Below are positions 1 to 64,000 of a DNA stretch of 64,000 nt, piece by piece. Positions within the stretch are counted from its first letter, which is position 1. Every line of letters starts with the position of its first letter. The notes beneath the pieces are model-generated. The model saw nothing but the letters and a program-made list of their open reading frames with translations. It did no database searches and was not told where the DNA came from. This DNA comes from an uncultured virus (IMG/VR IMGVR_UViG_3300045995_000154). Its lineage: Duplodnaviria > Heunggongvirae > Uroviricota > Caudoviricetes. The stretch is taken from IMG/VR virus record IMGVR_UViG_3300045995_000154. The stretch is one strand, 5' to 3'. Position numbers and translations under genes: made by a program.

Positions 1-11
1 TTTAAATTAAT

Positions 12-87
12 TGGTGGAGGTGACAGGACTCGAACCCGCTACCTACTGGTTGCAAACCAGTCGCTCTCCCAGCTGAGCTACACCCCC
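12..87 (-). tRNA. tRNA-Ala(UGC)
   Basis: Cloverleaf, G3-U70, encoded CCA. Confidence 0.95.
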
Positions 88-141
88 ACAGGTGTAAGTT
101 ACATTTTATTTATGCATTTGCTCATGCATAAAATTTTTATT

Positions 142-225
142 TGGTGCCCCGGGGGAGACTCGAACTCCCACGCCTCTCGGCACTGGTTTCTAAGACCAGC
201 GTGTCTACCATTCCACCACCAGGGC
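142..225 (-). tRNA. tRNA-Leu(UAG)
   Basis: Cloverleaf with long variable arm, CCA. Confidence 0.95.
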
Positions 226-248
226 TAAATTTCTTGTTTTTGTTTTTG

Positions 249-473
249 TTACTTGTGTATCTGCTGCATGTCTGTCGCGCCCCAAAAATCATCATCGGCT
301 ATCAACGGTGAAGGCTCTGTGGCATCAAACCTGTCTTTAAATAACTCGTCTCCGAACGCTTCTAGCAACTCTGCAGGAACGGTCTCGAAGTCCATTTCCT
401 CCATAGAGACAGAGTCAGCAAAATCTTGCTGCATGTCGTCTAATAGTTTTTGCTGTTTTTCGTTGTTTCGCAT
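249..473 (-). CDS. Acidic hypothetical protein (74 aa)
   Basis: ATG at 473 just after TATAAATA (479-486); the longer ORF-track version runs through tRNA genes. Confidence 0.6.
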   Translation of the reverse strand: MRNNEKQQKLLDDMQQDFADSVSMEEMDFETVPAELLEAFGDELFKDRFDATEPSPLIADDDFWGATDMQQIHK

Positions 474-492
474 AAAAGTATTTATATGTTGT

Positions 493-571
493 TGGCGCAC
501 CGTAGGGGATTCGAACCCCTGATCTCTACCGTGACAGGGTAGCGCATTAAGCCGGACTATGCTAACGGTGC
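493..571 (-). tRNA. tRNA-Asp(GUC)
   Basis: Cloverleaf, G73, CCA. Confidence 0.92.
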
Positions 572-651
572 AAAATTGGTGTGTATGCTCCCCGTCGGTG
601 AATTTCTTCGCTGACCCGGTGCCCTCGCCGTTACATACTCTTAGGCAAATT

Positions 652-735
652 TGGTGGAGAAGGATGGATTCGAACCATCGCGCGGTTAAGAACGGATTTA
701 CAGTCCGTCGGTATCGGCCACTCACCCACTTCTCC
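652..735 (-). tRNA. tRNA-Tyr(GUA)
   Basis: Cloverleaf, CCA. Confidence 0.92.
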
Positions 736-876
736 ATAACTGAATTTGTTTATCGTTTATAGTATCCAAGCTGTAAACTGATGCATTACTGCACTGCCAC
801 ACGCAACGGTTCGAAGGACTGTGTCTTGGTCGACTAACCCTTCCGGCGGTATCCGTGTGCTCACATAAACAAAACT

Positions 877-1012
877 TGGTGTAGTAATTGGGATTCGAAC
901 CCAACTGGTTTGCCATTTTACGACATAGTAATTACTCCATATCGCTGTATGCCCCTTGGGTGATCAATTCCTACTCACACACAGGCACAAACTTGTCGAC
1001 CAAACTTACCAC
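877..1012 (-). ncRNA. tmRNA-like mini RNA (tRNA-like domain, G3-U70)
   Basis: GUGGUAA/UUACUAC-ACCA acceptor, T-arm UUGGG-UUCGAAU-CCCAA, UGGUCGAC in place of a D arm, no anticodon arm. Confidence 0.55.
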
Positions 1013-1018
1013 AAAAAC

Positions 1019-1092
1019 TGGAGGCCAGGGATGGAATTGAACCACCCTAAACGGACTTGCGATCCGCTACATAAACGATCTGACACCTGGCC
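1019..1092 (-). tRNA. tRNA-Cys(GCA), atypical loop UC-GCA-AG
   Basis: Cloverleaf, U73, CCA. Confidence 0.8.
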
Positions 1093-1158
1093 ATAAAACT
1101 AAGTAACTGGACGGTCGCTCTCTGACGGTTTCGCTCGTCGGATACAGTTACTAAAACT

Positions 1159-1234
1159 TGGAACGCTCATGGAGAATCGAACTCCATTTGACGCGGGTTT
1201 GCAATCCGCCGCCTATCCAACTGGCTCTGAGCGC
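1159..1234 (-). tRNA. tRNA-Cys(GCA)
   Basis: Cloverleaf, U73, CCA. Confidence 0.9.
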
Positions 1235-1244
1235 ATAAAAACTT

Positions 1245-1272
1245 TGGTCGGAGTACAAAGATTCGAACCTTA
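1245..1272 (-). pseudogene. 3' fragment of a tRNA (T-arm + acceptor strand + CCA, Pro-like G72-A73)
   Basis: AAGGTTCGAATCTTTGTACTCCGACCA with no 5' half. Confidence 0.6.
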
Positions 1273-1283
1273 TACACATAAAT

Positions 1284-1362
1284 TGGTCTCGGCGGCAGGA
1301 TTCGAACCTGCGACATCCTGCTCCCAAAGCAGGCGGAGTGAACCGGGCTATCCTACGCCGAG
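1284..1362 (-). tRNA. tRNA-Pro(UGG)
   Basis: Cloverleaf, C1-G72, CCA. Confidence 0.92.
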
Positions 1363-1956
1363 TATTTCTGCAATACGCTGTTCTATACGCTCTTTTGAGT
1401 CGATGCGGTAAACAGTGTACCCTAAACTATTTAGTGCTGCATCGCGTTCTCGATCTTTATCGGAATCTTTATGCCATTGCGCACCATCTATCTCAATAAT
1501 AACATTACCTATAACAAAATCTGGAAAATACTTTCCTATTCGTTTCTGGTGTTCAAATTCGATACCTAACTTAGTTAAGTACTCATACGCAACCTTTTCA
1601 GGGTACGTCATTTTATTTCTATTTCCCGCAAGTCGCCTATTAGGATGTGTCTCGGGATGATCTATGTGTAATTGCTTCCTCCATTCGGATTTAGCTTTAC
1701 GCATATCATCAGTCCATATTGTGTTGGACGGCTTGCCCATCTTCACTGCTGACAATGCGGCTGCGTTATTTGCCACTCTACTATCAGTAGCTTTATTCAA
1801 ACCTTTGTTCCACGATGGAACACCTTTTGTATGAGAGACATAGTTTCTATCTGGATTGCTTGGGCACAGCCTTTCGTGATTACGTAGTGAGTTCAAATTT
1901 TTGCACTCTTTTCCGCAATACTTGCAATTCAAATTTATTACTTCGGTTATTCTCAT
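1348..1956 (-). CDS. Free-standing endonuclease, Zn finger + NUMOD-like + DUF559/Vsr-like domain
   Basis: CKYCGKEC..HERLC, SWNKGL, YFPDF..IIEIDGAQWH..DRERD..LGYTVYRI. Confidence 0.8.
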   Translation of the reverse strand: MRITEVINLNCKYCGKECKNLNSLRNHERLCPSNPDRNYVSHTKGVPSWNKGLNKATDSRVANNAAALSAVKMGKPSNTIWTDDMRKAKSEWRKQLHIDHPETHPNRRLAGNRNKMTYPEKVAYEYLTKLGIEFEHQKRIGKYFPDFVIGNVIIEIDGAQWHKDSDKDRERDAALNSLGYTVYRIDSKERIEQRIAEILGVG

Positions 1957-1970
1957 ATATTAAAATACAA

Positions 1971-2023
1971 CAGGATTCGCTTTGTTTTACATATGAAAGT
2001 ATAAAATTGCTGAAAGAATCCTA
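1971..2023 (-). ncRNA. CAGCAA-motif RNA (Y RNA-like family)
   Basis: AGGAUUC/GAAUCCU terminal helix followed by UUUCAGCAA. Confidence 0.6.
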
Positions 2024-2027
2024 AAAC

Positions 2028-2101
2028 TGGCGGGCCGACAAGAACTCGAATCTTGACTGACGGTTTTGGAGACCGTAGTGCTGCCATTACACTATCAACC
2101 C
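2028..2101 (-). tRNA. tRNA-Trp(CCA)
   Basis: Cloverleaf, CCA end. Confidence 0.9.
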
Positions 2102-2114
2102 ATATTACTATTTA

Positions 2115-2189
2115 TGGTGCATCGACTTGGAATTGAACCAAGACTCAACCGATTATGAGTCGGACGCTTTACCATTAAGCTATCGACGC
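2115..2189 (-). tRNA. tRNA-Met/Ile2(CAU)
   Basis: Cloverleaf, CCA. Confidence 0.88.
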
Positions 2190-2315
2190 ATAAACCATAT
2201 AGAAGTGCATTAGTTTCCTAGCTTTCGGTAGACATGCCTGTCCTTTCGGGTAGCCCCTGCGTCCAGTTGCTAGGTACCCCAACCGTAAATACACTTCTAT
2301 ATGGCCACTGCAAAG

Positions 2316-2389
2316 TGGTAGGACTGGAGAGAATCGAACTCTCATAGACCGGTTAAAAGCCGGATATTCTGCCATTGAATTACAATCCC
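2316..2389 (-). tRNA. tRNA-Lys(UUU)
   Basis: Cloverleaf, CCA. Confidence 0.9.
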
Positions 2390-2393
2390 ATAT

Positions 2394-2469
2394 TGGTCCA
2401 TCGCCTCGGAATCGAACCGAGTATCCTCCGGGTAAGAGCCGGTTGCTTCGCCACTAAAGCTTGCAATGG
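2394..2469 (-). tRNA. tRNA-Lys(CUU)
   Basis: Cloverleaf, CCA. Confidence 0.88.
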
Positions 2470-2839
2470 ATAGTACGTATTAAAATTATCTTTTACGTGC
2501 TATCCAGGACCATACATGGGATCTAGGATAACACTATATTTTCGCGGAGTCCCGTTTCATATAGTACCTTCTTTCATTAAAATTTAAACTAACACAAAAT
2601 TGGGGGCGTCTGTTAGTGGCGTCTAACATCTCTCTGGTTACTGACCGAGCGTATTTCATTATACTAAGCTACCCATAACTGGTGCAGAACCATACGGTTT
2701 TTATTCGGCCCAAGGTACGACGCTTGAGGCAAACTGCAAATTGGCGTCGGCGTTTGTGAGTAGTGCGGAGTCATTTCGCACGATAGCTACAAGGCTTTAC
2801 CCGAAGGCAGTCGCCGTCTTTTACTCTACCGACATAACT

Positions 2840-2910
2840 TGGTGCACCTAAGGAGAATCAAACTCCTCTACGTTCGGCTTCAAATCCGACTCGCAATATC
2901 AATCTAGCGC
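2840..2910 (-). tRNA. Degenerate tRNA, 8-nt anticodon loop AUUUGAAG
   Basis: T-arm and CCA present, D arm collapsed. Confidence 0.45.
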
Positions 2911-2915
2911 ATAAC

Positions 2916-2989
2916 TGGAGCGGGGTAGGAGAATCGAACTCCTCGCTTTAGCTTGGAAGGCTAAGGTATTACCACTATACGAACCCCGC
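2916..2989 (-). tRNA. tRNA-Gly(UCC)
   Basis: Cloverleaf, U73, CCA. Confidence 0.93.
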
Positions 2990-2996
2990 ATTTAAA

Positions 2997-3174
2997 TTGT
3001 TTTAAGGCTGACGTTTGTGCTTGCGTACAGGATTCGAACCTGCCCATCCGGGTTTAAAGCCCAGTATGCTATCCACTACATCAACGTAATCTCCTTACCA
3101 ACCATACTGCAATACTTATGGACAGGAGTCAAACTTCAGACTGCTTCAAATTGCAGTTATCAGCCTTAAAACAA
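2997..3174 (-). ncRNA. CUGCAA-motif RNA enclosing a tRNA-like domain with UUA anticodon
   Basis: 15-bp terminal helix UUGUUUUAAGGCUGA/UCAGCCUUAAAACAA; internal D, anticodon and T arms; no CCA. Confidence 0.65.
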
Positions 3175-3182
3175 CTAACTAA

Positions 3183-3352
3183 AATCATTACCAATAGCAC
3201 ACGGAATCGAACCGTAAAGTCTGTATTACTGACTGCGACCACGCCAAGCTCATGCATAAACCTTTATGCTATCTTGCTGTTACTGCCTGGGATTCCGAGC
3301 CCCAATGCGCCGAAGCCAGTCCCGTGAATGACTCAGTAACAACGGATAATGA
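3183..3352 (-). ncRNA. Structured RNA with T-arm
   Basis: UCAUUAUC/GGUAAUGA closing helix, ACGG-UUCGAUU-CCGU T-arm, internal ACAGCAA. Confidence 0.45.
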
Positions 3353-3359
3353 AAACTAA

Positions 3360-3717
3360 CAAATATGACCTGCCGCTACGTTTGGACTCTTACCACAGTT
3401 TTTCTCGAGGGTACAAGCCCCGACGCTGTTTATGGCCTTTTCAGGAACATCACTGCAAAGAGCACCGCGGAAGGATGATGCCCTACTGTTTACTTTTCGG
3501 TTAATTACTCCGACTAATTAGATGGGAATACGCGGCGCCTACTAGGAACTCAATGTTCCGTTCGACTTCTGTCCCCGGCAGCATCACCGCCGACACAATT
3601 TTTCATACCCTACTGGACCGACTTTGCTCATCGTTTGTCAATCGCGTCTGCTTGAACTACCAATGCACATTTGATTGAAGACCGCGGCGAACCCACGGCT
3701 CGGCACCCATCTACTAT
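3360..3717 (-). ncRNA. Large structured RNA, GOLLD/ROOL-type candidate
   Basis: ORF-free GC-richer block in a tRNA array with long-range helix UAGAUGGG/CCCAUCUA. Confidence 0.4.
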
Positions 3718-3739
3718 TGAAAAATGGTATCTTAGTATA

Positions 3740-4270
3740 CTATTTCTTTGCCCATCGTCGTTTTGCTGACTCGGACATTCTTTTTATTGTTTCCTCTGAT
3801 CTGGGCTTGCATTTGCGGCCCTTCATCGCTTCGGAAACTTTCCTCTTTTGTTCTTCAGATTTTGGTTTCTTAGCACCTCGACGCACTGCTTCACGCAGGG
3901 CCTCGGGGTAATTCTCCAACATTCTTTTCGACTGTTTTGCTTTATGCTCTTCTGATCTTGGTTTTTTAGGAATACCTAAATCATTTACATATCGCCAACC
4001 ACAGCCGCCGCCTAAAACTATGTTATACACATCAGTTCTTTGCAAGAACTCTGCGTTAACATAATGCCTTTCAGCTTCACGCATTGAGGCTTCGTCTTCG
4101 AAGTATTCCAAAATCGTTTTCGAAAAATTCTCTTTACCAGATTTTGCTATTGCTTGTCTGATTATTTTTCCACTGCCCATATAACCATCATTTAAGTTCT
4201 TGGTTTTATGGACGCCGACATAAATCATTCCGTTAGTAGTGTTCTTGATCTCGTACAAATAAAAATGCAT
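3740..4270 (-). CDS. GIY-YIG (Seg-like) homing endonuclease with NUMOD3 repeats
   Basis: YLYEIKN..NGMIYVGVH..YMGSG..YNI; repeated SEExKxKxSE; own TATAAATA promoter and AGGAGG RBS. Confidence 0.9.
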   Translation of the reverse strand: MHFYLYEIKNTTNGMIYVGVHKTKNLNDGYMGSGKIIRQAIAKSGKENFSKTILEYFEDEASMREAERHYVNAEFLQRTDVYNIVLGGGCGWRYVNDLGIPKKPRSEEHKAKQSKRMLENYPEALREAVRRGAKKPKSEEQKRKVSEAMKGRKCKPRSEETIKRMSESAKRRWAKK

Positions 4271-4304
4271 ATAGCCTCCTACTTTATTTATACAAAATGT
4301 GTCG

Positions 4305-4990
4305 CCATCTACTATCTTACTAACCTGTGTCTTAGTATTAGTCCCAGAGTATATTCACATGCACAGAGGACTGGGCTCCATGTGCTGCTACATGATTTGC
4401 AGGCCTGTTACAAAAGGTTCTCTAATGTCAGGTTCCTTTATCCGCTTATCCTAGTCCCGCTGGTGTCCGAAGGCCGTGCGCTAACCAAGATAAGTTTCAG
4501 CTAATCATATATAAACTCACTCGCATCTGCCTTTTTGAGCCGCGTGTTCTATCCCTTAGCTTCGGCCTAGGACCAATCAGGATGTGCACATGTACACTAG
4601 AGCTTATATATGATCACAATCACTAAAACGCTTGCCGGCGTAAACGACCCCGGGGCGCTGATCGACTGTAAATCATATTCAAACACATTATTTCCCCCGG
4701 GGCGTACCCCAGAGTTAAATCATCCCTGATACAAACTAATGTACTTGAATATGACCCCTTATGCTTCGCAGCATCTTCACGATGTAGCGGACTGTTAAAG
4801 CGTATTGCCACAAACTTGGGCTCAGCACTGTCATCAGCAAAGGGATATCATAACCATTAAATTTTTAAAGAACAAGTATTGTCTGTTAGGTAAGTTAGAT
4901 GGGAGATTTCCCTTACCCTGTTACTCTGTATCAGTCTACCCTAAAGTAGCATCAACCTGCGGCTCCCCGTGCACGAACAGACAAAAACTT
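4305..4990 (-). ncRNA. Series of helix-closed structured RNA modules
   Basis: Closing stems at about 4503/4615, 4672/4752 and 4880/4985; no credible ORF. Confidence 0.4.
4859..4874 (-). promoter_or_regulatory. rrn-type boxA antitermination element (weaker copy 4987-5001)
   Basis: TGTTCTTTAAAAATTT versus boxA consensus TGCTCTTTAACA. Confidence 0.55.
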
Positions 4991-5039
4991 TTTAACGAAC
5001 ATCTAGCAGCTAACTCGATCATTTACTGCTTAAGTACCT

Positions 5040-5250
5040 ATTGTACATTAAAGTTAATTTAGTGTCAAACACTTTGTTTCTATCCCTTAGCAAGCTTAGG
5101 ATTTCTTCACTTAGTGCTTTATCTAACTTAAGTCTTATTGTACATTAAAACCTATTAAGCGTCAACTTAGTTTGGCAATCTTTTTACTTACCGCCAACCA
5201 CCTCATCAACTTAAGTACCTATTGTACATTAAAACGTTTATTACGTCAAA
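5040..5250 (-). promoter_or_regulatory. Three tandem sigma70 promoters
   Basis: TTGACA/TTGACG-N17-TACAAT three times, each with TTTAATG before the -10. Confidence 0.8.
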
Positions 5251-5566
5251 TCCTGAAGCTTTCGCCACATCCACAACGATCTCGCTCGTTTGGGTTGTTG
5301 AAGCGGAATCCCTCATTCAATCCTTCACGTACATAGTCCACTTCCATGCCTTGTAAATAGGCACAGCTCTTAGGGTCAACGAACAGTTTGCAGTCCTTGC
5401 ATTCAATGCAAAGGTCTTCTGCTTGCGCTTCGTCTACGTACTCTAGCACGTATGCTAGTCCACTGCAACCTGTTGTCTTAACGCCAAGACGGATACCGGC
5501 ACCTTTACCACGCTTTGCGATAACTTGCTGTATCTTTCTAGCTGCTTTATCAGTCAGTGACAACAT
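5246..5566 (-). CDS. iscA: Iron-sulfur cluster assembly protein IscA
   Basis: GCSGLAY and CGCGESF motifs. Confidence 0.95.
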   Translation of the reverse strand: MLSLTDKAARKIQQVIAKRGKGAGIRLGVKTTGCSGLAYVLEYVDEAQAEDLCIECKDCKLFVDPKSCAYLQGMEVDYVREGLNEGFRFNNPNERDRCGCGESFRI

Positions 5567-5943
5567 GCTTTGCCTTGTAATCTGCAACCGCTGCCTTGAT
5601 AGCATCTTCTGCAAGAATAGAGCAATGGATCTTTACTGGTGGCAGAGCGAGTTCTTCTGCGATTGTACTGTTTTTCAGGGACGCGGCTTCGTCCAGTGTT
5701 TTTCCTTTGACCCATTCTGTCACTAATGATGACGATGCAATGGCTGATCCGCAACCGTAAGTCTTAAATCGTGCATCAGTGATGATGCCGTCTACCACTT
5801 TGATTTGTAGCTTCATTACATCGTCAACAACCGCAAGCTGGGGCACCAACCATCCCGGTCCCAACTTGCGCATCTCCTTTACCGAACGACCCTACGTTCC
5901 TCGGGTTTTCATAATGGTCAATCACAGCATTTGAATAAGCCAT
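5550..5943 (-). pseudogene. iscU: Fe-S scaffold IscU, frameshifted by a 7-nt insertion
   Basis: MAYSNAVIDHYENPRNVG..GAPACG in one frame; DVMKLQI..GCGSAIASSS..LPPVKIHCS in another. Confidence 0.85.
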
Positions 5944-6526
5944 AATAACCTCCTTTTAAAAATCTTATTACGTGCATAGGTTGATAGCTATCCCACTTAG
6001 CACGATTGTCTGCACCCTTGAGGAACTGAATATTTTTCTTGCTCCCCAATACTTCAGCCGGTAGTCCTAATTCATATCCCTGTTTGTAGGGGACGACATG
6101 GTCTACTTGCCAATCTGTTTTTCTTTTACCGCAAGTGGGGACATATTCTCCTGCTTGCTTCATTGCCTTAATCGTTCTATAAGTTGCCTTGCGTACCATT
6201 CCCTTATACACTGCTAACTCACTGTTAGCTGGTTTTTTAGGACGTCGATTATTAACTGCTCCGTCTCTATTGGGGTTATTGGTGAGCCACTTTTGACTCT
6301 GCTTTTCGTTTGGCAAACCCTTGTTCCATCCGTGCCCTTTTTTAAGGCCGTCATGGTTTTGTTTCTCTTTTTGCTCTGCTGTTAGCTTAACCCCTTTGTT
6401 CCAAGCTTTATTACCTGGACGATTAATAGGGTTTTTGCATGGCGCAGAGCAATAAAGCACATACCTGGGTTTAGTTTCAAACAGGTTGCCGCAAAACTTA
6501 CAAACAGACGATATTCCGTATTTCAT
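5918..6526 (-). CDS. HNH homing endonuclease with NUMOD-like repeats
   Basis: WNKG twice, QVDHVVP..NIQFL..DNRAK; start after TAAATA. Confidence 0.75.
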   Translation of the reverse strand: MKYGISSVCKFCGNLFETKPRYVLYCSAPCKNPINRPGNKAWNKGVKLTAEQKEKQNHDGLKKGHGWNKGLPNEKQSQKWLTNNPNRDGAVNNRRPKKPANSELAVYKGMVRKATYRTIKAMKQAGEYVPTCGKRKTDWQVDHVVPYKQGYELGLPAEVLGSKKNIQFLKGADNRAKWDSYQPMHVIRFLKGGYYGLFKCCD

Positions 6527-6819
6527 ACAGTATTTATGTTGGTGCGCCCGTTTGCGAGTTTTTCCTGGCTCTTGTGCATCAAAGCACCGTACTTCAATGT
6601 GAACATGAATGTGTCGTCTGTTGCTACAGTGAACACAGCCCATGCTTTGTTAACTTTTCCCCAGCGGTAGTCTCGTTCACGTTCGTAATTGAACGTGTAA
6701 AAATCCGCATCTAATTCTGTCTCCATTGCCCACATCAAGATATCGTCTACGAATTCTTGGCGGGCATACTTGTGCTCATCCCTGTGAAGGTGGACGGGCA
6801 TTTCGATTCTAACTTTCAT
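6523..6819 (-). CDS. Hypothetical protein
   Basis: ORF with AGGAG RBS. Confidence 0.6.
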   Translation of the reverse strand: MKVRIEMPVHLHRDEHKYARQEFVDDILMWAMETELDADFYTFNYERERDYRWGKVNKAWAVFTVATDDTFMFTLKYGALMHKSQEKLANGRTNINTV

Positions 6820-6889
6820 TTTCGCTCCTTTGTTTTTCAACAATGGGAAGCGGTGAAGTGTGGTAAATAAAACATTTTTGTTTCCTTAT

Positions 6890-7022
6890 TGGTGGAGCAT
6901 TCGGGAGTTGAACCCGTCTCTTGGAACCTTTTGTCACCCTTGCGGGTCTAGCTTGATGATAAATCTCTGCTTGGCTTCTATCAACGTTCAGGATAGATTT
7001 GAGCCGACCTACACTATGCCCC
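6890..7022 (-). ncRNA. tmRNA-like mini RNA (133 nt)
   Basis: GGGGCAU/AUGCUCC-ACCA with G3-U70; GACGGGUUCAACUCCCG T-arm; no D or anticodon arm. Confidence 0.65.
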
Positions 7023-7026
7023 GTAT

Positions 7027-7080
7027 TGGTGGTCGGCCCACAGAGTCATGACCTCTGAATGCGCCCGGGCAATGCCGACC
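7027..7080 (-). ncRNA. 54-nt T-armless tRNA-like RNA with CAU loop
   Basis: Perfect 7-bp acceptor + ACCA; CAGAG-GUCAUGA-CUCUG hairpin. Confidence 0.55.
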
Positions 7081-7086
7081 GTAAAA

Positions 7087-7173
7087 TGGCGGAGAATAAT
7101 GGAATCGAACCATCACCGCTTTCGCAGTGGGGACGCTTTCCAAGCGCCGTAACCCCCAGGGTACCTACTCTCC
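7087..7173 (-). tRNA. tRNA-Ser(GGA)
   Basis: Long variable arm, G73, CCA. Confidence 0.85.
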
Positions 7174-7277
7174 TAAATTTAATAAGCAGACTGAAATAAT
7201 ATGCTGGGTTCTTGCAACCCTTCTTCTGGCTTAGTGTTCCTCATATCATGCCCGTTTCAGTCAGGCTCTGCTTAACT

Positions 7278-7367
7278 TGGCGGGGCGTAATAGAATCGAA
7301 CTATCACCGGGTACTAGCCAGTGGGCGAGTTTTCAAGGCTCGTTAACTTCCAAAGTTCCTACACCCC
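7278..7367 (-). tRNA. tRNA-Ser(UGA)
   Basis: Long variable arm, G73, CCA. Confidence 0.88.
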
Positions 7368-7381
7368 ATATTCATATTTAT

Positions 7382-7468
7382 TGGCGGATCATAATAGAAT
7401 CGAACTATCACCGCTTTCGCAGTGGGTCGGTATTCGAAGCCGATTAACGCCCAGCGTACCTATGATCC
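7382..7468 (-). tRNA. tRNA-Ser(CGA)
   Basis: Long variable arm, G73, CCA. Confidence 0.88.
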
Positions 7469-8664
7469 ATAATCTTTATCTTTTTAAATCCTGCATTAGT
7501 TGGATTCCCTGCTGGCTTTGCATTTTCTGGACATAAGCTGCAAGCAGGAATTTCATATAGCAAGTCATCAATAAACTTTTTAATTTTGGCAATCTCCCAA
7601 TTTGGATTGCCGGGCTCGTAGCTACTAGCTACCGCCATTTGTTCTTTTGTTGCATCAACTGCAAACTGTGCACTAAATTCGCCAAATACTGCAACTGGGC
7701 CGCATTTCCAAAGTCTACCTCTGGCAAATTGATATGCTTGCCACTCAACTGAAGTAAAGCAGCAATTTGAATGTGCTACTCTTCCGTTGCCAGTTTGGAA
7801 TTTAACAGTTTGCCCCACTTGCGTAAGCATAGTGTCATAAAACTTATATGAATCCATTACTAGCAATGATACGCCATTAGCATCAGTGATTTTATATCCA
7901 TCCGAAATTGGTTTTGGTGGTGCAAAATTAAACAATGTAATACATTCGTCTTGAATGTATTGCGGTAAATTTTTAAACTCATCAGGTCTGTTACATGCTG
8001 GCCAATCGTTGGCTTTGATGGAGTTGTATTTTTCAATCCATGCTGTGTTGCTAACTGCTCCCCAGTTTTCATCGAATGAGAATAACTCCTTGCATTCATC
8101 TTGAATGGCTGATGGCAAACTCTTAAAGTCAGACCTAAAATTACATGTTGGCCAATCTGCTAGTTTAATTTGTTTGTATTTTATGTCCCACCGACTACCT
8201 ATTACTTCTGGTGTCAGGGATGCATGTACATCAGCAGCAAAATTTGCGCTGCTCTTTACATACGGTGCAATTAAAAATTGATCTATTCCAGTCTGCGCAT
8301 TTTGCATTACTTCATTGCTGTGTGCAGACATCCTAACTGACAATCTTGGGTTTTTAAGTCGCTCGTACAATTCTGGCCAACGCGAGAACTGTGTACCATT
8401 TGTTAATATTTCTACCTTTGATGTGGGCCATAGACCCATAACGCCGTCTACCCACAACAAAAAATCTGGATTAAGCATAGGCTCACCACCCAAAATTACT
8501 ATGTGTTTAATGTCGACAATGGCCGCCCACTTGGTATACTCGGCTGAATAATCAGCCCAGCGTTCGTGGCCCTTAAACGTAAAATTGTTAAACCTATTAC
8601 AGTCAGTGCAATTCAAATTACATACGTTTGTGATGTAAAAATCTGCAAACTCGATTTCAATCAT
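7444..8664 (-). CDS. Radical SAM protein with internal tandem repeat
   Basis: CNLNCTDC, LGGEP, TNG, C-terminal CSLCP. Confidence 0.9.
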   Translation of the reverse strand: MIEIEFADFYITNVCNLNCTDCNRFNNFTFKGHERWADYSAEYTKWAAIVDIKHIVILGGEPMLNPDFLLWVDGVMGLWPTSKVEILTNGTQFSRWPELYERLKNPRLSVRMSAHSNEVMQNAQTGIDQFLIAPYVKSSANFAADVHASLTPEVIGSRWDIKYKQIKLADWPTCNFRSDFKSLPSAIQDECKELFSFDENWGAVSNTAWIEKYNSIKANDWPACNRPDEFKNLPQYIQDECITLFNFAPPKPISDGYKITDANGVSLLVMDSYKFYDTMLTQVGQTVKFQTGNGRVAHSNCCFTSVEWQAYQFARGRLWKCGPVAVFGEFSAQFAVDATKEQMAVASSYEPGNPNWEIAKIKKFIDDLLYEIPACSLCPENAKPAGNPTNAGFKKIKIMDHRYAGR

Positions 8665-9309
8665 TTATTGATGTTTATATGTTTCTATATATTTTACCAC
8701 ATTGGTATCAAACCATTGTGGGTTTGCATGTAAGTAATCAATTGTTTTACTTAATGTCCACGGTGTTCTATAAGGGCGATTCGACATTAGTGCTTCCGCA
8801 ACGTCACATGCCGCCAATATACGTATATTATGCGGAATTTGTTCCGCTGTCAATTTAAGTGGATAACCCGACCCATCTAATCGCTCATGATGCATATATG
8901 CAAAATCTACTAATGGCCACGGTGATACTAAATTAGATAAAATAATTTTACCAATCGGCACATGCGTTTCCGCAATCATCCGCTCACCAGGAGTAAGTGG
9001 TCCAGCCTTAGAAATAACACTGTGGTGGACACCTATTTTGCCTATATCATGTATCAACGATCCAATTGTGACACCAATCATGTCATGGTATGATAACCCC
9101 ATCTTGGATGCAACATGCGTTGCAATTTCTTCTGCAGAACACAAGTGATCACCTGTATGCGAGTCGTATGCTTGCATCATTGTGACTAGAGTTTCAAAGT
9201 GAGAACATATTGTTTTCACTGTCATCTCATCAGGAGAATTACCCATGCTAGCCATGTAGTGCTGCAAAAACTCTTTACTTGCAAACATGGCTTTAGTATT
9301 AGGGTGCAT
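8665..9309 (-). CDS. HD-GYP cyclic-dinucleotide phosphodiesterase
   Basis: HDIGK, HHERLDGSGYP, CDVAEAL..RPYR; start set at ATG 9309 because the longer version overlaps tRNA-Val. Confidence 0.9.
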   Translation of the reverse strand: MHPNTKAMFASKEFLQHYMASMGNSPDEMTVKTICSHFETLVTMMQAYDSHTGDHLCSAEEIATHVASKMGLSYHDMIGVTIGSLIHDIGKIGVHHSVISKAGPLTPGERMIAETHVPIGKIILSNLVSPWPLVDFAYMHHERLDGSGYPLKLTAEQIPHNIRILAACDVAEALMSNRPYRTPWTLSKTIDYLHANPQWFDTNVVKYIETYKHQ

Positions 9310-9319
9310 ACTATATTTA

Positions 9320-9393
9320 TGGTATCCCGTAGCAGAATTGAACTGCTGTTTTAACCATGTCAAAGTTACGCTCTACCATTGAGCTAACGGGAC
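9320..9393 (-). tRNA. tRNA-Val(GAC)
   Basis: Cloverleaf, CCA. Confidence 0.88.
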
Positions 9394-9399
9394 AAATTT

Positions 9400-9476
9400 T
9401 GGCATACCGGGAAGGATTCGAACCTTCATCACGCAATTTTGGAGACTGCTGTTCTGCCAATTGGAACTACCGATAT
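9400..9476 (-). tRNA. tRNA-Trp(CCA)
   Basis: Cloverleaf, CCA end. Confidence 0.82.
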
Positions 9477-9482
9477 ATAATT

Positions 9483-9570
9483 TGGCGGGTGAGAGAGGAC
9501 TTGAACCTCCACGCCTTTTTCAAAACGTCAGTTTAGCAAACTGATGCGGCTACCATTTCGCCACTCACCC
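9483..9570 (-). tRNA. tRNA-Ser(GCU)
   Basis: Long variable arm, G73. Confidence 0.9.
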
Positions 9571-9674
9571 ATTAATCTTACTGTGAGGGCTAACCTCTCT
9601 AGCGCAAGTAGCACGTTCCGGTTTACGCCGGTTCGGTTGAGCAGGGTCCAGGTTGCTTGGGACTACTTATACTC

Positions 9675-9749
9675 TGGAGCCTTCAGCTAGAATCAAACTA
9701 GCGATTACTGATTACGAAACAGTCGTGTTATCACTAACACTATAAAGGC
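9675..9749 (-). tRNA. tRNA-Thr(CGU)
   Basis: Cloverleaf, CCA. Confidence 0.82.
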
Positions 9750-9918
9750 ATATTAAATTAGAAGGTTGGATTTACGGTTTCGACACCGCTGCACCAACTT
9801 GTAAGACCGTAAGGGGGTCTTTCGGTAATATTCGGCCCACGTCGTCCGTCCGATATTTACCTATACACTGATATACGACCTGTCTACCAGTTGCTGTTCT
9901 ACCAGCTGCTTCTAAACT

Positions 9919-9995
9919 TGGTGCACCCTCTCGGATTCGAACCGAGAACATTTAGTTTCTAAGACTAACCTGACTACCAATTGCAGCAAGGGTGC
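9919..9995 (-). tRNA. tRNA-Leu(UAG), short variable loop
   Basis: Cloverleaf, A73, 5-nt variable loop. Confidence 0.85.
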
Positions 9996-10095
9996 ATATT
10001 CTGTGCTAGTTTACTCCTTACTAGCAAGTCCTATAAGTCGACTCTGCATTTAAGCCTGCAGAGCTTACTATGCCTATAGCGTAGGCTTAAAATAA

Positions 10096-10395
10096 TCAAC
10101 ACTCCGTAGCCGGGATTCTGTTCTATGCTAACATTAATCTTTGCCACAACCCGCACCTATAAGCAAAAGGTTCCCAAGTGCTGTTTGTGTTGCACACTAT
10201 ATCACGGTAGTGTTAACGATAGCATTTTGTGGTGGAGTTTGCCAGGGGCTTTCACCTGGTTGCGGCCTGGAGCGCGAAGGCCCAGTTTCGTCCTATATGT
10301 TACGTGTTCAAACCCCATTACAAAATACTATCTCCTACTCGCCCTTTGCGTGTGTCCCGAACTTCCTGACTTGCGCCCGTTAGCTCGAATGTTGA
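10096..10395 (-). ncRNA. rnpB: Ribonuclease P RNA
   Basis: P1 UCAACAUUC/GAGUGUUGA, P2 GCUAAC/GUUAGC, CR-I AGGAAGUUCGGGA, CR-V AACAGAAUCCCGGCUAC forming P4. Confidence 0.85.
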
Positions 10396-10399
10396 AATT

Positions 10400-10520
10400 T
10401 GGTGCAGCCCCGTGGATTCGAACCACGACCTCGTCCTTGTATAATGGAATGATTGTAGTGCTGTATTGTATCCTTGTCAGGATCGCTTTCTACGCGAGCT
10501 AACCATTACTCTAAGGCTGC
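10400..10520 (-). ncRNA. tRNA-shaped RNA with anticodon arm replaced by an AUCCU/AGGAU..ACAGCA module
   Basis: Canonical acceptor, D and T arms, CCA; ~60-nt central insert. Confidence 0.7.
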
Positions 10521-10527
10521 ATTAAAT

Positions 10528-10602
10528 TGGCCGGTCCTAGAGGAATCGAACCTCTACCCACTGTTTCGAAGACAATGATGATATCCATTTCACTAAGGAC
10601 CG
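10528..10602 (-). tRNA. tRNA-Arg(UCG)
   Basis: Cloverleaf, CCA. Confidence 0.88.
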
Positions 10603-10607
10603 ATATT

Positions 10608-10683
10608 TGGTGGGTCGCACGGGAGTCGAACCCGCCTGGTACTGATTAAGAGTCAGCTGCATCTGCCGCTTTGCTAACAACCC
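10608..10683 (-). tRNA. tRNA-Lys(CUU)
   Basis: Cloverleaf, CCA. Confidence 0.88.
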
Positions 10684-10691
10684 AAATTGTG

Positions 10692-10768
10692 TGGTGCCCC
10701 TGGTCAGATTCGAACTGACATCCAAAACCTTTTAAGGATTCCCGCACTACCAATTAGCGTACAGGGGC
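10692..10768 (-). tRNA. tRNA-Leu(UAA), short variable loop
   Basis: Cloverleaf, A73. Confidence 0.85.
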
Positions 10769-10877
10769 GAAAATAATTTAGCTAGAACAATCGCCAGGAT
10801 ATGTTGACACATACCCCAGCAGGGATTCGAACCCCATACACGCCTGATGTTCTATATTTTACGTGAGCCAAAAATAA

Positions 10878-10982
10878 CAGGATGTGGCGTCTATAGACCG
10901 GGACTCGAACCCTTGACGCACCCCCAGCGGGCCGGCCTCGCGAAGTATGGAGCGAGTTTTGAGTTTTGCTGCAATCATCCTA
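10878..10982 (-). ncRNA. CAGCAA-motif RNA with T-arm
   Basis: AGGAUG/CAUCCU helix, UUGCAGCAA, GGG-UUCGAGU-CCC. Confidence 0.6.
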
Positions 10983-10985
10983 AAC

Positions 10986-11061
10986 TGGTACATCGGACTG
11001 GCTTCGAACCAGTGACACCTAACTTTTCAGGCTAGTGCTCTACCAACTGAGCTACCGATGC
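10986..11061 (-). tRNA. tRNA-Phe(GAA)
   Basis: Cloverleaf, CCA. Confidence 0.88.
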
Positions 11062-11070
11062 ATAATATAA

Positions 11071-11133
11071 CAGGATCAACTTTTTAGTTTTCGAACAAAG
11101 AAAATTTTATTAAGTTTTGCTGAACTGATCCTA
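11071..11133 (-). ncRNA. CAGCAA-motif RNA
   Basis: AGGAUCA/UGAUCCU helix, GUUCAGCAA. Confidence 0.6.
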
Positions 11134-11137
11134 AAAC

Positions 11138-11215
11138 TGGTACCCTAGGTCGGATTCGAACCGACACGATTCTCCTTTTGAGAGAGACGCCTCATACCAA
11201 TTGGGCTACTAGGGC
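11138..11215 (-). tRNA. tRNA-Leu(CAA), short variable loop
   Basis: Cloverleaf, A73. Confidence 0.85.
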
Positions 11216-11224
11216 ATAATAACT

Positions 11225-11300
11225 TGGTGCAACCTACAGGGATCGAACCTGTTTCATCGGCTTTTCAGACCGCTGCAATGACCACATTTGCTAAAGTTGC
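11225..11300 (-). tRNA. tRNA-Phe(GAA)
   Basis: Cloverleaf, CCA. Confidence 0.82.
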
Positions 11301-11312
11301 ATAATAAACTTA

Positions 11313-11385
11313 GGGGTGACCGATGGGAGTTGAACCCATACTACCAGAGTCACAGTCTAGGTTGCTACCGCTACAACACGGCCAC
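11313..11385 (-). tRNA. tRNA-His(GUG)
   Basis: Cloverleaf, C73; G-1 and terminal A not encoded. Confidence 0.85.
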
Positions 11386-11404
11386 ACCTAAGTTCACTAA
11401 AATT

Positions 11405-11478
11405 TGGCAGCCCGTGTAGGAATCGAACCTACGCTTACTGAGTCAGAGTCAGTTATTCTTCCATTAAACTAACAGGCA
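11405..11478 (-). tRNA. tRNA-Gln(CUG)
   Basis: Cloverleaf, G73, CCA. Confidence 0.85.
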
Positions 11479-11484
11479 ACAAAT

Positions 11485-11571
11485 TGGCTGAGGAAGTACG
11501 ACTTGAACGTACACGCCCTTTACAGACACTGATTTCAAAGACCAGCGTGGCTACCATTTCACCATTCCCCA
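11485..11571 (-). tRNA. tRNA with Gln anticodon (UUG) and long variable arm
   Basis: 87 nt, CUGGU-CUUUGAA-AUCAG, variable arm GUCU-GUAA-AGGGC, G73. Confidence 0.8.
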
Positions 11572-11612
11572 ATAAACTATAAATAATATACATACATCAT
11601 TAAGGTACGTAT

Positions 11613-11912
11613 ATGAAAAACTTTCTAGCTGCACTTTTACTCGTTCCCACTTTATCATTCGCTACGCTTGAGCATTTCAAGAAGGACGTAATCTGCGAAG
11701 ACGAGGACAAATTAATGGCCGAATTAACTGGTCCTGAGTATCAGGAAGAAGTTGTCATTATCGGCAAAGGATCAGTAAACGTGTTAATCATTACGCTCAA
11801 CAAAGAAACAGGATCTTACTCTGTATTAGAAGTTAACGATGGTAAATTGTGCGGGCTAAACGTAGGCGATAATTTTACCATTAATTGGAAGAAAATGCCT
11901 ACACAAAAATAA
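11613..11912 (+). CDS. Small exported protein (signal peptide)
   Basis: MKNFLAALLLVPTLSFA; TATAAATA at 11578 and AAGG RBS. Confidence 0.75.
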   Translation: MKNFLAALLLVPTLSFATLEHFKKDVICEDEDKLMAELTGPEYQEEVVIIGKGSVNVLIITLNKETGSYSVLEVNDGKLCGLNVGDNFTINWKKMPTQK

Positions 11913-11977
11913 CAGGAAGAGGTTGTCGACTAAGACACCAAAAGTTTAAGTCTGTATTGTTTGCAGAACTCTTCCTA
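11913..11977 (-). ncRNA. CUGCAA-motif RNA
   Basis: AGGAAGAG/CUCUUCCU helix, UUCUGCAA. Confidence 0.55.
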
Positions 11978-11981
11978 AAAC

Positions 11982-12236
11982 TGGCTTCGTCAACAAGACT
12001 CGAACTTGTGATGCGGGGTTAAAATCGCGTATGCTGGGTCCCCGTGTGTTTCCCAAAGTTACCCTCGTATCCCCTCAATGCCTTATCTCACTCTTCATGC
12101 ATTTCAACCTGTTCCGCACTTCCCGGACTCACAGTGTTTGGTTTTAAAGCCTACGCGATTGTTATCTACTTTGCACTACTAGCTGCCTTATCTCACCTAC
12201 TCAATACTACTCTACCTTCCTCTACACTATAACGAA
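11982..12236 (-). ncRNA. 255-nt RNA with tRNA-like termini and purine-rich interior
   Basis: UUCGUUA/UGACGAA-GCCA, T-arm ACAAG-UUCGAGU-CUUGU, 13-nt internal repeat. Confidence 0.6.
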
Positions 12237-12244
12237 ATAAAACT

Positions 12245-12319
12245 TGGTGCTCTCTGGCAGATTTGAACTGCCTTCTGTGGACTACAAAACCACTATTCTC
12301 CCGAGTGAACTAAGAGAGC
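12245..12319 (-). tRNA. tRNA-Thr(UGU)
   Basis: Cloverleaf, CCA. Confidence 0.82.
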
Positions 12320-12328
12320 ATAATATAA

Positions 12329-12446
12329 CAGGATGCCTTAATAGACGGCGTGAAGCCGTTGCTCTGCCATTAGAGCGTACTACGCGATGTGCGTGGTGTT
12401 GGAATCGAACCAACTGATCTAAAAGATCGTTGCTGCAAGCATCCTA
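12329..12446 (-). ncRNA. YrlA-like RNA (circularly permuted tRNA domain)
   Basis: AGGAUGC/GCAUCCU helix + UUGCAGCAA; order T-arm, loop-closed acceptor-like stem, D-arm. Confidence 0.7.
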
Positions 12447-12450
12447 AAAC

Positions 12451-12525
12451 TGGTACCTCCTGAGAGAATCGAACTCCCATCCCAACGTTCGTAGCGTTGT
12501 ACATTATCCATTATACGAAGGAGGC
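12451..12525 (-). tRNA. tRNA-Arg(ACG)
   Basis: Cloverleaf, CCA. Confidence 0.88.
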
Positions 12526-12531
12526 AAAAAC

Positions 12532-12605
12532 TGGTGGAGCTCTGGGGAATCGAACCCCAATGACTAACTTGCAAGGCTAGTATAATCCCATTATATGAGA
12601 ACCCC
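12532..12605 (-). tRNA. tRNA-Ala(UGC)
   Basis: G3-U70, CCA. Confidence 0.88.
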
Positions 12606-12613
12606 GATAAATT

Positions 12614-12688
12614 TGGTGGAGGCCGGGGGTATCGAACCCCTCTAGACATGATCATTGCAAGTGAACACCGCAGCCCTCTGCTGCCCCC
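12614..12688 (-). tRNA. Atypical tRNA-Ala(UGC)
   Basis: G3-U70, CCA, non-standard D arm. Confidence 0.65.
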
Positions 12689-12696
12689 ATTATAGG

Positions 12697-12849
12697 TTTT
12701 GAGAGACCAACTATCTTTCTTAAGGACTCGCTGGCTTGTCTCGAATTAAGAGAGTTTATACAACCTTGTACAATTCTACTGGTGTGTCATGCTCAAGAAA
12801 TAGGGCACTAGAATACAAGGGACTCAATCTCAATCGTCTATCTCAAATC
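12697..12849 (-). ncRNA. Rod-like structured RNA, ~150 nt
   Basis: UUUGAGA/UCUCAAA closing helix, internal CCUUGUA/UACAAGG and UUCUA/UAGAA. Confidence 0.45.
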
Positions 12850-12923
12850 TGGTGCTGAATGCGGGAATCGAACCCACGTAAGCTACGTACCAAGCAGCTA
12901 GGTTACCACTACATCAATTCAGC
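12850..12923 (-). tRNA. tRNA-Thr(GGU)
   Basis: Cloverleaf, CCA. Confidence 0.85.
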
Positions 12924-12930
12924 TTGTCTC

Positions 12931-13005
12931 TGGTGGTACTGATGAGAATCGAACTCATTTCTTGCAGCGTATGAAGCTGGTGCATTACCTTAATGCTACA
13001 GGACC
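12931..13005 (-). tRNA. tRNA-Met/Ile2(CAU)
   Basis: Cloverleaf, CCA. Confidence 0.82.
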
Positions 13006-13014
13006 ATAATAACT

Positions 13015-13086
13015 TGGAGCGGGTGACAGGGTTCGAACCTGCATCTTTCGGCTTGGAAGGCCAAACGTATTCCACAAACCACACGC
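13015..13086 (-). tRNA. tRNA-Gly(UCC), weak D arm
   Basis: Anticodon and T arms, U73, CCA. Confidence 0.65.
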
Positions 13087-13139
13087 ATATAAGAGAATTT
13101 TTGACTCATTTCTGACCGCCCTCTTTACATGGCATAAAT

Positions 13140-13218
13140 TGGCTCCGCATCTGGGACTCGAACCCAGCTATACATTGATTAACAGTCAAGTCCGTGCACC
13201 TGGCTCGGATTCTGCGGA
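13140..13218 (-). tRNA. tRNA-Asn(GUU)
   Basis: U1-A72, G73, CCA. Confidence 0.85.
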
Positions 13219-13225
13219 ATAAAAT

Positions 13226-13304
13226 TGGCTCCGTGTGTGAGGATCGAACTCACCTAATCATTGATTAACAGTCAAGTCCTTGCACCATGCTTGGATTTCA
13301 CGGA
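13226..13304 (-). tRNA. tRNA-Asn(GUU)
   Basis: U1-A72, G73, CCA. Confidence 0.85.
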
Positions 13305-13371
13305 ATAAAAGATGCCAGCCACGAGGGGACTGCTGGCGTTAGTCACCGTCTTAATACTGGTGACCAAAATT

Positions 13372-13459
13372 TGGTGGAACGTGTAGGATTCGAACCTACT
13401 ACCCTTGGAAGGGCGCGATGTTACAGACCGCTCTAGCACTCCAACTCTAGCGACGAACC
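13372..13459 (-). tRNA. tRNA-Tyr(GUA)
   Basis: Long variable arm, CCA. Confidence 0.75.
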
Positions 13460-13464
13460 AAATT

Positions 13465-13548
13465 TGGTGGAGACGTGTGGTTTCGATCCACTCCCATAAT
13501 GGGCGAGTTTTACAGACTCGCTGCTGAAGCCATCAGCTTTCCATCTCC
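13465..13548 (-). tRNA. tRNA-Tyr(GUA)
   Basis: Long variable arm, CCA. Confidence 0.78.
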
Positions 13549-13556
13549 AAAAATAG

Positions 13557-13617
13557 CAGGATAGTTTTTACGGTTTTGATTAAAAGTCAAATGTAATTGT
13601 TTGCTGAACCTATCCTA
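13557..13617 (-). ncRNA. CAGCAA-motif RNA carrying a tRNA-Lys(UUU) anticodon stem-loop
   Basis: AGGAUAG/CUAUCCU helix, GUUCAGCAA, UUUGA-CUUUUAA-UCAAA. Confidence 0.65.
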
Positions 13618-13621
13618 TAAC

Positions 13622-13696
13622 TGGCGCCGTAGACGAGACTCGAACTCGCCTGACTCACATCGACAGTGTGGTGCCCTCCCCGAGAGCTACTACGGC
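13622..13696 (-). tRNA. tRNA-Asp(GUC)
   Basis: Cloverleaf, G73. Confidence 0.82.
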
Positions 13697-13786
13697 ATAT
13701 AACTTGGCGGCACGAAACCAGCTGTGCACTTACGCTTCTTAGCTTCTCGTTCCTAGGAAACTTACGCTTGGGTCATCGCCCTAACT

Positions 13787-13860
13787 TGGTGTGAGATAAG
13801 GGAATCGAACCCTTGACTAAAAGTTGGCAACCTTTAATTTTACCATTAAACTAATCCCAC
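13787..13860 (-). tRNA. tRNA-Gly(GCC)
   Basis: Cloverleaf, CCA, atypical A73. Confidence 0.8.
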
Positions 13861-13868
13861 ATAAAAAC

Positions 13869-13942
13869 TGGTCAGGGTACAAGGAATCGAACCTTGGCCA
13901 CGACGCCCCAAACGTCGCATGATACCATTTCACCACACCCTG
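13869..13942 (-). tRNA. tRNA-Pro(UGG)
   Basis: Cloverleaf, C1-G72. Confidence 0.88.
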
Positions 13943-13951
13943 AAAATACAT

Positions 13952-14028
13952 TGGTCTGCGCTGAAGGATTCGAACCTTCGACCCCTCGGTTCCAGGCCGA
14001 GAACTCTACCAGACTGAGCTAAACACAG
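13952..14028 (-). tRNA. tRNA-Pro(UGG), loop CC-UGG-AA
   Basis: Cloverleaf, C1-G72, C33 and A37. Confidence 0.82.
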
Positions 14029-14038
14029 ATTAAAAACT

Positions 14039-14112
14039 TGGTACATCGTTGGAGAATTGAACTCCCATCAACGGTATGTAACACCGCTATTCTACCATTA
14101 AACTACCGATGC
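14039..14112 (-). tRNA. tRNA-Val(UAC)
   Basis: Cloverleaf, CCA. Confidence 0.82.
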
Positions 14113-14120
14113 AAACTAAC

Positions 14121-14195
14121 TGGAGTCGCGTACGGGGATCGAACCCGCCTGAACAGGTTGAAAGCCTGTGGACCTCACCAAAAGTCAAACGCGAC
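14121..14195 (-). tRNA. tRNA-Glu(UUC)
   Basis: Cloverleaf, CCA. Confidence 0.85.
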
Positions 14196-14202
14196 ATAAA
14201 CT

Positions 14203-14276
14203 TGGTACCCTGTCCAGGTAACGATCCTGGGTCTATCGGTTATCAGCCGATTGCTCTACCTTTGAGCTAACTGGGC
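14203..14276 (-). tRNA. tRNA-Ile(GAU)
   Basis: Cloverleaf, CCA. Confidence 0.88.
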
Positions 14277-14284
14277 ACTAAACT

Positions 14285-14358
14285 TGGTACGGGATGTAGG
14301 GATCGAACCTACGCTCTCAGAGTCAAAGTCTGATATGCTACCATTACATAAATCCCGA
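14285..14358 (-). tRNA. tRNA-Gln(UUG)
   Basis: Cloverleaf, CCA. Confidence 0.82.
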
Positions 14359-14454
14359 TCAAAAAACTTACCTACTGTGGCTACTCCTTAGTAGCATATA
14401 GATTCAGAGTCTATAGGTCCTGCAAATTTACTGCTTGCCACCCATGTACGTCAG

Positions 14455-14531
14455 TAGGTATTCAAAATAGCAGTTAGTAACCTTTGCAATGCCATTGCTG
14501 ATTCAGGCACAACTGCTATTTTGAATACCTA
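14455..14531. repeat. Perfect 21-bp inverted repeat with 35-nt loop
   Basis: TAGGTATTCAAAATAGCAGTT / AACTGCTATTTTGAATACCTA. Confidence 0.9.
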
Positions 14532-14683
14532 GCATTGCTGCTAGATATGTTGGGGTCTCTGTGCCCCAACCAGGAGTCTTACTAATGTGTTCTCACCACA
14601 CGTTCATGTTTCCTGTCCGCCCTTTTTACAGCTTAATTTATAGTGTTCTGCTAGGTCTACGTTACCTATCCACACTGCACATA

Positions 14684-14842
14684 TTAGCAGGCAATTAAAC
14701 TGCCTTTATGCGACTTCTTTTTACATTGTAACTGCGCATTACGCATCAGCTTCTTCGCAATAAGCTCTTTGAACTTATCTTGTGTTAGCGTAAACGTTGC
14801 CAGCCACTCTGTTTGTTGTTTCAATTTTTTATCTGTTTCCAT
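14684..14842 (-). CDS. Small basic protein (52 aa)
   Basis: METDKKLKQQ..., AAGGA RBS; below ORF-track cutoff. Confidence 0.55.
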   Translation of the reverse strand: METDKKLKQQTEWLATFTLTQDKFKELIAKKLMRNAQLQCKKKSHKGSLIAC

Positions 14843-14855
14843 TATTCCTTTTCAC

Positions 14856-14895
14856 AAAACAAAAAACCCTGGGGTCTTTCGACTTCCAGGGTTCT
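14856..14895 (-). terminator. Intrinsic terminator in the leader of the RNA array
   Basis: AACCCUGG..CCAGGGUU hairpin followed by U-run. Confidence 0.7.
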
Positions 14896-14921
14896 TGAGT
14901 TTCTGTAGTTTACATGCTACT

Positions 14922-15104
14922 TTAGCATAAACCACTTCCCTCTCGAACCCTGCCCTTAATCTCCCCGCGTGTCACAATAGTTTCTGTACTCGCATTATAC
15001 GAGCCGCTTGTAAAGCTATTGGACAATGTCGCATCATGCCACATCGGTGCCACGGGCTGTATCGCCTGGACTGATTGTTGCAATGATAAGAGACTATGTT
15101 TCAT
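14922..15104 (-). CDS. Putative leader peptide (60 aa)
   Basis: ORF between triple promoters and the terminator. Confidence 0.45.
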   Translation of the reverse strand: MKHSLLSLQQSVQAIQPVAPMWHDATLSNSFTSGSYNASTETIVTRGEIKGRVREGSGLC

Positions 15105-15161
15105 TTTGTTTACCGTTTTAACTGTTTAAAGTTGCCTTGTTTAATTAACTTACTAAGCACA

Positions 15162-15405
15162 ATTGTACATTAAACTGATTAATGTGTCAACTGCTTCTGT
15201 TTATTTATCCTACCTCGTAACGCCGAATTATTTCTGCGTTACAAAGTCTTCTAACTTGTTACCAGTGTACATTAAATTAAATTTAACGTCAACTGCTTCT
15301 TCAATTTATTTATGCCATTTCAAAAAACACTGCTTTTATGCGGGCTTTTTGAGCTTTTTGCATTTCCAAGTACGTAGTGTACATTAAAACGTTTATTGCG
15401 TCAAC
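15162..15405 (-). promoter_or_regulatory. Three tandem sigma70 promoters
   Basis: TTGAC(A/G)-N17-TACA(A/C)T three times with TTTAATG before the -10. Confidence 0.8.
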
Positions 15406-16411
15406 CCACCAATGCAGCCGAAAATTCTTTTCTTGTCCTGGCCTCGTACCACTGTGCAAGCTTGCCAGAACTTATGAACTCCCAGTTCTTCTCAAAACGT
15501 CCCTGGCATTCCTGCCATTTCCGTTTCGCTAAGTCACCATTGTGCAATATCTCGTAATTAAAGTCAATAGCTGATACAACTCTAAGAGCCGAATCTTCAA
15601 TTTTATCGTAAGAATGGTCAATAATGTCATCAAACATGTCAAAACCTATGTCACGCAAGAACTGCACAGTGCTGCAGGATGATAGGATGATTGGGAAGTT
15701 GAATGCCACAAAGCAATGCATTGTCTTCTCTGTCAGGTTGAATGCAGGTTCTTCAAACGTCGTTTCACCAACAATCTCTATTAGGCTGTTCGTGTACATT
15801 GCCCGAAGCGTGTTTTCAAAATTTGCTACATTGTTAACCGTACCTATGCCTTTATAGATGTCCGAATCAGAGGGTGTTAAACTGCAATACCCCATTTCCA
15901 ATGCATCCCGGTGTTCGACTGTTATAGCAGACAAGTCCCAAGGTACCGCGTCAAGAAATGTTTGGTGTTCCTTAATCAATGTTGTTACCACCGCAGGGCA
16001 AAGAGTGCCAGCAAGGTAACTTGCCACTGTAGTACGATGGTGACGTGGATTGCGATTTAAGCTGATAACATGCTGTGGCGTAAAGTTCTTGTCACGAACT
16101 GGCTGCATCACTTGGTACTGTGCAATTTGATTTAACCAATCCCCACCCATTCTTACTATACGGGCGTTTGCTAACACTAAATTTTCAACGCTCACACACA
16201 CAATGAATTTATTTGGGTTTCTGGTTATCAGATGATCCAAAGAGTCATTGACTACGTCTTTCACACATAGTATGACCTGCCCTTCTGGCAAAATGCTAGG
16301 AATCAGATGCAAATGAGATGACCATACATAATACGCAGGCCGGTCGCCAACTAATTCCAACATTAAATGAAATGTAAATTTATCAGTGGGTGGTTTTAAT
16401 ATCACCTGCAT
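15401..16411 (-). CDS. Putative glycosyltransferase-like protein
   Basis: LNRNPRHHR, IVGET..LTEKT..FPII..GFDMFDDIIDHSYD. Confidence 0.55.
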   Translation of the reverse strand: MQVILKPPTDKFTFHLMLELVGDRPAYYVWSSHLHLIPSILPEGQVILCVKDVVNDSLDHLITRNPNKFIVCVSVENLVLANARIVRMGGDWLNQIAQYQVMQPVRDKNFTPQHVISLNRNPRHHRTTVASYLAGTLCPAVVTTLIKEHQTFLDAVPWDLSAITVEHRDALEMGYCSLTPSDSDIYKGIGTVNNVANFENTLRAMYTNSLIEIVGETTFEEPAFNLTEKTMHCFVAFNFPIILSSCSTVQFLRDIGFDMFDDIIDHSYDKIEDSALRVVSAIDFNYEILHNGDLAKRKWQECQGRFEKNWEFISSGKLAQWYEARTRKEFSAALVG

Positions 16412-16998
16412 AGTAATCTTTGCGCTTTCTCGCTCTGCAATGCAAACCAATGTTCTTTAAATTGTTGTTGGGCATTCGTGCCATGGTCATACAGAAAATC
16501 TCGTAATTTGATATACCTAGTCACTGTGAATTCCCTATCAATCAAAGGTAGCATAGGGTCGACGTATTCATTACGCCAGTTAATACCGCTCGCTATAATG
16601 TTTCGAGGGGTATTGGGCACTTTGCCATCATACTTACTCTGATTCGTAAACCAATATGCTTGTTTATCATATGCCATGCGCATCTGTGTGCGCAAATCAG
16701 TGTACAGTAGTATTTTATTAGTTCCTTGTGCTAGGTTTTTATGCCACTCCACATTAGAGTAAAGAGGATTACAAATTAAAAACAGTTTAGGTTTATTACT
16801 GAATGCACCCAAGTCATTGGCCGGCTTATGCTCTGTACTTTTCCACATCTTGCGATTCGTCGCCAACGAGGGGGGAAATTGTGTGTCTATTAGCTCATGC
16901 AAATTGGCAGGTGTTTCAAAGTACCCACTTAGTAAAAAGTAATAGTACAAAAAGAATCCCGCTGAGCCACCTTGATACAAAATAGTCGTGTTAACCAT
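16402..16998 (-). CDS. Hypothetical protein (N-terminal GGSAG loop)
   Basis: ORF overlapping neighbours in operon. Confidence 0.65.
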   Translation of the reverse strand: MVNTTILYQGGSAGFFLYYYFLLSGYFETPANLHELIDTQFPPSLATNRKMWKSTEHKPANDLGAFSNKPKLFLICNPLYSNVEWHKNLAQGTNKILLYTDLRTQMRMAYDKQAYWFTNQSKYDGKVPNTPRNIIASGINWRNEYVDPMLPLIDREFTVTRYIKLRDFLYDHGTNAQQQFKEHWFALQSEKAQRLLCR

Positions 16999-17641
16999 TG
17001 TTTACTCTGTGTTGCTTCCAATTTTCGTATAATGCAATTGCTTCTTGCGTCACTGGACGAATGCCTAACTTACCGCACAGCTTTAGGTACTCGCCAACGA
17101 AACTGTCCTTCGAATTTAGGATTGCTGTGAGGTCGATCGTATACATGTCGTATTTCTCTTTAAGCTGTATCCCTTGCGTGTACTCGTCACCCCTTGGTCT
17201 GCAACCTATGCGATCTGATTCACGCCGCAACCACTCTCCATATTTTTCTAAATCCAAATCAACATACAGCATAGTCTTTTGTGGTAATGCTGTGATTTCG
17301 TTTTCAAATTTCGCAAATTCAAATGGGTGTATTTGGTAAACGATTTTGTCATACTGCTCGCCCAAGTCTATTAGCGAAGCATACAGCGTGTGTTCGTATA
17401 TTCCCGCCCATGCGTCGTGGAATGCTAACCAATCTCCAGTGTGATCATCGCGTACAGTATTGAAATAATACTGTGATCGCAAATCAATAGTTGGTTTTAT
17501 TGTAGATTCACTCCAGGTCATCAATGTAGCTTTAGTCATAGTGGGCATTACATTTTCACTCAAAGTTATCAAGCGTAAAATGAAATTCCCGGCAAGCCCG
17601 GGAAAGTACAATATGAAAACGTTGTCTACATTAGGGTGCAT
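16991..17641 (-). CDS. Hypothetical protein (PGLAGNF loop, possibly sulfotransferase-like)
   Basis: ORF in operon. Confidence 0.65.
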   Translation of the reverse strand: MHPNVDNVFILYFPGLAGNFILRLITLSENVMPTMTKATLMTWSESTIKPTIDLRSQYYFNTVRDDHTGDWLAFHDAWAGIYEHTLYASLIDLGEQYDKIVYQIHPFEFAKFENEITALPQKTMLYVDLDLEKYGEWLRRESDRIGCRPRGDEYTQGIQLKEKYDMYTIDLTAILNSKDSFVGEYLKLCGKLGIRPVTQEAIALYENWKQHRVNNG

Positions 17642-17909
17642 CGTCGTTGAAAATGGTAGACCATTTCCTAAGTTTCCCTAGCTTGGCAACGCCAGCTTGC
17701 AGAAGTTCTTCTTTATCTAAAACACCGTGGGCGACTAAAAGTTCAATCATGCACATAACGTCACCAGCTTCCTGTGTTAGGTTTTGCAGGTTGGAGCGGT
17801 CTTGCCATGACGAGTCTAATCCCCAACGTGTGCACTTGCTTGCTGCCACTACCAACTCACCGCACTCTTCTTTGAGAATATCCAGAATTTCTTTGATCTT
17901 TGGTTCCAT
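17631..17909 (-). CDS. MazG-like nucleotide pyrophosphohydrolase
   Basis: EECGEL..QEAGDV. Confidence 0.8.
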   Translation of the reverse strand: MEPKIKEILDILKEECGELVVAASKCTRWGLDSSWQDRSNLQNLTQEAGDVMCMIELLVAHGVLDKEELLQAGVAKLGKLRKWSTIFNDDAP

Positions 17910-19486
17910 TATCGTGTTGCTCGTCCGATGTCTTTTGTTGATGCTGTGCCAGCTTTCTTAGCTGCCAGCTCTGCTCGTTTCGCTGCTTTACCGCCGTTGT
18001 CTGCACCAATGTCAGTGCCGCCACCAACGATAGCAGTTGTTTTAGCTACAGATGCCTTCTTAGAGATAGGCTTAGAGCCTTCGCCTTCTGCATCGTCCAT
18101 GTCAGATGCCTTAGCGCCGTTCTTCAAAATCTTGAATGTTAGGTTGCCCTTGCCTTGTGTACTCATGTACGCTTTGGAAGCATCAAGCAAAACACCAGTA
18201 ACAGTTGAGGATGGGTAGATAGCATTAAGCTGAATGTCAAAGAATTCTTTGTCTTGCGCAATGTTTGTGTACATTTGGACAAGAGCAGAGTTATTCAAAA
18301 TCTCAGAAGCGGCGCCACCAAATTTGGTATTCTCATTGACATAATCAGCAAGGCGGTAAGCCACTGTGCAAAGTGCATGTTCAATAGGAATGATCTTGGA
18401 CATGTCCTTGGCTTTGCGCTTTTGGTACCAGCCATAAAGTCTTGGGCTTAGTAATGACTCCACATCTTCTTCTGGACCATGGCCCTTCAGCATTTTGATC
18501 TGACCAGCTTCGTCTGAAGTGATGATACCAAACTTAACGCCTAACTGCAACGGTGCATCAGTATGGCCCAGCTTGTCAATGATCTTTAGGATCTCAACTG
18601 CGTCCTTGTGCTTGGCAAGTAACTTCTCACCAGCTGGCGCAACTTGCAATTCTTCGATACAGCGTAGCAAGTTAACCACGGACGCAGATGCGCCGTTCTT
18701 GCCCTTAGAGCTTAACTTAATCTGTTTGCCGTCACTGTTAACTAGCAAGCTGTCGTATAAACCACCGCTTACGCTTTCGTTAAACGAGATAACGCAATCA
18801 CTGTAATCTTTACCTGGGCCAAAGAAGATCTCAGATGCTTCTGCTGCATTGCCCTTAACTGGCAGGCCCATAACAAGAGACATTGGTTGAAGCATTTCAC
18901 AGAAGTAATCACGGAATGCTTCAAGGTTCATTCCGCCGCGTGGCACTTTAGTTTGCCCTTGCATAAATGCTTGGATAGCAATTGCTTCCGCGGAACCATC
19001 GCCAAAGTGGGCAACGATTTGGTCAGCGATAGATTGAGGCGTGTTACTCTTGAACTGAGTAAGGATGTCAGACGGCTTGTAGCCTGTTGCTTCCTTTTTA
19101 CCCAATCCCGATGCCATTTTGAAGCCGCCGGGAATGTCAGTAGTTGCAAATGTGTTGTCAGTGCGGTTAGCAGAGATTGTTTTGAAGTATCTACCAAGGT
19201 AGTAGTCTTGGCCGCCCTCTACACGGAAGGTAGCAATACCAAAGCCCAATGTAGATGCATTAGGCTTGTTAACCCAATGGATGTTTAACCCAGTATCTTG
19301 AATAGCTTGCTGCATTTCCATGCCTGTTGGAAACTGCCCTTTCTCAGGGTAGAAATCCAACGTTTGGAACGTGATTACATCGCCATTGGCATTAGCAAAC
19401 TTCTCCCCTTGTTGTCTAGCTGCTAGTCCACGACCTTCAATGATGAAAGCCATAGGGTCGTCCAATAAATTTAGTAAATCGCGCAT
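17909..19486 (-). CDS. Hypothetical protein (525 aa)
   Basis: Long ORF, AAGGA RBS, TAAATA upstream. Confidence 0.8.
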   Translation of the reverse strand: MRDLLNLLDDPMAFIIEGRGLAARQQGEKFANANGDVITFQTLDFYPEKGQFPTGMEMQQAIQDTGLNIHWVNKPNASTLGFGIATFRVEGGQDYYLGRYFKTISANRTDNTFATTDIPGGFKMASGLGKKEATGYKPSDILTQFKSNTPQSIADQIVAHFGDGSAEAIAIQAFMQGQTKVPRGGMNLEAFRDYFCEMLQPMSLVMGLPVKGNAAEASEIFFGPGKDYSDCVISFNESVSGGLYDSLLVNSDGKQIKLSSKGKNGASASVVNLLRCIEELQVAPAGEKLLAKHKDAVEILKIIDKLGHTDAPLQLGVKFGIITSDEAGQIKMLKGHGPEEDVESLLSPRLYGWYQKRKAKDMSKIIPIEHALCTVAYRLADYVNENTKFGGAASEILNNSALVQMYTNIAQDKEFFDIQLNAIYPSSTVTGVLLDASKAYMSTQGKGNLTFKILKNGAKASDMDDAEGEGSKPISKKASVAKTTAIVGGGTDIGADNGGKAAKRAELAAKKAGTASTKDIGRATR

Positions 19487-19507
19487 GTTGTTATCCTTAT
19501 AAGCTAT

Positions 19508-20266
19508 TTATTCGCGAATACGGTAGAAGCCTTTGTCCAACCATGTTGTAAGAATGTCTTCTTGGCGCACGTAGTTGTTCTTGTTCAAGCTTTGCTTAAT
19601 GGAGTCATTGACGAGCTCCATGTCAACTAGGTCGTGCCAGCTTGTTTTGTGTGGGTCCATAGGTGCATGTCCACTCTTGTATACTGCTGCATATAGCCAC
19701 GGATCGTTCATATTCTTGTAGAAATATGCGTCTTTACAGTCGAAACCGTTAACTGCGAGCATGTAAATCAATGATGTGATGTTGTGGTTGTAGTATACCC
19801 CGCTTGGCGAGTTATTGTGCATACGATTGTAGAGATAGTGAATGTTCTGTGGCATTGCCATTACTAGCATACCATTCTCAGACATCGCATTGCTCCAACG
19901 CTGCAAAGTTTGCATAGGGTTAACTGCATACTGGAAGCTATCGTGACACCACATCAAATCCACTAAGCGAGGGAACAGGTTGTCTTCTTCAAAGTTACGT
20001 TGGATAGGTTTAAAGTTTGGTAGCTTCAAAATATCTTTGTTGATCTTAGACAAGTCCTCGTCCACTGCATACACAATGTAGTTATGTGGCTCTGGTGGTT
20101 CGTCACGTGTTTCTAGCGTAGCCCACCATTCTGCGTCTAGGCCTGCGCCACAACCCATGTCAGCGACTACAGTCAAACTGTCTAAGAAGCTGTCATATGC
20201 ATAAAGCAGTTCCAAAATTTGCATACTGTGATCATGCGAGTCATATGCGTTTCTAAATTTTTCCAT
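19508..20266 (-). CDS. Class I SAM-dependent methyltransferase
   Basis: VADMGCGAG motif I. Confidence 0.85.
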   Translation of the reverse strand: MEKFRNAYDSHDHSMQILELLYAYDSFLDSLTVVADMGCGAGLDAEWWATLETRDEPPEPHNYIVYAVDEDLSKINKDILKLPNFKPIQRNFEEDNLFPRLVDLMWCHDSFQYAVNPMQTLQRWSNAMSENGMLVMAMPQNIHYLYNRMHNNSPSGVYYNHNITSLIYMLAVNGFDCKDAYFYKNMNDPWLYAAVYKSGHAPMDPHKTSWHDLVDMELVNDSIKQSLNKNNYVRQEDILTTWLDKGFYRIRE

Positions 20267-20507
20267 CTTTTAATACCTCAAAAACAATTTTTTCTTTTAG
20301 TCGAGTAAGCATAGGTGCTAAAGCTTCGCAAGCTTTCTTCAGCTCTTCGTCTGAAGTGCCCCATGCATATTCTTGATCTACTATATGTGCCAATGCGGAA
20401 CATTTATCTTTAACAAGTTGGAGGCTCACAACGTCTTTTGGAACCCGTGCACGTTCGCAGAGGTTCCAATCGTCTAGTAATTCTCTAGCAAGTTCTTTAT
20501 AGTCCAT
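20253..20507 (-). CDS. Hypothetical protein
   Basis: Coupled ORF. Confidence 0.7.
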   Translation of the reverse strand: MDYKELARELLDDWNLCERARVPKDVVSLQLVKDKCSALAHIVDQEYAWGTSDEELKKACEALAPMLTRLKEKIVFEVLKDGKI

Positions 20508-20959
20508 TAAACGGTTACGTCTTCCATACCAGCAGTGCGTAAACGGACTACGTGCCCAGCCATATAAGACTTTGCCTCTAATCCTTTCATCACTCCTAAA
20601 TACTTATTCCGCAGGAGAGCCACTTCATTTATTAATGTTTCATAATCAATGACTTCGTCTTCGCCGTCAACATACTTCTCTGCGTCCCTACTGGTAAGTG
20701 CACGAGCGTAACCTTCCAAATACTTCTGGAAAAACTTACGACGTATTTTACGAAGCTGAATGTTCATGTGTCCTAGCACAGCTTCAATTTCTTGTAGCTG
20801 GTAGAACCTATGCTCAGTTTGTCCTGGTAGCGCAGCAACGTTCTTCTCGACGTTTCCTTTTAAAGCTATCTCTCCTCGAGCACTGATTATCTCATCTTCG
20901 TAATACGCAATGAAGGCTGGTAGCTGCGAAAGATCCGCGACTACTTTGTTGTACCACAT
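20507..20959 (-). CDS. uvsY: UvsY-like recombination mediator
   Basis: Helical 150 aa, AEKYVDGEDE, near uvsX/gp32. Confidence 0.65.
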   Translation of the reverse strand: MWYNKVVADLSQLPAFIAYYEDEIISARGEIALKGNVEKNVAALPGQTEHRFYQLQEIEAVLGHMNIQLRKIRRKFFQKYLEGYARALTSRDAEKYVDGEDEVIDYETLINEVALLRNKYLGVMKGLEAKSYMAGHVVRLRTAGMEDVTV

Positions 20960-22153
20960 TTACGCCACCCATTCTAAAAATGTTGACGGAAAAATATCTA
21001 AGCTCAAATCAGGTCTGCGATTAACAAACTCAGTTAGGAACTCTTTTAAATTTTGTCGCTGTAGCTGCGATGGTTCTGCTTTAATGGATTCCATAATTGG
21101 CCCTTTGATGCTATCAGGAAATAGCTGTATGTCTTCCATTATACGCTGTTTACTGGTATTGTCCAAGACATATGGCGCCATCATTGTTGGTTGATATGCA
21201 AAGGTAACTTCTATTTTCTTATGCCCAAACATCCTATAAAAGTCAGCAAATCCAAAAATTGTTAGGTTCGAGATGACTGCGTGAAACATGTAATCGACAC
21301 CATGCTGATCAAGTATTTCCAACTTAGCCACAAAATCTGTCCACTCATTCCCATAACGATTGAACTCAAAAAATTTACCAGTTGCTTCTGCACTTACATT
21401 GATGTACAATTGGTTGACTGACTGTAACTTTTCAGCTATCTTTTTAAATCGTGACATACTTACCCCAAACCCAGAGTACAGTTCAATCACCGCGTCATCA
21501 GCCAATACTAAATTTGCAAGCGTGTCAATTAACGCATTGTCAAGAAACGGCTCACCACCAGTGATGACAATTTTCTTAGCAGTGGGTGCTACTAGGGCGA
21601 CTTCAGCTAGTAACTTCTGGTACTGTGCTTGTTCCTTGCGGTTGGGCTGGCTAGTTTTTATCAATATTTTATCTTTGGCCGTAGCGACAAACCTATCGTC
21701 GCTTGTACCAGTAATACTATAATTACCATTATTGACTATATCTCGGCGCCAAGCTGAACTAAATTCTTTACAGCAATAAGTACATGTTAGATTACAATCG
21801 CTGCCAATAGTGATATCTATTATTTCCGGCAGTAAAGTCAATTCCTCATGAGTACGTTTTTGTCCACCTTGGTATTGCCTGGGGCTTTGTGCGCCAACAT
21901 CTTCAGCAGCCCAACAATTTTGCTCACAGCTCGCATTGCGAACATTTTGTAGCATCATTGCACGTTCCGCGACATTGAGTGCGGTATTGTGCAACTCACC
22001 AGGATTTTCTTCTAGCCATGAAAAATCCACCTTATGTGGCACTGCTGCGTGGCACGTATAGGTGGTTTTAGACTCCAGATCTATCTTCTGAAATCTAAAT
22101 TTCATCGAGCAATAATAATCCCGACCGTCTAAGATCGGGATTATTTCACTCAT
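20960..22153 (-). CDS. Radical SAM protein with N-terminal SPASM/twitch-like domain
   Basis: CNLTCTYC, TGGEP, extra Cys cluster. Confidence 0.88.
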   Translation of the reverse strand: MSEIIPILDGRDYYCSMKFRFQKIDLESKTTYTCHAAVPHKVDFSWLEENPGELHNTALNVAERAMMLQNVRNASCEQNCWAAEDVGAQSPRQYQGGQKRTHEELTLLPEIIDITIGSDCNLTCTYCCKEFSSAWRRDIVNNGNYSITGTSDDRFVATAKDKILIKTSQPNRKEQAQYQKLLAEVALVAPTAKKIVITGGEPFLDNALIDTLANLVLADDAVIELYSGFGVSMSRFKKIAEKLQSVNQLYINVSAEATGKFFEFNRYGNEWTDFVAKLEILDQHGVDYMFHAVISNLTIFGFADFYRMFGHKKIEVTFAYQPTMMAPYVLDNTSKQRIMEDIQLFPDSIKGPIMESIKAEPSQLQRQNLKEFLTEFVNRRPDLSLDIFPSTFLEWVA

Positions 22154-22370
22154 CTTCGTTGTAATAGTCATCTTCGTCTTCGGCTGCATACTCGCGCATC
22201 GCCTTAGACAAGGTGGTGTCGCTACCGCCGAAGTCTTGCAACTCCTCATCAGACAACATATCAACCATTACGCTCATTACATTGTCTGCTGCCTCTTGGC
22301 GGTCCTTAGCAGGGATGTACTGCTTAAGGATGGAGTATACTTCGTTCAATACTTCTACTTCGATGCTCAT
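22146..22370 (-). CDS. Acidic hypothetical protein
   Basis: Coupled ORF after uvsX. Confidence 0.7.
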   Translation of the reverse strand: MSIEVEVLNEVYSILKQYIPAKDRQEAADNVMSVMVDMLSDEELQDFGGSDTTLSKAMREYAAEDEDDYYNEDE

Positions 22371-22396
22371 TGATTTCTTTCAGTTTGGTTGAATAT

Positions 22397-23473
22397 TTAG
22401 TCCGCGACCAATTCAGCTGGCGCTTCTTCAAGTTGGGACTTGCCCATCAGGTGTGGGTGTGCTGTGATCTCAGCCATGATACGATCCAAGCAACCGTCGT
22501 CATTGCGTTCCCAGCCCTTGCGGAATTTCTTGATTGCAGTTCCATCTTGGCAAGTGTACACCAAGCTGTTGCCATCTTTCTTCAGCAAGTCCTTAGACTC
22601 AAACATGTCTGTCAGACCGCTGTATGGGTTCATACCTGTTTCGTAAGGGATCTTAACTTGGACTGATTCGAAAGGCTTTGCATAACGAGTCTTCATGATC
22701 TTGCAAGCTGCGCGAATACCGCTCACTTCAGTAGTCTTGTTGCCATCTTCATCTTCCTTCAGCTTGAGCTTGCGCATAGCGACAACGATAGACGATGCGT
22801 AGATGAAACCTTGTCCACCAGAGATTTTGTCATCTGGATCAAACATGTCTTGCGATGCGTATGTGTGGTTGGTTGCAACCAGACCCAAGTTCAAGTTACC
22901 GAACATATTGACGCAGTTACGCACCAATGCGGTCAGCGCCTTAGGCTTACGTCCCATGTCACCCTTCATATCACCAGCATTGAACTGGTTAACGTCAGTT
23001 GGTGTCAGCAACATACCCAGAGAGTCGAGAATGAACAAAACCTTAGGACGGTCAAGTTCTGGCATCAACTTGTACTGTGCAACGAACTCGGAGATCATCT
23101 TTGCGACGTCGTCGATCATTGCCATGTTGAGCTTCAACAGTTTGTCTTCTGATGTGTCAACGTTGAGAGCATGTAACCACTTTTCATCCAGTGCGTTTTC
23201 CGTATCAATAAGAATAGGAAATATGCCGGCCTTTTGTGCGTTGGCAACAAGGTTGCCAGAACAGATAAAGGACTTACCCGCACCGGATTCTCCAGCAAAC
23301 ACAGTTACCTTGCCCAGCGGAATACCGCGGTCGAAGGCGCCAGAGATTAGATAGTTGAGAGCGTAGTTATTAGTGCTTACCCAGTCAGTTGGGTCATTGA
23401 ATCCTGTGCTAAGTCCTTCAATAGACTTAGTGATAGATTTACGAAATTTCGAGACGTCAAAAGGCTTTGCCAT
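22397..23473 (-). CDS. uvsX: RecA-like recombinase UvsX
   Basis: GESGAGKS Walker A, ILDSLG, ISGGQG. Confidence 0.95.
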   Translation of the reverse strand: MAKPFDVSKFRKSITKSIEGLSTGFNDPTDWVSTNNYALNYLISGAFDRGIPLGKVTVFAGESGAGKSFICSGNLVANAQKAGIFPILIDTENALDEKWLHALNVDTSEDKLLKLNMAMIDDVAKMISEFVAQYKLMPELDRPKVLFILDSLGMLLTPTDVNQFNAGDMKGDMGRKPKALTALVRNCVNMFGNLNLGLVATNHTYASQDMFDPDDKISGGQGFIYASSIVVAMRKLKLKEDEDGNKTTEVSGIRAACKIMKTRYAKPFESVQVKIPYETGMNPYSGLTDMFESKDLLKKDGNSLVYTCQDGTAIKKFRKGWERNDDGCLDRIMAEITAHPHLMGKSQLEEAPAELVAD

Positions 23474-23505
23474 GATTGTTCCTTTGTTTTAGATATTATA
23501 GACAG

Positions 23506-23540
23506 AATAAGGGTAGGCCGTCAAGCACTACCCTTATTAT
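23506..23540. terminator. Terminator-like hairpin after gp32
   Basis: AATAAGGGTAG..CTACCCTTATT. Confidence 0.65.
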
Positions 23541-23544
23541 TTGA

Positions 23545-24585
23545 TTAAGCTGATTGCTTACGGTTACGGATCATTGCAAGAATGTCGTCTGCAGACTTGG
23601 TAGTCTTAGCAGGAGCAGTTACCACTGGTGCGGTAGCTTCTGGTGCAGCATCATCTTCCCAAGGTTGGGATGGAGCAGCTTCTGCAACTGGTGCAGCCTT
23701 TGGTGCTGGACGAGCGATAGGAGCAGCTGGCTTAACGCTTGTGCCTGCACCTTCAGTCGTATCTTCAGCGCCAGCAGCGGCCTTGAAGTTGCTTGGCTTG
23801 AAGTATTTGGACCAGCGTTCTGCGTCGTACGGTTGACCGTCAACGGATGCTTCGAACATTTCCTTCATAACTTGCAACTCAACTTCGCCTGGCTTCTTAG
23901 GCAAGAATGTTGCCAAGTCGAAAAGACCGTGGGTTTCAATTGCTTCAGCTTCTTCCGAAGTCAAAGCAGTTTCCTTACGGGACCAGCTGGATGTGCTGTA
24001 GTCAGCGTAACCACCTTTAGAGGTCTTCTTAACTGTGAAGTCAAGACCTGCAACGTAGTCAGTTGGCAAGTTTTCCAATTCTGGGTCCATCAACGCGGTC
24101 TTAACCAAGTTGAAGATTTGTGGGCTGATCATGAAACGACGGATTGGGTTGCCGTCTGGACCCTTGTCGTCAGCGATTGGGTTTTCGTGCACGAAGCCTT
24201 GGAAGATGTAAGACTTCTTCTTCCAGTATTTGCGGCCCAATTCTTCCAAGTTAGGGTCCTTGAACCATGGGCGAACTTCTGCCAGGATAGGGCAAACGCT
24301 GCCGTCGTTATACATTTCGACGCAAGGGACTTGTACGCGAACAGGCTTGGAGTCTGCTTCGCCTTTGATACCAGCGAATGTCAAATTGATCATCGCCTTC
24401 TCTACCCAGAAGTAGGAGTTCTTCGAATTGCCGTCCGGCAAGAAACGAAGTCTGGCTTGTGTGCCTTCAGCGATATTCCAGTGGGGGTAAATTACGTTGT
24501 CACCAGCAAATTTGCCTTTGCCGCCTTGACCGTTTTGGGATTGCGCTTGTAGTTTAGCGCGGATTTCTGCGAGAGTAAGTGCCAT
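23545..24585 (-). CDS. gp32: Single-stranded DNA-binding protein (T4 gp32-like)
   Basis: RLRFLP, YWKKKSY, GYADYSTS, acidic tail. Confidence 0.88.
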   Translation of the reverse strand: MALTLAEIRAKLQAQSQNGQGGKGKFAGDNVIYPHWNIAEGTQARLRFLPDGNSKNSYFWVEKAMINLTFAGIKGEADSKPVRVQVPCVEMYNDGSVCPILAEVRPWFKDPNLEELGRKYWKKKSYIFQGFVHENPIADDKGPDGNPIRRFMISPQIFNLVKTALMDPELENLPTDYVAGLDFTVKKTSKGGYADYSTSSWSRKETALTSEEAEAIETHGLFDLATFLPKKPGEVELQVMKEMFEASVDGQPYDAERWSKYFKPSNFKAAAGAEDTTEGAGTSVKPAAPIARPAPKAAPVAEAAPSQPWEDDAAPEATAPVVTAPAKTTKSADDILAMIRNRKQSA

Positions 24586-24726
24586 GATAAATGATTCCTT
24601 ATATGTTAAATTTAAGTTGGTCTTAGTGTTTGCTTTGATACAAAGCACCACGCTATTTGCATAACGTAGTTCAGTGTAACATAATTATTTATCCTTCTGC
24701 GACAGATACGGCGATTTTTTACTCAA

Positions 24727-24753
24727 AATAAAAGGGCAGTTAGCCCTTTTATT
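24727..24753. terminator. Terminator-like hairpin
   Basis: AATAAAAGGGC..GCCCTTTTATT. Confidence 0.7.
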
Positions 24754-26266
24754 ATCGCTTGGTCATTCCTGCCAGATATCGAATCAGCGCCAGTGCGTCT
24801 GTACTTTCTGTGGGTATTGCCATTCCATTTGGGTCAGCAACTGGTGCTTGTCCGCCAGGTTGTGGCTGGCCTTGTTGTGGTTGCGGTGGCTGTTCTGGTT
24901 GTGGTGCAGGATCAGATTCTAGCTCTTCGTCTGGCATGTCTTGTTTTGGCTCGACTGGCTGTTGAGACAATTCTTCTTCAATGTTGTCAGCAATGTAGCT
25001 CATACCATTTTGGCGCATCCAATCCAAAACTGTTTGGCGTGCATCAGTTTCGGCACCCTCAGTGTTAGCTAAATCCGCCATGTGCTCACCTAGACTTTCG
25101 TCATCAAAGATTTGCTGTAGCGCCATTGTGGCATCCATACCATCCATACCAACCATTAATGGCTTTTCCATTATTTCCTTCAATGCATCCATTCTTTCGT
25201 CGTCGCCTTCGAAAGCGTCTTCAGTCACATTGTGTGCCCAGCTTTCAAACTGGTCGCCCATTGGTGTAGCGACGGACTCTTGTTGCTTCTTGTATGCACG
25301 GTACACATACGGTAACGCATCAGTAAACTTTTCGTTATACACTTTCTTTACAAAGCGTTCACGCAATTCATCAACATCGAACTCGTCTTCGATGTCTGAC
25401 TCAGGTTGATAGCTATCCCTAAACTCAGTATAACCGCGATGACCAGCTAAGTGGTGCAGCTTGTTTTTCAACTCGCTAAAATGTGACACCGCTGCGTCTG
25501 CCATTTGTGCTGTCTCAGCGTCCTCGAACTGACGACGTTTTGCTTCTCGAACAAAGTGGCGCATTGCACCCATCTCTGTTACCATTCCTTCAATGCTACG
25601 ACCAATGTCGTCAGCAATATCCCCGCCTTGGCTACAGTGCATCGCCATTGCTCTTGCGCCGTGTAAGTTTTTAAACGGTAGGAGGCGACGTTCACCTAAG
25701 TGATTGTCGAGATAAATTGCTTCAATGTTACGTGAACGAGCACCATGACGCTCTTCATCTACCGCTGTACTGTGCTTAACACGAATCTTAACAGGACCGC
25801 ATTCCTGGAAAGACATGGTTCGAGTACCATACATCTTGCTTTCCGAAACTGTACCTGTGTCGGAAACGTCTTGACCTGTAAACTTTGCATCTGCTTTAGA
25901 CTGTTGCTGTATGTCGCGCAAGTCCAATCCGCTCTTGTTAATGTCACGAGCGTCAAAGCTTAGGAAGTTTTGTTTTGCAAACTGGCGAATAATGCGCAAG
26001 AAGTTAAACCATTCATCTTGCTGTACATCGTCTAAGTTGTCTGTAATGTTCTTAGAAAAGTAAACTTTCAAGCTGTCACCGTCAACGATACTCATTGTTA
26101 CATTGCCGAAGTTTTCGCCGTCTTTAGCCACGTAGTCGAAGTTAAAGAAACGAGCCTTCTCTGGGTCGCTTGTACGTTTGGACTTTTCGTCGCCCAGATT
26201 CACGTTCTCAAATCGAGTACGGATCTTGTCAAATAAATTCTCTGCTACTTTGTCTAATTCGCGCAT
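24752..26266 (-). CDS. Hypothetical, probably head-associated protein
   Basis: 504 aa acidic, TAAATA upstream, next to terminase. Confidence 0.7.
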   Translation of the reverse strand: MRELDKVAENLFDKIRTRFENVNLGDEKSKRTSDPEKARFFNFDYVAKDGENFGNVTMSIVDGDSLKVYFSKNITDNLDDVQQDEWFNFLRIIRQFAKQNFLSFDARDINKSGLDLRDIQQQSKADAKFTGQDVSDTGTVSESKMYGTRTMSFQECGPVKIRVKHSTAVDEERHGARSRNIEAIYLDNHLGERRLLPFKNLHGARAMAMHCSQGGDIADDIGRSIEGMVTEMGAMRHFVREAKRRQFEDAETAQMADAAVSHFSELKNKLHHLAGHRGYTEFRDSYQPESDIEDEFDVDELRERFVKKVYNEKFTDALPYVYRAYKKQQESVATPMGDQFESWAHNVTEDAFEGDDERMDALKEIMEKPLMVGMDGMDATMALQQIFDDESLGEHMADLANTEGAETDARQTVLDWMRQNGMSYIADNIEEELSQQPVEPKQDMPDEELESDPAPQPEQPPQPQQGQPQPGGQAPVADPNGMAIPTESTDALALIRYLAGMTKR

Positions 26267-26295
26267 AGGTTAACCTGTGTAATAGTGTATTTAGC

Positions 26296-27879
26296 TTAGA
26301 AACCCGTTACCATAATGAAGGGCATTGGGTCAATGTAATCAGATGCATCGTTCATTCTATCGTCTAAGTCAGCATCAAAGCTTTGTAGTGCCTGTGTCAT
26401 GCGTATAGCTAAGAGCATCGACATAACCAAATCGTCCGTTTCACCCTCTTTAGCCTCGTATGAATTGCCCAATGCCACGAAGGTCTTAAGTTCTGAGATC
26501 AGTAACTTAGAGGCAACGTGAAGCTTCTTCTGTTCAATCAAGCTCTTCATCTTAGCACAACCAGCCAATTTAGACTTGTGTGTAGTGTTGAAGCCCTTGC
26601 GAGCACGTTTCTGTCCGGGCTTGCTTGGTTCAGTTAGGAAAATACCACGAATGTTCTCTTCCCCAACTTGAGCAATAGCCATTAGCGCAGCTTCACCAAG
26701 CGTATTGTTTTCCACGCTGTAGTAAATTTGATTCTCTGTTCCTGTGCACTCGTATAAATGTTGCACGATGTCTACCATAATTTGTGCCTGGCGTTGAATA
26801 GGAGTCTTGTTATGATTCCATTCGCCTATCTGCTTTAAGCTTGGTAACTCAAGAACTTGAATACCTGCAGGGTCACCACCAGTTCCAAGAGAAGGGTCCC
26901 AAGCTACTGCATACGTAGCATGTGGATCAGGTTTGCCATACCAACGCACTGTGCCTTGCCTTGACGTAGGTTCTATGCCTGCCATCTCAATCAATGTCAT
27001 TGAATTGATAAGCGTTTCATCATAGATCAAGAACTCGCAACCGTGTTCACGACGGAAACGTTCTTCTCCAATTCGTCCTATTTCATCAGCTTTCCACACT
27101 TCGTCACGGTCAGGATGTTCGTCCCAACGAGACTGGTATGCGCGGAATCCGTTCTTGCCAAGAGGTGTTTGAACTCCAAATTCATCAAACGTCTTGTTAG
27201 CTTGTTTCCAAATGGTCGCAAACTGGTCTTCGTCTGAGTTAGGTGTAGAAGTGATAATAGCTTTACCACCGGTTGACAGTGTAGGCGAAATGGACGTCCA
27301 GAATTCCTTCGCAATGCTTGGTCTAACGAACGCAAACTCGTCACAGTATAGGAGCGAGATAGACATACCCCGTCCTGTTGTTTCTGTCGTTGTTTGCGAT
27401 ACAATACGGGAGCCGTTTTCAAAGTCTATCGAGCCCTTGTTGTACGATGTAGCACCAGCGCGAATATGGTCTGGGCATAGCTCGTAAGCGTATCGAACAC
27501 GCTGCATAATTTCCTGTGCGCCTGTATATTTGTGTGCGGCTATCAAAATCGTACTATCTGGCACAAACATTGCGTACCATAATAAATACCCGGCAGCACT
27601 GGTGGATTTGCCAGTCTGACGTGGCATTAAACTGATAGAGAATCGATAACTGTTATACGTGTCGATTAACTTCTTTTGATACTCATAAGGATGGTACAGC
27701 ATCTTACCCTTTGTTGGGTGTTGGATATAAAAGAAATTATCCATGAAATACGCAGGCCCTGTAATCGGATCTGAACATAACGCAAATTCTTGAATTTGCT
27801 GCTCAGTCCACAACACCGACTTATACGGTGTCTTTACAATCGCTTGTGGATCTAATGGTTTTTTAGGTATTTGGCTCAT
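26296..27879 (-). CDS. gp17: Terminase large subunit (T4 gp17-like)
   Basis: YEYQ, PRQTGKS, YCDEFAF, STPNS, TDDLVMS. Confidence 0.96.
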   Translation of the reverse strand: MSQIPKKPLDPQAIVKTPYKSVLWTEQQIQEFALCSDPITGPAYFMDNFFYIQHPTKGKMLYHPYEYQKKLIDTYNSYRFSISLMPRQTGKSTSAAGYLLWYAMFVPDSTILIAAHKYTGAQEIMQRVRYAYELCPDHIRAGATSYNKGSIDFENGSRIVSQTTTETTGRGMSISLLYCDEFAFVRPSIAKEFWTSISPTLSTGGKAIITSTPNSDEDQFATIWKQANKTFDEFGVQTPLGKNGFRAYQSRWDEHPDRDEVWKADEIGRIGEERFRREHGCEFLIYDETLINSMTLIEMAGIEPTSRQGTVRWYGKPDPHATYAVAWDPSLGTGGDPAGIQVLELPSLKQIGEWNHNKTPIQRQAQIMVDIVQHLYECTGTENQIYYSVENNTLGEAALMAIAQVGEENIRGIFLTEPSKPGQKRARKGFNTTHKSKLAGCAKMKSLIEQKKLHVASKLLISELKTFVALGNSYEAKEGETDDLVMSMLLAIRMTQALQSFDADLDDRMNDASDYIDPMPFIMVTGF

Positions 27880-27965
27880 AACTGTATTTAACAGTTTTCA
27901 GCCATTTGACTTGATAATCTTTTTAATGTACACTGATACCATGTAAACCTTAGAGTACATCGAAA

Positions 27966-28505
27966 ATGGAACAAACTTTAATCTTAAACCGGGACTTTAA
28001 CCCAATCTCAATCTTACCTTTGAGCGTAATTGACTGGCAGCACGCCATCAAGTTATTCTTCTTGGATCGTGTTGAAATTTTGGAAACATATCCAGGGCGA
28101 GTCATTCGCAGTGAAAAACTTGAGATCGAAATTCCGGCGGTTGTAATGACTAAGGAATACTTCAACTTCAAGAAGAGTGTAAAGTTCTCCAAGCACAACC
28201 TGTTCTTGCGTGACCTGTACACTTGCCAATACTGCGGTGAAATGTTCCGCGAAGCTGACTTGACTAACGACCACGTGATTCCTCGTGTGGCTGGTGGTAA
28301 GACTACTTGGGAAAACTGCGTTGCAGCTTGCAAGGTTTGTAACTCTAAAAAGGGTCACAAGCTTATGAAGCCTATCCGTATGCCTTTCAAGCCAGACTAC
28401 TACAGCTTGGTCAAGCAATGGAAGCAACGTGCACAACCATTCCACATTTCACACGAATCGTGGAACCGCTACTTGGGCTTAACTGCTAAGGTAGCGAACG
28501 GTTAG
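27966..28505 (+). CDS. HNH endonuclease
   Basis: RDLYTCQYCG..DHVIP..GG.TTWENCVAACKVCN; sigma70 promoter at 27907-27935. Confidence 0.92.
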   Translation: MEQTLILNRDFNPISILPLSVIDWQHAIKLFFLDRVEILETYPGRVIRSEKLEIEIPAVVMTKEYFNFKKSVKFSKHNLFLRDLYTCQYCGEMFREADLTNDHVIPRVAGGKTTWENCVAACKVCNSKKGHKLMKPIRMPFKPDYYSLVKQWKQRAQPFHISHESWNRYLGLTAKVANG

Positions 28506-29266
28506 CGGAATGTATTGAGGGACGGGTTATACTGTTTAATCAGTTCCGTCTCTCTTGCGTGAGCAGGCTTCTTGCCCCGTACGACTTCGAGTAGCCCGTA
28601 AGTGAAAGCTTCCGGGCCGTACTCACGAATGGACTTGCATAGTCCCCAATCTTTTTCCTCTACTCGTGCTCGCTGCGCATGTTTTTGCATACGCACCCAC
28701 AGAGCTTTTTTCAAGTTTGGGCGACCTGCGGTGATGCCTATGTATTGCTCACCTGTGATAATGTTTGTTATAACGTAAATGCCATGATTTACGTCTTGGC
28801 GCTTCTTGCGCTTTTTAATGATCTCTGGGTCAACTGCTTCATTTGTTGAGCCACCTGCATCTGTAGGGTCAGTTGGTTTGGACATTAGTGTATTGTGAAT
28901 CTCGTCCATCCCTAGCTTTTCATTCTTCTCAAAATCGTCTGCTGTTAGGTTGTCCTTCTGCGAGAACCATAAACGGAACCATTCATCAGTTCCGGGGACT
29001 AAGTTCTTTTCTCTTTCAATTTTGCGCTTGTCAAGATTGCCACCTGTAGTGCCAACTGGTGACTTGATGCCCCACGGATTGTCTCCCGCGGGTGCCATTG
29101 GGTTTTGCTGATTGGTGTCTTGTAACCCCATTTGCGAGTTGACATTCTCACCCAATGCAGGCAAGCCCGCTAAACGACGAAGGTCAGCCATATCACGTGC
29201 ATCCATAAACGCATCTGGATCTAACGTTTCGCCTGGCGATACAAAATCAGCAGAACGTAAACGCAT
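28502..29266 (-). CDS. Hypothetical N-terminus fused to a GIY-YIG domain
   Basis: GIYVITN..GEQYIG..R..H..E..YNPSLN. Confidence 0.8.
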   Translation of the reverse strand: MRLRSADFVSPGETLDPDAFMDARDMADLRRLAGLPALGENVNSQMGLQDTNQQNPMAPAGDNPWGIKSPVGTTGGNLDKRKIEREKNLVPGTDEWFRLWFSQKDNLTADDFEKNEKLGMDEIHNTLMSKPTDPTDAGGSTNEAVDPEIIKKRKKRQDVNHGIYVITNIITGEQYIGITAGRPNLKKALWVRMQKHAQRARVEEKDWGLCKSIREYGPEAFTYGLLEVVRGKKPAHARETELIKQYNPSLNTFR

Positions 29267-29649
29267 TAGACACCGTACTTGTTTTTCTTGCGTGGAGCGA
29301 CGATACTTTGTTTGTTAGTATCTTCCATCTCCCTGGACTTGCGGTCAGACGCAGTAGTTTGATACTCTGAGTCAATTGTCGCAAATGCTGCATCCATCAT
29401 GTTGTGTTCTTCATCTGTGTAAGGGCGAGCAACGTTGTACTTCTCTACCCAAGATGCTTGATCCATGTCTACTGCTTTTTTAGACTTACCGTCTGCCATT
29501 GCAGTAGCCATCATAATGCGGTGCAAGTGATATGTACGATCATATCCACCTACGTCACGGAAGCGCACCTCCCCTTTACCCGCTGTTGCTGGTACAAGAG
29601 GTTGAGTGCCTTCTTTGCCTTCAGTAACGATAATCTCGTTAATTTTCAT
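29266..29649 (-). CDS. Hypothetical protein
   Basis: MKINEII start, coupled ORF. Confidence 0.75.
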   Translation of the reverse strand: MKINEIIVTEGKEGTQPLVPATAGKGEVRFRDVGGYDRTYHLHRIMMATAMADGKSKKAVDMDQASWVEKYNVARPYTDEEHNMMDAAFATIDSEYQTTASDRKSREMEDTNKQSIVAPRKKNKYGV

Positions 29650-29650
29650 A

Positions 29651-32233
29651 TTACTTCTTGATCTTCATTGCTTGGTATTCAGCCATCAAATCACGACCCA
29701 TGGACTGCACTGGGTCCGTGGATTCTTTGGCTACATTACGGTCCACTGAACGGTTAAATGTCTCAGCATCCTTTGCAGCATTAGGCAAGTTGTTTGCGTT
29801 AGTAAAACGTGCTTGCGCAGCATGACCACGCATTATACCGCCTTTGTTTGGGCCCCCAGCAATCTTACCAATTGCTTTCATAACACCTGTACCGCGGCGA
29901 TCAGCTTTCATATCGTCTGGTTCATGTGCACGTTGGTCATTTGCCTTCTTAGCATACGATCCCAATGTGTTCTTGCTCAACTCGTCAACTTGCTCTTCGT
30001 TTGTTTGCTCGCCATTAGCTCGCTTTAGGCCTTGCTTACGCTTGTGCATATGCGCCCAGGCGTCGTGTTCGTCTTGTGAGTCCTGATAGTTCCAGCCATC
30101 TTCTTTGTTGTTTTTGTCGTGGCGTGCTTGTACATTATTTAAGTCAGCGGTTGCTGCTTTTCTATATGCACCAACTGTCTTGCGGGAGATCTCGTCAACT
30201 TGCTCTGCTTCGGACATTGGGTTGTTACCTGGTGCACGTAATGGGAAGTTTTGTCTCTTCTGGCGATTCATATCGTCACCAGCGGAAGTGATCTTCTCTA
30301 CGCTTTGGTACTGTGGTGCTGGTTCGTTAGCATACTCTTCTTCCATTTCCATTTCGCCAGAGCCGTCATCCATAGACATTTCATCGCCCATGTGCTCGTC
30401 ACCTTGTGCTGCAATGATAACTTCTTGCTCTGCCGCAGCATCGCTACCACCCATACCAGCGTTCTTCAACATGTCAAGTAATGCTACGGCTGCTTCGCCG
30501 TCTGCTGTTACTGTGATGCTCTTTGTGCCATCGCTGCTTTGGTTAGTGGAGATGTTCATCTTATCTTCTTGGCTTTCGTCGCCCATCATCTCACTGCTTC
30601 CCATTACAGAAACAGATTCAGTAGTGATACCAGCTAAACGTGCTAAGTCGTCTAAGTCTTTAGTGCCGTTGTTTTTAGCTAGGTTGCGTGGGTCAGAGAT
30701 GCTGTCTGGGCGTGGGCCCAACACTTGGTCCAACTTTAATGGGAAGCGGCTCTCACCGTTCTTACCTTGCATCTGGCGCTGGTATGCAGGTACATCAACA
30801 GGATTAACTGGATCAATTGCTTCGTCCATTGCAGGATTGTCTTGATCAAAACGTTCTGCTACCCATTCAAACGGGTCACCAGTACGTGCTTTAGCTACGC
30901 CGTAAGGCATTTCGCCTGCGTTCAAATAGTAATCAAACAATGCCTCATATAAATCATCGTCCATGTCGCCGCCAGCTTGGAAGTTCTTTACTTCGTGTTT
31001 GAAGCGATTCAAGATATGTTCAAACGCATCTTGGCCACCAGCAGATTCTGCTAAGTAAGCTTTAAAATTAGATTTAGGTTGTACACTTTCAGTAACCGCT
31101 GCCTTACGGTTGATCTTGCTGTCACCCATGTTGCGCTTGCCGCCTGTGCTTTGGTCGTACCAATCAGCTGGACTGCTTGCTGCTGGGCCAGATGGGCGCA
31201 CTGCGCCTGGTGGCTTAGAGGATGGTGGCTTGATAGGTGCGGGACCTTGGCGCACTGTTGTGAAACGTGGTGTACCGTCTTTGTTCTTCATACCGCGAGC
31301 CATGTTAGCGAAATCATCGCCTAAGCCTTCGTCAAATTCACCAGTGTCTACTGCGTTAGGGTTCTTTACTGTGCCAGTGTCTTTAATCTTGTGTACGGAA
31401 CCTTTTTTGCCTGGCAAGCTATCACCTGTTGGCTGTGGGCCAAACAAGAAGCGGTGTAAGCCTAGTGTGCCTTGTGGTGCACTGTTATCTGCGCCTGGTG
31501 CTGCAACTGGAGTCTTGCGTGGGCGGCCGCGACCTTGTGGTACCCCACCGTTCTTCTCTGCACGGGCTGCGGCTGCTTGGCGCTTTAACTCACCAGCTAA
31601 ATTCTTTGGACGACCACGGCCACGAGCAACTTGGCCTGCTGGCAATGCCATTGGCGCTTCGTCGTCTACCTTGTTACCATAGCCACCACGGCCAGCACGG
31701 TGAATGCGACCAGTGTCTGTGTCTTGTGTGGAATCGCCATCATCTGGGCGGTCGTACCATTGGATATCGTCGCCAGCTGCTTCGTTAGTTTTCTTATCGT
31801 CTTTCTTATCGGACATGCTCTTACGCATTTCAGCTTTGCCCTTGCCGTACTTCTTCTTGAAGTCTGCGTCAGAGAAACTACTGTCTTTTAAATCAGCATC
31901 CATCTCAGACATCTTGCCTTCGTCAACTTTATCCTTCTTAGCCTTAGCTTCTTGCTTTTTCTTCTTATCTGCTGCAAGTTTCTTAGTTGCTTCTGCTGCT
32001 TCGCGTTTTGCACGAGCACGAGCTACGTCTTGCGCAGGAGACGATTCTGCAACTTTGTGTGCAGCAAATGCTTCGCTTAGTTTCTTCTCAACGCCCTTGA
32101 CGCCGCCCATAATGCTACCCTTAGCTTCAACGCTTTCGTAGATCTTCTGTGCTTGCTGCTTAGGTGTAGCTACTTCTGCTGGCTTAGTAGCGTTGTTGAA
32201 TGCTGCTAAAATGTTGTATATATTGTTAGACAT
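29651..32233 (-). CDS. Large prohead-core/internal-protein-like protein with AT-hook motifs
   Basis: GRGRPK, GRGRPRK; EQVDE(I/L)S repeats. Confidence 0.65.
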   Translation of the reverse strand: MSNNIYNILAAFNNATKPAEVATPKQQAQKIYESVEAKGSIMGGVKGVEKKLSEAFAAHKVAESSPAQDVARARAKREAAEATKKLAADKKKKQEAKAKKDKVDEGKMSEMDADLKDSSFSDADFKKKYGKGKAEMRKSMSDKKDDKKTNEAAGDDIQWYDRPDDGDSTQDTDTGRIHRAGRGGYGNKVDDEAPMALPAGQVARGRGRPKNLAGELKRQAAAARAEKNGGVPQGRGRPRKTPVAAPGADNSAPQGTLGLHRFLFGPQPTGDSLPGKKGSVHKIKDTGTVKNPNAVDTGEFDEGLGDDFANMARGMKNKDGTPRFTTVRQGPAPIKPPSSKPPGAVRPSGPAASSPADWYDQSTGGKRNMGDSKINRKAAVTESVQPKSNFKAYLAESAGGQDAFEHILNRFKHEVKNFQAGGDMDDDLYEALFDYYLNAGEMPYGVAKARTGDPFEWVAERFDQDNPAMDEAIDPVNPVDVPAYQRQMQGKNGESRFPLKLDQVLGPRPDSISDPRNLAKNNGTKDLDDLARLAGITTESVSVMGSSEMMGDESQEDKMNISTNQSSDGTKSITVTADGEAAVALLDMLKNAGMGGSDAAAEQEVIIAAQGDEHMGDEMSMDDGSGEMEMEEEYANEPAPQYQSVEKITSAGDDMNRQKRQNFPLRAPGNNPMSEAEQVDEISRKTVGAYRKAATADLNNVQARHDKNNKEDGWNYQDSQDEHDAWAHMHKRKQGLKRANGEQTNEEQVDELSKNTLGSYAKKANDQRAHEPDDMKADRRGTGVMKAIGKIAGGPNKGGIMRGHAAQARFTNANNLPNAAKDAETFNRSVDRNVAKESTDPVQSMGRDLMAEYQAMKIKK

Positions 32234-32817
32234 TATTTCTTACCTTTAAATGGGCTAGGGAGTTTGTTTTGTGTAGACCCAAGTGGGCTCTTTGTGTCTG
32301 CTGGTGCTGCGGCTTTTTGTGCGGCAGGACGAGTTTCAATACCAGGGGCTTTGCCCTTAGTCAATTCTTTTAACATGCTGTCAGTACGGGCTTGCCCAAC
32401 ACGTTCTTGTCCGCCTTCATCAGCAGCCAAGTTAGGGTCAAGTAAACGGGAACCCTTAACGTCTTTACCACGGGCTTCGTCCATCTCGTTGCGGTCGTCT
32501 TCCGCCTTAGTGTATACGCATACGCACTCAGGGTTAACGCCGGCACGTTCACGGATCATTTGGCGAAGCAATGCTGTTGTCGTTGGATACTTAACTGTTA
32601 CCTCAAACACCCAAGCTTCGCATGGGCCCATCTTAGGGAAGTCACGGTGTTCTTGGATTGGGATGGAACGAGCGGTAGAGATAGTGTCTACTTCGTATAC
32701 ATCAAGAGCATTCTTGATACGCTCCATTACTGCGCCTTTTGGGTTTACACCCGCAATCTTAACACGGTACTCGTAAGTCGTGTTAAGCTGAAATATATAT
32801 TCTTGGAGATTTTGCAT
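32233..32817 (-). CDS. Hypothetical late protein
   Basis: TAAATA upstream. Confidence 0.75.
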   Translation of the reverse strand: MQNLQEYIFQLNTTYEYRVKIAGVNPKGAVMERIKNALDVYEVDTISTARSIPIQEHRDFPKMGPCEAWVFEVTVKYPTTTALLRQMIRERAGVNPECVCVYTKAEDDRNEMDEARGKDVKGSRLLDPNLAADEGGQERVGQARTDSMLKELTKGKAPGIETRPAAQKAAAPADTKSPLGSTQNKLPSPFKGKK

Positions 32818-32853
32818 GTTGGGTTCCTATTACATATTTAGTAATAAATGACT

Positions 32854-33393
32854 TTATTCCGCCTTGGGCTTGTTACGCTTGAGAATTTCTGCAAGTAATG
32901 CATTACGATCAAGCACCATGCCCTTGCCATCAATAGGATCTTCAACTTCTGCACCCTCTTTAACTGCTTTAGCGTCTTTAAGGATTTGGTGATCTAATCT
33001 AGCTTTTTGCAACTGCAAACTAATCATTCGCAATTTCTTGTCCATTTTGGCTGTTTTAGCTGTAACTGCGTGTCCTAATAGTACGGATGCTGTTTGGAAG
33101 ATGGGCCCAGCAAAGCGTGGATCAATGTTCATACCTAAGTCTAGTAAGTCTGTTGCCTTGTCCTTAGCCAAGGTAGACAGCTCGTCTAAGTCAACGTCTG
33201 ATTGATCTAAGTCTGATACAAATGGTAACGCCAAATCAATTTTATCAATAGCCTCGTTTACATTGGCAATCATGTCTTGATTAGCTTCTATTGTATCCAT
33301 CGTGTCTTGGGACACTGGTTGTTCGTCTGGATCTTTGAAATGGCCGCCTGGAAGGTCTGGCAGGTTGAGTAATTCACCGAGTTTTTTAGTCAT
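32854..33393 (-). CDS. Putative terminase small subunit
   Basis: Helical 179 aa in the head-gene cluster; C-terminal DRNALLAEI. Confidence 0.45.
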   Translation of the reverse strand: MTKKLGELLNLPDLPGGHFKDPDEQPVSQDTMDTIEANQDMIANVNEAIDKIDLALPFVSDLDQSDVDLDELSTLAKDKATDLLDLGMNIDPRFAGPIFQTASVLLGHAVTAKTAKMDKKLRMISLQLQKARLDHQILKDAKAVKEGAEVEDPIDGKGMVLDRNALLAEILKRNKPKAE

Positions 33394-33698
33394 AATGTTT
33401 CGAGGTAGTCTTCAATTTCGTTATTTAACAATACAAAATCATCAAATGTCTCTTCAACGTCTCGATCGTCGATATTATCCTGCCACATAGAGTCACTGAC
33501 AATAATCGTAATTTCTCGTTGAATCTTACGGAGTAAGTATATTAGTCTTGCTTTAACTTGATCGTTATTGTTGGCAATATAGTATGTAACACTATCGCGA
33601 AAGTAATCAGTCAAGCTCTGCAATGACGTTCCGAATTTTGCATTTATCAATTGGGTCAAATCTATTTTAGCTTCGAATATTATTTCATTTATTCGCAT
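33390..33698 (-). CDS. Hypothetical protein
   Basis: AT-rich ORF, MRINEII start. Confidence 0.65.
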   Translation of the reverse strand: MRINEIIFEAKIDLTQLINAKFGTSLQSLTDYFRDSVTYYIANNNDQVKARLIYLLRKIQREITIIVSDSMWQDNIDDRDVEETFDDFVLLNNEIEDYLETL

Positions 33699-33852
33699 TC
33701 TTTAACCATTCTAGCAATTTTTCTAACGTCTGTGGTGCGTCAGGAAATTTTTGAGCTATACTATCTTCTTTCAACAGTTGATCAGGAATTTCTGGCTTTG
33801 GCTGCCCGATTACCCATAATGGAAGTCTTCTAGATTCGAGTTTTTTAGTCAT
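33685..33852 (-). CDS. Small protein (55 aa) starting MTKKL
   Basis: Read by eye; follows TAAATA and AAGG. Confidence 0.5.
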   Translation of the reverse strand: MTKKLESRRLPLWVIGQPKPEIPDQLLKEDSIAQKFPDAPQTLEKLLEWLKNANK

Positions 33853-33862
33853 ACCTTATTTA

Positions 33863-34297
33863 TTAGGCGCGACCTTGGTGAAATAAGTCCTGCTCTGTTA
33901 CTACTCTAAACTTTAAACCGTGTGCTTGGCAATACGCTGTTGCTGCTTGCCACTTAGCCATATTCAATATAGCTGCTGCTTTGTCGCGTGTGCTCTTAGC
34001 TTCTGCTAGTGATGTCTCTTTGAGTGGCTTGACTTCAATAATTTCTGCATGTTGCTTGCCCGCTTTATCCATATACAAGATAAAGAAGTCTGGAACATAG
34101 ATAGTATTTTTCCCGGTAAACGGATTACGGTAGTTAACGTGAATTGCTTCGCTTGCCCACTGTAAGATAGCAGGGTTGTTGTCAAAGAATGTCATCACAG
34201 TGTGTTCCCACGATGAACGATATGTTGGCGTTCCTTTACCTATATACTTGGTTGCGTTCCTGGGTTGGAACTGACCATTTGCATATTTGCCAGCCAT
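33863..34297 (-). CDS. gp4: Head completion nuclease (T4 gp4-like)
   Basis: YRSSWE, WASE, YVPDF, IEVKP, N.AKW.AA. Confidence 0.92.
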   Translation of the reverse strand: MAGKYANGQFQPRNATKYIGKGTPTYRSSWEHTVMTFFDNNPAILQWASEAIHVNYRNPFTGKNTIYVPDFFILYMDKAGKQHAEIIEVKPLKETSLAEAKSTRDKAAAILNMAKWQAATAYCQAHGLKFRVVTEQDLFHQGRA

Positions 34298-34677
34298 TAC
34301 GGTAAAATACTCCGTGCAACATACTTGTTAGTCATTGGTTGTGTAGTTATACCAAGTAAACTTGTGCCCTTGCGCTGCAAGTTTAAAAACATAGTTAAGT
34401 AAGAGTTTACTTCACCCTTAGGCAACTTCATAAACTCTTGGAGCACTGCCATTGGATCTGCGCCGCGAGTACGGGCAGTATACATAACTGCACTGGCAAG
34501 TATCTTAGCTGCACCTTTGTTGTCTGCCACAGTTTCAAAGTAGCTAATCACTGCGGCATCTACATCAGGATTTACTGTAAAAGTAGGACTAAAGAAGTTG
34601 TTAAAATATTTGTTCGCATCTGTGTTAGCATTGGACGTCATATCCACTGGTGCTAGGTTGTAACTATTTTGACTCAT
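34297..34677 (-). CDS. Hypothetical structural protein
   Basis: Coupled ORF in tail cluster. Confidence 0.7.
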   Translation of the reverse strand: MSQNSYNLAPVDMTSNANTDANKYFNNFFSPTFTVNPDVDAAVISYFETVADNKGAAKILASAVMYTARTRGADPMAVLQEFMKLPKGEVNSYLTMFLNLQRKGTSLLGITTQPMTNKYVARSILP

Positions 34678-34678
34678 A

Positions 34679-35959
34679 TTATCCTTGATTGCTTGATACA
34701 TCTACAGGCGCTGGTGCAGTAGATGTTTGCGCTGCTGTTGGTGCTTTGTTGAATAATGCCTTGCCAGCTGCATACGCAATCCCAATGCCTGCTACCGTCT
34801 TAGGCGATCCTGACGCCAGAAGGGCAACGCCCGCAGACAATGCAACTGCACCTATATTACTACTTGCGCCATTACTAGATACTGCACCTCTGAGTGTAGC
34901 TGCTGATTGGTTATCAATATCAGTGAGATTCCCTTGTATTTTGTTTGCTAGGTCACCAAACGAAGGCACAGCTATTCTGTTTAGTGGGTTATTGCCACTA
35001 AGAACATCCATACCAAATTGTGATAGCTCCCCCAATGCTGCTTCTTTAAGATTCATTTTACCAGCATTGCTGATACCGCGGAATGCTTTGAATGCAGCAC
35101 CAAGTGGATCATTGGGGATAGAGTTGATAACATCATCTGCAGTGTCCATCAAACCACCTGGTCCCATGATGCTCTGTGTCCCGTTAGCAGGGGTAAGTGG
35201 CGATGGTTTCTTATCGTAGTGCAATTTTGCAAACGACGGCATAGTTGACGGTTTAACGTAGCCTTCAGCATACAACACAAACTCATATGAGACTGTCATT
35301 TCGTGTTGCATAGGTTCAGTAGAGCTTGACGAGTGTTGCCCGTGTTTAAACGACGTAATGATAGGATTTACTAAAATATATTCTGAGAATCGTTTCTGAT
35401 GCAAGCTATAAATTTTAATGGATCTAATGAAGTTTTTAGGTTTTGTGACTTGCGTTAGTGGAGTGAAGCCGTACACATTTTTGCGGTCATTGTCATAGCG
35501 GCCATTAGCGCCAAGATACGATGCATCTATTTCTCCACCCCTACCAACACCACCATCCATGTCTCTATAATAGTATGCATAATAGTCTGCCCACAATGTA
35601 CGGACGCGGTCGGCACTGTCATCATGGAACTGAAAGGTCACTGGATCGTAATGAATTTTGTTCTGTACGATAGATGGCCTACCGTAGCTGTTCAATGTCT
35701 TATTGTCAATAGTGAACTTAGGTAAGTCTATGCTCTTAACAAGCATACCTACTTCTGTCGCGGCATCAGGTACTGAGCCACTTTGTTTTAAATCTGTATC
35801 AATGTCAAAGTACACATGGTACATGTATCCCATTTTAGGGTACAGCGCATTACCTGTGGTCTTCTGATCACCGTCGTGGAATAATTTAGAGGCGTGAGAA
35901 AAGTCTTTGACCTGATCGCCAGTGCTTAACTGTGTTAAAAACCCGTCTAGTAAACCCAA
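34679..35959 (-). CDS. Tube-fold baseplate/tail initiator protein (gp19/gp54-like)
   Basis: VKSIDLPKF..YDPVTFQFHDD; TTG start with AGGAG. Confidence 0.7.
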   Translation of the reverse strand: MGLLDGFLTQLSTGDQVKDFSHASKLFHDGDQKTTGNALYPKMGYMYHVYFDIDTDLKQSGSVPDAATEVGMLVKSIDLPKFTIDNKTLNSYGRPSIVQNKIHYDPVTFQFHDDSADRVRTLWADYYAYYYRDMDGGVGRGGEIDASYLGANGRYDNDRKNVYGFTPLTQVTKPKNFIRSIKIYSLHQKRFSEYILVNPIITSFKHGQHSSSSTEPMQHEMTVSYEFVLYAEGYVKPSTMPSFAKLHYDKKPSPLTPANGTQSIMGPGGLMDTADDVINSIPNDPLGAAFKAFRGISNAGKMNLKEAALGELSQFGMDVLSGNNPLNRIAVPSFGDLANKIQGNLTDIDNQSAATLRGAVSSNGASSNIGAVALSAGVALLASGSPKTVAGIGIAYAAGKALFNKAPTAAQTSTAPAPVDVSSNQG

Positions 35960-36048
35960 AATATTCTCCTGCTCTATTATTTATGGCTCGTAAAAAAGCC
36001 CGGAATGTACCCGGGCTTATGAGTGTTTCGTCTGGGGTTAGCCAGTAA

Positions 36049-36666
36049 TTAACCTGTTGTTAACGAACCTAATGTACGACCAACTGCTGTACCAACACCA
36101 GTACCTGTAGGTGTTTGCACTGCATTGTCAAAGCGCACAGTTAACGCAATCATCGCTGCTTCTGCGGTAGCATAGTTCATGTCACCGTAGTCAACGCTAG
36201 ATAATTGGCAACCGTATAGTTCCCATGTTTCTAATACCGTAGGAGTGTTAGCGCCGTTACCGCCGTCTAATACTTCGTAACGTAATACAAACTTGTAGTC
36301 AATACCAGACGCTGCACTGCTTTGTTCTGCAAAGTCAAATTGCTTCTGGATCTGCTCGCCTACTAGACGAGAAATATTACCACCTGCGTCGTCGCGTAGG
36401 TTGATAGTTGTTTCTTGCCATTCTGGCTTGCCTTGTAACCATACTTTGCTGTTGTAAACATCAATAGCAAATGGTGTAAAAGTAACGTTGGGACGTTTAA
36501 TATCCGCAACTTGCTTTGTTAATTCTGCCTTGTCTGAACTGACACCAAAGTTTTCAAAAGTAGCACGGAAGCGATACTTTAACTTTGGCATTAACAAGCC
36601 TTGGGTAGATGCACTTTGGCTAGTAGCCAATGGTACTGTAATCTTTGTTAGTGACGAAACTGCCAT
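36049..36666 (-). CDS. gp19: Tail tube protein (gp19-like)
   Basis: Follows sheath; GKPEW..LRDD, WELYGC, LTVRFD. Confidence 0.85.
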   Translation of the reverse strand: MAVSSLTKITVPLATSQSASTQGLLMPKLKYRFRATFENFGVSSDKAELTKQVADIKRPNVTFTPFAIDVYNSKVWLQGKPEWQETTINLRDDAGGNISRLVGEQIQKQFDFAEQSSAASGIDYKFVLRYEVLDGGNGANTPTVLETWELYGCQLSSVDYGDMNYATAEAAMIALTVRFDNAVQTPTGTGVGTAVGRTLGSLTTG

Positions 36667-36739
36667 CTTTATCTCCTATATATGTATTTACTTAAATTAT
36701 GCTGCTAAATGGGACCCGCTAAGGTCCCATTATATGCTA

Positions 36740-39700
36740 TTATAACTTAGCAATGTCTCCTGGATTGTACAAGCGAATTGGGATGTAGATAAACTCTACG
36801 TCCTTCATTGGCTCAATAGCAACGTCAACATACAACTCATTACGAGCAATACGTGTAGGTGTGTTATTGAACTCGTCGCAAACAACTAGGTAGTCGTATA
36901 CGCCGCGTTTTGCAACTAAATCGTTAACTGCACCAGAGATGATAGTCTTGATTTGATCGCGTGTAATTTTGTCGTTTGGTTCAAACAAGAAGCCGTTACC
37001 AACGTGCGCAAGGATAGTACGGATGTAGTTAACCAAACGTGCAACGTTAACACGGTCCATGCTGCTTGCAACTGGGTTACGTGTCTTCTGACCCCATACA
37101 ACTAAACCAAGACCTGGCAAGTTAGTGATTGGGTTGATACGTGTTTCATACAATGTATCACGCAAGCCTTGGGAAACACCAATTGGGTTGTACTCACCAG
37201 TAGCAGAGTCAATGTAACCAACGCTTGTAGCATTGTCAACCATACCACGACGTGTACCAGCTGGAGCAAACCACATGTAGCTCATGTTATCGCTGTGGAT
37301 AAATGTGCGTAGGATGATGTGCGATGCTGGCTGAATGATTGTATTACCTTGAACGTCATTTGTCTCAGCGCAACCTGGGTAGTAAACACCTAGGTATGGG
37401 TCGTTAGTGCTTAAGCCAGTTGCATTGTCTGCATTGTTGGACCAGTTAACCAAATCAACACCATTAGGAGCAAGACGCATTGGTGTATCACCAATGATGA
37501 ACGCTGTATTAACGCGGTCATTGTTCAATGCAACCATGTTAGCAATAACTTCAGGGTAGCCAGGGCAAACGATTAAGTTGAACTGGAATTGTTCTTCACG
37601 GATCTCAGTAGAACCATCAACTGCACCACGCATAGCGGCAACAATCATATGACGTTGTGCTTGGTGACCAGCGTACATAGAACCATTGTTCTTTAATCCG
37701 CTTGCAGAAACCCAAGCATCTTTAACTGCTGGAATAACTGAGTTAGGGAAGCTCGTGTCATTGAAGTAGTTGCTTACGAAACGTTTGACATTGTAACCAG
37801 AACGGCGAGTGTTAACCATAATCATACCACGTGGGTACAGGCGTGCGTCAGGAGCATCAGCATCCAAGTATGCACTGTTAGCCAAAGCAGTAATAGCTGG
37901 CATTTCACCGTTAATGATATTTGTTGCGCCATCAATTCCCCAACGTGCATCAGCGAAGATGACACCGTTTTGCGATACTTGGTCAGTGTTGTCAATCTTT
38001 GTCCAGATGCTACCAGTGTAACGGGAAAGTGCTGGCCAGTTTTCAAGATCACTTGTATCTAACCATAAGTCCCCAGCTACCAAAGCCGTGCTGTCTGTTT
38101 GGGAAGTAGGCTTGCTTGCAGAAACAATAACGCCTGTTGGGTCTGTATCAGTTAACACAAAGCCACGAGCATCAGACGCTTCTTGATGATAACCCTTCCA
38201 ACCAGTCAATGTATTAATCATCACATCGATTTCAGTCGCCGATCCGTAGTACCATAATGTACCGTCTACAGGATTTTGTGTTGGTTCTGTCGTGCTGTAT
38301 GTGTACTGCAATGGAGTCCAAGACGACAAGCTTAAACCAGTAGCAGTAGGTGAGACACCTTGGATACTAGTAGTAAATCCAGCTTGACCAGCCACGGCAC
38401 CTTGCAATACAATCACACCACCATATTTGTGTGTGATGCTGATAGCACCAGTAGATTCTACCGCAGATGTAATTTCTGGGATATTAGCTGCTGAAATAGC
38501 AGATGCGAATGCTGCACGGTTTGTACCATTCAAAGTAATCGTGTAAGTTGTTAATGCATTGGTACCAATTGATGTAGTGCGCAATGTAAACGTGTCACCT
38601 GATGTAAACGGAGTATTTCCCACTACGTTTGCAACTATCTTTGTTGCACCAGTAGAGTACTTAACGAACGGTTTGTAATTAGCGATACCATTGGAGTCCA
38701 CATCGTAACGGACAAACACTGTACCAGCTGCGATACCATAGCCACCACCCGCTGGGTCTAAGCCATAAGTTGCTGTTGGGATAGTAGCATACAACGGTGT
38801 TGATACTGCTATCCAACTTGAAGATGCGGTACTATATTTACTAATGCTAATATTTGCACCAGAACCAGTTGTCGTAGTTTTAATATAAACGCTACCACTT
38901 GGGTGTGGCTGTGTATCTGTACTTCTCCAATTTGGAATCTGCACGTAAGAACCAAAGCTGGTAATTGGACTATAATATTGTCCGTCAGCGATACCAAGAA
39001 TAGATGCAGCACCAGAAACAACTATAGTACCAGTAGCCGAAGTATATAACTCAATGTGACCAGACACTAATGCTGCGGTGACATTAGCAATGCCAGCATT
39101 ATTGATATCAGTAACTGCGCCAGCCAATGTTGCACTAGTCATCGTTACTAAAGTTGCATTTACAGTAACTACATCACCGATTGCAACGGCAACGGATGGA
39201 GTTGTTCCTTTAATGGTAGGGTGCGATGCAGTCCATGCAGAGCTTCCAACTACAACCCATGCATTTGCAGAATTTTTGTAAAGCACTGTCCAAGCAGTAC
39301 CGCTGACTGATGCCAATGATACACCGTAACTACCAATGGAACCAACGCTCTCTAGTGGGTAGCCAGTACCAGCATCTATATCAGCAGCCGAAGTATACAC
39401 TGTTGGTTTAACCTTGGTGTAAACCGCAGTAGTTGCGTTCCACTCATAAACACCAAAATCTGTTGTAGATAAATCAAACCAGTTAGTGCCATTTGCAACT
39501 GTGCCGGTTGGGCGAACTGCTGTTGCATCTAATTGTGCAATATCAACATCAGCACGTAAAACATATGCCTTGTTAGCTAGACCTAATGTGCTATAAGCAG
39601 CCATTAAGCCGTATTCGTTGCGCTCGTCACCGTGCAGCGGTGTGCCTGACGAGCTTTGCTTGAAGATTGGGTAACCTAAGTTGCTTACTAAGTCACGTTG

Positions 39701-39883
39701 ACCAGTAAACATTTGAAGCTTGCCAGCGTTGGCTTTAATAGTGCCACTTGCCGTTGTGCCGGATGGGTTTGTTTTGTCTTGTGCAGTAGCAAGAATGATA
39801 AGTGGGACTGATCCAACTGCGCCTGGTACGTATTGACTTTCGTCAGATACAGTAATTTGTTGACCTGGGGAAACTAATGCCAT
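36740..39883 (-). CDS. gp18: Contractile tail sheath protein (gp18-like) with large insertion domains
   Basis: LVSPG start, WFAPAG.RRG, INPI, WGQKT, DRVNVARL, VCDEFNNT. Confidence 0.95.
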   Translation of the reverse strand: MALVSPGQQITVSDESQYVPGAVGSVPLIILATAQDKTNPSGTTASGTIKANAGKLQMFTGQRDLVSNLGYPIFKQSSSGTPLHGDERNEYGLMAAYSTLGLANKAYVLRADVDIAQLDATAVRPTGTVANGTNWFDLSTTDFGVYEWNATTAVYTKVKPTVYTSAADIDAGTGYPLESVGSIGSYGVSLASVSGTAWTVLYKNSANAWVVVGSSAWTASHPTIKGTTPSVAVAIGDVVTVNATLVTMTSATLAGAVTDINNAGIANVTAALVSGHIELYTSATGTIVVSGAASILGIADGQYYSPITSFGSYVQIPNWRSTDTQPHPSGSVYIKTTTTGSGANISISKYSTASSSWIAVSTPLYATIPTATYGLDPAGGGYGIAAGTVFVRYDVDSNGIANYKPFVKYSTGATKIVANVVGNTPFTSGDTFTLRTTSIGTNALTTYTITLNGTNRAAFASAISAANIPEITSAVESTGAISITHKYGGVIVLQGAVAGQAGFTTSIQGVSPTATGLSLSSWTPLQYTYSTTEPTQNPVDGTLWYYGSATEIDVMINTLTGWKGYHQEASDARGFVLTDTDPTGVIVSASKPTSQTDSTALVAGDLWLDTSDLENWPALSRYTGSIWTKIDNTDQVSQNGVIFADARWGIDGATNIINGEMPAITALANSAYLDADAPDARLYPRGMIMVNTRRSGYNVKRFVSNYFNDTSFPNSVIPAVKDAWVSASGLKNNGSMYAGHQAQRHMIVAAMRGAVDGSTEIREEQFQFNLIVCPGYPEVIANMVALNNDRVNTAFIIGDTPMRLAPNGVDLVNWSNNADNATGLSTNDPYLGVYYPGCAETNDVQGNTIIQPASHIILRTFIHSDNMSYMWFAPAGTRRGMVDNATSVGYIDSATGEYNPIGVSQGLRDTLYETRINPITNLPGLGLVVWGQKTRNPVASSMDRVNVARLVNYIRTILAHVGNGFLFEPNDKITRDQIKTIISGAVNDLVAKRGVYDYLVVCDEFNNTPTRIARNELYVDVAIEPMKDVEFIYIPIRLYNPGDIAKL

Positions 39884-39992
39884 GGTGTTTATCCTTTAAA
39901 GTACATTATCAATATTTAGTGAAAACTGGTTAAAAGTATGCTGTTACGAGCACCTTTAAAGGTTTGCAGAATTAAATTTCAGTAAATACGAT

Positions 39993-40337
39993 ATGAAACT
40001 CCGTCCTTTATGCTCAGATTGCAAGCAAAGACCAGTCGCAATCAACTATGTTAAACAAGACATTACATATTACCGTAAAAAATGTGATCCGTGCGGGCGT
40101 AAGGAGGTAAAGTTAAAGCCTAAGCCAGCGGCGTGGGTTAAAGCGGGCTACAAAAAGAAACCGCACTGTGAAAAGTGCGGCTTTGTAGCGAAGTTGCTGG
40201 ATCAACTTCAGGTGTTCCATTTAGATGGAAACTTAAAAAATACTGATTGGTCCAATCTGAAGACCATTTGCGCTAACTGCGCAATAGAGGTTTACAAAAG
40301 TAAGCTACCCTGGAAGCCTAGTACACCAGAAGCTTAG
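39993..40337 (+). CDS. Zn-finger/HNH-like protein
   Basis: CxxC repeated, HLDGN..N..NLKTICANC. Confidence 0.75.
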   Translation: MKLRPLCSDCKQRPVAINYVKQDITYYRKKCDPCGRKEVKLKPKPAAWVKAGYKKKPHCEKCGFVAKLLDQLQVFHLDGNLKNTDWSNLKTICANCAIEVYKSKLPWKPSTPEA

Positions 40338-40935
40338 TCTTAGCTTTCAAATCGTCTAGTGTCCCGTTGTTTTCGACCTCAAAATCAAACTCAGTGCCAA
40401 TCCAGCTTGTCTCGGATGCGTGAATGCCTAACATAGTTAACACATTTTTAGACTCGTCATCGCCTCTGTTTGCTGCAATGGCGTTAGGGTACCAATCTGG
40501 CAACTCCCCGCGTTTAACCCAACCAATTCTCGCACCTGCATTGCGCATAGCAGAAACTTCGTTAGGGAAGCGGCAGTCAGAAATTACAATGTTGTCTTTC
40601 GTATTGCGCAGTTGATTCTCTACGCTTGCTACCCAGATGTCAGTATGAAAGCCTCGTCTGCACACTTCAGTTCCCCATAGCTGCAACATAAGGCGCGGGG
40701 TCAGGTTGGGAATGTCCAATCGTTTAGCCCACCACGGGTCAATAGCTTCACGCCATTCCCTGCCCTCTTTAGTTTTGCCCTCGAGCAACTCACGATCCCA
40801 ACTAAAGACTGCTGCCACTGCATCCTTCAGCGTGCCAGCAAAGCTCATGCGCTTATATCCGAAATCGTTAACCAAAAAATCCGCCACTGTATCTTTACCT
40901 GAACCAATCAGGCCACAAATTGCTATTACGCTCAT
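40318..40935 (-). CDS. gp1: Deoxynucleoside monophosphate kinase (T4 gp1-like)
   Basis: GLIGSGKD, FAGTLKD, LQLWGTE, SDCRFPNE, HASE. Confidence 0.93.
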   Translation of the reverse strand: MSVIAICGLIGSGKDTVADFLVNDFGYKRMSFAGTLKDAVAAVFSWDRELLEGKTKEGREWREAIDPWWAKRLDIPNLTPRLMLQLWGTEVCRRGFHTDIWVASVENQLRNTKDNIVISDCRFPNEVSAMRNAGARIGWVKRGELPDWYPNAIAANRGDDESKNVLTMLGIHASETSWIGTEFDFEVENNGTLDDLKAKTKLLVY

Positions 40936-40970
40936 ATATTCTCCTTGTCTTGTGCAAGTATAGCAAGAAG

Positions 40971-41180
40971 TTACATAAAATTCAAGTAATTAGAATAATC
41001 TGCATCTTCCCATTGACCAATTGATAACACAATTATACAAAGAATGACAAGGCCTACTAATTTTTCCCACCATTTAGTGGGTTTTACAATCGCTATCATT
41101 AGGCAGTACGTTAAAGCCAGCACAAAATAACCGTAACCTATAAACATGGATAACCCAAACCAAAAGGTTCGTTGGCGCAT
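40971..41180 (-). CDS. Small membrane protein
   Basis: Two hydrophobic segments. Confidence 0.55.
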   Translation of the reverse strand: MRQRTFWFGLSMFIGYGYFVLALTYCLMIAIVKPTKWWEKLVGLVILCIIVLSIGQWEDADYSNYLNFM

Positions 41181-42079
41181 TAGCCTGTGATCCAAGTCAT
41201 TGGCGTACCGCCATCCATAAAGCGTTTGATTTCTTCTTCCAAGGTTTCGATTTCTTCTTTGGCTTCTGCAATCAATGCCACACCATTAAGTTGAACACCG
41301 CCATTTGGTCCTGCAATAGTGGAATATTTAGATCTTGCTTCACCTAGCAATCGTTTAGCAAACGCATAAGCATACTCTTGCAGCCACGGATAAACTTGGT
41401 AGTCATTTAGTAGCATCCAATCTGGTTTGTAATTGTAGCACCATAACAGAACGGTCTCTGCGTGATCCACTGTGCTCTGTCCTGTGCCTTGGAATGGCAT
41501 CTTTCGTTCAATGATAAGCTTCTTGGAGCTCTTGTTCCATGAGAAGTTCATAAAGCCACCAAACATTTTCATCGCAAGCTTCTGATACTGTGCAAATAAC
41601 TCGTAATTTACAAGACCACCAACACGACCGGCAACTAGCATGTATGTATTCAAGTAACCCGATGCAAACGGTTCAAACTGTGACGATGTTGTACCTGTCA
41701 CACTTCCAATACCGCGGCGGTAAATGGTGCGCACTTCCATAATCTCTTTAGGCAGGATGTATTCTTGTGTTTCAGGGAGAAGCTTCATGGACACATAGCT
41801 TTCCTCTACAGCATTGCTTGAACGCTGGCGGTACTTCATGAGTGCCTGCTTAATAGCCAGCTCGTAGTGCTCGTTCTCAAGTTCAACGTCAACAATGCCG
41901 TCTGCTAAACGCATACGGATGTAATCTGCTATCTCAGCACGTTTAGCATCGTGCGATTCGTATTTTGGATCAAACTCATCGTTAGCAATATGTCCCGCAC
42001 CCGTGCCTGTATTCATGTCATACAGACTGTCTGTGGTTATGTTGTTATTTGAGTCAAATAAGGGGTCTTTGGTAGCCAT
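41180..42079 (-). CDS. gp13: Neck protein (gp13-like)
   Basis: RL...IVDVEL, WLQEYA.A..K..LGE..SKY..IAGP.GG..LNG. Confidence 0.88.
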   Translation of the reverse strand: MATKDPLFDSNNNITTDSLYDMNTGTGAGHIANDEFDPKYESHDAKRAEIADYIRMRLADGIVDVELENEHYELAIKQALMKYRQRSSNAVEESYVSMKLLPETQEYILPKEIMEVRTIYRRGIGSVTGTTSSQFEPFASGYLNTYMLVAGRVGGLVNYELFAQYQKLAMKMFGGFMNFSWNKSSKKLIIERKMPFQGTGQSTVDHAETVLLWCYNYKPDWMLLNDYQVYPWLQEYAYAFAKRLLGEARSKYSTIAGPNGGVQLNGVALIAEAKEEIETLEEEIKRFMDGGTPMTWITG

Positions 42080-42136
42080 GAAAAAGTCCTAGTTAGTGTA
42101 TTTAGCACTTTCTAGGACTGTTTGCGTTATACTGAG

Positions 42137-42812
42137 TTAGTCGTTTTTCAGTACAACCATCTGCTTTGTTTCGGTATCGTATTCTACACCGAGGTACTCA
42201 CCATAGCGTATCCACTCAGCCAGTTCCCCGTACAATGCATCGTACTCGTCTGGATTCTCACGCCGACTAATGCCTGCATCAGTCATTGCATCGTCGACGG
42301 CATCAGGGCTTTTGAAGGTGAGTTTGATTTTCATTCGTGTCCGTCCAAAATCATTTGATCCACAATTGCAAGTTCCATTGTCATGTCAGTTAGCTTGAGC
42401 TTCATGCTGTCATACATCTTAGTTTCAATCATGTCAGCAGTGCCAAACACAATCTTTTTGTAGAGCTCACCGCAAGCTCGCTTCTGCTCTTGCATCTCTT
42501 TTTCCATCAACACTCGTCGATCTCGTAACATTATTTCTTCGCTTTCAGTAAAAGTTTAAACACCATATCTGCATCAATCCATTCGTTAATTGGTTTTGCA
42601 GTTTCCACCACCTCAAGGACTTCCCAAGTATCAGGGCATTGCCCATCAACGGATTTTTGGGCGTATTTCAAAATGTGATCTTTAAGTAATTGCTCAACAG
42701 TCCACACTTTCCCCCGCCTATGCCATCCTACGTAGCATCCACCTTGATAACTTGTCTGGATGATCCCGTTACTAAACAAATTAGTACGAGAATCCCGTAT
42801 CATCCAACTCAT
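42137..42812 (-). CDS. Three small hypothetical ORFs (42137-42334, 42331-42531, 42531-42812)
   Basis: Stop/start-coupled ORFs. Confidence 0.7.
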
Positions 42813-43984
42813 TACTGCACCTTAAGCAGCAAAATGTCTGCGCTTAACCGTCCGTTAAGCAGGATCTCCGTTGCTCGGATGTCTTTCAGGAACGTGCGCA
42901 ACGCAACCTTACCCGCTTTACCAAACTCCTTGAGTTGATCAGCTGGCTTGCGCAGTGTCTTTGCCACGCTCTTTGCTTCGTCGTAGCCTGTAATGCTTGT
43001 ACCTTTGATACCAAGCGGCCCTTGTAGGCTGTCTGCAAGGTAGCATCCCAACTTGCGGGTTTTCGTGTTGAACACCCACAGTTCCTTTGCACCCACAACC
43101 AGCGAAGGAGGAATACTGACAAGCTTCAATGCTTTATCTTCCTTCATGTACTTCACTTTAGCCACTTGCTTCTCTTTGGAAACAACCTTGGGCTTACGTG
43201 CTGCCTTAGTGGCCTTCTTCACACCACGGTATTGCTCAACCGCTTCCAGGATTTCTTCAATGAAGCCTAAAATGCGCTTAAAGTCTGCTGGCTTCAAATG
43301 CGAATAGCCTTCAGTCAATTGCTTGTCCGTTTTAGCTTGCGCTTCCACCAGTTCTGCCTTGCGAGCAGTGTACAGAGCCTCGTACTTGCCAAGTTGGGAC
43401 TGTGGCACATTGTTCTTTGTCAGGAATTCGTAGATTTTGGTGCTCACTTTGTTTTTCAAGCACACTTCGTCAAACAAACCTTCCAGCTCACCAATCACCT
43501 CTGCTGTTTTTTCGTTGAGACGGTCTTGGATAGTGGGTTTTGCTGCTTCTACCTTACCAGTAACAACTGCAACGACTTCTGGTTCCAGCTCATCAATAGC
43601 TTTCTGGATGCAGTCAGTCATAAACTCAACGTGGCGGCCACGGAATGGCATACCCGCTTTGTGAGCCATTACCAATCCGCACACTGTCATGGGAATGGAA
43701 CGGTCAGGGGTGCGCAAAAATGCTTTGAGGTCAACTTTGGTAAAGTTGCCAGATGCTACCATCCACTCACCAACGAACTTTTTGCAGTCCTTTTGGTTGT
43801 AGTAGTAATTGTAGTAGTAAAAACTTTGACGCAACTGGTGATCAAAAACATCGTCGTCCCAGGTTGCTGCGTCCGCAGACCAGTCTGGCTCGCCGCCAGT
43901 ATACTTTTCATCCGCGAAGATGGGATTGCGTACTTTAAACGCTTTGACTTTGATTTTGATACCAGCTGATGTACGGGTTGCCAT
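42812..43984 (-). CDS. Hypothetical basic protein (390 aa)
   Basis: Long ORF, C-terminal KTLRKP..NGR. Confidence 0.8.
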   Translation of the reverse strand: MATRTSAGIKIKVKAFKVRNPIFADEKYTGGEPDWSADAATWDDDVFDHQLRQSFYYYNYYYNQKDCKKFVGEWMVASGNFTKVDLKAFLRTPDRSIPMTVCGLVMAHKAGMPFRGRHVEFMTDCIQKAIDELEPEVVAVVTGKVEAAKPTIQDRLNEKTAEVIGELEGLFDEVCLKNKVSTKIYEFLTKNNVPQSQLGKYEALYTARKAELVEAQAKTDKQLTEGYSHLKPADFKRILGFIEEILEAVEQYRGVKKATKAARKPKVVSKEKQVAKVKYMKEDKALKLVSIPPSLVVGAKELWVFNTKTRKLGCYLADSLQGPLGIKGTSITGYDEAKSVAKTLRKPADQLKEFGKAGKVALRTFLKDIRATEILLNGRLSADILLLKVQ

Positions 43985-43985
43985 A

Positions 43986-45842
43986 TTATTCCTTGAGTTT
44001 AGTGGTCTCTACCACAATGCGTTGAGCGCAACGGCCCAAGCCTACGACAGTCTTACTGCCCCAAGACGTATTATAACGCCCATCTTTGTTCTTTGTCAAG
44101 CACAGCATTTCGATAATCTGTTCGCCCACTTTGCGGGCTTGCTGTTCAGACAGCATTTCATAAACTTGCATTATTTGGTCACTCCCATCAAACGGCTTTG
44201 CAGCCCTTTAGCTGCCTGCTTTGCGTTAGTGTAAGCATAGTCGTCAGACATGCTGTTATAACGGAGCACTGCAAAAACCCACACACCGTCGTCGCCAAGT
44301 TGGTCAACAAAGACGTCGTAAGCATTGTCCATAGGATTGCCTTCATAGCGCACACGGACATTGGAGCCGTAATTTTCAATTCGTGCCATGTTAGCCTTCC
44401 ACTTTCAGCCACTTACCGTTTTCTTGCTTGACGTACTTCTGTCCGAAGCCAAGGCCCAGCTTGCCGGTGCCGTACACCTTAAAGGATTCTTCCGTCATGT
44501 TAGCCCACGGGCCCATGCGGGTTGCGCCGTCGATCATCACATCCTTGTAAGGCATGTCAAAATCGTCTTTCTCACCAAGCGAGCCCAACCAATACTTTGC
44601 CATTACACTGCTCCAAAAAAGCCGCCTTCATAAAGCAGCCAAAAATCTAATACGGCTGCACTAAGCTGCCATCCGAAACTGTAACTCTCATCGCGCGATT
44701 GTCCGTTACGTGCCAAGTGAATGCCGAGCCCAATGGCGTTGATGACGATCAGTGTAATTTGAGGCCAATGTAAAATCATTTTTAGTCCATGTTAACCGGG
44801 CTGCGATCGCCGCGGTTCTTTTTGCTGTTCATCACTTCTGCGTACCACTTGATGTGGTTCAGCTCGTCCCGGGTCAGCCAGGACTTGCCATGTTTGGAAA
44901 CGCCAGAGCCACCGTTTTGTTTGTGGCCGCTATATTTTGGGGATCGCATTACATGCTCCAGTAAGTTTCAGAGGACACATCGCAGCACAGCGGAGTGTTC
45001 ACGCTTTGCACTACAGGCTTGCCGCTCATCAAGTTGATAACAGTTTCTTTCTTTTCAATGCGAGCAAATTCGCATTCTTCCATAACTGCGTGGTTGTTCA
45101 GTTCCAGCTTGCCAGCTTTGGAGAGGCGAGTAGCACAAGCCTTAGCAGCGCCTTCAGTTGCAAACTTGGCATCTTGCCAGTAACCGCTGCGCAGGATACG
45201 GACAATCTTGGTGGACTCTACATGGAACAGTACAAACATTTTCAACTCCGTTAACTACTTACTAAGCCACTATTGTACAATAAAACCATTTAATGGTCAA
45301 ATCAATTTGCTTCGTTGCCAATTGCTGCAAAGTGTTCCCAAGCAACAAAGTAGCCGTCGTACACCACGTCGTACTCGTTATTGTCGCCACCGTTGCCAGT
45401 GCCAGGCTTTACTGGGGTAACTTTCTTAATGTGGGGCTTAACTTGATCCCGCATAGTGAGGATATGGACCCAACTGTCGCTGAGTTTAGCTGTGAACATT
45501 ACACGAGTGTATTGATCCAAAACTTTAACTTCTATGTCCATAACCGCTCCTAATTGCTAAGTCATAATTCTACATTAAACCGAATATTCAGTCAAATCAA
45601 AGTAGCAAGGCAAACGTTAACCACTGCTCCAACTCACTATATTGCTCATTGAACCGTGTATCTAATGCTACAAAAGCAGCGGTTGGCCTGTGAATTCTGC
45701 GGCATTCTACTGCTGCCACGCTTAGATTAGCGGCCAAAGCCCGCATGTTCCTATGCAGTTTCAGCATATCGTTGCGTGTGGACCAATTTTTTACGTTGAG
45801 AATTAGCGGGGCTATTGAGTCTAGGCGAGCAGTGTAATCCAT
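43986..45842 (-). CDS. Cluster of small early ORFs (43986-44171, 44171-44389, 44391-44603, 44603-44779, 44782-44949, 44949-45245, 45302-45541, 45597-45842)
   Basis: Coupled ORFs with GGAG RBS and sigma70 promoters near 45272-45300, 45567-45595 and 45850-45877. Confidence 0.7.
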
Positions 45843-45909
45843 TTAGCCAGTCTACATTAAGGTGATTTACTCGTCAATATTTACGCTAAATACACAAACG
45901 GAGACTCTG

Positions 45910-47022
45910 ATGGCGAAATTGTCAATGTGGCGTGAAGGCACCCACAGTAAAGATTACAAATTTTTGGATCGTATTGTAAGCGAGCAATACACAGTTGGTG
46001 GCACGGGCGTCTTACTCCACAAGTACCTTGGACCAGTGCAGCAAACAGGCTCCACCAACGCAACAATTCCTGACTACATTAACCAATCAGAGAAAAACAT
46101 CCAGGACATTTTGTTCCTGGAAAATCGTGACCGCAAGTACGATACATCCGTGTATGTGATGCGTGGGCATTACACGGTGGCTGACACAAGCTTTGACCTT
46201 TCGCAGTTTGGATTGTTCCTGCAGACTGGTACACTGTTTATGACATTCCACATTAACGACATGGTTGCACTGCTTGGTCGTAAGATCATGAACGGCGACG
46301 TAATGGAATTGCCCCACTTAAAAGACTTTAATAGCTTAGATACGAATACACCTGTTGCGATAAAGCGTTTCTTTGTTTGCTCTGACGCACAGTTTGCGAG
46401 CGAGGGCTTTAGCCCAACTTGGTTCCCGCATAGCTGGCGTGTGAAGATCAACCCAATGACTGACTCGCAAGAGTTCAAGGATATTTTGCAAAACACAATG
46501 GCAGGCGATCCAGGAGATCCTGGCGATACTACACCTATAGGGCAGATTTTGTCTACATTAGACTTGTACCAAGGCATCAACGAAGCTATCATTACCCAAG
46601 CAGAACACGATGTTGGTCGCTCTGGATACGATACGTCTGGCTTGTATATCAAGACGCACTCTAAGCCAAACGAAGTACAAGAGACTCCTGCAGACAAAGT
46701 GCACGGTTACTTGACAGGTGATGCACTTCCGCCAAATGCTACTACAGTTGACGCTGGCATTACATTCCCTGGCGCACCAGTTACTGGTGCGTACTACTTG
46801 CGTTTAGACTACGTTCCTAATCGTTTATTCCGATATGACGGCAAGCGTTGGGTTAAGATTGAGGATGCCGTACGTACTAACTTGAACAATGGTGCAACTG
46901 ATAACTTGACGTTGCGCAACAGTTTCGTCAAGGACACAAGCACTGTTCCAACGTCGCAAGGCCCTAAACCTACACTACAAAGTCTCAACTCTATCTTACG
47001 ACCAAAAGCGGATAATCAATAA
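45910..47022 (+). CDS. Neck/head-closure protein (gp14-like)
   Basis: LSQFGLF..GDVMELPH; precedes gp15-like gene; TAAATA upstream. Confidence 0.65.
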   Translation: MAKLSMWREGTHSKDYKFLDRIVSEQYTVGGTGVLLHKYLGPVQQTGSTNATIPDYINQSEKNIQDILFLENRDRKYDTSVYVMRGHYTVADTSFDLSQFGLFLQTGTLFMTFHINDMVALLGRKIMNGDVMELPHLKDFNSLDTNTPVAIKRFFVCSDAQFASEGFSPTWFPHSWRVKINPMTDSQEFKDILQNTMAGDPGDPGDTTPIGQILSTLDLYQGINEAIITQAEHDVGRSGYDTSGLYIKTHSKPNEVQETPADKVHGYLTGDALPPNATTVDAGITFPGAPVTGAYYLRLDYVPNRLFRYDGKRWVKIEDAVRTNLNNGATDNLTLRNSFVKDTSTVPTSQGPKPTLQSLNSILRPKADNQ

Positions 47023-48413
47023 TGGCAATTCAAACACAAGCATTTTTTTACAGCGGGCAGATTCGCCGCTTCTTGGGCCAACTTATCCGTATGATGTCTG
47101 GGTTCCAGGTAGAGTTTGGCAAGGACCGCAACGGTGTGATTGGTTACCAAACTGTGCCTGTATTTTACGGTGACCCAAGCAGACAAGCTGCAACTATTTT
47201 GAAGAACAATTCAGAAAGCATGTTAAGCACCGTGCCTGCAATGGCAATCTACATTACAGGTATGCGGTACGATCAAAATCGTATGCAAGAGCCGTACCAT
47301 GTATCTAAGATGAACATTCGCCAAAAGAGCTATGATCCTGTGACTGGTGAATATGGCTCAACGCAAGACGCTGCTTACACGGTAGAGCGTTTGATGCCTG
47401 TTCCATATACTGTTACGTTTAAGCTTGACATGTGGACGTCTAACATGGAACAGAAGCTACAGCTATTTGAGCAGTTGGGCGTATTGTTTAACCCAAGTAT
47501 GGAAATTCAAAACACAGACAACTACATTGACTGGACTTCCCTTACTGTTGTTAATCGTACTGACATTCAGTGGACTGGACGAAGTGTGCCGGCAGGGAAT
47601 GATGACTCGCAAATTGACATTATGACATGGACTTTTGAAATCCCTATATGGATAACAGGCCCTGCTAAGGTTAAACAGTTGGGCGTGGTACAAAAGATTA
47701 TCACATCTGTGTTTGACGAGACTGGTGCATTGTCGCAAGATGCGATGATGGAAGGTAACTTAATGATGCGCCGTATGCTTACTCCGTTAGGCTATGGTGT
47801 CGTGTACTCTGGTAATACCCTTACCTTGTACAAGCAAGGCGACATTGTTACTGCTGATGGCAATAAGATAGGCTCCCCTGATCATTGGCAACCGTTAATT
47901 GATGTATACGGTAAAATGGTTGACGGCGTATCACAAGCAAGAATGCAACTGTATGCTGGCTTTGACGAGGTTAGCGCAGAGACGACTTACGTTGAAGTTA
48001 TTGGTACAATAGCATTGAATCCAGCTGATAGTACACAACTTATTTTTAATCCTGATATTGATACTTTACCAGCTAATACGTTAGGCCCCATAGCTGCTAT
48101 CATTGACCCAACCAAAGTGGCTGTTGATGCAGCAATGCTGAGCCCTACTGTAGGTACCCGCTACCTTATTCTTGGGGACATAGGTGCAGAAGGAAGCAGC
48201 TCACAAATTTGGGGACCGTTGGTTGCCAAAGCAAATGACATTATTCAATATTCTATGACGGGGTGGACGATTGCGTTAAATAGTAGTACACACAATACTG
48301 TAGAGTACGTAACTAACCTTAAGACTTCCGTGCAGTATAAGTGGCTCAATGGGCAGTGGTCCAAGGCCGTAGAAGGCTTGTACCGCGAAGGTGAATGGTC
48401 AATAATACTGTAA
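47022..48413 (+). CDS. gp15: Tail sheath stabiliser/terminator (gp15-like)
   Basis: FFY..QIRRF, VPVFYG, YD..R, PVPY..QLFEQL..LFNP. Confidence 0.85.
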   Translation: MAIQTQAFFYSGQIRRFLGQLIRMMSGFQVEFGKDRNGVIGYQTVPVFYGDPSRQAATILKNNSESMLSTVPAMAIYITGMRYDQNRMQEPYHVSKMNIRQKSYDPVTGEYGSTQDAAYTVERLMPVPYTVTFKLDMWTSNMEQKLQLFEQLGVLFNPSMEIQNTDNYIDWTSLTVVNRTDIQWTGRSVPAGNDDSQIDIMTWTFEIPIWITGPAKVKQLGVVQKIITSVFDETGALSQDAMMEGNLMMRRMLTPLGYGVVYSGNTLTLYKQGDIVTADGNKIGSPDHWQPLIDVYGKMVDGVSQARMQLYAGFDEVSAETTYVEVIGTIALNPADSTQLIFNPDIDTLPANTLGPIAAIIDPTKVAVDAAMLSPTVGTRYLILGDIGAEGSSSQIWGPLVAKANDIIQYSMTGWTIALNSSTHNTVEYVTNLKTSVQYKWLNGQWSKAVEGLYREGEWSIIL

Positions 48414-48829
48414 AAATTACTGTCGGAGTAGGTGCACTAATCTACTCGCAATCAACTAAGCGTTATCTATTTTTGCTCCGCAATGGGGCAAAGCATGGTG
48501 GTGAGTGGGGACTTGTGGGCGGTAAGATTGACGCTGGTGAAATTCCTATACAAGCCCTTAAGCGTGAGATCAGTGAGGAGATTGGTACTGTTACTTACGA
48601 GAAAATTATCCCGCTAGAGCTGTTCACTTCCGACAATGCACGGTTTGAGTATCACACATATATCATACCAGTTGATGAAGAATTCATCCCTACACTTAAC
48701 CATGAACACAGAGGATATGCCTGGACGCACATAGAAGATCACCCCAGGCCGTTACATCCTGGGGTGTGGAGAAGTTTCAATTTTGATAGCGTATTAAAGA
48801 AAATACGCACTGTAGAGCATATTTTATAG
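48395..48829 (+). CDS. NUDIX hydrolase
   Basis: GGKIDAGE....ALKREISEEIG. Confidence 0.92.
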   Translation: MVNNTVKITVGVGALIYSQSTKRYLFLLRNGAKHGGEWGLVGGKIDAGEIPIQALKREISEEIGTVTYEKIIPLELFTSDNARFEYHTYIIPVDEEFIPTLNHEHRGYAWTHIEDHPRPLHPGVWRSFNFDSVLKKIRTVEHIL

Positions 48830-49561
48830 GTCTACTTCTAACGACATTTCGTGGAATGTGATCTGACGAACGTTAGGCATGTACTTCCAAGCTTCAGGCA
48901 TACGGAATGTATCAGTAGGCATAACGCGGATAAATTCCACATCATCATATGTCTGAAATACTTTGACCATGGCCTTAGTCATAAACTCTTCGTTATATCC
49001 GTGTGTTGGGTCAATATAGCCATGTGTGCCTTGATACAAGCAATATCCAGAATTTGCAGAGTCAACTCCGTCAAAACCTAGCATGTAAACTTGTTTGTGT
49101 CCGTCAAAGCAAGCCAAGTACGTCGCAGTAGTACCTGCATTCCATGATGGGTCTTGTGGGATCAAGTAGAACTTACCTGGATGGTCCTGCAACTCGCTTG
49201 CGCTTGCGTAAGTAATGTGCTGACTTGGATAATGAGTAGCTGCGATTTCCTTAACAAACTCAGGGCCATTGGCCACTAAGAAGTGGGGAGCAAAATCGCG
49301 ATACAATGCGTTGCAACCGTAGGATTGTAAAGCACCAGCAGCTAATAGGCCACCCTTGTGATTTTTAATCAAGCTAAGATCGAAACCTTTGCGAGACCAA
49401 CCGTTACCGATTACGATAGCCTTATCACTGATGTGATTATTTGTAATAACATTGGGGATATTTTCTCTAATAGCTTGCCATCTGCCATCTAAGTACGTTA
49501 ACTCGGAAGTAACATCTTCACCAGTGTAAGTAGAACGATACAGTTTTTTAATTTCGCGCAT
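48824..49561 (-). CDS. Hypothetical protein (GNG.SR, GCNA.YRDF, MLGFD; MAF/glycosyltransferase-like fold possible)
   Basis: Motifs read in translation. Confidence 0.7.
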   Translation of the reverse strand: MREIKKLYRSTYTGEDVTSELTYLDGRWQAIRENIPNVITNNHISDKAIVIGNGWSRKGFDLSLIKNHKGGLLAAGALQSYGCNALYRDFAPHFLVANGPEFVKEIAATHYPSQHITYASASELQDHPGKFYLIPQDPSWNAGTTATYLACFDGHKQVYMLGFDGVDSANSGYCLYQGTHGYIDPTHGYNEEFMTKAMVKVFQTYDDVEFIRVMPTDTFRMPEAWKYMPNVRQITFHEMSLEVDL

Positions 49562-49692
49562 AAGTTTTCAACCTTTATATTAGTTATTTATAGGATTCTC
49601 GTGGGCCCAAACACTGGCACTTTATTCAAAGTTTGCTTGCCCTATCTGTATTTAACGAAAATAGCTAAATATTGCAATACAGTAGGTAAAAT

Positions 49693-50379
49693 ATGGCATT
49701 AACACGAGTCAGAGAGAATCAGATCAACACTGTCAAGTTTGGATTCGCTGATCCATTGATTCCTATGAATGACGTACAGACTGGTACGAATACCTCTGAC
49801 ATTGGTCTTATCTTAAACCGTGGCGATGCCGCTAACATAGGTATTTACTGGGACGAGACCAACAAAGTATTTAGGGTTGCGTTTACTAACACTAACGCAG
49901 ATTCCGCCAACACAGTAAACGTGCTCGGTAATGCTCCGGTTCTTACTGGTAATCAAACTATTAGCACTGGTAACTTCCAAGTACACAATGACGCTAAGGC
50001 GGGTGTCTATATAATGCGCAATACTACCACTGGTATAGCAAGTACGCAGCTATATATGGATGGCGCAATGACGCAACTAGTTGTAGGCAACAACTCAGTC
50101 TGGTCTTATGAGGTACTGGTAACTGCTAAACGCACCGACGAAGGTGGTCATGGTGCTGCGTTTAAAATCGTTGGTGCAGTAGGAAAAGATGCTACATCAG
50201 CCAGTATTTTTATGATAGGAACTCCGTCAATCACTACGATTGGTAGGACAAATGAAATTTGGACCGCGTCGACAGGGGTAGATGCCTCGACTGGTGCGCT
50301 AACCGTAAATGTATCTGGGTCGTTGGGTAATACCGTCGCTTGGGTCGCAAAAATAGTAACTACAGAAGTAGTTTATTAA
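49693..50379 (+). CDS. Fibre-associated structural protein
   Basis: Late promoter; C-terminal domain paralogous to next ORF. Confidence 0.7.
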   Translation: MALTRVRENQINTVKFGFADPLIPMNDVQTGTNTSDIGLILNRGDAANIGIYWDETNKVFRVAFTNTNADSANTVNVLGNAPVLTGNQTISTGNFQVHNDAKAGVYIMRNTTTGIASTQLYMDGAMTQLVVGNNSVWSYEVLVTAKRTDEGGHGAAFKIVGAVGKDATSASIFMIGTPSITTIGRTNEIWTASTGVDASTGALTVNVSGSLGNTVAWVAKIVTTEVVY

Positions 50380-50402
50380 CCCCACAAAAGGAAAAAAATA
50401 AA

Positions 50403-53400
50403 ATGGATTTCAATTTTGATGCAAACAGTATTAGCTCGGTCTCTACCATTGACCCAGCTGGTTCGACAGTAACAATCTCTGGTACAGGTGCGTTAATCGT
50501 TCCCGTTGGTACGACAGCGCAAGCGCCAACAGTTACGGCTGGTGCATTACGTTTTAACACTGACACATCGTTCGTTGATTTCTACAACGGCGCAAGCTGG
50601 AAAGCTGTTCAGATCCAGTCTACGCCGTTAACTAACATCTCTTCCTTAACTGGCGCGGGAATGATCTCGCAGACTTCTACTGGTAACTATGCTGTACGTA
50701 CTATTGCTGGTGTAGCAGGTCAAGTTGTCGTCGTAAACGGTGACGGTGTTGCAGGTTCTCCTATTGTTGGTTTAGCGACTGCTGGCACTGCTGGTACATA
50801 CGTTTCCGTTACTACTGATGCTTACGGTCGTATTACTTCTGGGTTGACTACGCAAGCTTGGTCCTCTATCACTAGCACACCAACTACAGTTGCTGGCTAC
50901 GGTATTACTAATGCTGTTACCAATGCGGGTTCTGCTGTGTCTATTGCTGCTGGTACATTTGCTACACGCCCTGTTGCTGGTACTGCTGGTCGTTTCTATT
51001 ACTCTACAGACACAAATGCAATGTACTATGACAATGGTGCATCTTGGTTATTGGAATCCCCTGCGTTAACTGGCGACGTTACGACTACTGCCGGTAGCAG
51101 TGCAACTACATTAGCATCAAGCGGTGTTACTGCTGGTGTTTATGGTTCTGCTTCCCAATATGCTACATTCACCGTAGACGCTAAAGGCCGTATTACTACT
51201 GCCGCTAACGTTGCTGTTCCTTCCGCTTCTATCAGCGTAACAGGCGGTGATTTAACTATGTCTGGTTCCACAGGCACAGCAATTACTAATGCTACATTGG
51301 CAACGACTGCTGTTACAGCTGGCGTTTACGGTGATACTTTAAGTGTACCACAATTTACAGTTGACACTAAAGGCCGTATTACTACTGCCGCTAACGTAAC
51401 AATCGCTAATAGTTTAACATACACTGGTGACGTAACTGGTTCTGGTATTGTTGGTGGTTCCGTAGCGTTAACCTTGGCTAACACTGCTGTTTCAGCTGGT
51501 GTTTACGGTTCTGCTGGTTCTGTTGCGCAAGTAACATTTGACTCCAAAGGTCGTGCTACATCTGCTGCTAACGTAGCTATTACTCCTGCTGCAATTGGCG
51601 CGGTTGCTACATCCGCACTAGGCGCAAACAACGGTGTTGCTACATTGGACGGTACTGGTAAGTTAACAACCACACAAATTCCTACAGCATTGGTTGGCGC
51701 TTTAGTTTACCAAGGTACATGGAATGCTACTACAAATACTCCTACTCTAGTTTCCGGTACAGGCACAAAGGGCCAATACTACAAAGTAAGCGTAGCTGGT
51801 ACAACGACAATCGACGGCTACAATAAGTGGACTGTTGGTGACTTGATCATTTACAATGGCACAACCTGGGACGCCATTGACGGCTTAACTACTGAAGTTA
51901 ACTCCGTATTCGGGCGTGTTGGTGCTGTTACGGCTACATTAGCTTCTGCAGACTTTGCTAACCAAGGTACTACAGTTACAGTATTACACGGTAATGCTGC
52001 TGGCAACCCATCGTGGGGCGCTATCAACTTAGCAACTGATGTTTCTGGCGTATTGCCTTTGACTGCAACCGGTGCAATGACTGGCGACGTCACTAAACCA
52101 TCCGCTTCCGCTGCGGCTACATTGGCTGCATCTGGTGTTACTGCTGGCATATATGGTTCCGCTACGCAAGTTGCGCAAGTAACTTTTGATGCTAAAGGTC
52201 GTGCTACATTAGCTGCTAACGTAGCTATCCCTAACACTGTTGCATTGACAGGTGATGTCACTGCCACTGGCACAACTGCTGGTTCAGTTGCTGCTACTTT
52301 ATCCAACACCGCGGTTACAGCTGGTGTTTACGGTTCTGCTACGAGCGTTCCAACTTTCACAGTTGATTCCAAAGGCCGCTTAACTGCCGCAGCTAACGTT
52401 GCTATCGCTTCGTCTATCTCTGTAACTGGCGGTGACTTAACATTGTCTGGTACAGTTGGTACAGCTATCACTAACGCTACATTGGCGGCTACTGCGGTAA
52501 CTGCTGGTTCTTACGGTGCTGCTGGTTCTGTAGCTACATTTACTGTTGATGGCAAAGGTCGTTTAACTGCTGCCGCTAACGTAGCTATCCCTAACACTGT
52601 TGCATTGACTGGCGACATTACTGCTACTGGTACTACATCGGGCTCCGTTGCTGCTACATTGGCAGCAAGCGGCGTTACTGCTGGTGTTTATGGTGACGCA
52701 ACTCACGTTGCCCAAGTAACTGTAGACAGTAAAGGTCGTGTTACTTTAGGTGCCAACGTTGCTATTACTGCTTCTGGTACAGGCGCTGTTGCTAATGCTG
52801 GCGGTGCACCAAGCTTGGCTGTTGGTACATTTGCTGCTTTACCGGCTGCTGGTACTGCTGGTCGCTTATACGTTACAAACGACACAAACGTTGTTTATCG
52901 TGATTCCGGCGCTGCTTGGGTTGCTGTTGGCAAGGCACCGATTCTATACACAGAAAACGTTAGTGCTCCTGCTGCTAACACTGTAACTGGTGTCAACGCT
53001 GTTGCAATCGGATCTGGCAATACTGCTGGCGGTGCGCAATCTTTGGCAACTGGTTTGGAAGCTTCTACTCCAAATTCCGGCGGTGAAGTTAGAGCGAATG
53101 GTAGCTTTTCTGCTGCGGGTGATGCACAGACAGGTAAATATGTATTACGTGCAATCACAACAAACGCTACAGTGACAGAAGTATTTACAGACGGTACAAG
53201 CGGAAGACTTGTCATGCCAAATAACAGTGCATGGGCTTACACCGCTCAAATCGTTGGCCGTAGAACTGACACAACTGGCAGCATCGCTGGATTTGAAATA
53301 CGTGGTGTTATTAAGCGTGATGCAAACGCGGCTGCTACCTCTCAAGTTGGTACACGTTCTAAGACAACGTTGACTAAGCCAGGTGGTTGGGATGCTGAAG

Positions 53401-53507
53401 TTTTTGCTGATGCTACCAATGGTGCTTTAACATTTAAGGTTACTGGTGCTGCTGGTGCTACAGTTCGTTGGGTGTGCACAGTGACAACTTCGGAAGTTAC
53501 TAACTAA
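50403..53507 (+). CDS. Tail/head fibre protein with VTAGxYG..TVDxKGRxTxA repeats
   Basis: Seven clear repeat units (plus one degenerate), Gly/Thr/Ala-rich. Confidence 0.85.
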   Translation: MDFNFDANSISSVSTIDPAGSTVTISGTGALIVPVGTTAQAPTVTAGALRFNTDTSFVDFYNGASWKAVQIQSTPLTNISSLTGAGMISQTSTGNYAVRTIAGVAGQVVVVNGDGVAGSPIVGLATAGTAGTYVSVTTDAYGRITSGLTTQAWSSITSTPTTVAGYGITNAVTNAGSAVSIAAGTFATRPVAGTAGRFYYSTDTNAMYYDNGASWLLESPALTGDVTTTAGSSATTLASSGVTAGVYGSASQYATFTVDAKGRITTAANVAVPSASISVTGGDLTMSGSTGTAITNATLATTAVTAGVYGDTLSVPQFTVDTKGRITTAANVTIANSLTYTGDVTGSGIVGGSVALTLANTAVSAGVYGSAGSVAQVTFDSKGRATSAANVAITPAAIGAVATSALGANNGVATLDGTGKLTTTQIPTALVGALVYQGTWNATTNTPTLVSGTGTKGQYYKVSVAGTTTIDGYNKWTVGDLIIYNGTTWDAIDGLTTEVNSVFGRVGAVTATLASADFANQGTTVTVLHGNAAGNPSWGAINLATDVSGVLPLTATGAMTGDVTKPSASAAATLAASGVTAGIYGSATQVAQVTFDAKGRATLAANVAIPNTVALTGDVTATGTTAGSVAATLSNTAVTAGVYGSATSVPTFTVDSKGRLTAAANVAIASSISVTGGDLTLSGTVGTAITNATLAATAVTAGSYGAAGSVATFTVDGKGRLTAAANVAIPNTVALTGDITATGTTSGSVAATLAASGVTAGVYGDATHVAQVTVDSKGRVTLGANVAITASGTGAVANAGGAPSLAVGTFAALPAAGTAGRLYVTNDTNVVYRDSGAAWVAVGKAPILYTENVSAPAANTVTGVNAVAIGSGNTAGGAQSLATGLEASTPNSGGEVRANGSFSAAGDAQTGKYVLRAITTNATVTEVFTDGTSGRLVMPNNSAWAYTAQIVGRRTDTTGSIAGFEIRGVIKRDANAAATSQVGTRSKTTLTKPGGWDAEVFADATNGALTFKVTGAAGATVRWVCTVTTSEVTN

Positions 53508-53522
53508 TAATGTAGGTTATAC

Positions 53523-54221
53523 ATGGAATTCAATTTCGATACAGGTACTATATCAGGACTAGCAGAAGTTATCACACCCGCAAATGCGTTTACGATAACT
53601 ACTAGCGGAGCGACCGGTGACGGCGCGATGGTCCTGCCTTCTGGTACCACTGCTCAAAGGCCAACTACTCCAGCTATTGGATCAATGCGGCTTAACACAG
53701 ATACTAACGATACTGAGTTCTGGGATGGCACTGTGTGGACTGCTAGTGGTGCTACCGGAAGTGGAAGTACCACTGGCAGCGTAATTGCATTTTATACTGG
53801 GGAAACAAGTGGAATGTCTGGTACAGGAACTATTCCGTATGACAATACTACACCGCAGTCAACCGAAGGTACTCAAATTTGGACTAAAACTGTGACTCCT
53901 GCTTCCGCTAATTCAAAATTTGTGATAACTCAATCATTCATGGTCGATTCTGCAACGAGTAGCAAAAATATAACTTTTGCATTATTTAGAGGTACTACTT
54001 GTATCTATGCAACAAGTACATATATTGCAACTTCTGGAAAATTACTGAATGCTGCTATTCATTGTGTCGACAAACCTAACACTACCGCAAATACAACTTA
54101 CTCATTACGAGTAGGGATAAATTCTTCTACAACGTGGTACATAAATCAAAGTGTATCAGTTCCAGTCACATACGGTGGCACAGTCAACAAGTCCGATTGG
54201 ACTATAACGGAAATCAATTAA
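53523..54221 (+). CDS. Short fibre/tip protein
   Basis: LPSGTTAQRP..RLNTD..EFWDG..W motif shared with other fibres. Confidence 0.75.
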   Translation: MEFNFDTGTISGLAEVITPANAFTITTSGATGDGAMVLPSGTTAQRPTTPAIGSMRLNTDTNDTEFWDGTVWTASGATGSGSTTGSVIAFYTGETSGMSGTGTIPYDNTTPQSTEGTQIWTKTVTPASANSKFVITQSFMVDSATSSKNITFALFRGTTCIYATSTYIATSGKLLNAAIHCVDKPNTTANTTYSLRVGINSSTTWYINQSVSVPVTYGGTVNKSDWTITEIN

Positions 54222-54222
54222 C

Positions 54223-54648
54223 ATGGCATATACATATATACAAGCAATAGGCATAGGATTCCCAGGCGTACATTGTCACGCACACGGAGACGGATCAATA
54301 TACTCTGATATCATTTGGGACTCAGGCGCAGCGTTACCTAGTCAAACTACGTTAGAGCAATGGATTGCTGCTAACCCTGTGGCAACGGTCGTGTCTGTTA
54401 CTAAGTACGAATTTAGAAAGTTATTCACGTTGCCAGAGCGTATGGCAGTCGACTCTGCTCCCACTAACACTGCTATACCAGCAAACTATAGAGCTATGCT
54501 TTATACGTTCATGAAAGATTTAGAGCTAAGTCAAGAAGTACAATTAACTAACACAGACGTGATTCAAGGTGTTGGATTTTTGGAACAACTAGGATTACTT
54601 GCTCCAGGACGAGCCGCGACGATACTGTCCAATACACCACATGCTTAA
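54223..54648 (+). CDS. Fibre assembly-type protein (paralogue 1)
   Basis: Near-identical layout to 54877-55302. Confidence 0.7.
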   Translation: MAYTYIQAIGIGFPGVHCHAHGDGSIYSDIIWDSGAALPSQTTLEQWIAANPVATVVSVTKYEFRKLFTLPERMAVDSAPTNTAIPANYRAMLYTFMKDLELSQEVQLTNTDVIQGVGFLEQLGLLAPGRAATILSNTPHA

Positions 54649-54657
54649 GGATTTGAC

Positions 54658-54867
54658 ATGGTAAAAACAATGCATTTAATATATGAGACTACGAAGGCAG
54701 CCGTTAAACTAAACGACGTAGTCCAATCAGAAACACTAGGGCAAGTCACAGTTACCAACGTACATGCACCACGCAAAAAACACGGACATGGTCGCGTTAC
54801 ATTAACCCTAGCAGACGGAACACACGGAGATTACTCCCCTTCCGCTATACACGCAATTTGGATTTAA
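54658..54867 (+). CDS. Hypothetical protein
   Basis: AAGGA RBS. Confidence 0.6.
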   Translation: MVKTMHLIYETTKAAVKLNDVVQSETLGQVTVTNVHAPRKKHGHGRVTLTLADGTHGDYSPSAIHAIWI

Positions 54868-54876
54868 GGATTTATC

Positions 54877-55302
54877 ATGGCACTATCTTATTTAGATGCA
54901 GTTACACAAGGTTTCCCAGCGGTACAAGCGCATTGTGAAAGTAGTCCGTTCGTATACGACAATATCATTTGGTCGGGCGGCGACGCTCTTCCATCACAAG
55001 ACGATTTGGATGCATGGATTGCTGCTGAAAACATTGTTTTGTCTAACTCTGTTACCAAGTATCAGTTTAGACAACTATTCACTGTCAATGAGCGTATAGC
55101 AATTGACAATGCAGGAGCAAACACTGCTATCCCCGCAAACTATCGCGCCATGTTAGTAACTATCATGAAGGACTTAGAGTTGTCCCAAACTGTAATACTG
55201 AACAACCCTGCGGTATCGCAAGGTGTTCACTTCTTAGAAACGTTAGGATTAATAGGCGCTGGTAGGGCCGCAAGAATCCTATCAAATCAACCACCACTAT
55301 AA
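54877..55302 (+). CDS. Fibre assembly-type protein (paralogue 2)
   Basis: Shares NTAIPANYRAML..MKDLELSQ with paralogue 1. Confidence 0.7.
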   Translation: MALSYLDAVTQGFPAVQAHCESSPFVYDNIIWSGGDALPSQDDLDAWIAAENIVLSNSVTKYQFRQLFTVNERIAIDNAGANTAIPANYRAMLVTIMKDLELSQTVILNNPAVSQGVHFLETLGLIGAGRAARILSNQPPL

Positions 55303-55320
55303 CTTTAAAAGGAGACTAAA

Positions 55321-55959
55321 ATGTCTTTTGCTACCATCTTCAACAAAATAAAATCTACAGTAAGCATAGCAGTAGGCAAAGTAAACTGGACCGTTCCGCC
55401 CAGTAGAACTATTTCCCCAGCTGAATTAGACATAATTCGCGGTCTCCTGAGGGACAATTACTTAATTATCTTGACCCGCCACCCGGGGCATTTGTCTACA
55501 TTTGCTATCCAATTGGCTCACTTTTGTTTAACTGGCAAATGGGGTCATTACGGACATGCCCTACTTAACGTAGAAAATGATGTCAACGTAGATGACGACT
55601 TCCACTTTATGGAAGCGACGACCGCGGGCGTACATTACTCTAAGTTCACTGACATATTTGACAACCAATGCGGCTCCATTTGCTTGCTTAAACCTAGGGC
55701 AGTATCATTGGACGAATGGTTAAAAATCGTAGAGAAGTCTAAGTCTAATTTAGGCAAACCGTACGACATGGAACTAGATGTACACCAAGAGGCTAAATTA
55801 AACTGTATCGAGTTAGTTCGCAATGCATTGCAGGGTGAGCCTAATTATGCCACAGATTTTGCAGATTTAGAGCGAATGGTACAAAAATATGAGAATTTAG
55901 ACCCACAAATGGCGTATGAATGCGTTGATTTCGAGGTCGTTTACGAAGTACGTCACTAA
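55321..55959 (+). CDS. Permuted papain-like amidase (YaeF/YiiX-like)
   Basis: HA..MEA..GV, GKPYD..LNCIELV with His before Cys. Confidence 0.75.
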   Translation: MSFATIFNKIKSTVSIAVGKVNWTVPPSRTISPAELDIIRGLLRDNYLIILTRHPGHLSTFAIQLAHFCLTGKWGHYGHALLNVENDVNVDDDFHFMEATTAGVHYSKFTDIFDNQCGSICLLKPRAVSLDEWLKIVEKSKSNLGKPYDMELDVHQEAKLNCIELVRNALQGEPNYATDFADLERMVQKYENLDPQMAYECVDFEVVYEVRH

Positions 55960-55982
55960 GTAGCTAAGTAACAAATAGAAGG

Positions 55983-56014
55983 CAAAGAAGAAGGGCATTT
56001 AGCCCTTCTTCTTT
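55983..56014. terminator. Bidirectional terminator hairpin
   Basis: CAAAGAAGAAGGGC..GCCCTTCTTCTTTG between convergent genes. Confidence 0.8.
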
Positions 56015-56048
56015 GATTGCTATAGTAGGGGCATTTAGCCCCTAACTA

Positions 56049-59000
56049 TTATACGCGACCTACTACAACTTCGATAACGCCTTCACCAGCACCCATGCTG
56101 TTTAATGCTTTACCAATGATTGTACCAGCAGCCGCATTGTTGTCAGCCTTAGCGTAACCATTGCCTGCGGATACCATCAAGTCACCCTTGGCAACTGGGC
56201 CAACAACCATACATGGCACACGACCTTGTAATGCTACTGCCGCAACGTTAGCACCTGTTAAGCCACCGTTCATCAAGTGAGCTGGGTTAGTAGAAACAAC
56301 ACCTGCAACTGCCTTTGTATCAGCAATAGCCAATGTAACTTCGTCTGTACCACCAAACATAACTACTGTACCAGGACCGTATGTAGCATCACCTTGGTAG
56401 TTTTCTGCCAAGTCAGCGTATACTGCTGAACTAGCAACTGCCCATACTGTACCAAAACGTGCACCAGTAGCACCGATATCACCTGTACCGCTTGTACCGC
56501 TGTGTGTAATGCTTGGTGTTGTTAAGCCAGCAACTGTGTAGCTATTGCCAGTGTTCAACGCATTAGCTGTTGTAGCTGTCGTAGCCAATGTTGCTGTTGC
56601 AGCATTGCCGGAGCAGCTTGTAGCCGAACCGTTAATGTTCATTGTCTGACCAGATAACAATGTTGCTGCACCAGCTGCTGTATAACCACGTGCAAAGTTA
56701 TCAGTACCGTTAGTACCAGTAAATGTTGCCATACCAGAAGCAGCCGCTCCGGCTGTTAATGGGAACGAACCAGTCGCATTGTAGTAAACTGCATAAGCAT
56801 AACCAGTTGCATCACGAGCCATTACTGTCGAAGCAGTTGCTGCAGACGTTACCGCCAAGCCGCCAGCTGTTGTTGCGTTTGTTGCAGAAGCAACAGTACC
56901 AGTAACGTTAGCACCAGTAATGCTTGTCAAGTTAGCACCGCTTACTGCACCGAACGAACCAGACCATGTACCAGCTGTAATTGTACCAACGGATGTTAAG
57001 CTAGAAGCTGTTACACCTGCTGCCAATGTTGTACCAGTTAATGTACCAGCTGGTGCAGAACCTGCAGAGCCTGTAGTATTTTGGTTCAATGTTGGGAAGC
57101 CAGTTACAGTACCAATAACTGCGGATACGTTGGCTGCTGTTAAGCCAGTTACAAAAGTCGCTGTTGTTGCAGTAGTTGCAGAACCTGCTGTTGTTGCAGA
57201 ACCAGCAGTAGTAGCAGAAGCTACTGTACCAGTAACGTTAGCACCAGGAATGCTTGTTAAGCCTGCGCCAGAACCAGTGAACTGAGTAGCACTTAGCACA
57301 CCAGTGGATGGAACGAATGTTAACTTAGTAGAAGTTGTCTTCTGTGGTAAGTTACCAGTGTTAGATGTAACCCATGTCAAGTTAACTGCTGTTGCTGTTG
57401 CTGCATCATCAGTGATACCAGTGTTGGTTGCATTTGTTGCCGATGTTGCGGAAGCTACTGTACCAGTAACGTTAGCACCTGTTAAGGATGTTAAGTTAGC
57501 ACCGCTTACTGCACCAAAAGCACCAGACCAAGTACCGGAAGTAATTGTACCAACCGATGTTAAGCTAGAAGCCGTAACGCCTGCTGCTAAAGTAGCACCA
57601 GATAATGTTCCTGCTGCCGCTGTTACAGTGATAGCCGCAGAGCCGTCAAAGTTTACGCCGTTAATAGCACGTGGTGTTTGCAATGCTGTAGCTGTAGAAG
57701 CATTACCAACTACCGCACCTGTATGTGTACCACTTGTCGCACCAGTAAACGAAGCACCAGTAATAGCACCTGTTACCGCTAGAGATGTTAATGTACCAAC
57801 GCTTGTGATGTTTGGCTGAGCCGCTGTACGCAATGTCGCTGTAACGTTCTTGTTGAAGTCCCAAGAATCTGTGGCGTTTGCATAAAGCATTGTTGCATTA
57901 GCAAAAGCTGCATTAACAATTAAACCACCACCGTTTGCTGCTGCCGCATTAACTGCGTTAGTCGCTACTTCAATCGCCAAGTCAGCTGTTGTAACTGCTG
58001 TTGAATTGATCGTAGTAGTTGTACCGTTAACTTGCAAGTTACCAGCAATAACAACTAAACCACCTGCACCAGCAGTAGCTGGGTCAATAGTAATTGTTGA
58101 GTTAGTGCTAGTAATGCTGTCACCAGACATTGTTAAATTACCAGATACATGACTACCTGCTGTAGCTGCACCAGTTACTGCTAACGAGCCCAATGTACCA
58201 ACGGAAGTTAAGCTAGAAGCTGTTACACCTGCTGCTAAAGTAGCACCAGATAATGTTCCTGCTGCCGCTGTTACTGTTACATCTGCGGAACCGTTAAACG
58301 AAACGCCATTGATGTTACGTGCTGTTTGCAATGTAGTTGCTGTACTTGCGTTACCAGTTACTGCACCAGTTAATGGTCCAGAGAACGCACCAGCAGTTAC
58401 AGTACCTGTAACACCTAACGAACCCAAAGTACCAACAGTTGTCAAGCTGGATGTTACTACAGTTGGATTTAATATTGTGCTAGACAATGTCTGTGCATTA
58501 GCAGTCACAGTAATATCTGCAGAGCCATTGAACGAAACACCATTGATGTTACGTGCGGTAGCTAATGTAGTTGCTGTAGAAGCATTGCCAGTTAATGGGC
58601 CAGAGAACGCACCAGCGGTTACAGTACCAGTTACGCCTAAACTACCCAAAGTACCAACGGATGTTAAGCTAGATGATGTAACACCTGCTGCAAGAGTTGC
58701 ACCAGTTAATGTACCTGCTGCCGCTGTTACTGTGATAGGAGCAGTGCCGTCAAAGTTTATGCCATTAATTGCACGTGGTGTTGCCAAGGCTGTTGCAGTA
58801 GAAGCATTTCCTGTTACTGCGCCAGTTAAAGGACCAGCAAAGCTACCAGCAGTAACCGTACCAGTAACACCAAGAGAACCTAGTGTACCAACGGATGTCA
58901 AACTAGAAGCTGTAACTGTACTGTTTAATGAAGTACCAGATAAGGTTGCTGCATTAGCTGTTACTGTTACATCTGCAGAACCGTTAAAGCTTACGCCATT

Positions 59001-59687
59001 GATGTTACGTGCTGTTTGTAGCGTTGTCGCTGTGCTTGCGTTACCAGTTACCGGACCAGCAAAACCGCCAGCGGTAACAGTACCAGTTACTCCTAAGCTA
59101 CCTAATGTACCAACAGATGTTAAGCTAGAAGCTGTAACGCCAGCAGCCAATGTTGCACCAGTTAATGTGCCAGCGGCTGCTGTTACTGTGATAGGTGCTG
59201 TACCGTCGAAATTTACACCGTTAATTGCACGTGGTGTTGCCAAAGCTGTTGCTGTGCTTGCGTTACCAGTTACTGGACCAGCAAAACCGCCAGCAGTAAC
59301 AGTACCGGTTACGCCTAAGCTACCTAATGTACCAACAGATGTTAAGCTAGAATCTGTAACTGATGTACCCAATGCTGTTGCGCTTAGTACGCTTGCGCCA
59401 TTGATTGCGTAACGTTCGCCGGATGGTAAATTAATACCTGCCGCATCTGTTGTTGAGCGTGTAACACCGTCAAGTGCTACGACGATTGTCGAGCCAGTGC
59501 CCGTATCGTTAATTGTTAAACTTGAATCGTTTTTAGCAATGCTGCTGACGCCGATCGCGTCTACGTTAATTGATCCACCGCCAGTAACTGTAACGTTACC
59601 TGTTGTGGTGATATCGCCAGTGGATGCGCTGATAACTAAGTTACCAACTTGCAAGCCATTTTGTACTATAAAATTACCATTTGCCAT
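56049..59687 (-). CDS. Long fibre protein with repeats and C-terminal autocleaved chaperone-like domain
   Basis: GNASTAT.L.T.R.INGV.F.G repeats; YADLAENY..GVVSTNPA..ALQGRVP. Confidence 0.85.
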   Translation of the reverse strand: MANGNFIVQNGLQVGNLVISASTGDITTTGNVTVTGGGSINVDAIGVSSIAKNDSSLTINDTGTGSTIVVALDGVTRSTTDAAGINLPSGERYAINGASVLSATALGTSVTDSSLTSVGTLGSLGVTGTVTAGGFAGPVTGNASTATALATPRAINGVNFDGTAPITVTAAAGTLTGATLAAGVTASSLTSVGTLGSLGVTGTVTAGGFAGPVTGNASTATTLQTARNINGVSFNGSADVTVTANAATLSGTSLNSTVTASSLTSVGTLGSLGVTGTVTAGSFAGPLTGAVTGNASTATALATPRAINGINFDGTAPITVTAAAGTLTGATLAAGVTSSSLTSVGTLGSLGVTGTVTAGAFSGPLTGNASTATTLATARNINGVSFNGSADITVTANAQTLSSTILNPTVVTSSLTTVGTLGSLGVTGTVTAGAFSGPLTGAVTGNASTATTLQTARNINGVSFNGSADVTVTAAAGTLSGATLAAGVTASSLTSVGTLGSLAVTGAATAGSHVSGNLTMSGDSITSTNSTITIDPATAGAGGLVVIAGNLQVNGTTTTINSTAVTTADLAIEVATNAVNAAAANGGGLIVNAAFANATMLYANATDSWDFNKNVTATLRTAAQPNITSVGTLTSLAVTGAITGASFTGATSGTHTGAVVGNASTATALQTPRAINGVNFDGSAAITVTAAAGTLSGATLAAGVTASSLTSVGTITSGTWSGAFGAVSGANLTSLTGANVTGTVASATSATNATNTGITDDAATATAVNLTWVTSNTGNLPQKTTSTKLTFVPSTGVLSATQFTGSGAGLTSIPGANVTGTVASATTAGSATTAGSATTATTATFVTGLTAANVSAVIGTVTGFPTLNQNTTGSAGSAPAGTLTGTTLAAGVTASSLTSVGTITAGTWSGSFGAVSGANLTSITGANVTGTVASATNATTAGGLAVTSAATASTVMARDATGYAYAVYYNATGSFPLTAGAAASGMATFTGTNGTDNFARGYTAAGAATLLSGQTMNINGSATSCSGNAATATLATTATTANALNTGNSYTVAGLTTPSITHSGTSGTGDIGATGARFGTVWAVASSAVYADLAENYQGDATYGPGTVVMFGGTDEVTLAIADTKAVAGVVSTNPAHLMNGGLTGANVAAVALQGRVPCMVVGPVAKGDLMVSAGNGYAKADNNAAAGTIIGKALNSMGAGEGVIEVVVGRV

Positions 59688-59802
59688 TTTTATTCCTTCG
59701 GTTCCATATTCCCCGTAGTAAGAAATAGTAATCTGGAGAGTGCAGATTACCGCTTACTACATATTTAGTACAGTTTGAGTTTTCCCCATTCGTACTACTA
59801 AA

Positions 59803-59830
59803 AGATAAGGGGCAAATTGCCCCTTATCTT
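59803..59830 (-). terminator. Terminator-like hairpin
   Basis: AAGATAAGGGGC..GCCCCTTATCTT. Confidence 0.7.
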
Positions 59831-59853
59831 ATTCAACTTAGCTTTCTAATTTC

Positions 59854-62800
59854 TTAGATTGCCATACCTGTTTTGTTAACACGTACTGTTGTCGAAGCTT
59901 GCGCTGCGGTGTACTCTACTGTCAACACACTACCAGTCAATGTAGCAGATAGCACACCAGCATTGCCTGCGGTGTTGATAACACCGTATTCAATGATAGT
60001 TGCTGTAGTACCATCATGGATTACAAGTGCTTCTTGTACCTGGAACTTACCAGTTGCAGAAGCTTGTGCCATAATATGTGCGCTACGGATTGCTGTTGCG
60101 TCGAATGTTGCAACCACTGTTGCCACATTTGCTGCTGCAATTGCTGTTGTAGGACCAACATTAACCATTGTACCAGTTGTGTCAAAGCGTAACTGTAATG
60201 TTTCGCCCACTGTACCAGCAACTAACTCAATACCTGCATTTGTTGCACGGATGATGTTATGACCATTATCGCTAGATAACAACTCAACTGTTTGTGTTGT
60301 TGTTAACTTACGAACGTCAATAATATCGCCGCTTAACGGTGCTTCAGTAAATGTCAATGTTGTACCAGACACTGCGTATGCCAATGTTGGGATCTGGATA
60401 ACACCGTTGATACTTACGATACAGCTACTTGTAGTCTGTGGTGTAGCAATTGTGTAAACCGTTGTTACACCGTCACCGCTGAACTGTTCGTCAGCAATAA
60501 CTGTGAACTCGGAAATCAACTGTCTCCAACCCACTGTAGTTGTGTAGTACTCTAGAGCACCTAGTGTGGTATTGAAACGAATCATACCGTCTACGTCTGT
60601 GTAGCCTACGCTGCTTGGACGTTGTGCGCTAGTACCAACTGGAACTAACATGGAGTCTGTGGAGTTAACTTGTAACTTAGCACCTTGTACTAAATTACCA
60701 GCAGTTGCAGTGCCACCAACCAATACTTGGTCGTATACTGCATCAGCTACGGACCAGATCAATGTGCCATCTGTTACACCCTTGAAGTACGAATCACCAC
60801 CAGTAGCCTGTGCGTTGTTTACAGTGATACCGCTTTGCGCTGTTGCATAACCAACTAAGTTAGTTGTGCCAGACAATGTAGTAGCTGCTGCAACTGTTAC
60901 GTTACCACCAACGTTCAAGTTCTTAGCAACGCTTGTACCACCAGCAATCACTACAGCGCCGTTACCAACTGCTGTGGATTCTGTTGTATCAGTGAAGCTT
61001 ACTGCACCACTTGCTGCCAATGTTGTAAAGCTACCGGAAGAACCAGTAATGCTTGTACCAGAGATTGAACCGCTTGTAGCTTGCAAGTTACCAACAACTG
61101 CTGTCGAGAACGAACCAGTGCTGCCAGAGATTGGTGTGTTAGTAATTGCACCACCGCTAATCTGTGCATTAGCTGTTGTCAACACAGTAGCACTTACAGT
61201 AGAACCACTTACTGGAGTACCAGTAATTGCACCACCGCTAATTTGTGCGTTAGCTGTTGTAAACAATGTTGCATCAGCAGTAGTGAACGAACCAGTGCTG
61301 CCAGAGATTGGTGTGCTTGTAATAGCGCCGCCAGTTACTTGTGCATTGCTTGTTGTCATTACTGTGAACGAACCAGTGCTGCCAGTGATCGGTGTACTAG
61401 AGATAGCACCGCCAGTTACTTGCGCATTACTTGTTGTCAACACAGTAGCACTCACAGTAGAACCACTTACTGGAGTACCAGTAATCGAACCACCAGTAAT
61501 AACTGCGTTAGCTGTCGAGATCGATGTGATCGCTACGTTAGCCAAGTTAGCATTAGCTGCTGTCAATGTTGTAAACACACCAGTGGATGGTGTAACTGCA
61601 CCAATTGGGCTGCTATCAATTGCAGTACCAGTCAATGTAGTTGCGTTCAACGCTGTAAAGCTACCTGCTGCCGCTGTTGTTGCACCAATTGTTGTACCGT
61701 TAATTGTACCACCAGTTACCGTAGCTGCACTTGTTGTCAAGCTTACTGCATTAACTGTCATGTTAGCAATCGAACCAGTTACTACTGGGCTGATTGTTAC
61801 CGCAGCGTTAGGGCTGATTGTAACTGCACCGTTAGCTGTTAAGCTGCCGTTTGTTACTGTAGCACCGCTCACTGTTGCGCTGTTAGCTGTCAATGCACCT
61901 GTTGCAACTGCACCGCTGATTGTAGCACTGTTAGCTGTAACTGTGTTCAATGTAGCTGCACCAGTGGATGTTACACCAACTGTTGTCACTGTCGAAGCAA
62001 CTACGTCTGTAGCTGTGGCTGTTGTGAATGTAGCTGTACTTGGAGTTACGTTACCAATTACTGTACCGTTAATGCTTGCTGCTGTGAAGCTGTCTGCTGT
62101 TACGCTTGTGAACGAACCAGCTGCCCTAGTTGTACCACCAATTACTGTACCGTCAATTGTACCACCAGTAACTGTTACGTTGCTGCTGGACAAGTTAGTA
62201 ATAGTACCTGTTGTAGCGCCTAATGTTGTTAAGCCTGTTACAGAACCGCTTGTAGCTTGTAAGTTAGCTGCTGTAGCTGTTGTGAAGCTACCTGTGCTGC
62301 CGCTTACTGGAGTACCAGTAATTGCGCCGCCAGTTACTTGTGCATTAGCTGTTGTTACGGAACCAGCACTTGCTGCACCGCTTACTGCCAACGATGTCAA
62401 TGTACCAACGGATGTTACATTTGGCTGTGCTGCTGTAGTCAATGTACCACCAACTGTCGTAGCTACTACGTTACCAGTGAATGCGCTAGCTACTAGGTCC
62501 TTATTAAAGTTCCATGTGTCTGTTGCAAATGTGTACAAGATTGTCGCTGCTGCTGGGCCGTCAACTGTAATACCAGCGCCGTCTGCTGCCGCACCAGTCA
62601 ATGCACCTTGTGCAATTGTGATGTTCTTATCAGCTACGGAAACTGTTGTGCTGTTAACTGTTGTAACGCTACCACCAACTGTCAAGTTACCTTCAACAAT
62701 TGCGTCACCGCCAACGTTCAAGTTCTTAACAATACCAACACCGCCAGCAACCTTCAATGCGCCTGTTACAGTGCTTGTAGATTGTGTTGTGTCTGTGATT

Positions 62801-64000
62801 GTTACTACATTGCTTGCGCTTAATGTTGTGAAAGCACCTGTGCTTGCAACGTTTGCGCCGATTGGTGTGTTATCAATACCACCAGTAGCACTGAAGCTTG
62901 CTGCTGTTACTGTTGTGAACGTACCAGCTGCTGGAGTTACACCACCGATAACTGTACCGTTTACAGTACCGCCAGTGATTGTAGCTGCGCTTGTGCTTAA
63001 GCTGTTAGCTGTAGTTGCACCTAATGTAGCTGCACCAGAAACTGCAACGCTTGTCAATGTACCAACGGATGTTACATTTGGCTGTGCTGCTGTAGTTAAT
63101 GTACCACCAACGTTAGTTGCATTCATTGTTGTGAATGTACCTGCTGCCGCTGTTGTGCCACCAATAACTGTACCGTCAATTGCGCCACCGCTAATTTGTG
63201 CATTAGCTGTTGTCAATACTGTTGCACCAACTGTGCTGCCGCTTACTGTTGTACCAGTAATCGAACCGCCTGTCAATGTAACTGCGCCAGATGTCAATGT
63301 CGAGAACGAACCAGTGCTACCAGAGATTGGTGTGCTTGTAATAGCACCGCCAGTTACTTGTGCATTGCTTGTTGTCAAGCTAGTTGCAGAAACTGTAACA
63401 CCGCTTAGTGCGCCGCCAGTTGCTTGTACGTTAGCTGTCACTAAGCTGTTTACAGAAGCTGCACCAGTTGTACTCAATGTTGTAAACGCACCAGTGCTTG
63501 GTGTTGTTGCACCAATTGTAGTAGCATCAATTGTACCGCCAGTAATAACTGCACCACCTGTTGTTACAGAAGTTGCTGTTACGTTACCGCCAGTAATTTG
63601 TGCATTACCAGAAGCAAAGTTAGTTACTGTACCGTTTGTAGCAGTCAATGTTGTCAAGCCAATTACAGAACCACCAGTTACTTGTGCATTGCTTGTTGTC
63701 AATACTGTTGCACCAACTGTTGCACCAGAGATTGGTGTACCAGTGATTGTGCCGCCAGTAATTGTAACGTTGCCGGATGCAAAGTTTGTAGAAGTTAAAT
63801 CTGTTAAACCAGTTACGGAACCGCTTGTAGCTGTAATTGGACCAGTTGTTACGCTTGTGAACGCACCAGTAGAACCGCTAATTGGCGTATTGCTGATGTT
63901 ACCACCAGTGATAATTGCGTTAGCTGTGGACAACGATGTAACTGCAACGGTAACACCACTTAACGAACCGCCAGTGATTTGTGCGTTGCCTGTAGTCATT
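59854..64000 (-). CDS. Giant Gly/Thr-rich fibre protein (5' end outside window)
   Basis: NAQ(I/V)TGG.I..TP(I/V)SGSTGSF repeats. Confidence 0.85.
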   Translation of the reverse strand, partial: MTTGNAQITGGSLSGVTVAVTSLSTANAIITGGNISNTPISGSTGAFTSVTTGPITATSGSVTGLTDLTSTNFASGNVTITGGTITGTPISGATVGATVLTTSNAQVTGGSVIGLTTLTATNGTVTNFASGNAQITGGNVTATSVTTGGAVITGGTIDATTIGATTPSTGAFTTLSTTGAASVNSLVTANVQATGGALSGVTVSATSLTTSNAQVTGGAITSTPISGSTGSFSTLTSGAVTLTGGSITGTTVSGSTVGATVLTTANAQISGGAIDGTVIGGTTAAAGTFTTMNATNVGGTLTTAAQPNVTSVGTLTSVAVSGAATLGATTANSLSTSAATITGGTVNGTVIGGVTPAAGTFTTVTAASFSATGGIDNTPIGANVASTGAFTTLSASNVVTITDTTQSTSTVTGALKVAGGVGIVKNLNVGGDAIVEGNLTVGGSVTTVNSTTVSVADKNITIAQGALTGAAADGAGITVDGPAAATILYTFATDTWNFNKDLVASAFTGNVVATTVGGTLTTAAQPNVTSVGTLTSLAVSGAASAGSVTTANAQVTGGAITGTPVSGSTGSFTTATAANLQATSGSVTGLTTLGATTGTITNLSSSNVTVTGGTIDGTVIGGTTRAAGSFTSVTADSFTAASINGTVIGNVTPSTATFTTATATDVVASTVTTVGVTSTGAATLNTVTANSATISGAVATGALTANSATVSGATVTNGSLTANGAVTISPNAAVTISPVVTGSIANMTVNAVSLTTSAATVTGGTINGTTIGATTAAAGSFTALNATTLTGTAIDSSPIGAVTPSTGVFTTLTAANANLANVAITSISTANAVITGGSITGTPVSGSTVSATVLTTSNAQVTGGAISSTPITGSTGSFTVMTTSNAQVTGGAITSTPISGSTGSFTTADATLFTTANAQISGGAITGTPVSGSTVSATVLTTANAQISGGAITNTPISGSTGSFSTAVVGNLQATSGSISGTSITGSSGSFTTLAASGAVSFTDTTESTAVGNGAVVIAGGTSVAKNLNVGGNVTVAAATTLSGTTNLVGYATAQSGITVNNAQATGGDSYFKGVTDGTLIWSVADAVYDQVLVGGTATAGNLVQGAKLQVNSTDSMLVPVGTSAQRPSSVGYTDVDGMIRFNTTLGALEYYTTTVGWRQLISEFTVIADEQFSGDGVTTVYTIATPQTTSSCIVSINGVIQIPTLAYAVSGTTLTFTEAPLSGDIIDVRKLTTTQTVELLSSDNGHNIIRATNAGIELVAGTVGETLQLRFDTTGTMVNVGPTTAIAAANVATVVATFDATAIRSAHIMAQASATGKFQVQEALVIHDGTTATIIEYGVINTAGNAGVLSATLTGSVLTVEYTAAQASTTVRVNKTGMAI

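Follow-up and report, generated by a model that had tools for sequence, protein, structure and literature searches.

On the minus strand of a large uncultured phage, a 121-nt RNA gene with an encoded CCA end combines a complete tRNA body with a hairpin motif, here termed the handle. The question raised by this locus is whether the product is a working tRNA, a broken tRNA or an RNA of another kind. The comparison of this RNA (the candidate) with its homologues, with the other handle-bearing RNAs and with the proteins encoded beside them points to a Y RNA of a new and rearranged kind as its probable identity, in preference to a functional or a decayed tRNA. In the following, the window denotes the whole stretch of DNA analysed, which is 64,000 nt long.

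An arm inserted into a complete tRNA fold

The candidate consists of the following parts:

10400..10520, minus strand: whole closed-handle tRNA-shaped RNA, 121 nt, with G1 at 10520 and CCA at 10402..10400
10514..10520, minus strand: 5′ strand of the acceptor stem, GCAGCCU, with its partner at 10404-10410 (7/7 pairs in the candidate)
10496..10511, minus strand: D arm, GAGU-AAUGGUUA-GCUC
10493..10494, minus strand: anticodon-stem positions 27-28 (CG), paired with 42-43 at 10432-10433 across the insert
10449..10492, minus strand: 44-nt insert between tRNA positions 28 and 29, from the class alignment and position parsing
10470..10483, minus strand: handle hairpin, AUCCU-GACA-AGGAU
10459..10463, minus strand: CAGCA motif, 6 nt past the hairpin (5 nt in most class members)
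10434..10448, minus strand: inner anticodon stem UCC/GGA with the 9-nt loop AUUAUACAA
10411..10427, minus strand: T arm, CGUGG-UUCGAAU-CCACG
10400..10410, minus strand: 3′ strand of the acceptor stem, GGGCUGC, discriminator A73 and encoded CCA

The 7-bp acceptor stem, the discriminator, the CCA end and the D and T arms with their conserved nucleotides are all present, in agreement with the initial annotation, which had described a CCA-ended tRNA with canonical acceptor, D and T arms. The same annotation held that the anticodon arm is replaced by the handle, but comparison with 47 homologues indicates that the arm is kept. C27-G28 pairs with C42-G43 and UCC (29-31) with GGA (39-41), and the 44 nt are placed in the 5′ strand of the anticodon stem, which still closes across them. 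The 5-bp stem is therefore not continuous, being split at 28/29, and its loop has 9 nt instead of 7, while excision of the 44 nt would yield a cloverleaf of normal proportions. The comparative structure lies 5 kcal/mol above the predicted minimum (-27.7 versus -32.8).

Within the insert, the alignment of the class reveals an A-rich linker, the handle hairpin, the CAGCA motif and a 3′ linker, in this order. The string AUCCU-GACA-AGGAU-ACAAUA-CAGCA occupies 10483..10459 on the minus strand, the stem being closed by the GACA loop and the motif reading CAGCAC at a spacing of 6 nt from the hairpin. The corresponding closed-handle pattern, ATCCTNNNNAGGATN{5,6}CAGCA, occurs once in the window, as compared to 0.00 occurrences expected from 100 shuffles.

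The candidate is missed by ARAGORN with default settings, and no match of the Rfam tRNA model RF00005 (gathering threshold 29 bits) covers 10400-10520; the homologue in genome G009 scores 50.3 bits with this model. Expression was approached through metatranscriptomes, where four runs shared 0.05-0.10 of the sampled words; over 9000-14500 these contained fragments of relatives only, none of them spanning the insert or showing a junction at it, and the fragments fall for example on the neighbouring RNase P-like RNA and on member F2 of the open-handle family described below.

The initial annotation placed the candidate next to the RNase P gene, and an RNase P-like RNA does lie there:

10091..10396, minus strand: RNase P RNA-like gene, directly following the candidate and not part of the candidate RNA

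RF00010 matches 10396..10091 over its full length (1-367) with 28.2 bits and an E value of 4e-7 in a 541-nt search, the gathering score being 100, and the CR-I and CR-V-like blocks align. In G009, no RNase P-like RNA was detected within 20 kb of the closed-handle tRNA at E up to 0.01, so the adjacency is not general.

A conserved and widespread class

Closed-handle tRNAs are a conserved, widespread class, with pattern matches in 73 stretches of IMG/VR; literature searches did not find these RNAs in print. A covariance model built from class members (R1) assigns 73.8-133.7 bits to members, as opposed to at most 51.5 bits for ordinary tRNAs. The candidate obtains 110.6 bits (E ~1e-25, model positions 1-121), a match which is partly given by construction, because its identical twin, L296, sat in the seed alignment. 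The handle helix is invariant in the member set that was selected by pattern. Searching 65 further loci with R1 only, however, gave 10 matches, four of which (L128, L170, L185 and L187) have handle helices with compensatory changes, the variants in the R1-only members being AACCU/AGGUU, ACUCU/AGAGU and AUUCU/AGAAU.

The fold is maintained throughout the class. Standard pairs occupy 99.2% of 1237 pair cells, compared to 78.2% in shuffles, none of 500 shuffles reaching as high a value, and compensatory changes are found at 18 of the 26 proposed pairs, with every tRNA helix represented. Across 48 class members all seven acceptor pairs are compensatory; the D stem is 100% paired (three of four pairs compensatory) and the T-arm helix 99.6% paired. 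The outer anticodon stem (27-28/42-43) is likewise 100% paired, one pair occurring as CG 37, UA 8, AU 2 and UG 1 times and the other as UA 24, GC 21, CG 2 and UG 1 times. The inner three pairs (29-31/39-41) are 96.5% paired and include ACC/GGU and UCU/AGA variants. Furthermore, U8, A14, the D-loop GG and the T-loop GGUUC.A.UCC are invariant in alignment A1, and the insertion point is constant at 28/29. The candidate had been suggested to be a tRNA-to-Y-RNA intermediate, a reading that is not supported, because the closed-handle RNAs form a conserved class in which each helix of the tRNA shows compensatory changes.

These comparative data also bear on the output of ARAGORN with introns allowed (-i), in which the candidate appears as a tRNA-Gly(UCC) whose 38-nt intron interrupts positions 32/33 and whose variable loop has 11 nt. 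This parse is wrong in all likelihood, because the presumed anticodon UCC is stem, pairing with GGA at positions whose pairing is conserved in the class, while the real loop lies downstream; in addition, the anticodon stem drawn by ARAGORN contains a G.A mismatch.

Pairing of the two insert linkers (helix X) was considered as a further element and was rejected, the score for all 43 sequences being 3.70 versus 3.30 for controls with mismatched partners and 3.51 for shuffles. In the subgroup with CG at 27-28, helix X had looked convincing, taking the forms GUAG/CUAC, GUAGA/UCUAC, GUAUAU/AUAUAC, GUAUUA/UAAUAC and GUAAA/UUUAC there.

Members in cultured phages

Class members are also present in cultured phages, where they went unnoticed. 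Three of them in KVP40 carry the RefSeq annotations tRNA-Pseudo-3, -4 and -5, and R1 scores two of the three, at 74.5 and 53.3 bits; two more sites in the same genome, both unannotated, reach 84.9 and 77.1 bits. Cronobacter phage S13 encodes a pair which is listed in RefSeq as 'tRNA-Ser' (121 nt) and 'tRNA-OTHER' (113 nt), with R1 scores of 83.3 and 53.8 bits, where the scores near 53 bits in KVP40 and S13 barely exceed that of the best ordinary tRNA (51.5). The handle helix sequence differs in KVP40 and S13. These RefSeq entries belong to the same class as the candidate, but were labelled as pseudogenes or odd tRNAs, without a structural or functional reading. T4, on the other hand, has no closed-handle tRNA, and its species 1 and 2 RNAs (rnaC and rnaD) contain no handle.

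The KVP40 labels raise the possibility that the candidate is a dead tRNA gene, disrupted by a selfish handle element. Its aberrant 9-nt loop and its escape from default tRNA finders would be in line with such a pseudo-tRNA, as would the 'pseudo-forms of low score' mentioned in the phi-pp2 paper (PMC3468402). Nevertheless, class members from phages with only 67-70% DNA identity in conserved genes keep the same architecture and the same insertion point, and compensation is seen in the handle helix as well as in each helix of the tRNA, which argues for purifying selection on the whole unit and not for decay. A dead gene is hence considered very unlikely.

The handle as a module of small RNAs

The handle clamps six other small RNAs of the tRNA array, in which its two strands join the ends of the RNA, and the candidate holds its loop-closed form:

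1965..2022, minus strand: open-handle member F1
10878..10981, minus strand: open-handle member F2
11071..11132, minus strand: open-handle member F3, full-length match to RF01414 with 13.4 bits
11913..11976, minus strand: open-handle member F4, AGGAA/UUCCU helix and CUGCAA motif
12329..12445, minus strand: open-handle member F5 (the '12329 RNA'), permuted tRNA body with a sealed acceptor stem
13557..13616, minus strand: open-handle member F6, cargo like a Lys-UUU anticodon hairpin

The open handle, AGGATNNNTNCAGCAA, occurs five times on the same strand as the candidate, as compared to an expectation of 0.00, and the sixth copy has a compensatory AGGAA/UUCCU helix. The CAGCA motif is likewise present after the 5′ strand in all open-handle RNAs, and the proposal that AUCCU-GACA-AGGAU is the family handle closed by a loop is supported. 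The candidate was also described as the opposite circular permutation of the 12329 RNA; this is not exact, as by inspection the handle of the latter joins the body near 43/44, on the variable-loop side. In G009, an RNA similar to F2 adjoins the closed-handle tRNA.

The open-handle set comprises 184 unique RNAs, of which 96 do not exceed 75 nt; others contain permuted or acceptor-less tRNA bodies or carry cargo of up to ~240 nt. The nucleotide after AUCCU is G in 183 of the 184, although the search pattern left that position free. Since neither a lone hairpin nor a form without acceptor can give rise to a tRNA, the handle is best regarded as a module and not as an intron signal.

This distinction is important for the main rival explanation, splicing to an ordinary tRNA. 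The candidate would then be an intron-bearing pre-tRNA, from which a phage or host endonuclease removes the 44-nt handle and RtcB or an Rnl-type ligase joins the exons to give a tRNA of ~77 nt; by extension, permuted tRNA genes of the open-handle type could be processed by these same enzymes, passing through a circular intermediate. The regular cloverleaf formed by the exons counts for an intron, because an intron-bearing gene looks like that, and the anticodon stem maintained over the insert by compensatory changes and the constancy of the insertion point also fit. However, many handle RNAs are a hairpin only or an acceptor-less body, unable to yield tRNAs. The loops point in both directions: among 42 unique members, 26 have 7-nt loops with readable anticodons, the commonest of which is GUC (11 members, nine with G73, an identity element of AspRS), but 15 have 8-nt loops, the candidate alone has 9 nt, and Ser-type anticodons sit on class-I bodies, which have no long variable arm. 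Similarly, RtcB is present in three of five complete genomes and a PF09414 RNA ligase in four of five, but the complete genome G005 is without both, and the splicing endonuclease family PF01974, detected in four archaeal controls, was found in none of the five complete carrier phage genomes. In the three genomes examined (G007, G008 and G009), moreover, ordinary tRNAs cover all 20 amino acids, and G008 and G009 retain an ordinary tRNA-Asp(GUC) beside the closed-handle GUC copy; the closed-handle tRNA is thus redundant in all three and is not needed for decoding.

Archaea and algae have tRNA genes that contain introns or are circularly permuted. These genes, which are of the bulge-helix-bulge type, resemble the candidate in that the insertion occupies a non-canonical tRNA position, and in the phage genomes too the flanking handle is found on permuted tRNA bodies. 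Inspection of the alignments, however, showed no bulge-helix-bulge, the junction being three-way and lacking a 3-4-3 motif, and unlike the archaeal and algal introns, the handle also frames RNAs that are unable to become tRNAs. In bacteria, group I introns are the only introns known in tRNA genes, and their ribozyme core exceeds ~200 nt; a group I intron was rejected, as the insert has only 44 nt. Taken as a whole, splicing to an ordinary tRNA appears unlikely. A bolder variant of the RNP system proposed further below is that the handle may label tRNA genes that are interrupted or permuted, directing them to a cut-and-join pathway driven by protein, which, if true, would have no precedent among bacterial viruses.

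A Ro60-like protein encoded beside the handle RNAs

In the vicinity of open handles, the protein encoded most often, at 35 of 65 loci, is one of ~470 aa with DUF2828 and DUF7788 domains (PHROG 850); in KVP40 it is KVP40.0300. Out of 36 such genes, 32 are preceded on their own strand, at no more than 700 nt, by one to four handle RNAs, and in 26 of those genes the last handle ends at most 60 nt before the start codon. PF25043 was detected in nine of 10 records and in none of the 14 control genomes; the positive records include G002 and all eight complete or near-complete genomes with a closed-handle tRNA, these co-occurrence counts having T4 and the 14 control genomes as their only negative set. 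In G002, of which the stretch examined is identical to positions 1-18664 of the window, four handle RNAs precede the gene. Closed-handle tRNAs can also lie near the gene: Cronobacter phage S13 encodes two at a distance of ~0.5 kb on the downstream side, and Synechococcus phage BUCT-ZZ01 has two at ~180 nt, again downstream; in the phage studied here, the gene is 20.2 kb from the candidate and does not adjoin it. In total, the protein is encoded in 704 of 50,697 phage records.

The DUF2828/DUF7788 protein matches the Ro60 fold by structure prediction. The AlphaFold model (pLDDT 75, pTM 0.74) was compared with known structures by Foldseek, and at E values of 0.001 or lower all 12 matches listed, of 13, are Ro60/TROVE structures (E 5e-7 to 4e-4), with moderate TM-scores of 0.39-0.60. 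The Pfam TROVE model found nothing in five genomes, from which the absence of a Ro60 partner had been concluded, a conclusion that is overturned by the Foldseek matches; likewise, phmmer searches of the protein against PDB sequences gave nothing at E up to 1. The clusters found in the protein atlas are viral only, none being eukaryotic. The closed-handle class would be paired with a protein family of predicted Ro60 fold which escapes standard TROVE models.

That handle RNAs are placed so closely upstream of the gene for the Ro60-like protein, and co-occur with it in eight of eight genomes, suggests a protein partner. This weighs against the RNA acting independently of this protein as a decoy or sensor, where the tRNA body and loop would bait anticodon nucleases of the host or tRNA-modifying enzymes and the handle would stabilise or mark the RNA. 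Some features of the loops would suit such a bait: across the class they vary widely on a constant tRNA body, and the short open-handle RNAs keep U33 and a purine at 37 in 33 of 44 seven-nt hairpin loops, with UUU, UGU, GUU and UCU as the commonest anticodons, which we take to overlap known anticodon-nuclease targets. The 9-nt loop of the candidate, however, fits no normal anticodon loop, and a stand-alone decoy is judged to be improbable.

A phosphoesterase of 262 aa (PHROG 547) is also common near handle RNAs. In the phage studied here, the Ro60-like gene is followed by an ORF that was considered as a copy of it and was rejected, being a different protein.

A proposed Y RNA analogue of inverted topology

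Ro60-Y RNA particles form an RNA quality-control system, which has long been studied and is still poorly understood, and the known bacterial Y RNAs are tRNA mimics with a sealed acceptor end. The initial link to Y RNAs proved apt, in that handle RNAs lie directly upstream of a gene for a protein of predicted Ro60 fold. Because the same handle module marks the small RNAs next to this gene, the candidate is interpreted as a tRNA-shaped Y RNA analogue which docks the Ro60-like protein and retains its handle; we infer binding, retention and a downstream role, and assign this reading a probability of about 0.55.

In this model, the 121-nt RNA folds as a complete L-shaped tRNA whose anticodon stem closes over the insertion, with an extra arm jutting from the 5′ strand of this stem between 28 and 29 and bearing the handle. 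The handle consists of a short helix, the A-U and G-C closing pairs of which are conserved, then a G and, at a fixed distance, CAGCA; it would stay in the mature RNA and dock the Ro60-like protein. The result would be a Y RNA analogue of inverted topology, with a free CCA end and a closed handle, that may couple the protein to tRNA-recognising machinery, as the analogy with Ro60-Y RNA particles suggests, or may alternatively pose as a tRNA in the surveillance or repair of tRNAs or in counter-defence.

The closest known counterparts are YrlA and the other bacterial and phage Y RNAs of RF02553, which are bound by Ro60 (Rsr) and likewise unite a tRNA-like body and a protein-docking module in one small RNA. 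Like the class members of S13 and BUCT-ZZ01, they are encoded beside a protein of Ro60 fold, often with RNA-repair genes nearby. A permuted handle-family member of another phage scores 36.8 bits to the tRNA-like part of RF02553, while this model (threshold 69 bits) has no match on the candidate at E up to 10, and its sole match in 9000-15000, of 27.9 bits, runs across two ordinary tRNAs. Compared to YrlA, the topology of the candidate is inverted, the acceptor being open with CCA and the docking helix loop-closed, and the anticodon stem-loop is kept. In effect, the class would turn the Y RNA design inside out, a CCA-ended tRNA body holding the docking module within its anticodon stem. The proteins differ as well, the one found here being of the DUF2828/DUF7788 type, which the Pfam TROVE model misses. 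The motif through which YrlA binds Rsr is GNCGAAN0-1G near the 5′ end, according to Chen et al. (2014, PMC4201824). Sequence inspection found this motif absent from the candidate, whose docking motif would instead be the short helix with CAGCA, and none of the known Ro60-binding motifs occurs in the handle. Table S2 of the same article lists Bacillus phage G, CcrColossus and 20 mycobacteriophages, and neither KVP40 nor a Cronobacter or Vibrio phage was found in that file (PMC4201824).

If the docking model holds true, it would hint for the first time at a function of the handle RNAs, of which phage tRNA arrays are full, and the class members in cultured phages, such as the KVP40 pseudo-tRNAs, make the idea directly testable. 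A wider proposal is that the handle and the DUF2828/DUF7788 protein constitute a hitherto unrecognised RNP system of large phages, which would display interchangeable tRNA parts (whole CCA-ended tRNAs, sealed permuted tRNAs and bare anticodon hairpins) and intercept, repair or mimic tRNAs amid the conflict over host anticodon nucleases; this is speculative and doubtful.

Similarity to the Class I RNAs of social amoebae

The handle bears a resemblance to RF01414, the orphan Class I RNAs found in social amoebae, which may for this reason belong to the same RNP system. Dictyostelid Class I RNAs may represent its eukaryotic branch, in which case the phage RNAs may offer a first functional lead for these orphan RNAs of Dictyostelium. 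According to Kjellin et al. (2021, PMC7919456), Class I RNAs have been found in no group other than Dictyostelia.

Several differences separate the two groups. In the candidate, the stem is loop-closed and lies inside a tRNA; the phage handle RNAs are located in tRNA operons, whereas Class I RNAs stand behind a DUSE promoter; and the protein known to bind Class I RNAs is of the RRM type, while RRM_1 was found in none of five phage genomes. Full-length RF01414 matches to open-handle RNAs were nonetheless obtained at 13 of 20 loci, with 20.1-36.5 bits and a best E value of 6e-4, all scores of open-handle RNAs being below the gathering score of 41.5. Both kinds of RNA are ~60 nt long with a short terminal stem joining their ends, both have a conserved motif right after the 5′ strand, and both carry a 3′ CUGU, the C of which pairs with a conserved 5′ G.

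The candidate RNA and its split anticodon arm

The minus strand at 10520..10400 encodes a 121-nt RNA with acceptor strands GCAGCCU/GGGCUGC, A73 and an encoded CCA, a D arm GAGU-AAUGGUUA-GCUC and a T arm CGUGG-UUCGAAU-CCACG. The D arm is separated from the T arm by 68 nt that include AUCCU-GACA-AGGAU-ACAAUA-CAGCA, and composite motifs of this type occur once in the window, versus 0.00 expected. The short helix and the CAGCA form the handle, which is closed by a loop in this RNA and open in the small RNAs treated below. The initial annotation described the arms, the CCA and the handle string correctly; its claim that the handle replaces the anticodon arm is contradicted by the homologues.

A scan of IMG/VR with the closed-form pattern (ATCCTGNNNAGGATN{5,6}CAGCAN{25,50}GGTTC) returned 73 stretches, which reduce to 49-55 unique sequences depending on end trimming. 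In the aligned class, the 3' strand of the anticodon arm (tRNA positions 39-43; GGACG, GGAAG, UGGAA etc.) is continuous, while the 5' strand is split, with 27-28 placed just after the D arm and 29-31 (mostly UCC) just before a normal-looking loop, and the arm is therefore kept. The insert of the candidate spans RNA positions 29-72 (window 10492-10449, 44 nt), and the comparative structure has an energy of -27.7 kcal/mol versus a predicted minimum of -32.8.

A covariance model of the class (R1), built from 41 sequences, scores its members at 73.8-133.7 bits versus at most 51.5 bits for ordinary tRNAs; the 110.6 bits of the candidate (E ~1e-25) arise partly by construction, as its twin L296 was a seed sequence. 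In a 48-sequence alignment, which favours the structure because it was fitted to R1, standard pairs fill 99.2% of 1237 cells versus 78.2% after shuffling (0/500 shuffles reach the observed value), slid-partner controls are 40-54% paired, and compensatory changes occur at 18 of 26 pairs. The two outer anticodon pairs, which reach across the insert, are 100% paired (CG 37, UA 8, AU 2, UG 1; and UA 24, GC 21, CG 2, UG 1), and the inner three are 96.5% paired. That the RNAs are pseudogenes is very unlikely.

The handle helix is invariant in this alignment because the search pattern fixed it. An independent model-only R1 search of 65 open-handle loci gave 10 matches, four of which (L128, L170, L185 and L187) carry AACCU/AGGUU, ACUCU/AGAGU or AUUCU/AGAAU; together with further variants in KVP40 and Cronobacter phage S13, these show that the hairpin is also backed by compensation. 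The two loop-adjacent pairs (A-U, G-C), the following G and a CAGCA ~10 nt from the 5' A do not vary. A helix between the two linkers of the insert is seen in one subgroup and is overall no better than controls. The closed-handle architecture is thus real and conserved, and the proposal of an evolutionary intermediate does not stand.

The handle as a module

Six other same-strand small RNAs in the window have open ends (5' AGGAU-NNN-UN-CAGCAA ... NNN'-AUCCUG-UU 3'), each preceded by a tRNA CCA and a short U-rich spacer. The exact pattern matches five times versus 0.00 expected, and the sixth RNA has the compensatory helix AGGAA/UUCCU. Across IMG/VR the open pattern occurs in at least 145 stretches, with 2-5 copies on many contigs. 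Among 184 unique RNAs, 96 are at most 75 nt and 36 are 100-119 nt, the others reaching ~240 nt; a G that the pattern did not require follows AUCCU in 183. The short RNAs contain 44 predicted 7-nt hairpin loops, 33 of them with U33 and a purine at 37 (UUU 9, UGU 6, GUU 5, UCU 4), and those of 100-119 nt, as far as read, are either tRNA bodies in permuted order whose acceptor is sealed or tRNA bodies with the handle in place of the acceptor.

Reading of the sequences places the handle at the acceptor, near 43/44 (as in the permuted tRNA at 12329..12445, minus strand) or at 28/29. Many open-handle RNAs would, by their sequence, never be able to become tRNAs, which argues against the handle as a simple intron signal. 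The Dictyostelium Class I RNA model (RF01414) matches open-handle RNAs along the whole model in 13 of 20 loci at 20.1-36.5 bits, under its gathering score of 41.5. The features published for Class I RNA (PMC7919456) agree: the terminal stem is short, the 5' strand is followed by a motif, and a conserved 5' G pairs with the C in a 3' CUGU. The resemblance is real but falls short of membership.

A proposed Ro60-like protein partner

When ORFs were clustered over 65 open-handle loci, of which a few have a contig in common, the commonest protein (35 loci, ~470 aa) carried DUF2828 and DUF7788; it belongs to PHROG 850 ('RNA-binding protein') and has weak vWA similarity with a DVSGS motif. For 32 of 36 such genes, the 700 nt upstream contain one to four same-strand handle RNAs, and the last ends at most 60 nt before the start codon in 26. 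PF25043 is found in 9 of 10 records, namely this phage (G002) and all eight complete or near-complete closed-handle genomes (G003-G010); it is absent from the fragment G001 and from all 14 control genomes. An AlphaFold model (10-sequence alignment; pLDDT 75, pTM 0.74) gave 13 Foldseek matches at E <=0.001. All 12 listed are Ro60/TROVE structures, including Thermus phage Ro60, Deinococcus Rsr, and Xenopus and human Ro60, and among these E ranges from 5e-7 to 4e-4 and TM from 0.39 to 0.60 with alignments spanning almost the entire length; matches of lower rank consist of single vWA domains. The Pfam TROVE model misses this family (0/5 genomes). By tblastn, 704 of 50,697 phage records contain the protein. 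Other protein clusters near handles include a phosphoesterase, a P-loop kinase and a phosphatase-like protein, a set resembling bacterial rsr–Y RNA–RNA repair neighbourhoods.

In this phage the gene for the 470-aa protein (DUF2828/DUF7788; G002 contig 20504-21913) is 20.2 kb away from the candidate, at ~9.8 kb beyond the left end of the window. At this locus (L404:1441-3534, contig 20504-22400), four same-strand handle RNAs of very unequal sizes precede the gene, and one ends just before the ribosome-binding site. In many IMG/VR contigs (L146 2848-3250, L201, L240 and others), two large conserved handle RNAs of ~160 nt and ~225 nt are the immediate upstream neighbours of the Ro60-like gene.

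Retention, splicing and decoding

These findings make it somewhat probable (roughly 0.55) that the insert stays in the mature RNA, where the retained handle would dock the Ro60-like protein; the RNA would then be a Y-RNA analogue whose CCA-ended tRNA body is free. The structure, the shared motif, the genomic linkage and the protein fold are results of the analysis; docking, retention and a role further downstream are inferred. On the motif and on the Y-RNA character the initial annotation is upheld, and the architecture represents a fresh variation on the tRNA-mimicking Y-RNA idea. A decoy independent of the protein is quite doubtful.

The main rival, splicing, would remove the handle insert. 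The exons form a normally proportioned cloverleaf, the insert enters at a constant point and ligases are common (RtcB in 3/5, Rnl-type in 4/5 genomes); however, PF01974 is found in 0/5 genomes, one complete genome has neither ligase family, inspection revealed no bulge-helix-bulge motif, and many members have abnormal loop sizes, so that splicing appears unlikely. Among 42 unique members, with the parse of the L329 loop adjusted by hand from 9 to 7 nt, the loop has 7 nt in 26, 8 nt in 15 and 9 nt in the candidate alone (AUUAUACAA). The 7-nt loops present GUC (11), UCU (4), GCU (3) and single GAU, UGA, UGU, UCG, UAU, GUU, CAU and GAC anticodons, and members with Ser-type anticodons have a body without a long variable arm.

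In three carrier genomes that are complete or nearly so, each of the 20 amino acids is already served by ordinary tRNAs:

G007, 99% complete, 49 tRNAs
G009, 100% complete, 40 tRNAs
G008, 83% complete, 40 tRNAs

Beside the closed-handle GUC copy, G008 has two ordinary tRNA-Asp(GUC) genes and G009 one, as one of two ARAGORN calls in G009 is a partial call on the closed-handle gene itself. In the window ARAGORN likewise finds ordinary tRNA genes, two for Asp and two for Gly(UCC), thus the closed-handle RNA is not needed to fill a gap in decoding; a spliced paralogue may be compatible with this redundancy. The ARAGORN parse as tRNA-Gly(UCC) is hardly credible.

Closed-handle tRNAs in cultured phages

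Cronobacter phage S13 has two closed-handle tRNAs ~0.5 kb downstream of its Ro60-like gene, annotated 'tRNA-Ser' (121 nt) and 'tRNA-OTHER' (113 nt), and Synechococcus phage BUCT-ZZ01 has two ~180 nt downstream. KVP40 (NC_005083.2 179301-181841; L411 1288-5842) gives four R1 matches, two at unannotated sites (84.9 and 77.1 bits) and two at tRNA-Pseudo-3 and tRNA-Pseudo-4 (74.5 and 53.3 bits); tRNA-Pseudo-5, not among the matches, has the architecture by eye. The KVP40 tRNA array also holds four open-handle RNAs with differing helix sequences, and they lie 3.4 kb upstream of its gene for the Ro60-like protein (KVP40.0300). T4 has no R1 match.

Chen et al. 2014 (PMC4201824) place YrlA beside Ro60 genes with a TROVE annotation in 22 phages, which their Table S2 gives as Bacillus phage G, CcrColossus and 20 mycobacteriophages; KVP40, Cronobacter and Vibrio phage are absent from the Table S2 file. 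The phi-pp2/KVP40 paper, in its available part, mentions only 'pseudo-forms of low score' (PMC3468402). Closed- and open-handle RNAs are not described in the literature covered, mostly that outside subscription journals, on phage permuted tRNAs, Y RNAs, tRNA arrays, Class I RNA, anticodon decoys, tRNA introns, DUF2828 and TROVE/vWA RNA repair, and the architecture is apparently undescribed.

Genomic setting and further features of the window

The window derives from a large T4-like myophage:

26296-27879, large terminase
36740-39883, tail sheath
47022-48413, gp15 homologue

The tRNA array occupies the minus strand from 12 to 14358. In the window ARAGORN predicts 45 genes, of which one lies well outside the array, and Rfam gives 38 tRNA matches. 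L118, a stretch of an IMG/VR contig in record G002, is 100% identical to window 1-18664, and its contig extends 31.7 kb further left; CheckV figures (59 kb = 17%, 134 kb = 38%) imply a genome of ~350 kb.

The RNase P gene proposed next to the candidate is borne out as an RNase P-like RNA, though a weak one:

10091-10396 (-), RNase P RNA-like gene, RF00010 over full length at 28.2 bits (gathering score 100)

It matches bacterial class A; blocks like CR-I and CR-V can be recognised, although the deletions are large, and RNA-library contigs of relatives cover 10104-10221 and 10329-10367. The surroundings of the closed-handle tRNA in G009 yielded no counterpart.

Other features of the window are as follows:

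57181-57278 (-), 98-nt ARAGORN tRNA-Val(AAC) call within a 1212-aa ORF (56049-59687), probably false
3017-3091 (-), tRNA with anticodon UUA (ARAGORN; Rfam 45.7 bits), which would read the stop codon UAA
13089-13371 (-), tandem tRNA-Asn(GUU)-like genes with odd D regions, both ending GAGCCA, uncalled by ARAGORN and Rfam
13460-13545 (-), tRNA-like gene with a CCA end, in which the variable arm is long and the anticodon loop (UCUGUAAAA) longer than normal, uncalled by ARAGORN
12606-12849 (-), 244-nt gap terminating in a T arm and GGCCUCCACCA, which may hold a small tmRNA-like or tRNA-like RNA; ARAGORN finds no tmRNA; the relatives G007, G008 and G009 have one each
1235-1283 (-), tRNA fragment in the array: T arm, acceptor 3' strand and CCA without the 5' half
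~870-960 (-), further tRNA fragment in the array: ~60-nt tRNA-like gene without a D arm
5246-9363 (-), protein genes inside the array, for Fe-S assembly proteins (one IscA-like, one NifU-like), a radical SAM protein of 406 aa and an HD_5 phosphohydrolase, which may serve tRNA modification
12046-12220 (-), unannotated stretch between tRNA-like genes, matched by RNA-library contigs from three runs at 90-99% identity, which may be another conserved structured RNA

What the first reader, a model, noticed from the sequence alone, without database searches (positions are those of the whole stretch)
12329..12446. YrlA-type circularly permuted tRNA mimic
Inside the handle the order is T-arm (GUUGG-UUCGAUU-CCAAC), loop-closed acceptor-like hairpin (ACCACGC..GCGUAGU), then D-arm (GCUCU-AAUGGC-AGAGC). 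T before D with a sealed acceptor end is the topology described for bacterial YrlA Y RNAs. This is the strongest tie between the family and Y RNAs.
Basis: partly seen in the sequence, partly recalled or inferred. Interest (0 to 1): 0.8.

Follow-up and report, generated by a model that had tools for sequence, protein, structure and literature searches.

The report
Y-RNA-type tRNA mimic, non-Ro handle
A small RNA gene wedged between two tRNA genes of a freshwater giant phage carries the same scrambled-order tRNA look-alike as bacterial Y RNAs, but it sits in a different closing stem that recurs in many phage tRNA rows and resembles a slime-mould RNA class.

Summary
On the minus strand, 12446..12329 folds into a 10-bp closing stem. 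It encloses a small hairpin, a canonical T arm, a 7-bp loop-sealed acceptor-like hairpin, a D arm and one further hairpin (z -4.87).

Fourteen of 137 related phage elements have the same T then D order, with strong covariation. The T arm is identical to that of the published, Ro60-linked YrlA of Caulobacter phage CcrColossus. A sister element is 75% identical to that YrlA over 84 nt. So the tRNA-like head is YrlA-type.

It is not a YrlA family member:
- Rfam YrlA scores 15.3 bits against a threshold of 69.
- The GNCGAA motif is absent.
- No Ro60 gene was found in the window's ORFs of 100 aa or more, nor in the 10 related phage records searched, two of them complete.

The closing stem belongs to a phage family of tRNA-row spacer RNAs that I found described in no paper or Rfam family: AGGAU-nn..(U)UNCAGCAA..nn-AUCCUGU. 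There are six copies in this window and at least 137 distinct copies in viral contigs.

The only non-tRNA Rfam family that repeatedly matches it is Dictyostelium Class I RNA (21-37 bits, threshold 41.5).

Function is inferred only: a tRNA-part mimic processed out of the tRNA transcript.

The parts
12446..12450 (-). Leader GUUUU between the CCA end of tRNA-Arg(ACG) (12451-12525) and the element. U12446 can pair with G12329.
   Evidence: The leader is GUUUU in 112 of 137 unique family members, partly forced by the search pattern. U.G pairs in 86 of 86 short forms.
12437..12445 (-). Handle, 5' strand AGGAUGCUU.
   Evidence: Fold. In 86 short relatives the two variable handle pairs are kept in 86 of 86, using four pair types each.
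12430..12440 (-). Conserved single-stranded motif GCUUGCAGCAA; CAGCAA is 12435..12430.
   Evidence: CAGCAA occurs in 129 of 137 unique members, CUGCAA in 5 and CCGCAA in 3; positions 1 and 3-6 were forced by the pattern. The motif aligns to CUUACAGCAA of the Rfam Class I consensus. The target 11-mer has U, C, C, A, A at positions 3, 6, 9, 10, 11, as Kjellin 2021 reports for Class I RNAs.
12416..12428 (-). Hairpin V, GAUCU-UUU-AGAUC, before the T arm.
   Evidence: The orthologue in L109 reads GAUCA-UUUA-UGAUC, a U-A to A-U compensatory change.
12398..12414 (-). T arm GUUGG-UUCGAUU-CCAAC.
   Evidence: It is identical, apart from one loop base, in L097, L128, L095, L136 and the CcrColossus YrlA.
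12379..12397 (-). Sealed acceptor-like hairpin ACCACGC-ACAUC-GCGUAGU: 7 positions with one A.C mismatch.
   Evidence: All 5 aligned pairs covary among 13 long forms. The A.C mismatch is kept in orthologue L109.
12361..12378 (-). Linker AC (tRNA positions 8-9) plus D arm GCUC-UAAUGGCA-GAGC with the GG of positions 18/19.
   Evidence: GG is invariant in 13 of 13 long forms. A8 and U14 replace the usual U8 and A14, and the same holds in L109.
12345..12359 (-). Post-D hairpin ACGGC-UUCAC-GCCGU, in the anticodon-arm position but with a 5-nt loop.
   Evidence: The orthologue in L109 has CGGC-CUUGAAA-GCCG with a 7-nt anticodon-type loop. L136 has AUGGG-CUCCAAG-CCCAU.
12329..12338 (-). Handle, 3' strand AAGGCAUCCU plus the invariant G.
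12320..12328 (-). Trailer UUAUAUUAU up to the 5' end of tRNA-Thr(UGU) (12245-12319).
   Evidence: The trailer begins UU in nearly all members.
11067..11137 (-). Sister short-form handle element.
   Evidence: Model R1, 68.9 bits.
13553..13621 (-). Sister short-form handle element. Its cargo is an anticodon-arm-like hairpin UUUGA-CUUUUAA-UCAAA.
   Evidence: R1, 66.0 bits. An RNA-library contig holds it with 2 differences and unlike flanks on both sides.
1967..2027 (-). Sister short-form handle element.
   Evidence: R1, 61.4 bits.
11909..11981 (-). Sister short-form handle element, the CUGCAA variant.
   Evidence: R1, 50.0 bits.
10874..10986 (-). Sister long handle element with a different G+C-rich cargo that includes a T-arm-like hairpin.
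   Evidence: R1, 29.3 bits. Relatives are L067 and L103.

Best explanation
The element is a composite small RNA gene inside the phage's tRNA operon.

Its outer part is a 'handle': a 7-10 bp terminal stem, the single-stranded motif (U)UNCAGCAA next to the 5' strand, an A-rich 3' side, and the ending CCUGU. This handle defines a phage-specific family of RNAs that sit directly behind tRNA 3' ends.

Its inner part in this copy, and in about a tenth of copies, is a tRNA-derived head in permuted order: hairpin V, T arm, 7-bp loop-sealed acceptor stem, two linker bases, D arm. That head shares ancestry with the tRNA-like domain of YrlA Y RNAs.

Inferred, not shown:
- It is transcribed with the flanking tRNAs.
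- It is freed by the tRNA-processing nucleases: RNase P at the 5' end of tRNA-Thr, and RNase E or Z behind the CCA of tRNA-Arg.
- The T and D loops form a tRNA elbow.
- It acts as a stable tRNA-part mimic, with the handle serving as the stabilising or partner-binding module. As a mimic it would be a decoy or docking site for factors that recognise the tRNA top half, such as RNase P, the CCA-adding enzyme, or tRNA-targeting host defence nucleases.
- It probably works without a phage Ro60.
For: Anatomy and fold: (z -4.87).

Position: 5 nt after a tRNA CCA end and 9 nt before the next tRNA, on the same strand as all 45 tRNAs.

Family:
- Six copies in the window, all on the tRNA strand and inside the tRNA row.
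- 137 unique elements in viral contigs, 129 of them with CCA just upstream.
- Three to seven copies per phage record. They cluster within 13-16 kb in two complete genomes of 235 and 364 kb.
- Handle pairs are kept in 86 of 86 short forms with four pair types, and G.U pairs occur only in the tRNA-sense strand.
- In cellular genomes the 5' motif hits look like chance: only 1 of 120 has the 3' complement.

Head:
- 14 of 137 elements have T then D.
- Covariation is strong.
- G18, G19, G53, U54, C56 and C61 are invariant, and U55 and A58 nearly invariant, in 13 long forms.
- Seven-bp (in two, eight-bp) sealed stems directly abut the T stem, and two linker bases precede the D arm, in most copies.
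- Orthologue L109 keeps the odd features and shows a compensatory change in V.

Homology to YrlA:
- L128 is 75% identical over 84 nt to CcrColossus 108850-108937.
- That stretch lies within the YrlA published at 108824-108959, 368 nt from Ro60 gene gp139 (Chen 2014, Table S2; annotation).
- The T arm and the D stem (GCUC/GAGC, with the loop GG) are shared with the target.

Precedent for processing: M. smegmatis YrlA, which has a 7-bp acceptor-like stem, is cut by RNase P and receives CCA (PMC4201824, passages read).
Against: - No RNA evidence for this element. The two metatranscriptome contig sets laid on the region give no cover over 12334-12464. Transcription, ends and stability are therefore inferred.
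- No partner is known.
- The target's head is less tRNA-like than its sisters. It has an A.C mismatch in the sealed stem and A8/U14 instead of U8/A14. A15 faces A48, so there is no Levitt pair. The post-D hairpin has a 5-nt loop.
- The cargo inside the handle varies widely, which could mean the cargo is dispensable.
- The decoy idea rests on analogy only.
Confidence: 0.6

Rival explanations
1. It is a true Y RNA. The element binds the host's Ro60 (Rsr) through its closing stem and tethers it to an exonuclease, as YrlA and Yrn1 do.
For: The head is homologous to a Ro60-linked phage YrlA. The modular plan is the same: a terminal stem with a single-stranded conserved motif on its 5' side plus a variable interior. 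Sister long forms reach 29-50 bits on RF02553.
Against: No GNCGAAN0-1G motif is present (the motif definition is from the passages). RF02553 scores 15.3 bits against 69. No TROVE gene was found in the window's ORFs of 100 aa or more. None was found in 10 phage records that either carry the family (9) or are nearest to the window (G001, which lacks the tRNA row), including 2 complete genomes. The control record with a GC-rich YrlA-like RNA does have TROVE within about 1 kb on the same strand. The host is unknown, so host Ro60 cannot be excluded.
Confidence: 0.12
2. It is only a processing or insulating spacer. The handle is a nuclease guide or folding insulator for the polycistronic tRNA precursor, and the tRNA-like interior is passenger sequence without a function of its own.
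For: The element always lies between tRNAs, right behind CCA. Its flanks are AU-rich and conserved. The cargo is highly variable, and most copies carry only one weak AU hairpin.
Against: The CAGCAA motif and the terminal bases are nearly invariant across very different phage contigs, which a mere insulator does not need. The long-form head is under clear structural selection, with compensatory changes in all four helices and conserved elbow bases. Most tRNA junctions in the same row do without the element.
Confidence: 0.15
3. It is a working permuted (split) tRNA gene. RNase P opens the sealed acceptor loop and CCA is added. The resulting two-piece molecule, held together by the handle, is charged and decodes.
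For: All cloverleaf parts are present in permuted order in some copies. L136 has a 7-bp acceptor stem, a D arm, an anticodon-type arm with CCA, and a T arm. L109 has a CUUGAAA loop. M. smegmatis YrlA is cleaved and receives CCA.
Against: The target's anticodon-position loop has 5 nt. The loop triplets differ between orthologues and sisters (UCA-like, UGA, CCA, GAA). The target has an A.C mismatch, A8/U14 and no Levitt pair. Six to ten extra bases and the handle lie where tRNA has one base or a short variable loop. No bulge-helix-bulge motif or RtcB ligase is present: RtcB is in 0 of 5 records.
Confidence: 0.06
4. It is evolutionary debris: a recombination scar of tRNA genes with no function.
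For: The tRNA row contains several other aberrant tRNA-like genes and homing endonuclease genes.
Against: Pairing is kept through many compensatory changes. An orthologue in another phage contig keeps even the unusual bases. The element is not similar to any resident tRNA.
Confidence: 0.05

Closest known systems
YrlA, the tRNA-like Y RNA of bacteria and phages (Rfam RF02553; Chen et al. 2014, PMC4201824), in particular the YrlA of Caulobacter phage CcrColossus
   Same: The order is V hairpin, T arm, loop-sealed acceptor-like stem, two linker bases, D arm, all closed by a terminal stem. The elbow bases are conserved. The T arm is identical to that of the CcrColossus YrlA, and sister element L128 is 75% identical to it over 84 nt.
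   Different: The closing stem is short (10 bp), of a different sequence family, and lacks GNCGAAN0-1G. There is no Ro60 gene nearby or in related complete genomes. The element lies inside a tRNA operon directly behind a tRNA. It scores far below the Rfam threshold (15.3 against 69). The target has an extra post-D hairpin.
Dictyostelium Class I RNAs (Rfam RF01414; Kjellin et al. 2021, PMC7919456; pattern in Mosig et al. 2006, PMC5054030)
   Same: This concerns the handle only. Both have a terminal stem joining the 5' and 3' ends whose sequence varies with compensatory changes. Both have a motif ..UU(A)CAGCAA directly after the 5' strand, with U, C, C, A, A at positions 3, 6, 9, 10, 11. Both have an A-rich 3' side and the ending CUGU. 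The common short forms are about 55-62 nt with low G+C. All 18 RF01414 matches listed in the loci of those two calls fall on handle elements. The best is 36.6 bits, and one alignment is shown.
   Different: All scores are below the gathering score of 41.5, and the target itself is not matched. The phage RNAs lie in tRNA operons rather than behind a DUSE promoter. The first five handle pairs are nearly fixed (AGGAU). The phage elements are viral or bacterial, not amoebal. No RRM protein is found in 5 phage records. Common descent is unproven.
Circularly permuted tRNA genes of the red alga Cyanidioschyzon merolae and some archaea (recalled, not read here)
   Same: The 3' half (T arm, acceptor 3' strand) lies upstream of the 5' half (acceptor 5' strand, D arm), joined by a short linker.
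   Different: There is no bulge-helix-bulge motif at the termini, no conserved anticodon, and a non-canonical anticodon-position loop. No evidence for circularisation of this element was found.
Handle-less YrlA-type tRNA mimics in phage tRNA rows, noted earlier in this scan (e1-5785234, e1-5889490, e1-6093666; AI notes)
   Same: They are permuted tRNA heads with a sealed acceptor, inside phage tRNA arrays, with no Ro60 gene.
   Different: Those were described as lacking any handle. Here the head is enclosed in a conserved, widespread handle of its own kind.

Membership tests
YrlA (RF02553) | T arm, then loop-closed acceptor-like stem, then D arm, inside a terminal stem | tested here: met
   Kept with covariation in 13 relatives.
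YrlA (RF02553) | tRNA tertiary-interaction bases (G18 G19, U54 U55 C56, A58, C61; Levitt pair 15-48; U8-A14) | tested here: inconclusive
   The elbow bases are present, and invariant or nearly so in 13 of 13 long forms. The target has A15/A48 and A8/U14, read. Sisters L136, L129, L068, L172 and L144 have G15/C48 (alignment).
YrlA (RF02553) | GNCGAAN0-1G motif near the 5' end (presumed Ro60 contact) | tested here: not met
   The 5' region reads UAGGAUGCUUGCAGCAACGAUC and contains no CGAA. The definition is from PMC4201824.
YrlA (RF02553) | Rfam gathering score of 69 bits | tested here: not met
   15.3 bits, E 0.69 in a 131-nt search. Sisters score 29-50 bits.
YrlA (RF02553) | Encoded within about 4 kb of a Ro60/TROVE gene on the same strand | tested here: not met
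   No TROVE among 50 window ORFs of 100 aa or more scanned against Pfam. Zero of 10 phage records searched. The positive control G007 rings.
YrlA (RF02553) | Bound by Ro60/Rsr | not testable with these tools
   Needs immunoprecipitation or gel shift. The host is unknown.
YrlA (RF02553) | Sequence similarity of the head to a published YrlA | tested here: met
   (CcrColossus, Table S2 of Chen 2014).
Dictyostelium Class I RNA (RF01414) | Short terminal stem joining the ends, with compensatory changes | tested here: met
   86 of 86 sequences are paired at the variable positions, with four pair types each.
Dictyostelium Class I RNA (RF01414) | 11-nt motif next to the 5' stem with U, C, C, A, A at positions 3, 6, 9, 10, 11 | tested here: met
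   The target 11-mer is GCUUGCAGCAA. Family consensus; definition; D. discoideum pattern.
Dictyostelium Class I RNA (RF01414) | 3' end CUGU | tested here: met
   The genomic sequence reads ..AUCCUGUU in the target and in at least 90% of the 86 short forms. The mature 3' end is unknown.
Dictyostelium Class I RNA (RF01414) | Length 42-65 nt | tested here: not met
   The target is 118 nt. The common short forms are 50-66 nt.
Dictyostelium Class I RNA (RF01414) | Rfam gathering score of 41.5 bits | tested here: not met
   There is no match on the target. The window copy at 11071-11131 scores 13.4 bits. The best relative scores 36.6. Eleven of 20 sampled short forms match at E up to 10.
Dictyostelium Class I RNA (RF01414) | Own promoter (DUSE about 60 nt upstream), dictyostelid genome | tested here: not met
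   The element starts 5 nt after a tRNA CCA in a tailed-phage genome.
Permuted tRNA gene | 3' half upstream of 5' half, with complementary acceptor strands | tested here: met
Permuted tRNA gene | Canonical 7-nt anticodon loop and a conserved anticodon | tested here: not met
   The target loop is 5 nt. The loops differ among relatives.
Permuted tRNA gene | Bulge-helix-bulge at the joined termini, and a circular intermediate | tested here: inconclusive
   The handle is an uninterrupted helix, so no bulge-helix-bulge motif is seen. Circularisation could not be tested because no RNA contig covers the element.

The most novel reading that the evidence does not exclude
The handle is a phage counterpart of the Class I RNAs so far thought unique to dictyostelid amoebae. 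In phages this Class-I-type handle and the Y-RNA-type tRNA head are interchangeable modules of one RNA system. That would link two orphan RNA classes, Class I RNAs and bacterial Y RNAs. It would also point to a conserved partner that reads the terminal stem plus the UUNCAGCAA motif. The interiors present tRNA parts: an anticodon arm alone, D-anticodon-T, or T-acceptor-D. They would then serve as decoys against tRNA-targeting host defences.
Probability: 0.15. Interest if true: 0.9.

Novelty: new variant of a known kind. Interest (0 to 1): 0.72.

Why it matters
Bacterial Y RNAs have been defined by their link to Ro60. Here a head of clear YrlA type is maintained by selection in phages that have no Ro60 gene. 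It sits in a different closing stem and inside tRNA operons. This suggests the tRNA-like head has a job of its own.

The handle family is abundant in freshwater phage tRNA rows and was not matched by any Rfam family at threshold. My seven literature searches found no description of it.

Its unexpected likeness to Dictyostelium Class I RNAs gives both fields a concrete test: does one kind of protein read 'stem + UUNCAGCAA + CUGU'?

If the interiors are tRNA-part decoys, they would be a new arm of the phage-host conflict over tRNAs.

Tried and rejected
- **Own assembly:** it is not held. The nearest record, G001, starts beyond the tRNA row and lacks the element.
- **Blastn of the region against cultured phages:** it found only tRNA-Ala matches. 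A short form gave only chance-level hits.
- **T..D pattern scan of viral contigs:** besides the same phage, it gave one GC-rich YrlA-like RNA (L060) and tandem tRNAs.
- **Scan of cellular genomes with the 5' handle motif:** Only 1 has a 3' complement, and it looks like coding sequence, so these are chance hits.
- **RNA evidence:** two metatranscriptome contig sets give no cover over 12334-12464. This says nothing either way.
- **Protein partners:**
  - RRM proteins: 0 of 5 phage records.
  - RtcB: 0 of 5.
  - PHROGs and Pfam on ORFs in and beside the tRNA row gave homing endonucleases, radical-SAM, HD, Fe-S assembly, UvsY, SSB and other proteins, but no RNA-binding or RNA-repair candidate.
- **Integron attC-like or MITE readings of the handle:** rejected. 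The flanks do not fit the R'/R'' boxes, and G.U pairs occur only in the tRNA-sense strand.
- **Handle as a tRNA acceptor stem copied from a resident tRNA:** none of the 44 tRNAs compared starts with AGGAU.
- **** was wasted because I set the E-value limit wrongly.
- **Earlier notes of this scan by place and by sequence:** nothing was found.

Full report
**Context**

The window is part of a large tailed phage. It has a T4-type large terminase, a tail sheath and a gp15-like sheath stabiliser. Its terminase is 51% identical to those of jumbo phages such as Pseudomonas phage PA5oct.

Positions 12-14358 carry a row of 44 tRNA genes called by ARAGORN, all on the minus strand and mostly with an encoded CCA. 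A 45th tRNA lies at 57181-57278. Rfam finds 38 tRNAs at threshold.

The phage's DNA occurs in river, wetland and pond metagenomes of at least seven studies. The window's own assembly is not held. The nearest record, G001, begins beyond the tRNA row.

**The observation**

The finding lies on the minus strand between tRNA-Arg(ACG) (12451-12525) and tRNA-Thr(UGU) (12245-12319). From the RNA reads as follows:

| Part | Sequence |
|---|---|
| upstream tRNA end | CCA |
| leader | GUUUU |
| handle, 5' strand | AGGAUGCUU |
| motif | GCAGCAAC |
| hairpin V | GAUCU-UUU-AGAUC |
| spacer | A |
| T arm | GUUGG-UUCGAUU-CCAAC |
| sealed acceptor-like hairpin | ACCACGC-ACAUC-GCGUAGU |
| linker | AC |
| D arm | GCUC-UAAUGGCA-GAGC |
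| spacer | A |
| post-D hairpin | ACGGC-UUCAC-GCCGU |
| spacer | CUAUUA |
| handle, 3' strand | AGGCAUCCU-G |
| trailer | UUAUAUUAU |
| next gene | tRNA-Thr |

The MFE structure contains all these helices. It is far more stable than shuffles (z -4.87, 0 of 200).

It is not a tandem-tRNA junction, and it is not a recent copy of a resident tRNA.

**The handle is a family**

Six elements in the window share the handle. A covariance model built from relatives finds exactly these six, all on the tRNA strand within the row.

From those loci I extracted 137 distinct elements with a complementary 3' strand. Of these, 129 have CCA just upstream.

Most are 50-66 nt. They consist of the handle plus one weak hairpin that often looks like an anticodon arm: 44 of 91 have a 7-nt loop, commonly CUUUUAA, CUGUUAA, CUUGUAA or CUUCUAA.

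In 86 aligned short forms the two variable handle positions pair in 86 of 86 sequences, with four pair types each. CAGCAA and the terminal AUCCUG are invariant or nearly so, although part of that was forced by the pattern.

G.U pairs occur in the tRNA-sense strand. The structure therefore acts in RNA.

Phage records hold 3-7 copies. In two complete genomes of 364 and 235 kb they cluster within 13-16 kb.

The same 5' motif in 120 cellular-genome loci lacks the 3' partner in 119. The family therefore looks phage-specific.

**The head**

Fourteen of the 137 elements have a T arm followed by a D arm. Thirteen long forms were aligned, target included. Two of them, L079 and L087, align poorly.

RNAalifold recovers the handle, T arm, sealed stem and D arm. 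The pair counts are 95.8% paired against 35-42% for slid partners. Thirteen of 21 pairs change on both sides. The covariation score is 0.493 against at most 0.098.

G18, G19, G53, U54, C56 and C61 are invariant, and U55 and A58 nearly so. The sealed stem is usually 7 bp. It abuts the T stem without a spacer and is followed by two bases and then the D stem, which is the tRNA geometry.

An orthologue in another contig (L109) keeps the target's unusual A.C mismatch, A8, C9 and U14. It also shows a compensatory change in hairpin V. Its post-D hairpin has a normal 7-nt anticodon-type loop, whereas the target has 5 nt.

**Relation to YrlA**

The Rfam YrlA consensus has this same topology, and Chen et al. 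2014 describe V, T, AS and D arms.

A sister element (L128) matches Caulobacter phage CcrColossus at 108850-108937 with 75% identity over 84 nt. This lies 368 nt upstream of a TROVE-like gene. It also lies inside the YrlA that Chen et al. list for that phage at 108824-108959 (Table S2).

In a six-way alignment the T arm, the D stem and the GG of the D loop are shared by the target, four sisters and CcrColossus, while the sealed stem covaries. The head is therefore of YrlA type by descent or by very close convergence.

The defining features of the family are nevertheless not met:

- RF02553 gives 15.3 bits against a threshold of 69. That is less than the 27.9 bits of a junction between two ordinary tRNAs in the window, an artefact Chen et al. 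warn about.
- GNCGAAN0-1G is absent.
- No TROVE gene was found among the 50 window ORFs of 100 aa or more that were scanned. None was found in G001 or in nine further records that carry the family, two of them complete.
- The control worked: a GC-rich YrlA-like element found by my pattern scan (L060) has a 550-aa TROVE ORF within about 1 kb on the same strand.

**Relation to Class I RNAs**

In permissive Rfam searches, the one family that is neither tRNA-related nor tRNA-like (the recurring YrlA, Plastid-ycf2 and tmRNA matches fall on tRNA sequence) and that repeatedly hits the handle elements is Dicty_Class_I_RNA (RF01414). It gives 3 hits and 15.

All 18 hits lie on handle elements. Some of these copies were not selected by my pattern and have compensated variants of the first pairs, AGGUU../..AACCU and AGAAU../..AUUCU. 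Eleven of 20 sampled short forms match at E up to 10, with bits of 21.7-36.6. All are below the threshold of 41.5.

The alignment sets GGAUUC-UUU-CAGCAAU...GAAUCC-UG against the consensus GaUcuC-CUUACAGCAAU...GagAuC-UG.

Mosig et al. give the D. discoideum pattern GTTGRCCTTACAGCAA...GTCAACTG. Kjellin et al. describe a 6-bp terminal stem with compensatory changes, an unstructured 11-nt motif with conserved positions 3, 6, 9, 10 and 11, the ending CUGU, a length of about 60 nt and 32-41% G+C. They conclude that the class is unique to Dictyostelia.

The phage handle shares each of these sequence and structure traits. It has neither the promoter nor the taxon, and it does not reach the score threshold. 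I treat this as a strong resemblance of unknown cause, not as membership.

**Mechanism**

Shown: the anatomy, the family, the selection on structure, the position in the tRNA operon, and the kinship of the head with YrlA.

Inferred:
- Co-transcription with the tRNAs.
- Release by the tRNA-processing nucleases.
- A T/D elbow.
- A role as a stable mimic of tRNA parts, with the handle as the constant stabilising or partner-binding module.

Three observations fit a 'one adaptor, many tRNA-part cargoes' reading:
- Different copies enclose an anticodon-type arm alone, a D-anticodon-T set in normal order (L124), or the permuted T-acceptor-D head.
- Three earlier notes described handle-less YrlA-type heads in phage tRNA rows without Ro60. 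Those are leads, not evidence.

A decoy role against tRNA-cleaving host defences is my own conjecture. It rests on recalled literature about phage tRNAs and anticodon nucleases.

**Limits**

- No RNA data cover the element.
Distinct sequences are not independent lineages.
- Supplement file 5 of Chen et al. could not be searched.
- Papers were read as passages, not in full.

Noticed in passing
window 11982-12241 (minus strand): This stretch has the highest depth in the two RNA-library contig sets (34 and 45-57). It is about 260 nt and ends in a T arm, an acceptor 3' strand and CCA. Its 5' part can pair with that acceptor strand. ARAGORN and Rfam call nothing there. One RNA-library contig, 90-95% alike, joins 11982 back to 12241. 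This is either a circular RNA or a tandem copy in a relative. The fold is no more stable than shuffles (z 0.41)..
   Followed up: partly
window 13089-13371 (minus strand): Two adjacent tRNA-like genes were missed by ARAGORN and Rfam. Each has an anticodon arm UUGA-CUGUUAA-UCAA (GUU), a good T arm (13237-13253 and 13151-13167), a CCA end and an unusual long D region.
   Followed up: no
window 12606-12849 and 10300-10527 (minus strand): Both hold a tRNA 3' half (T arm, acceptor strand, CCA) preceded by long inserts. They may be intron-bearing or split tRNA-like genes. There are weak permuted-tmRNA matches at 12467-12559 and 12594-12641.
   Followed up: no
window 3017-3091 (minus strand): A tRNA with anticodon UUA, which would read the stop codon UAA, as called by ARAGORN.
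   Followed up: no
window 10874-10986; L067, L103: A second long cargo type inside the same handle. It has G+C-rich hairpins plus a T-arm-like GGGUUCGAGUCCC and is conserved in at least two other contigs.
   Followed up: no
L124 (handle element listed): The handle encloses a D arm, an anticodon arm (UCU) and a T arm in normal tRNA order, without an acceptor stem of its own. The handle takes the place of the acceptor stem.
   Followed up: no
L153 193-241 (minus strand): A UUACAGCAA-bearing hairpin closed by AGACC/GGUCU sits directly before a T arm, as if in the variable-arm position of a tRNA.
   Followed up: no
window 1348-9363: Protein genes are interspersed in the tRNA row: DUF559/HNH-like and GIY-YIG homing endonucleases, IscA-like and NifU-like Fe-S assembly proteins, a radical-SAM protein and an HD-domain protein.
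   Followed up: partly
L060 2968-3090 and G007:78945-79847: A G+C-rich YrlA-like RNA lies next to a 550-aa TROVE ORF in an unrelated viral contig. It scores only 32-34 bits on RF02553.
   Followed up: partly
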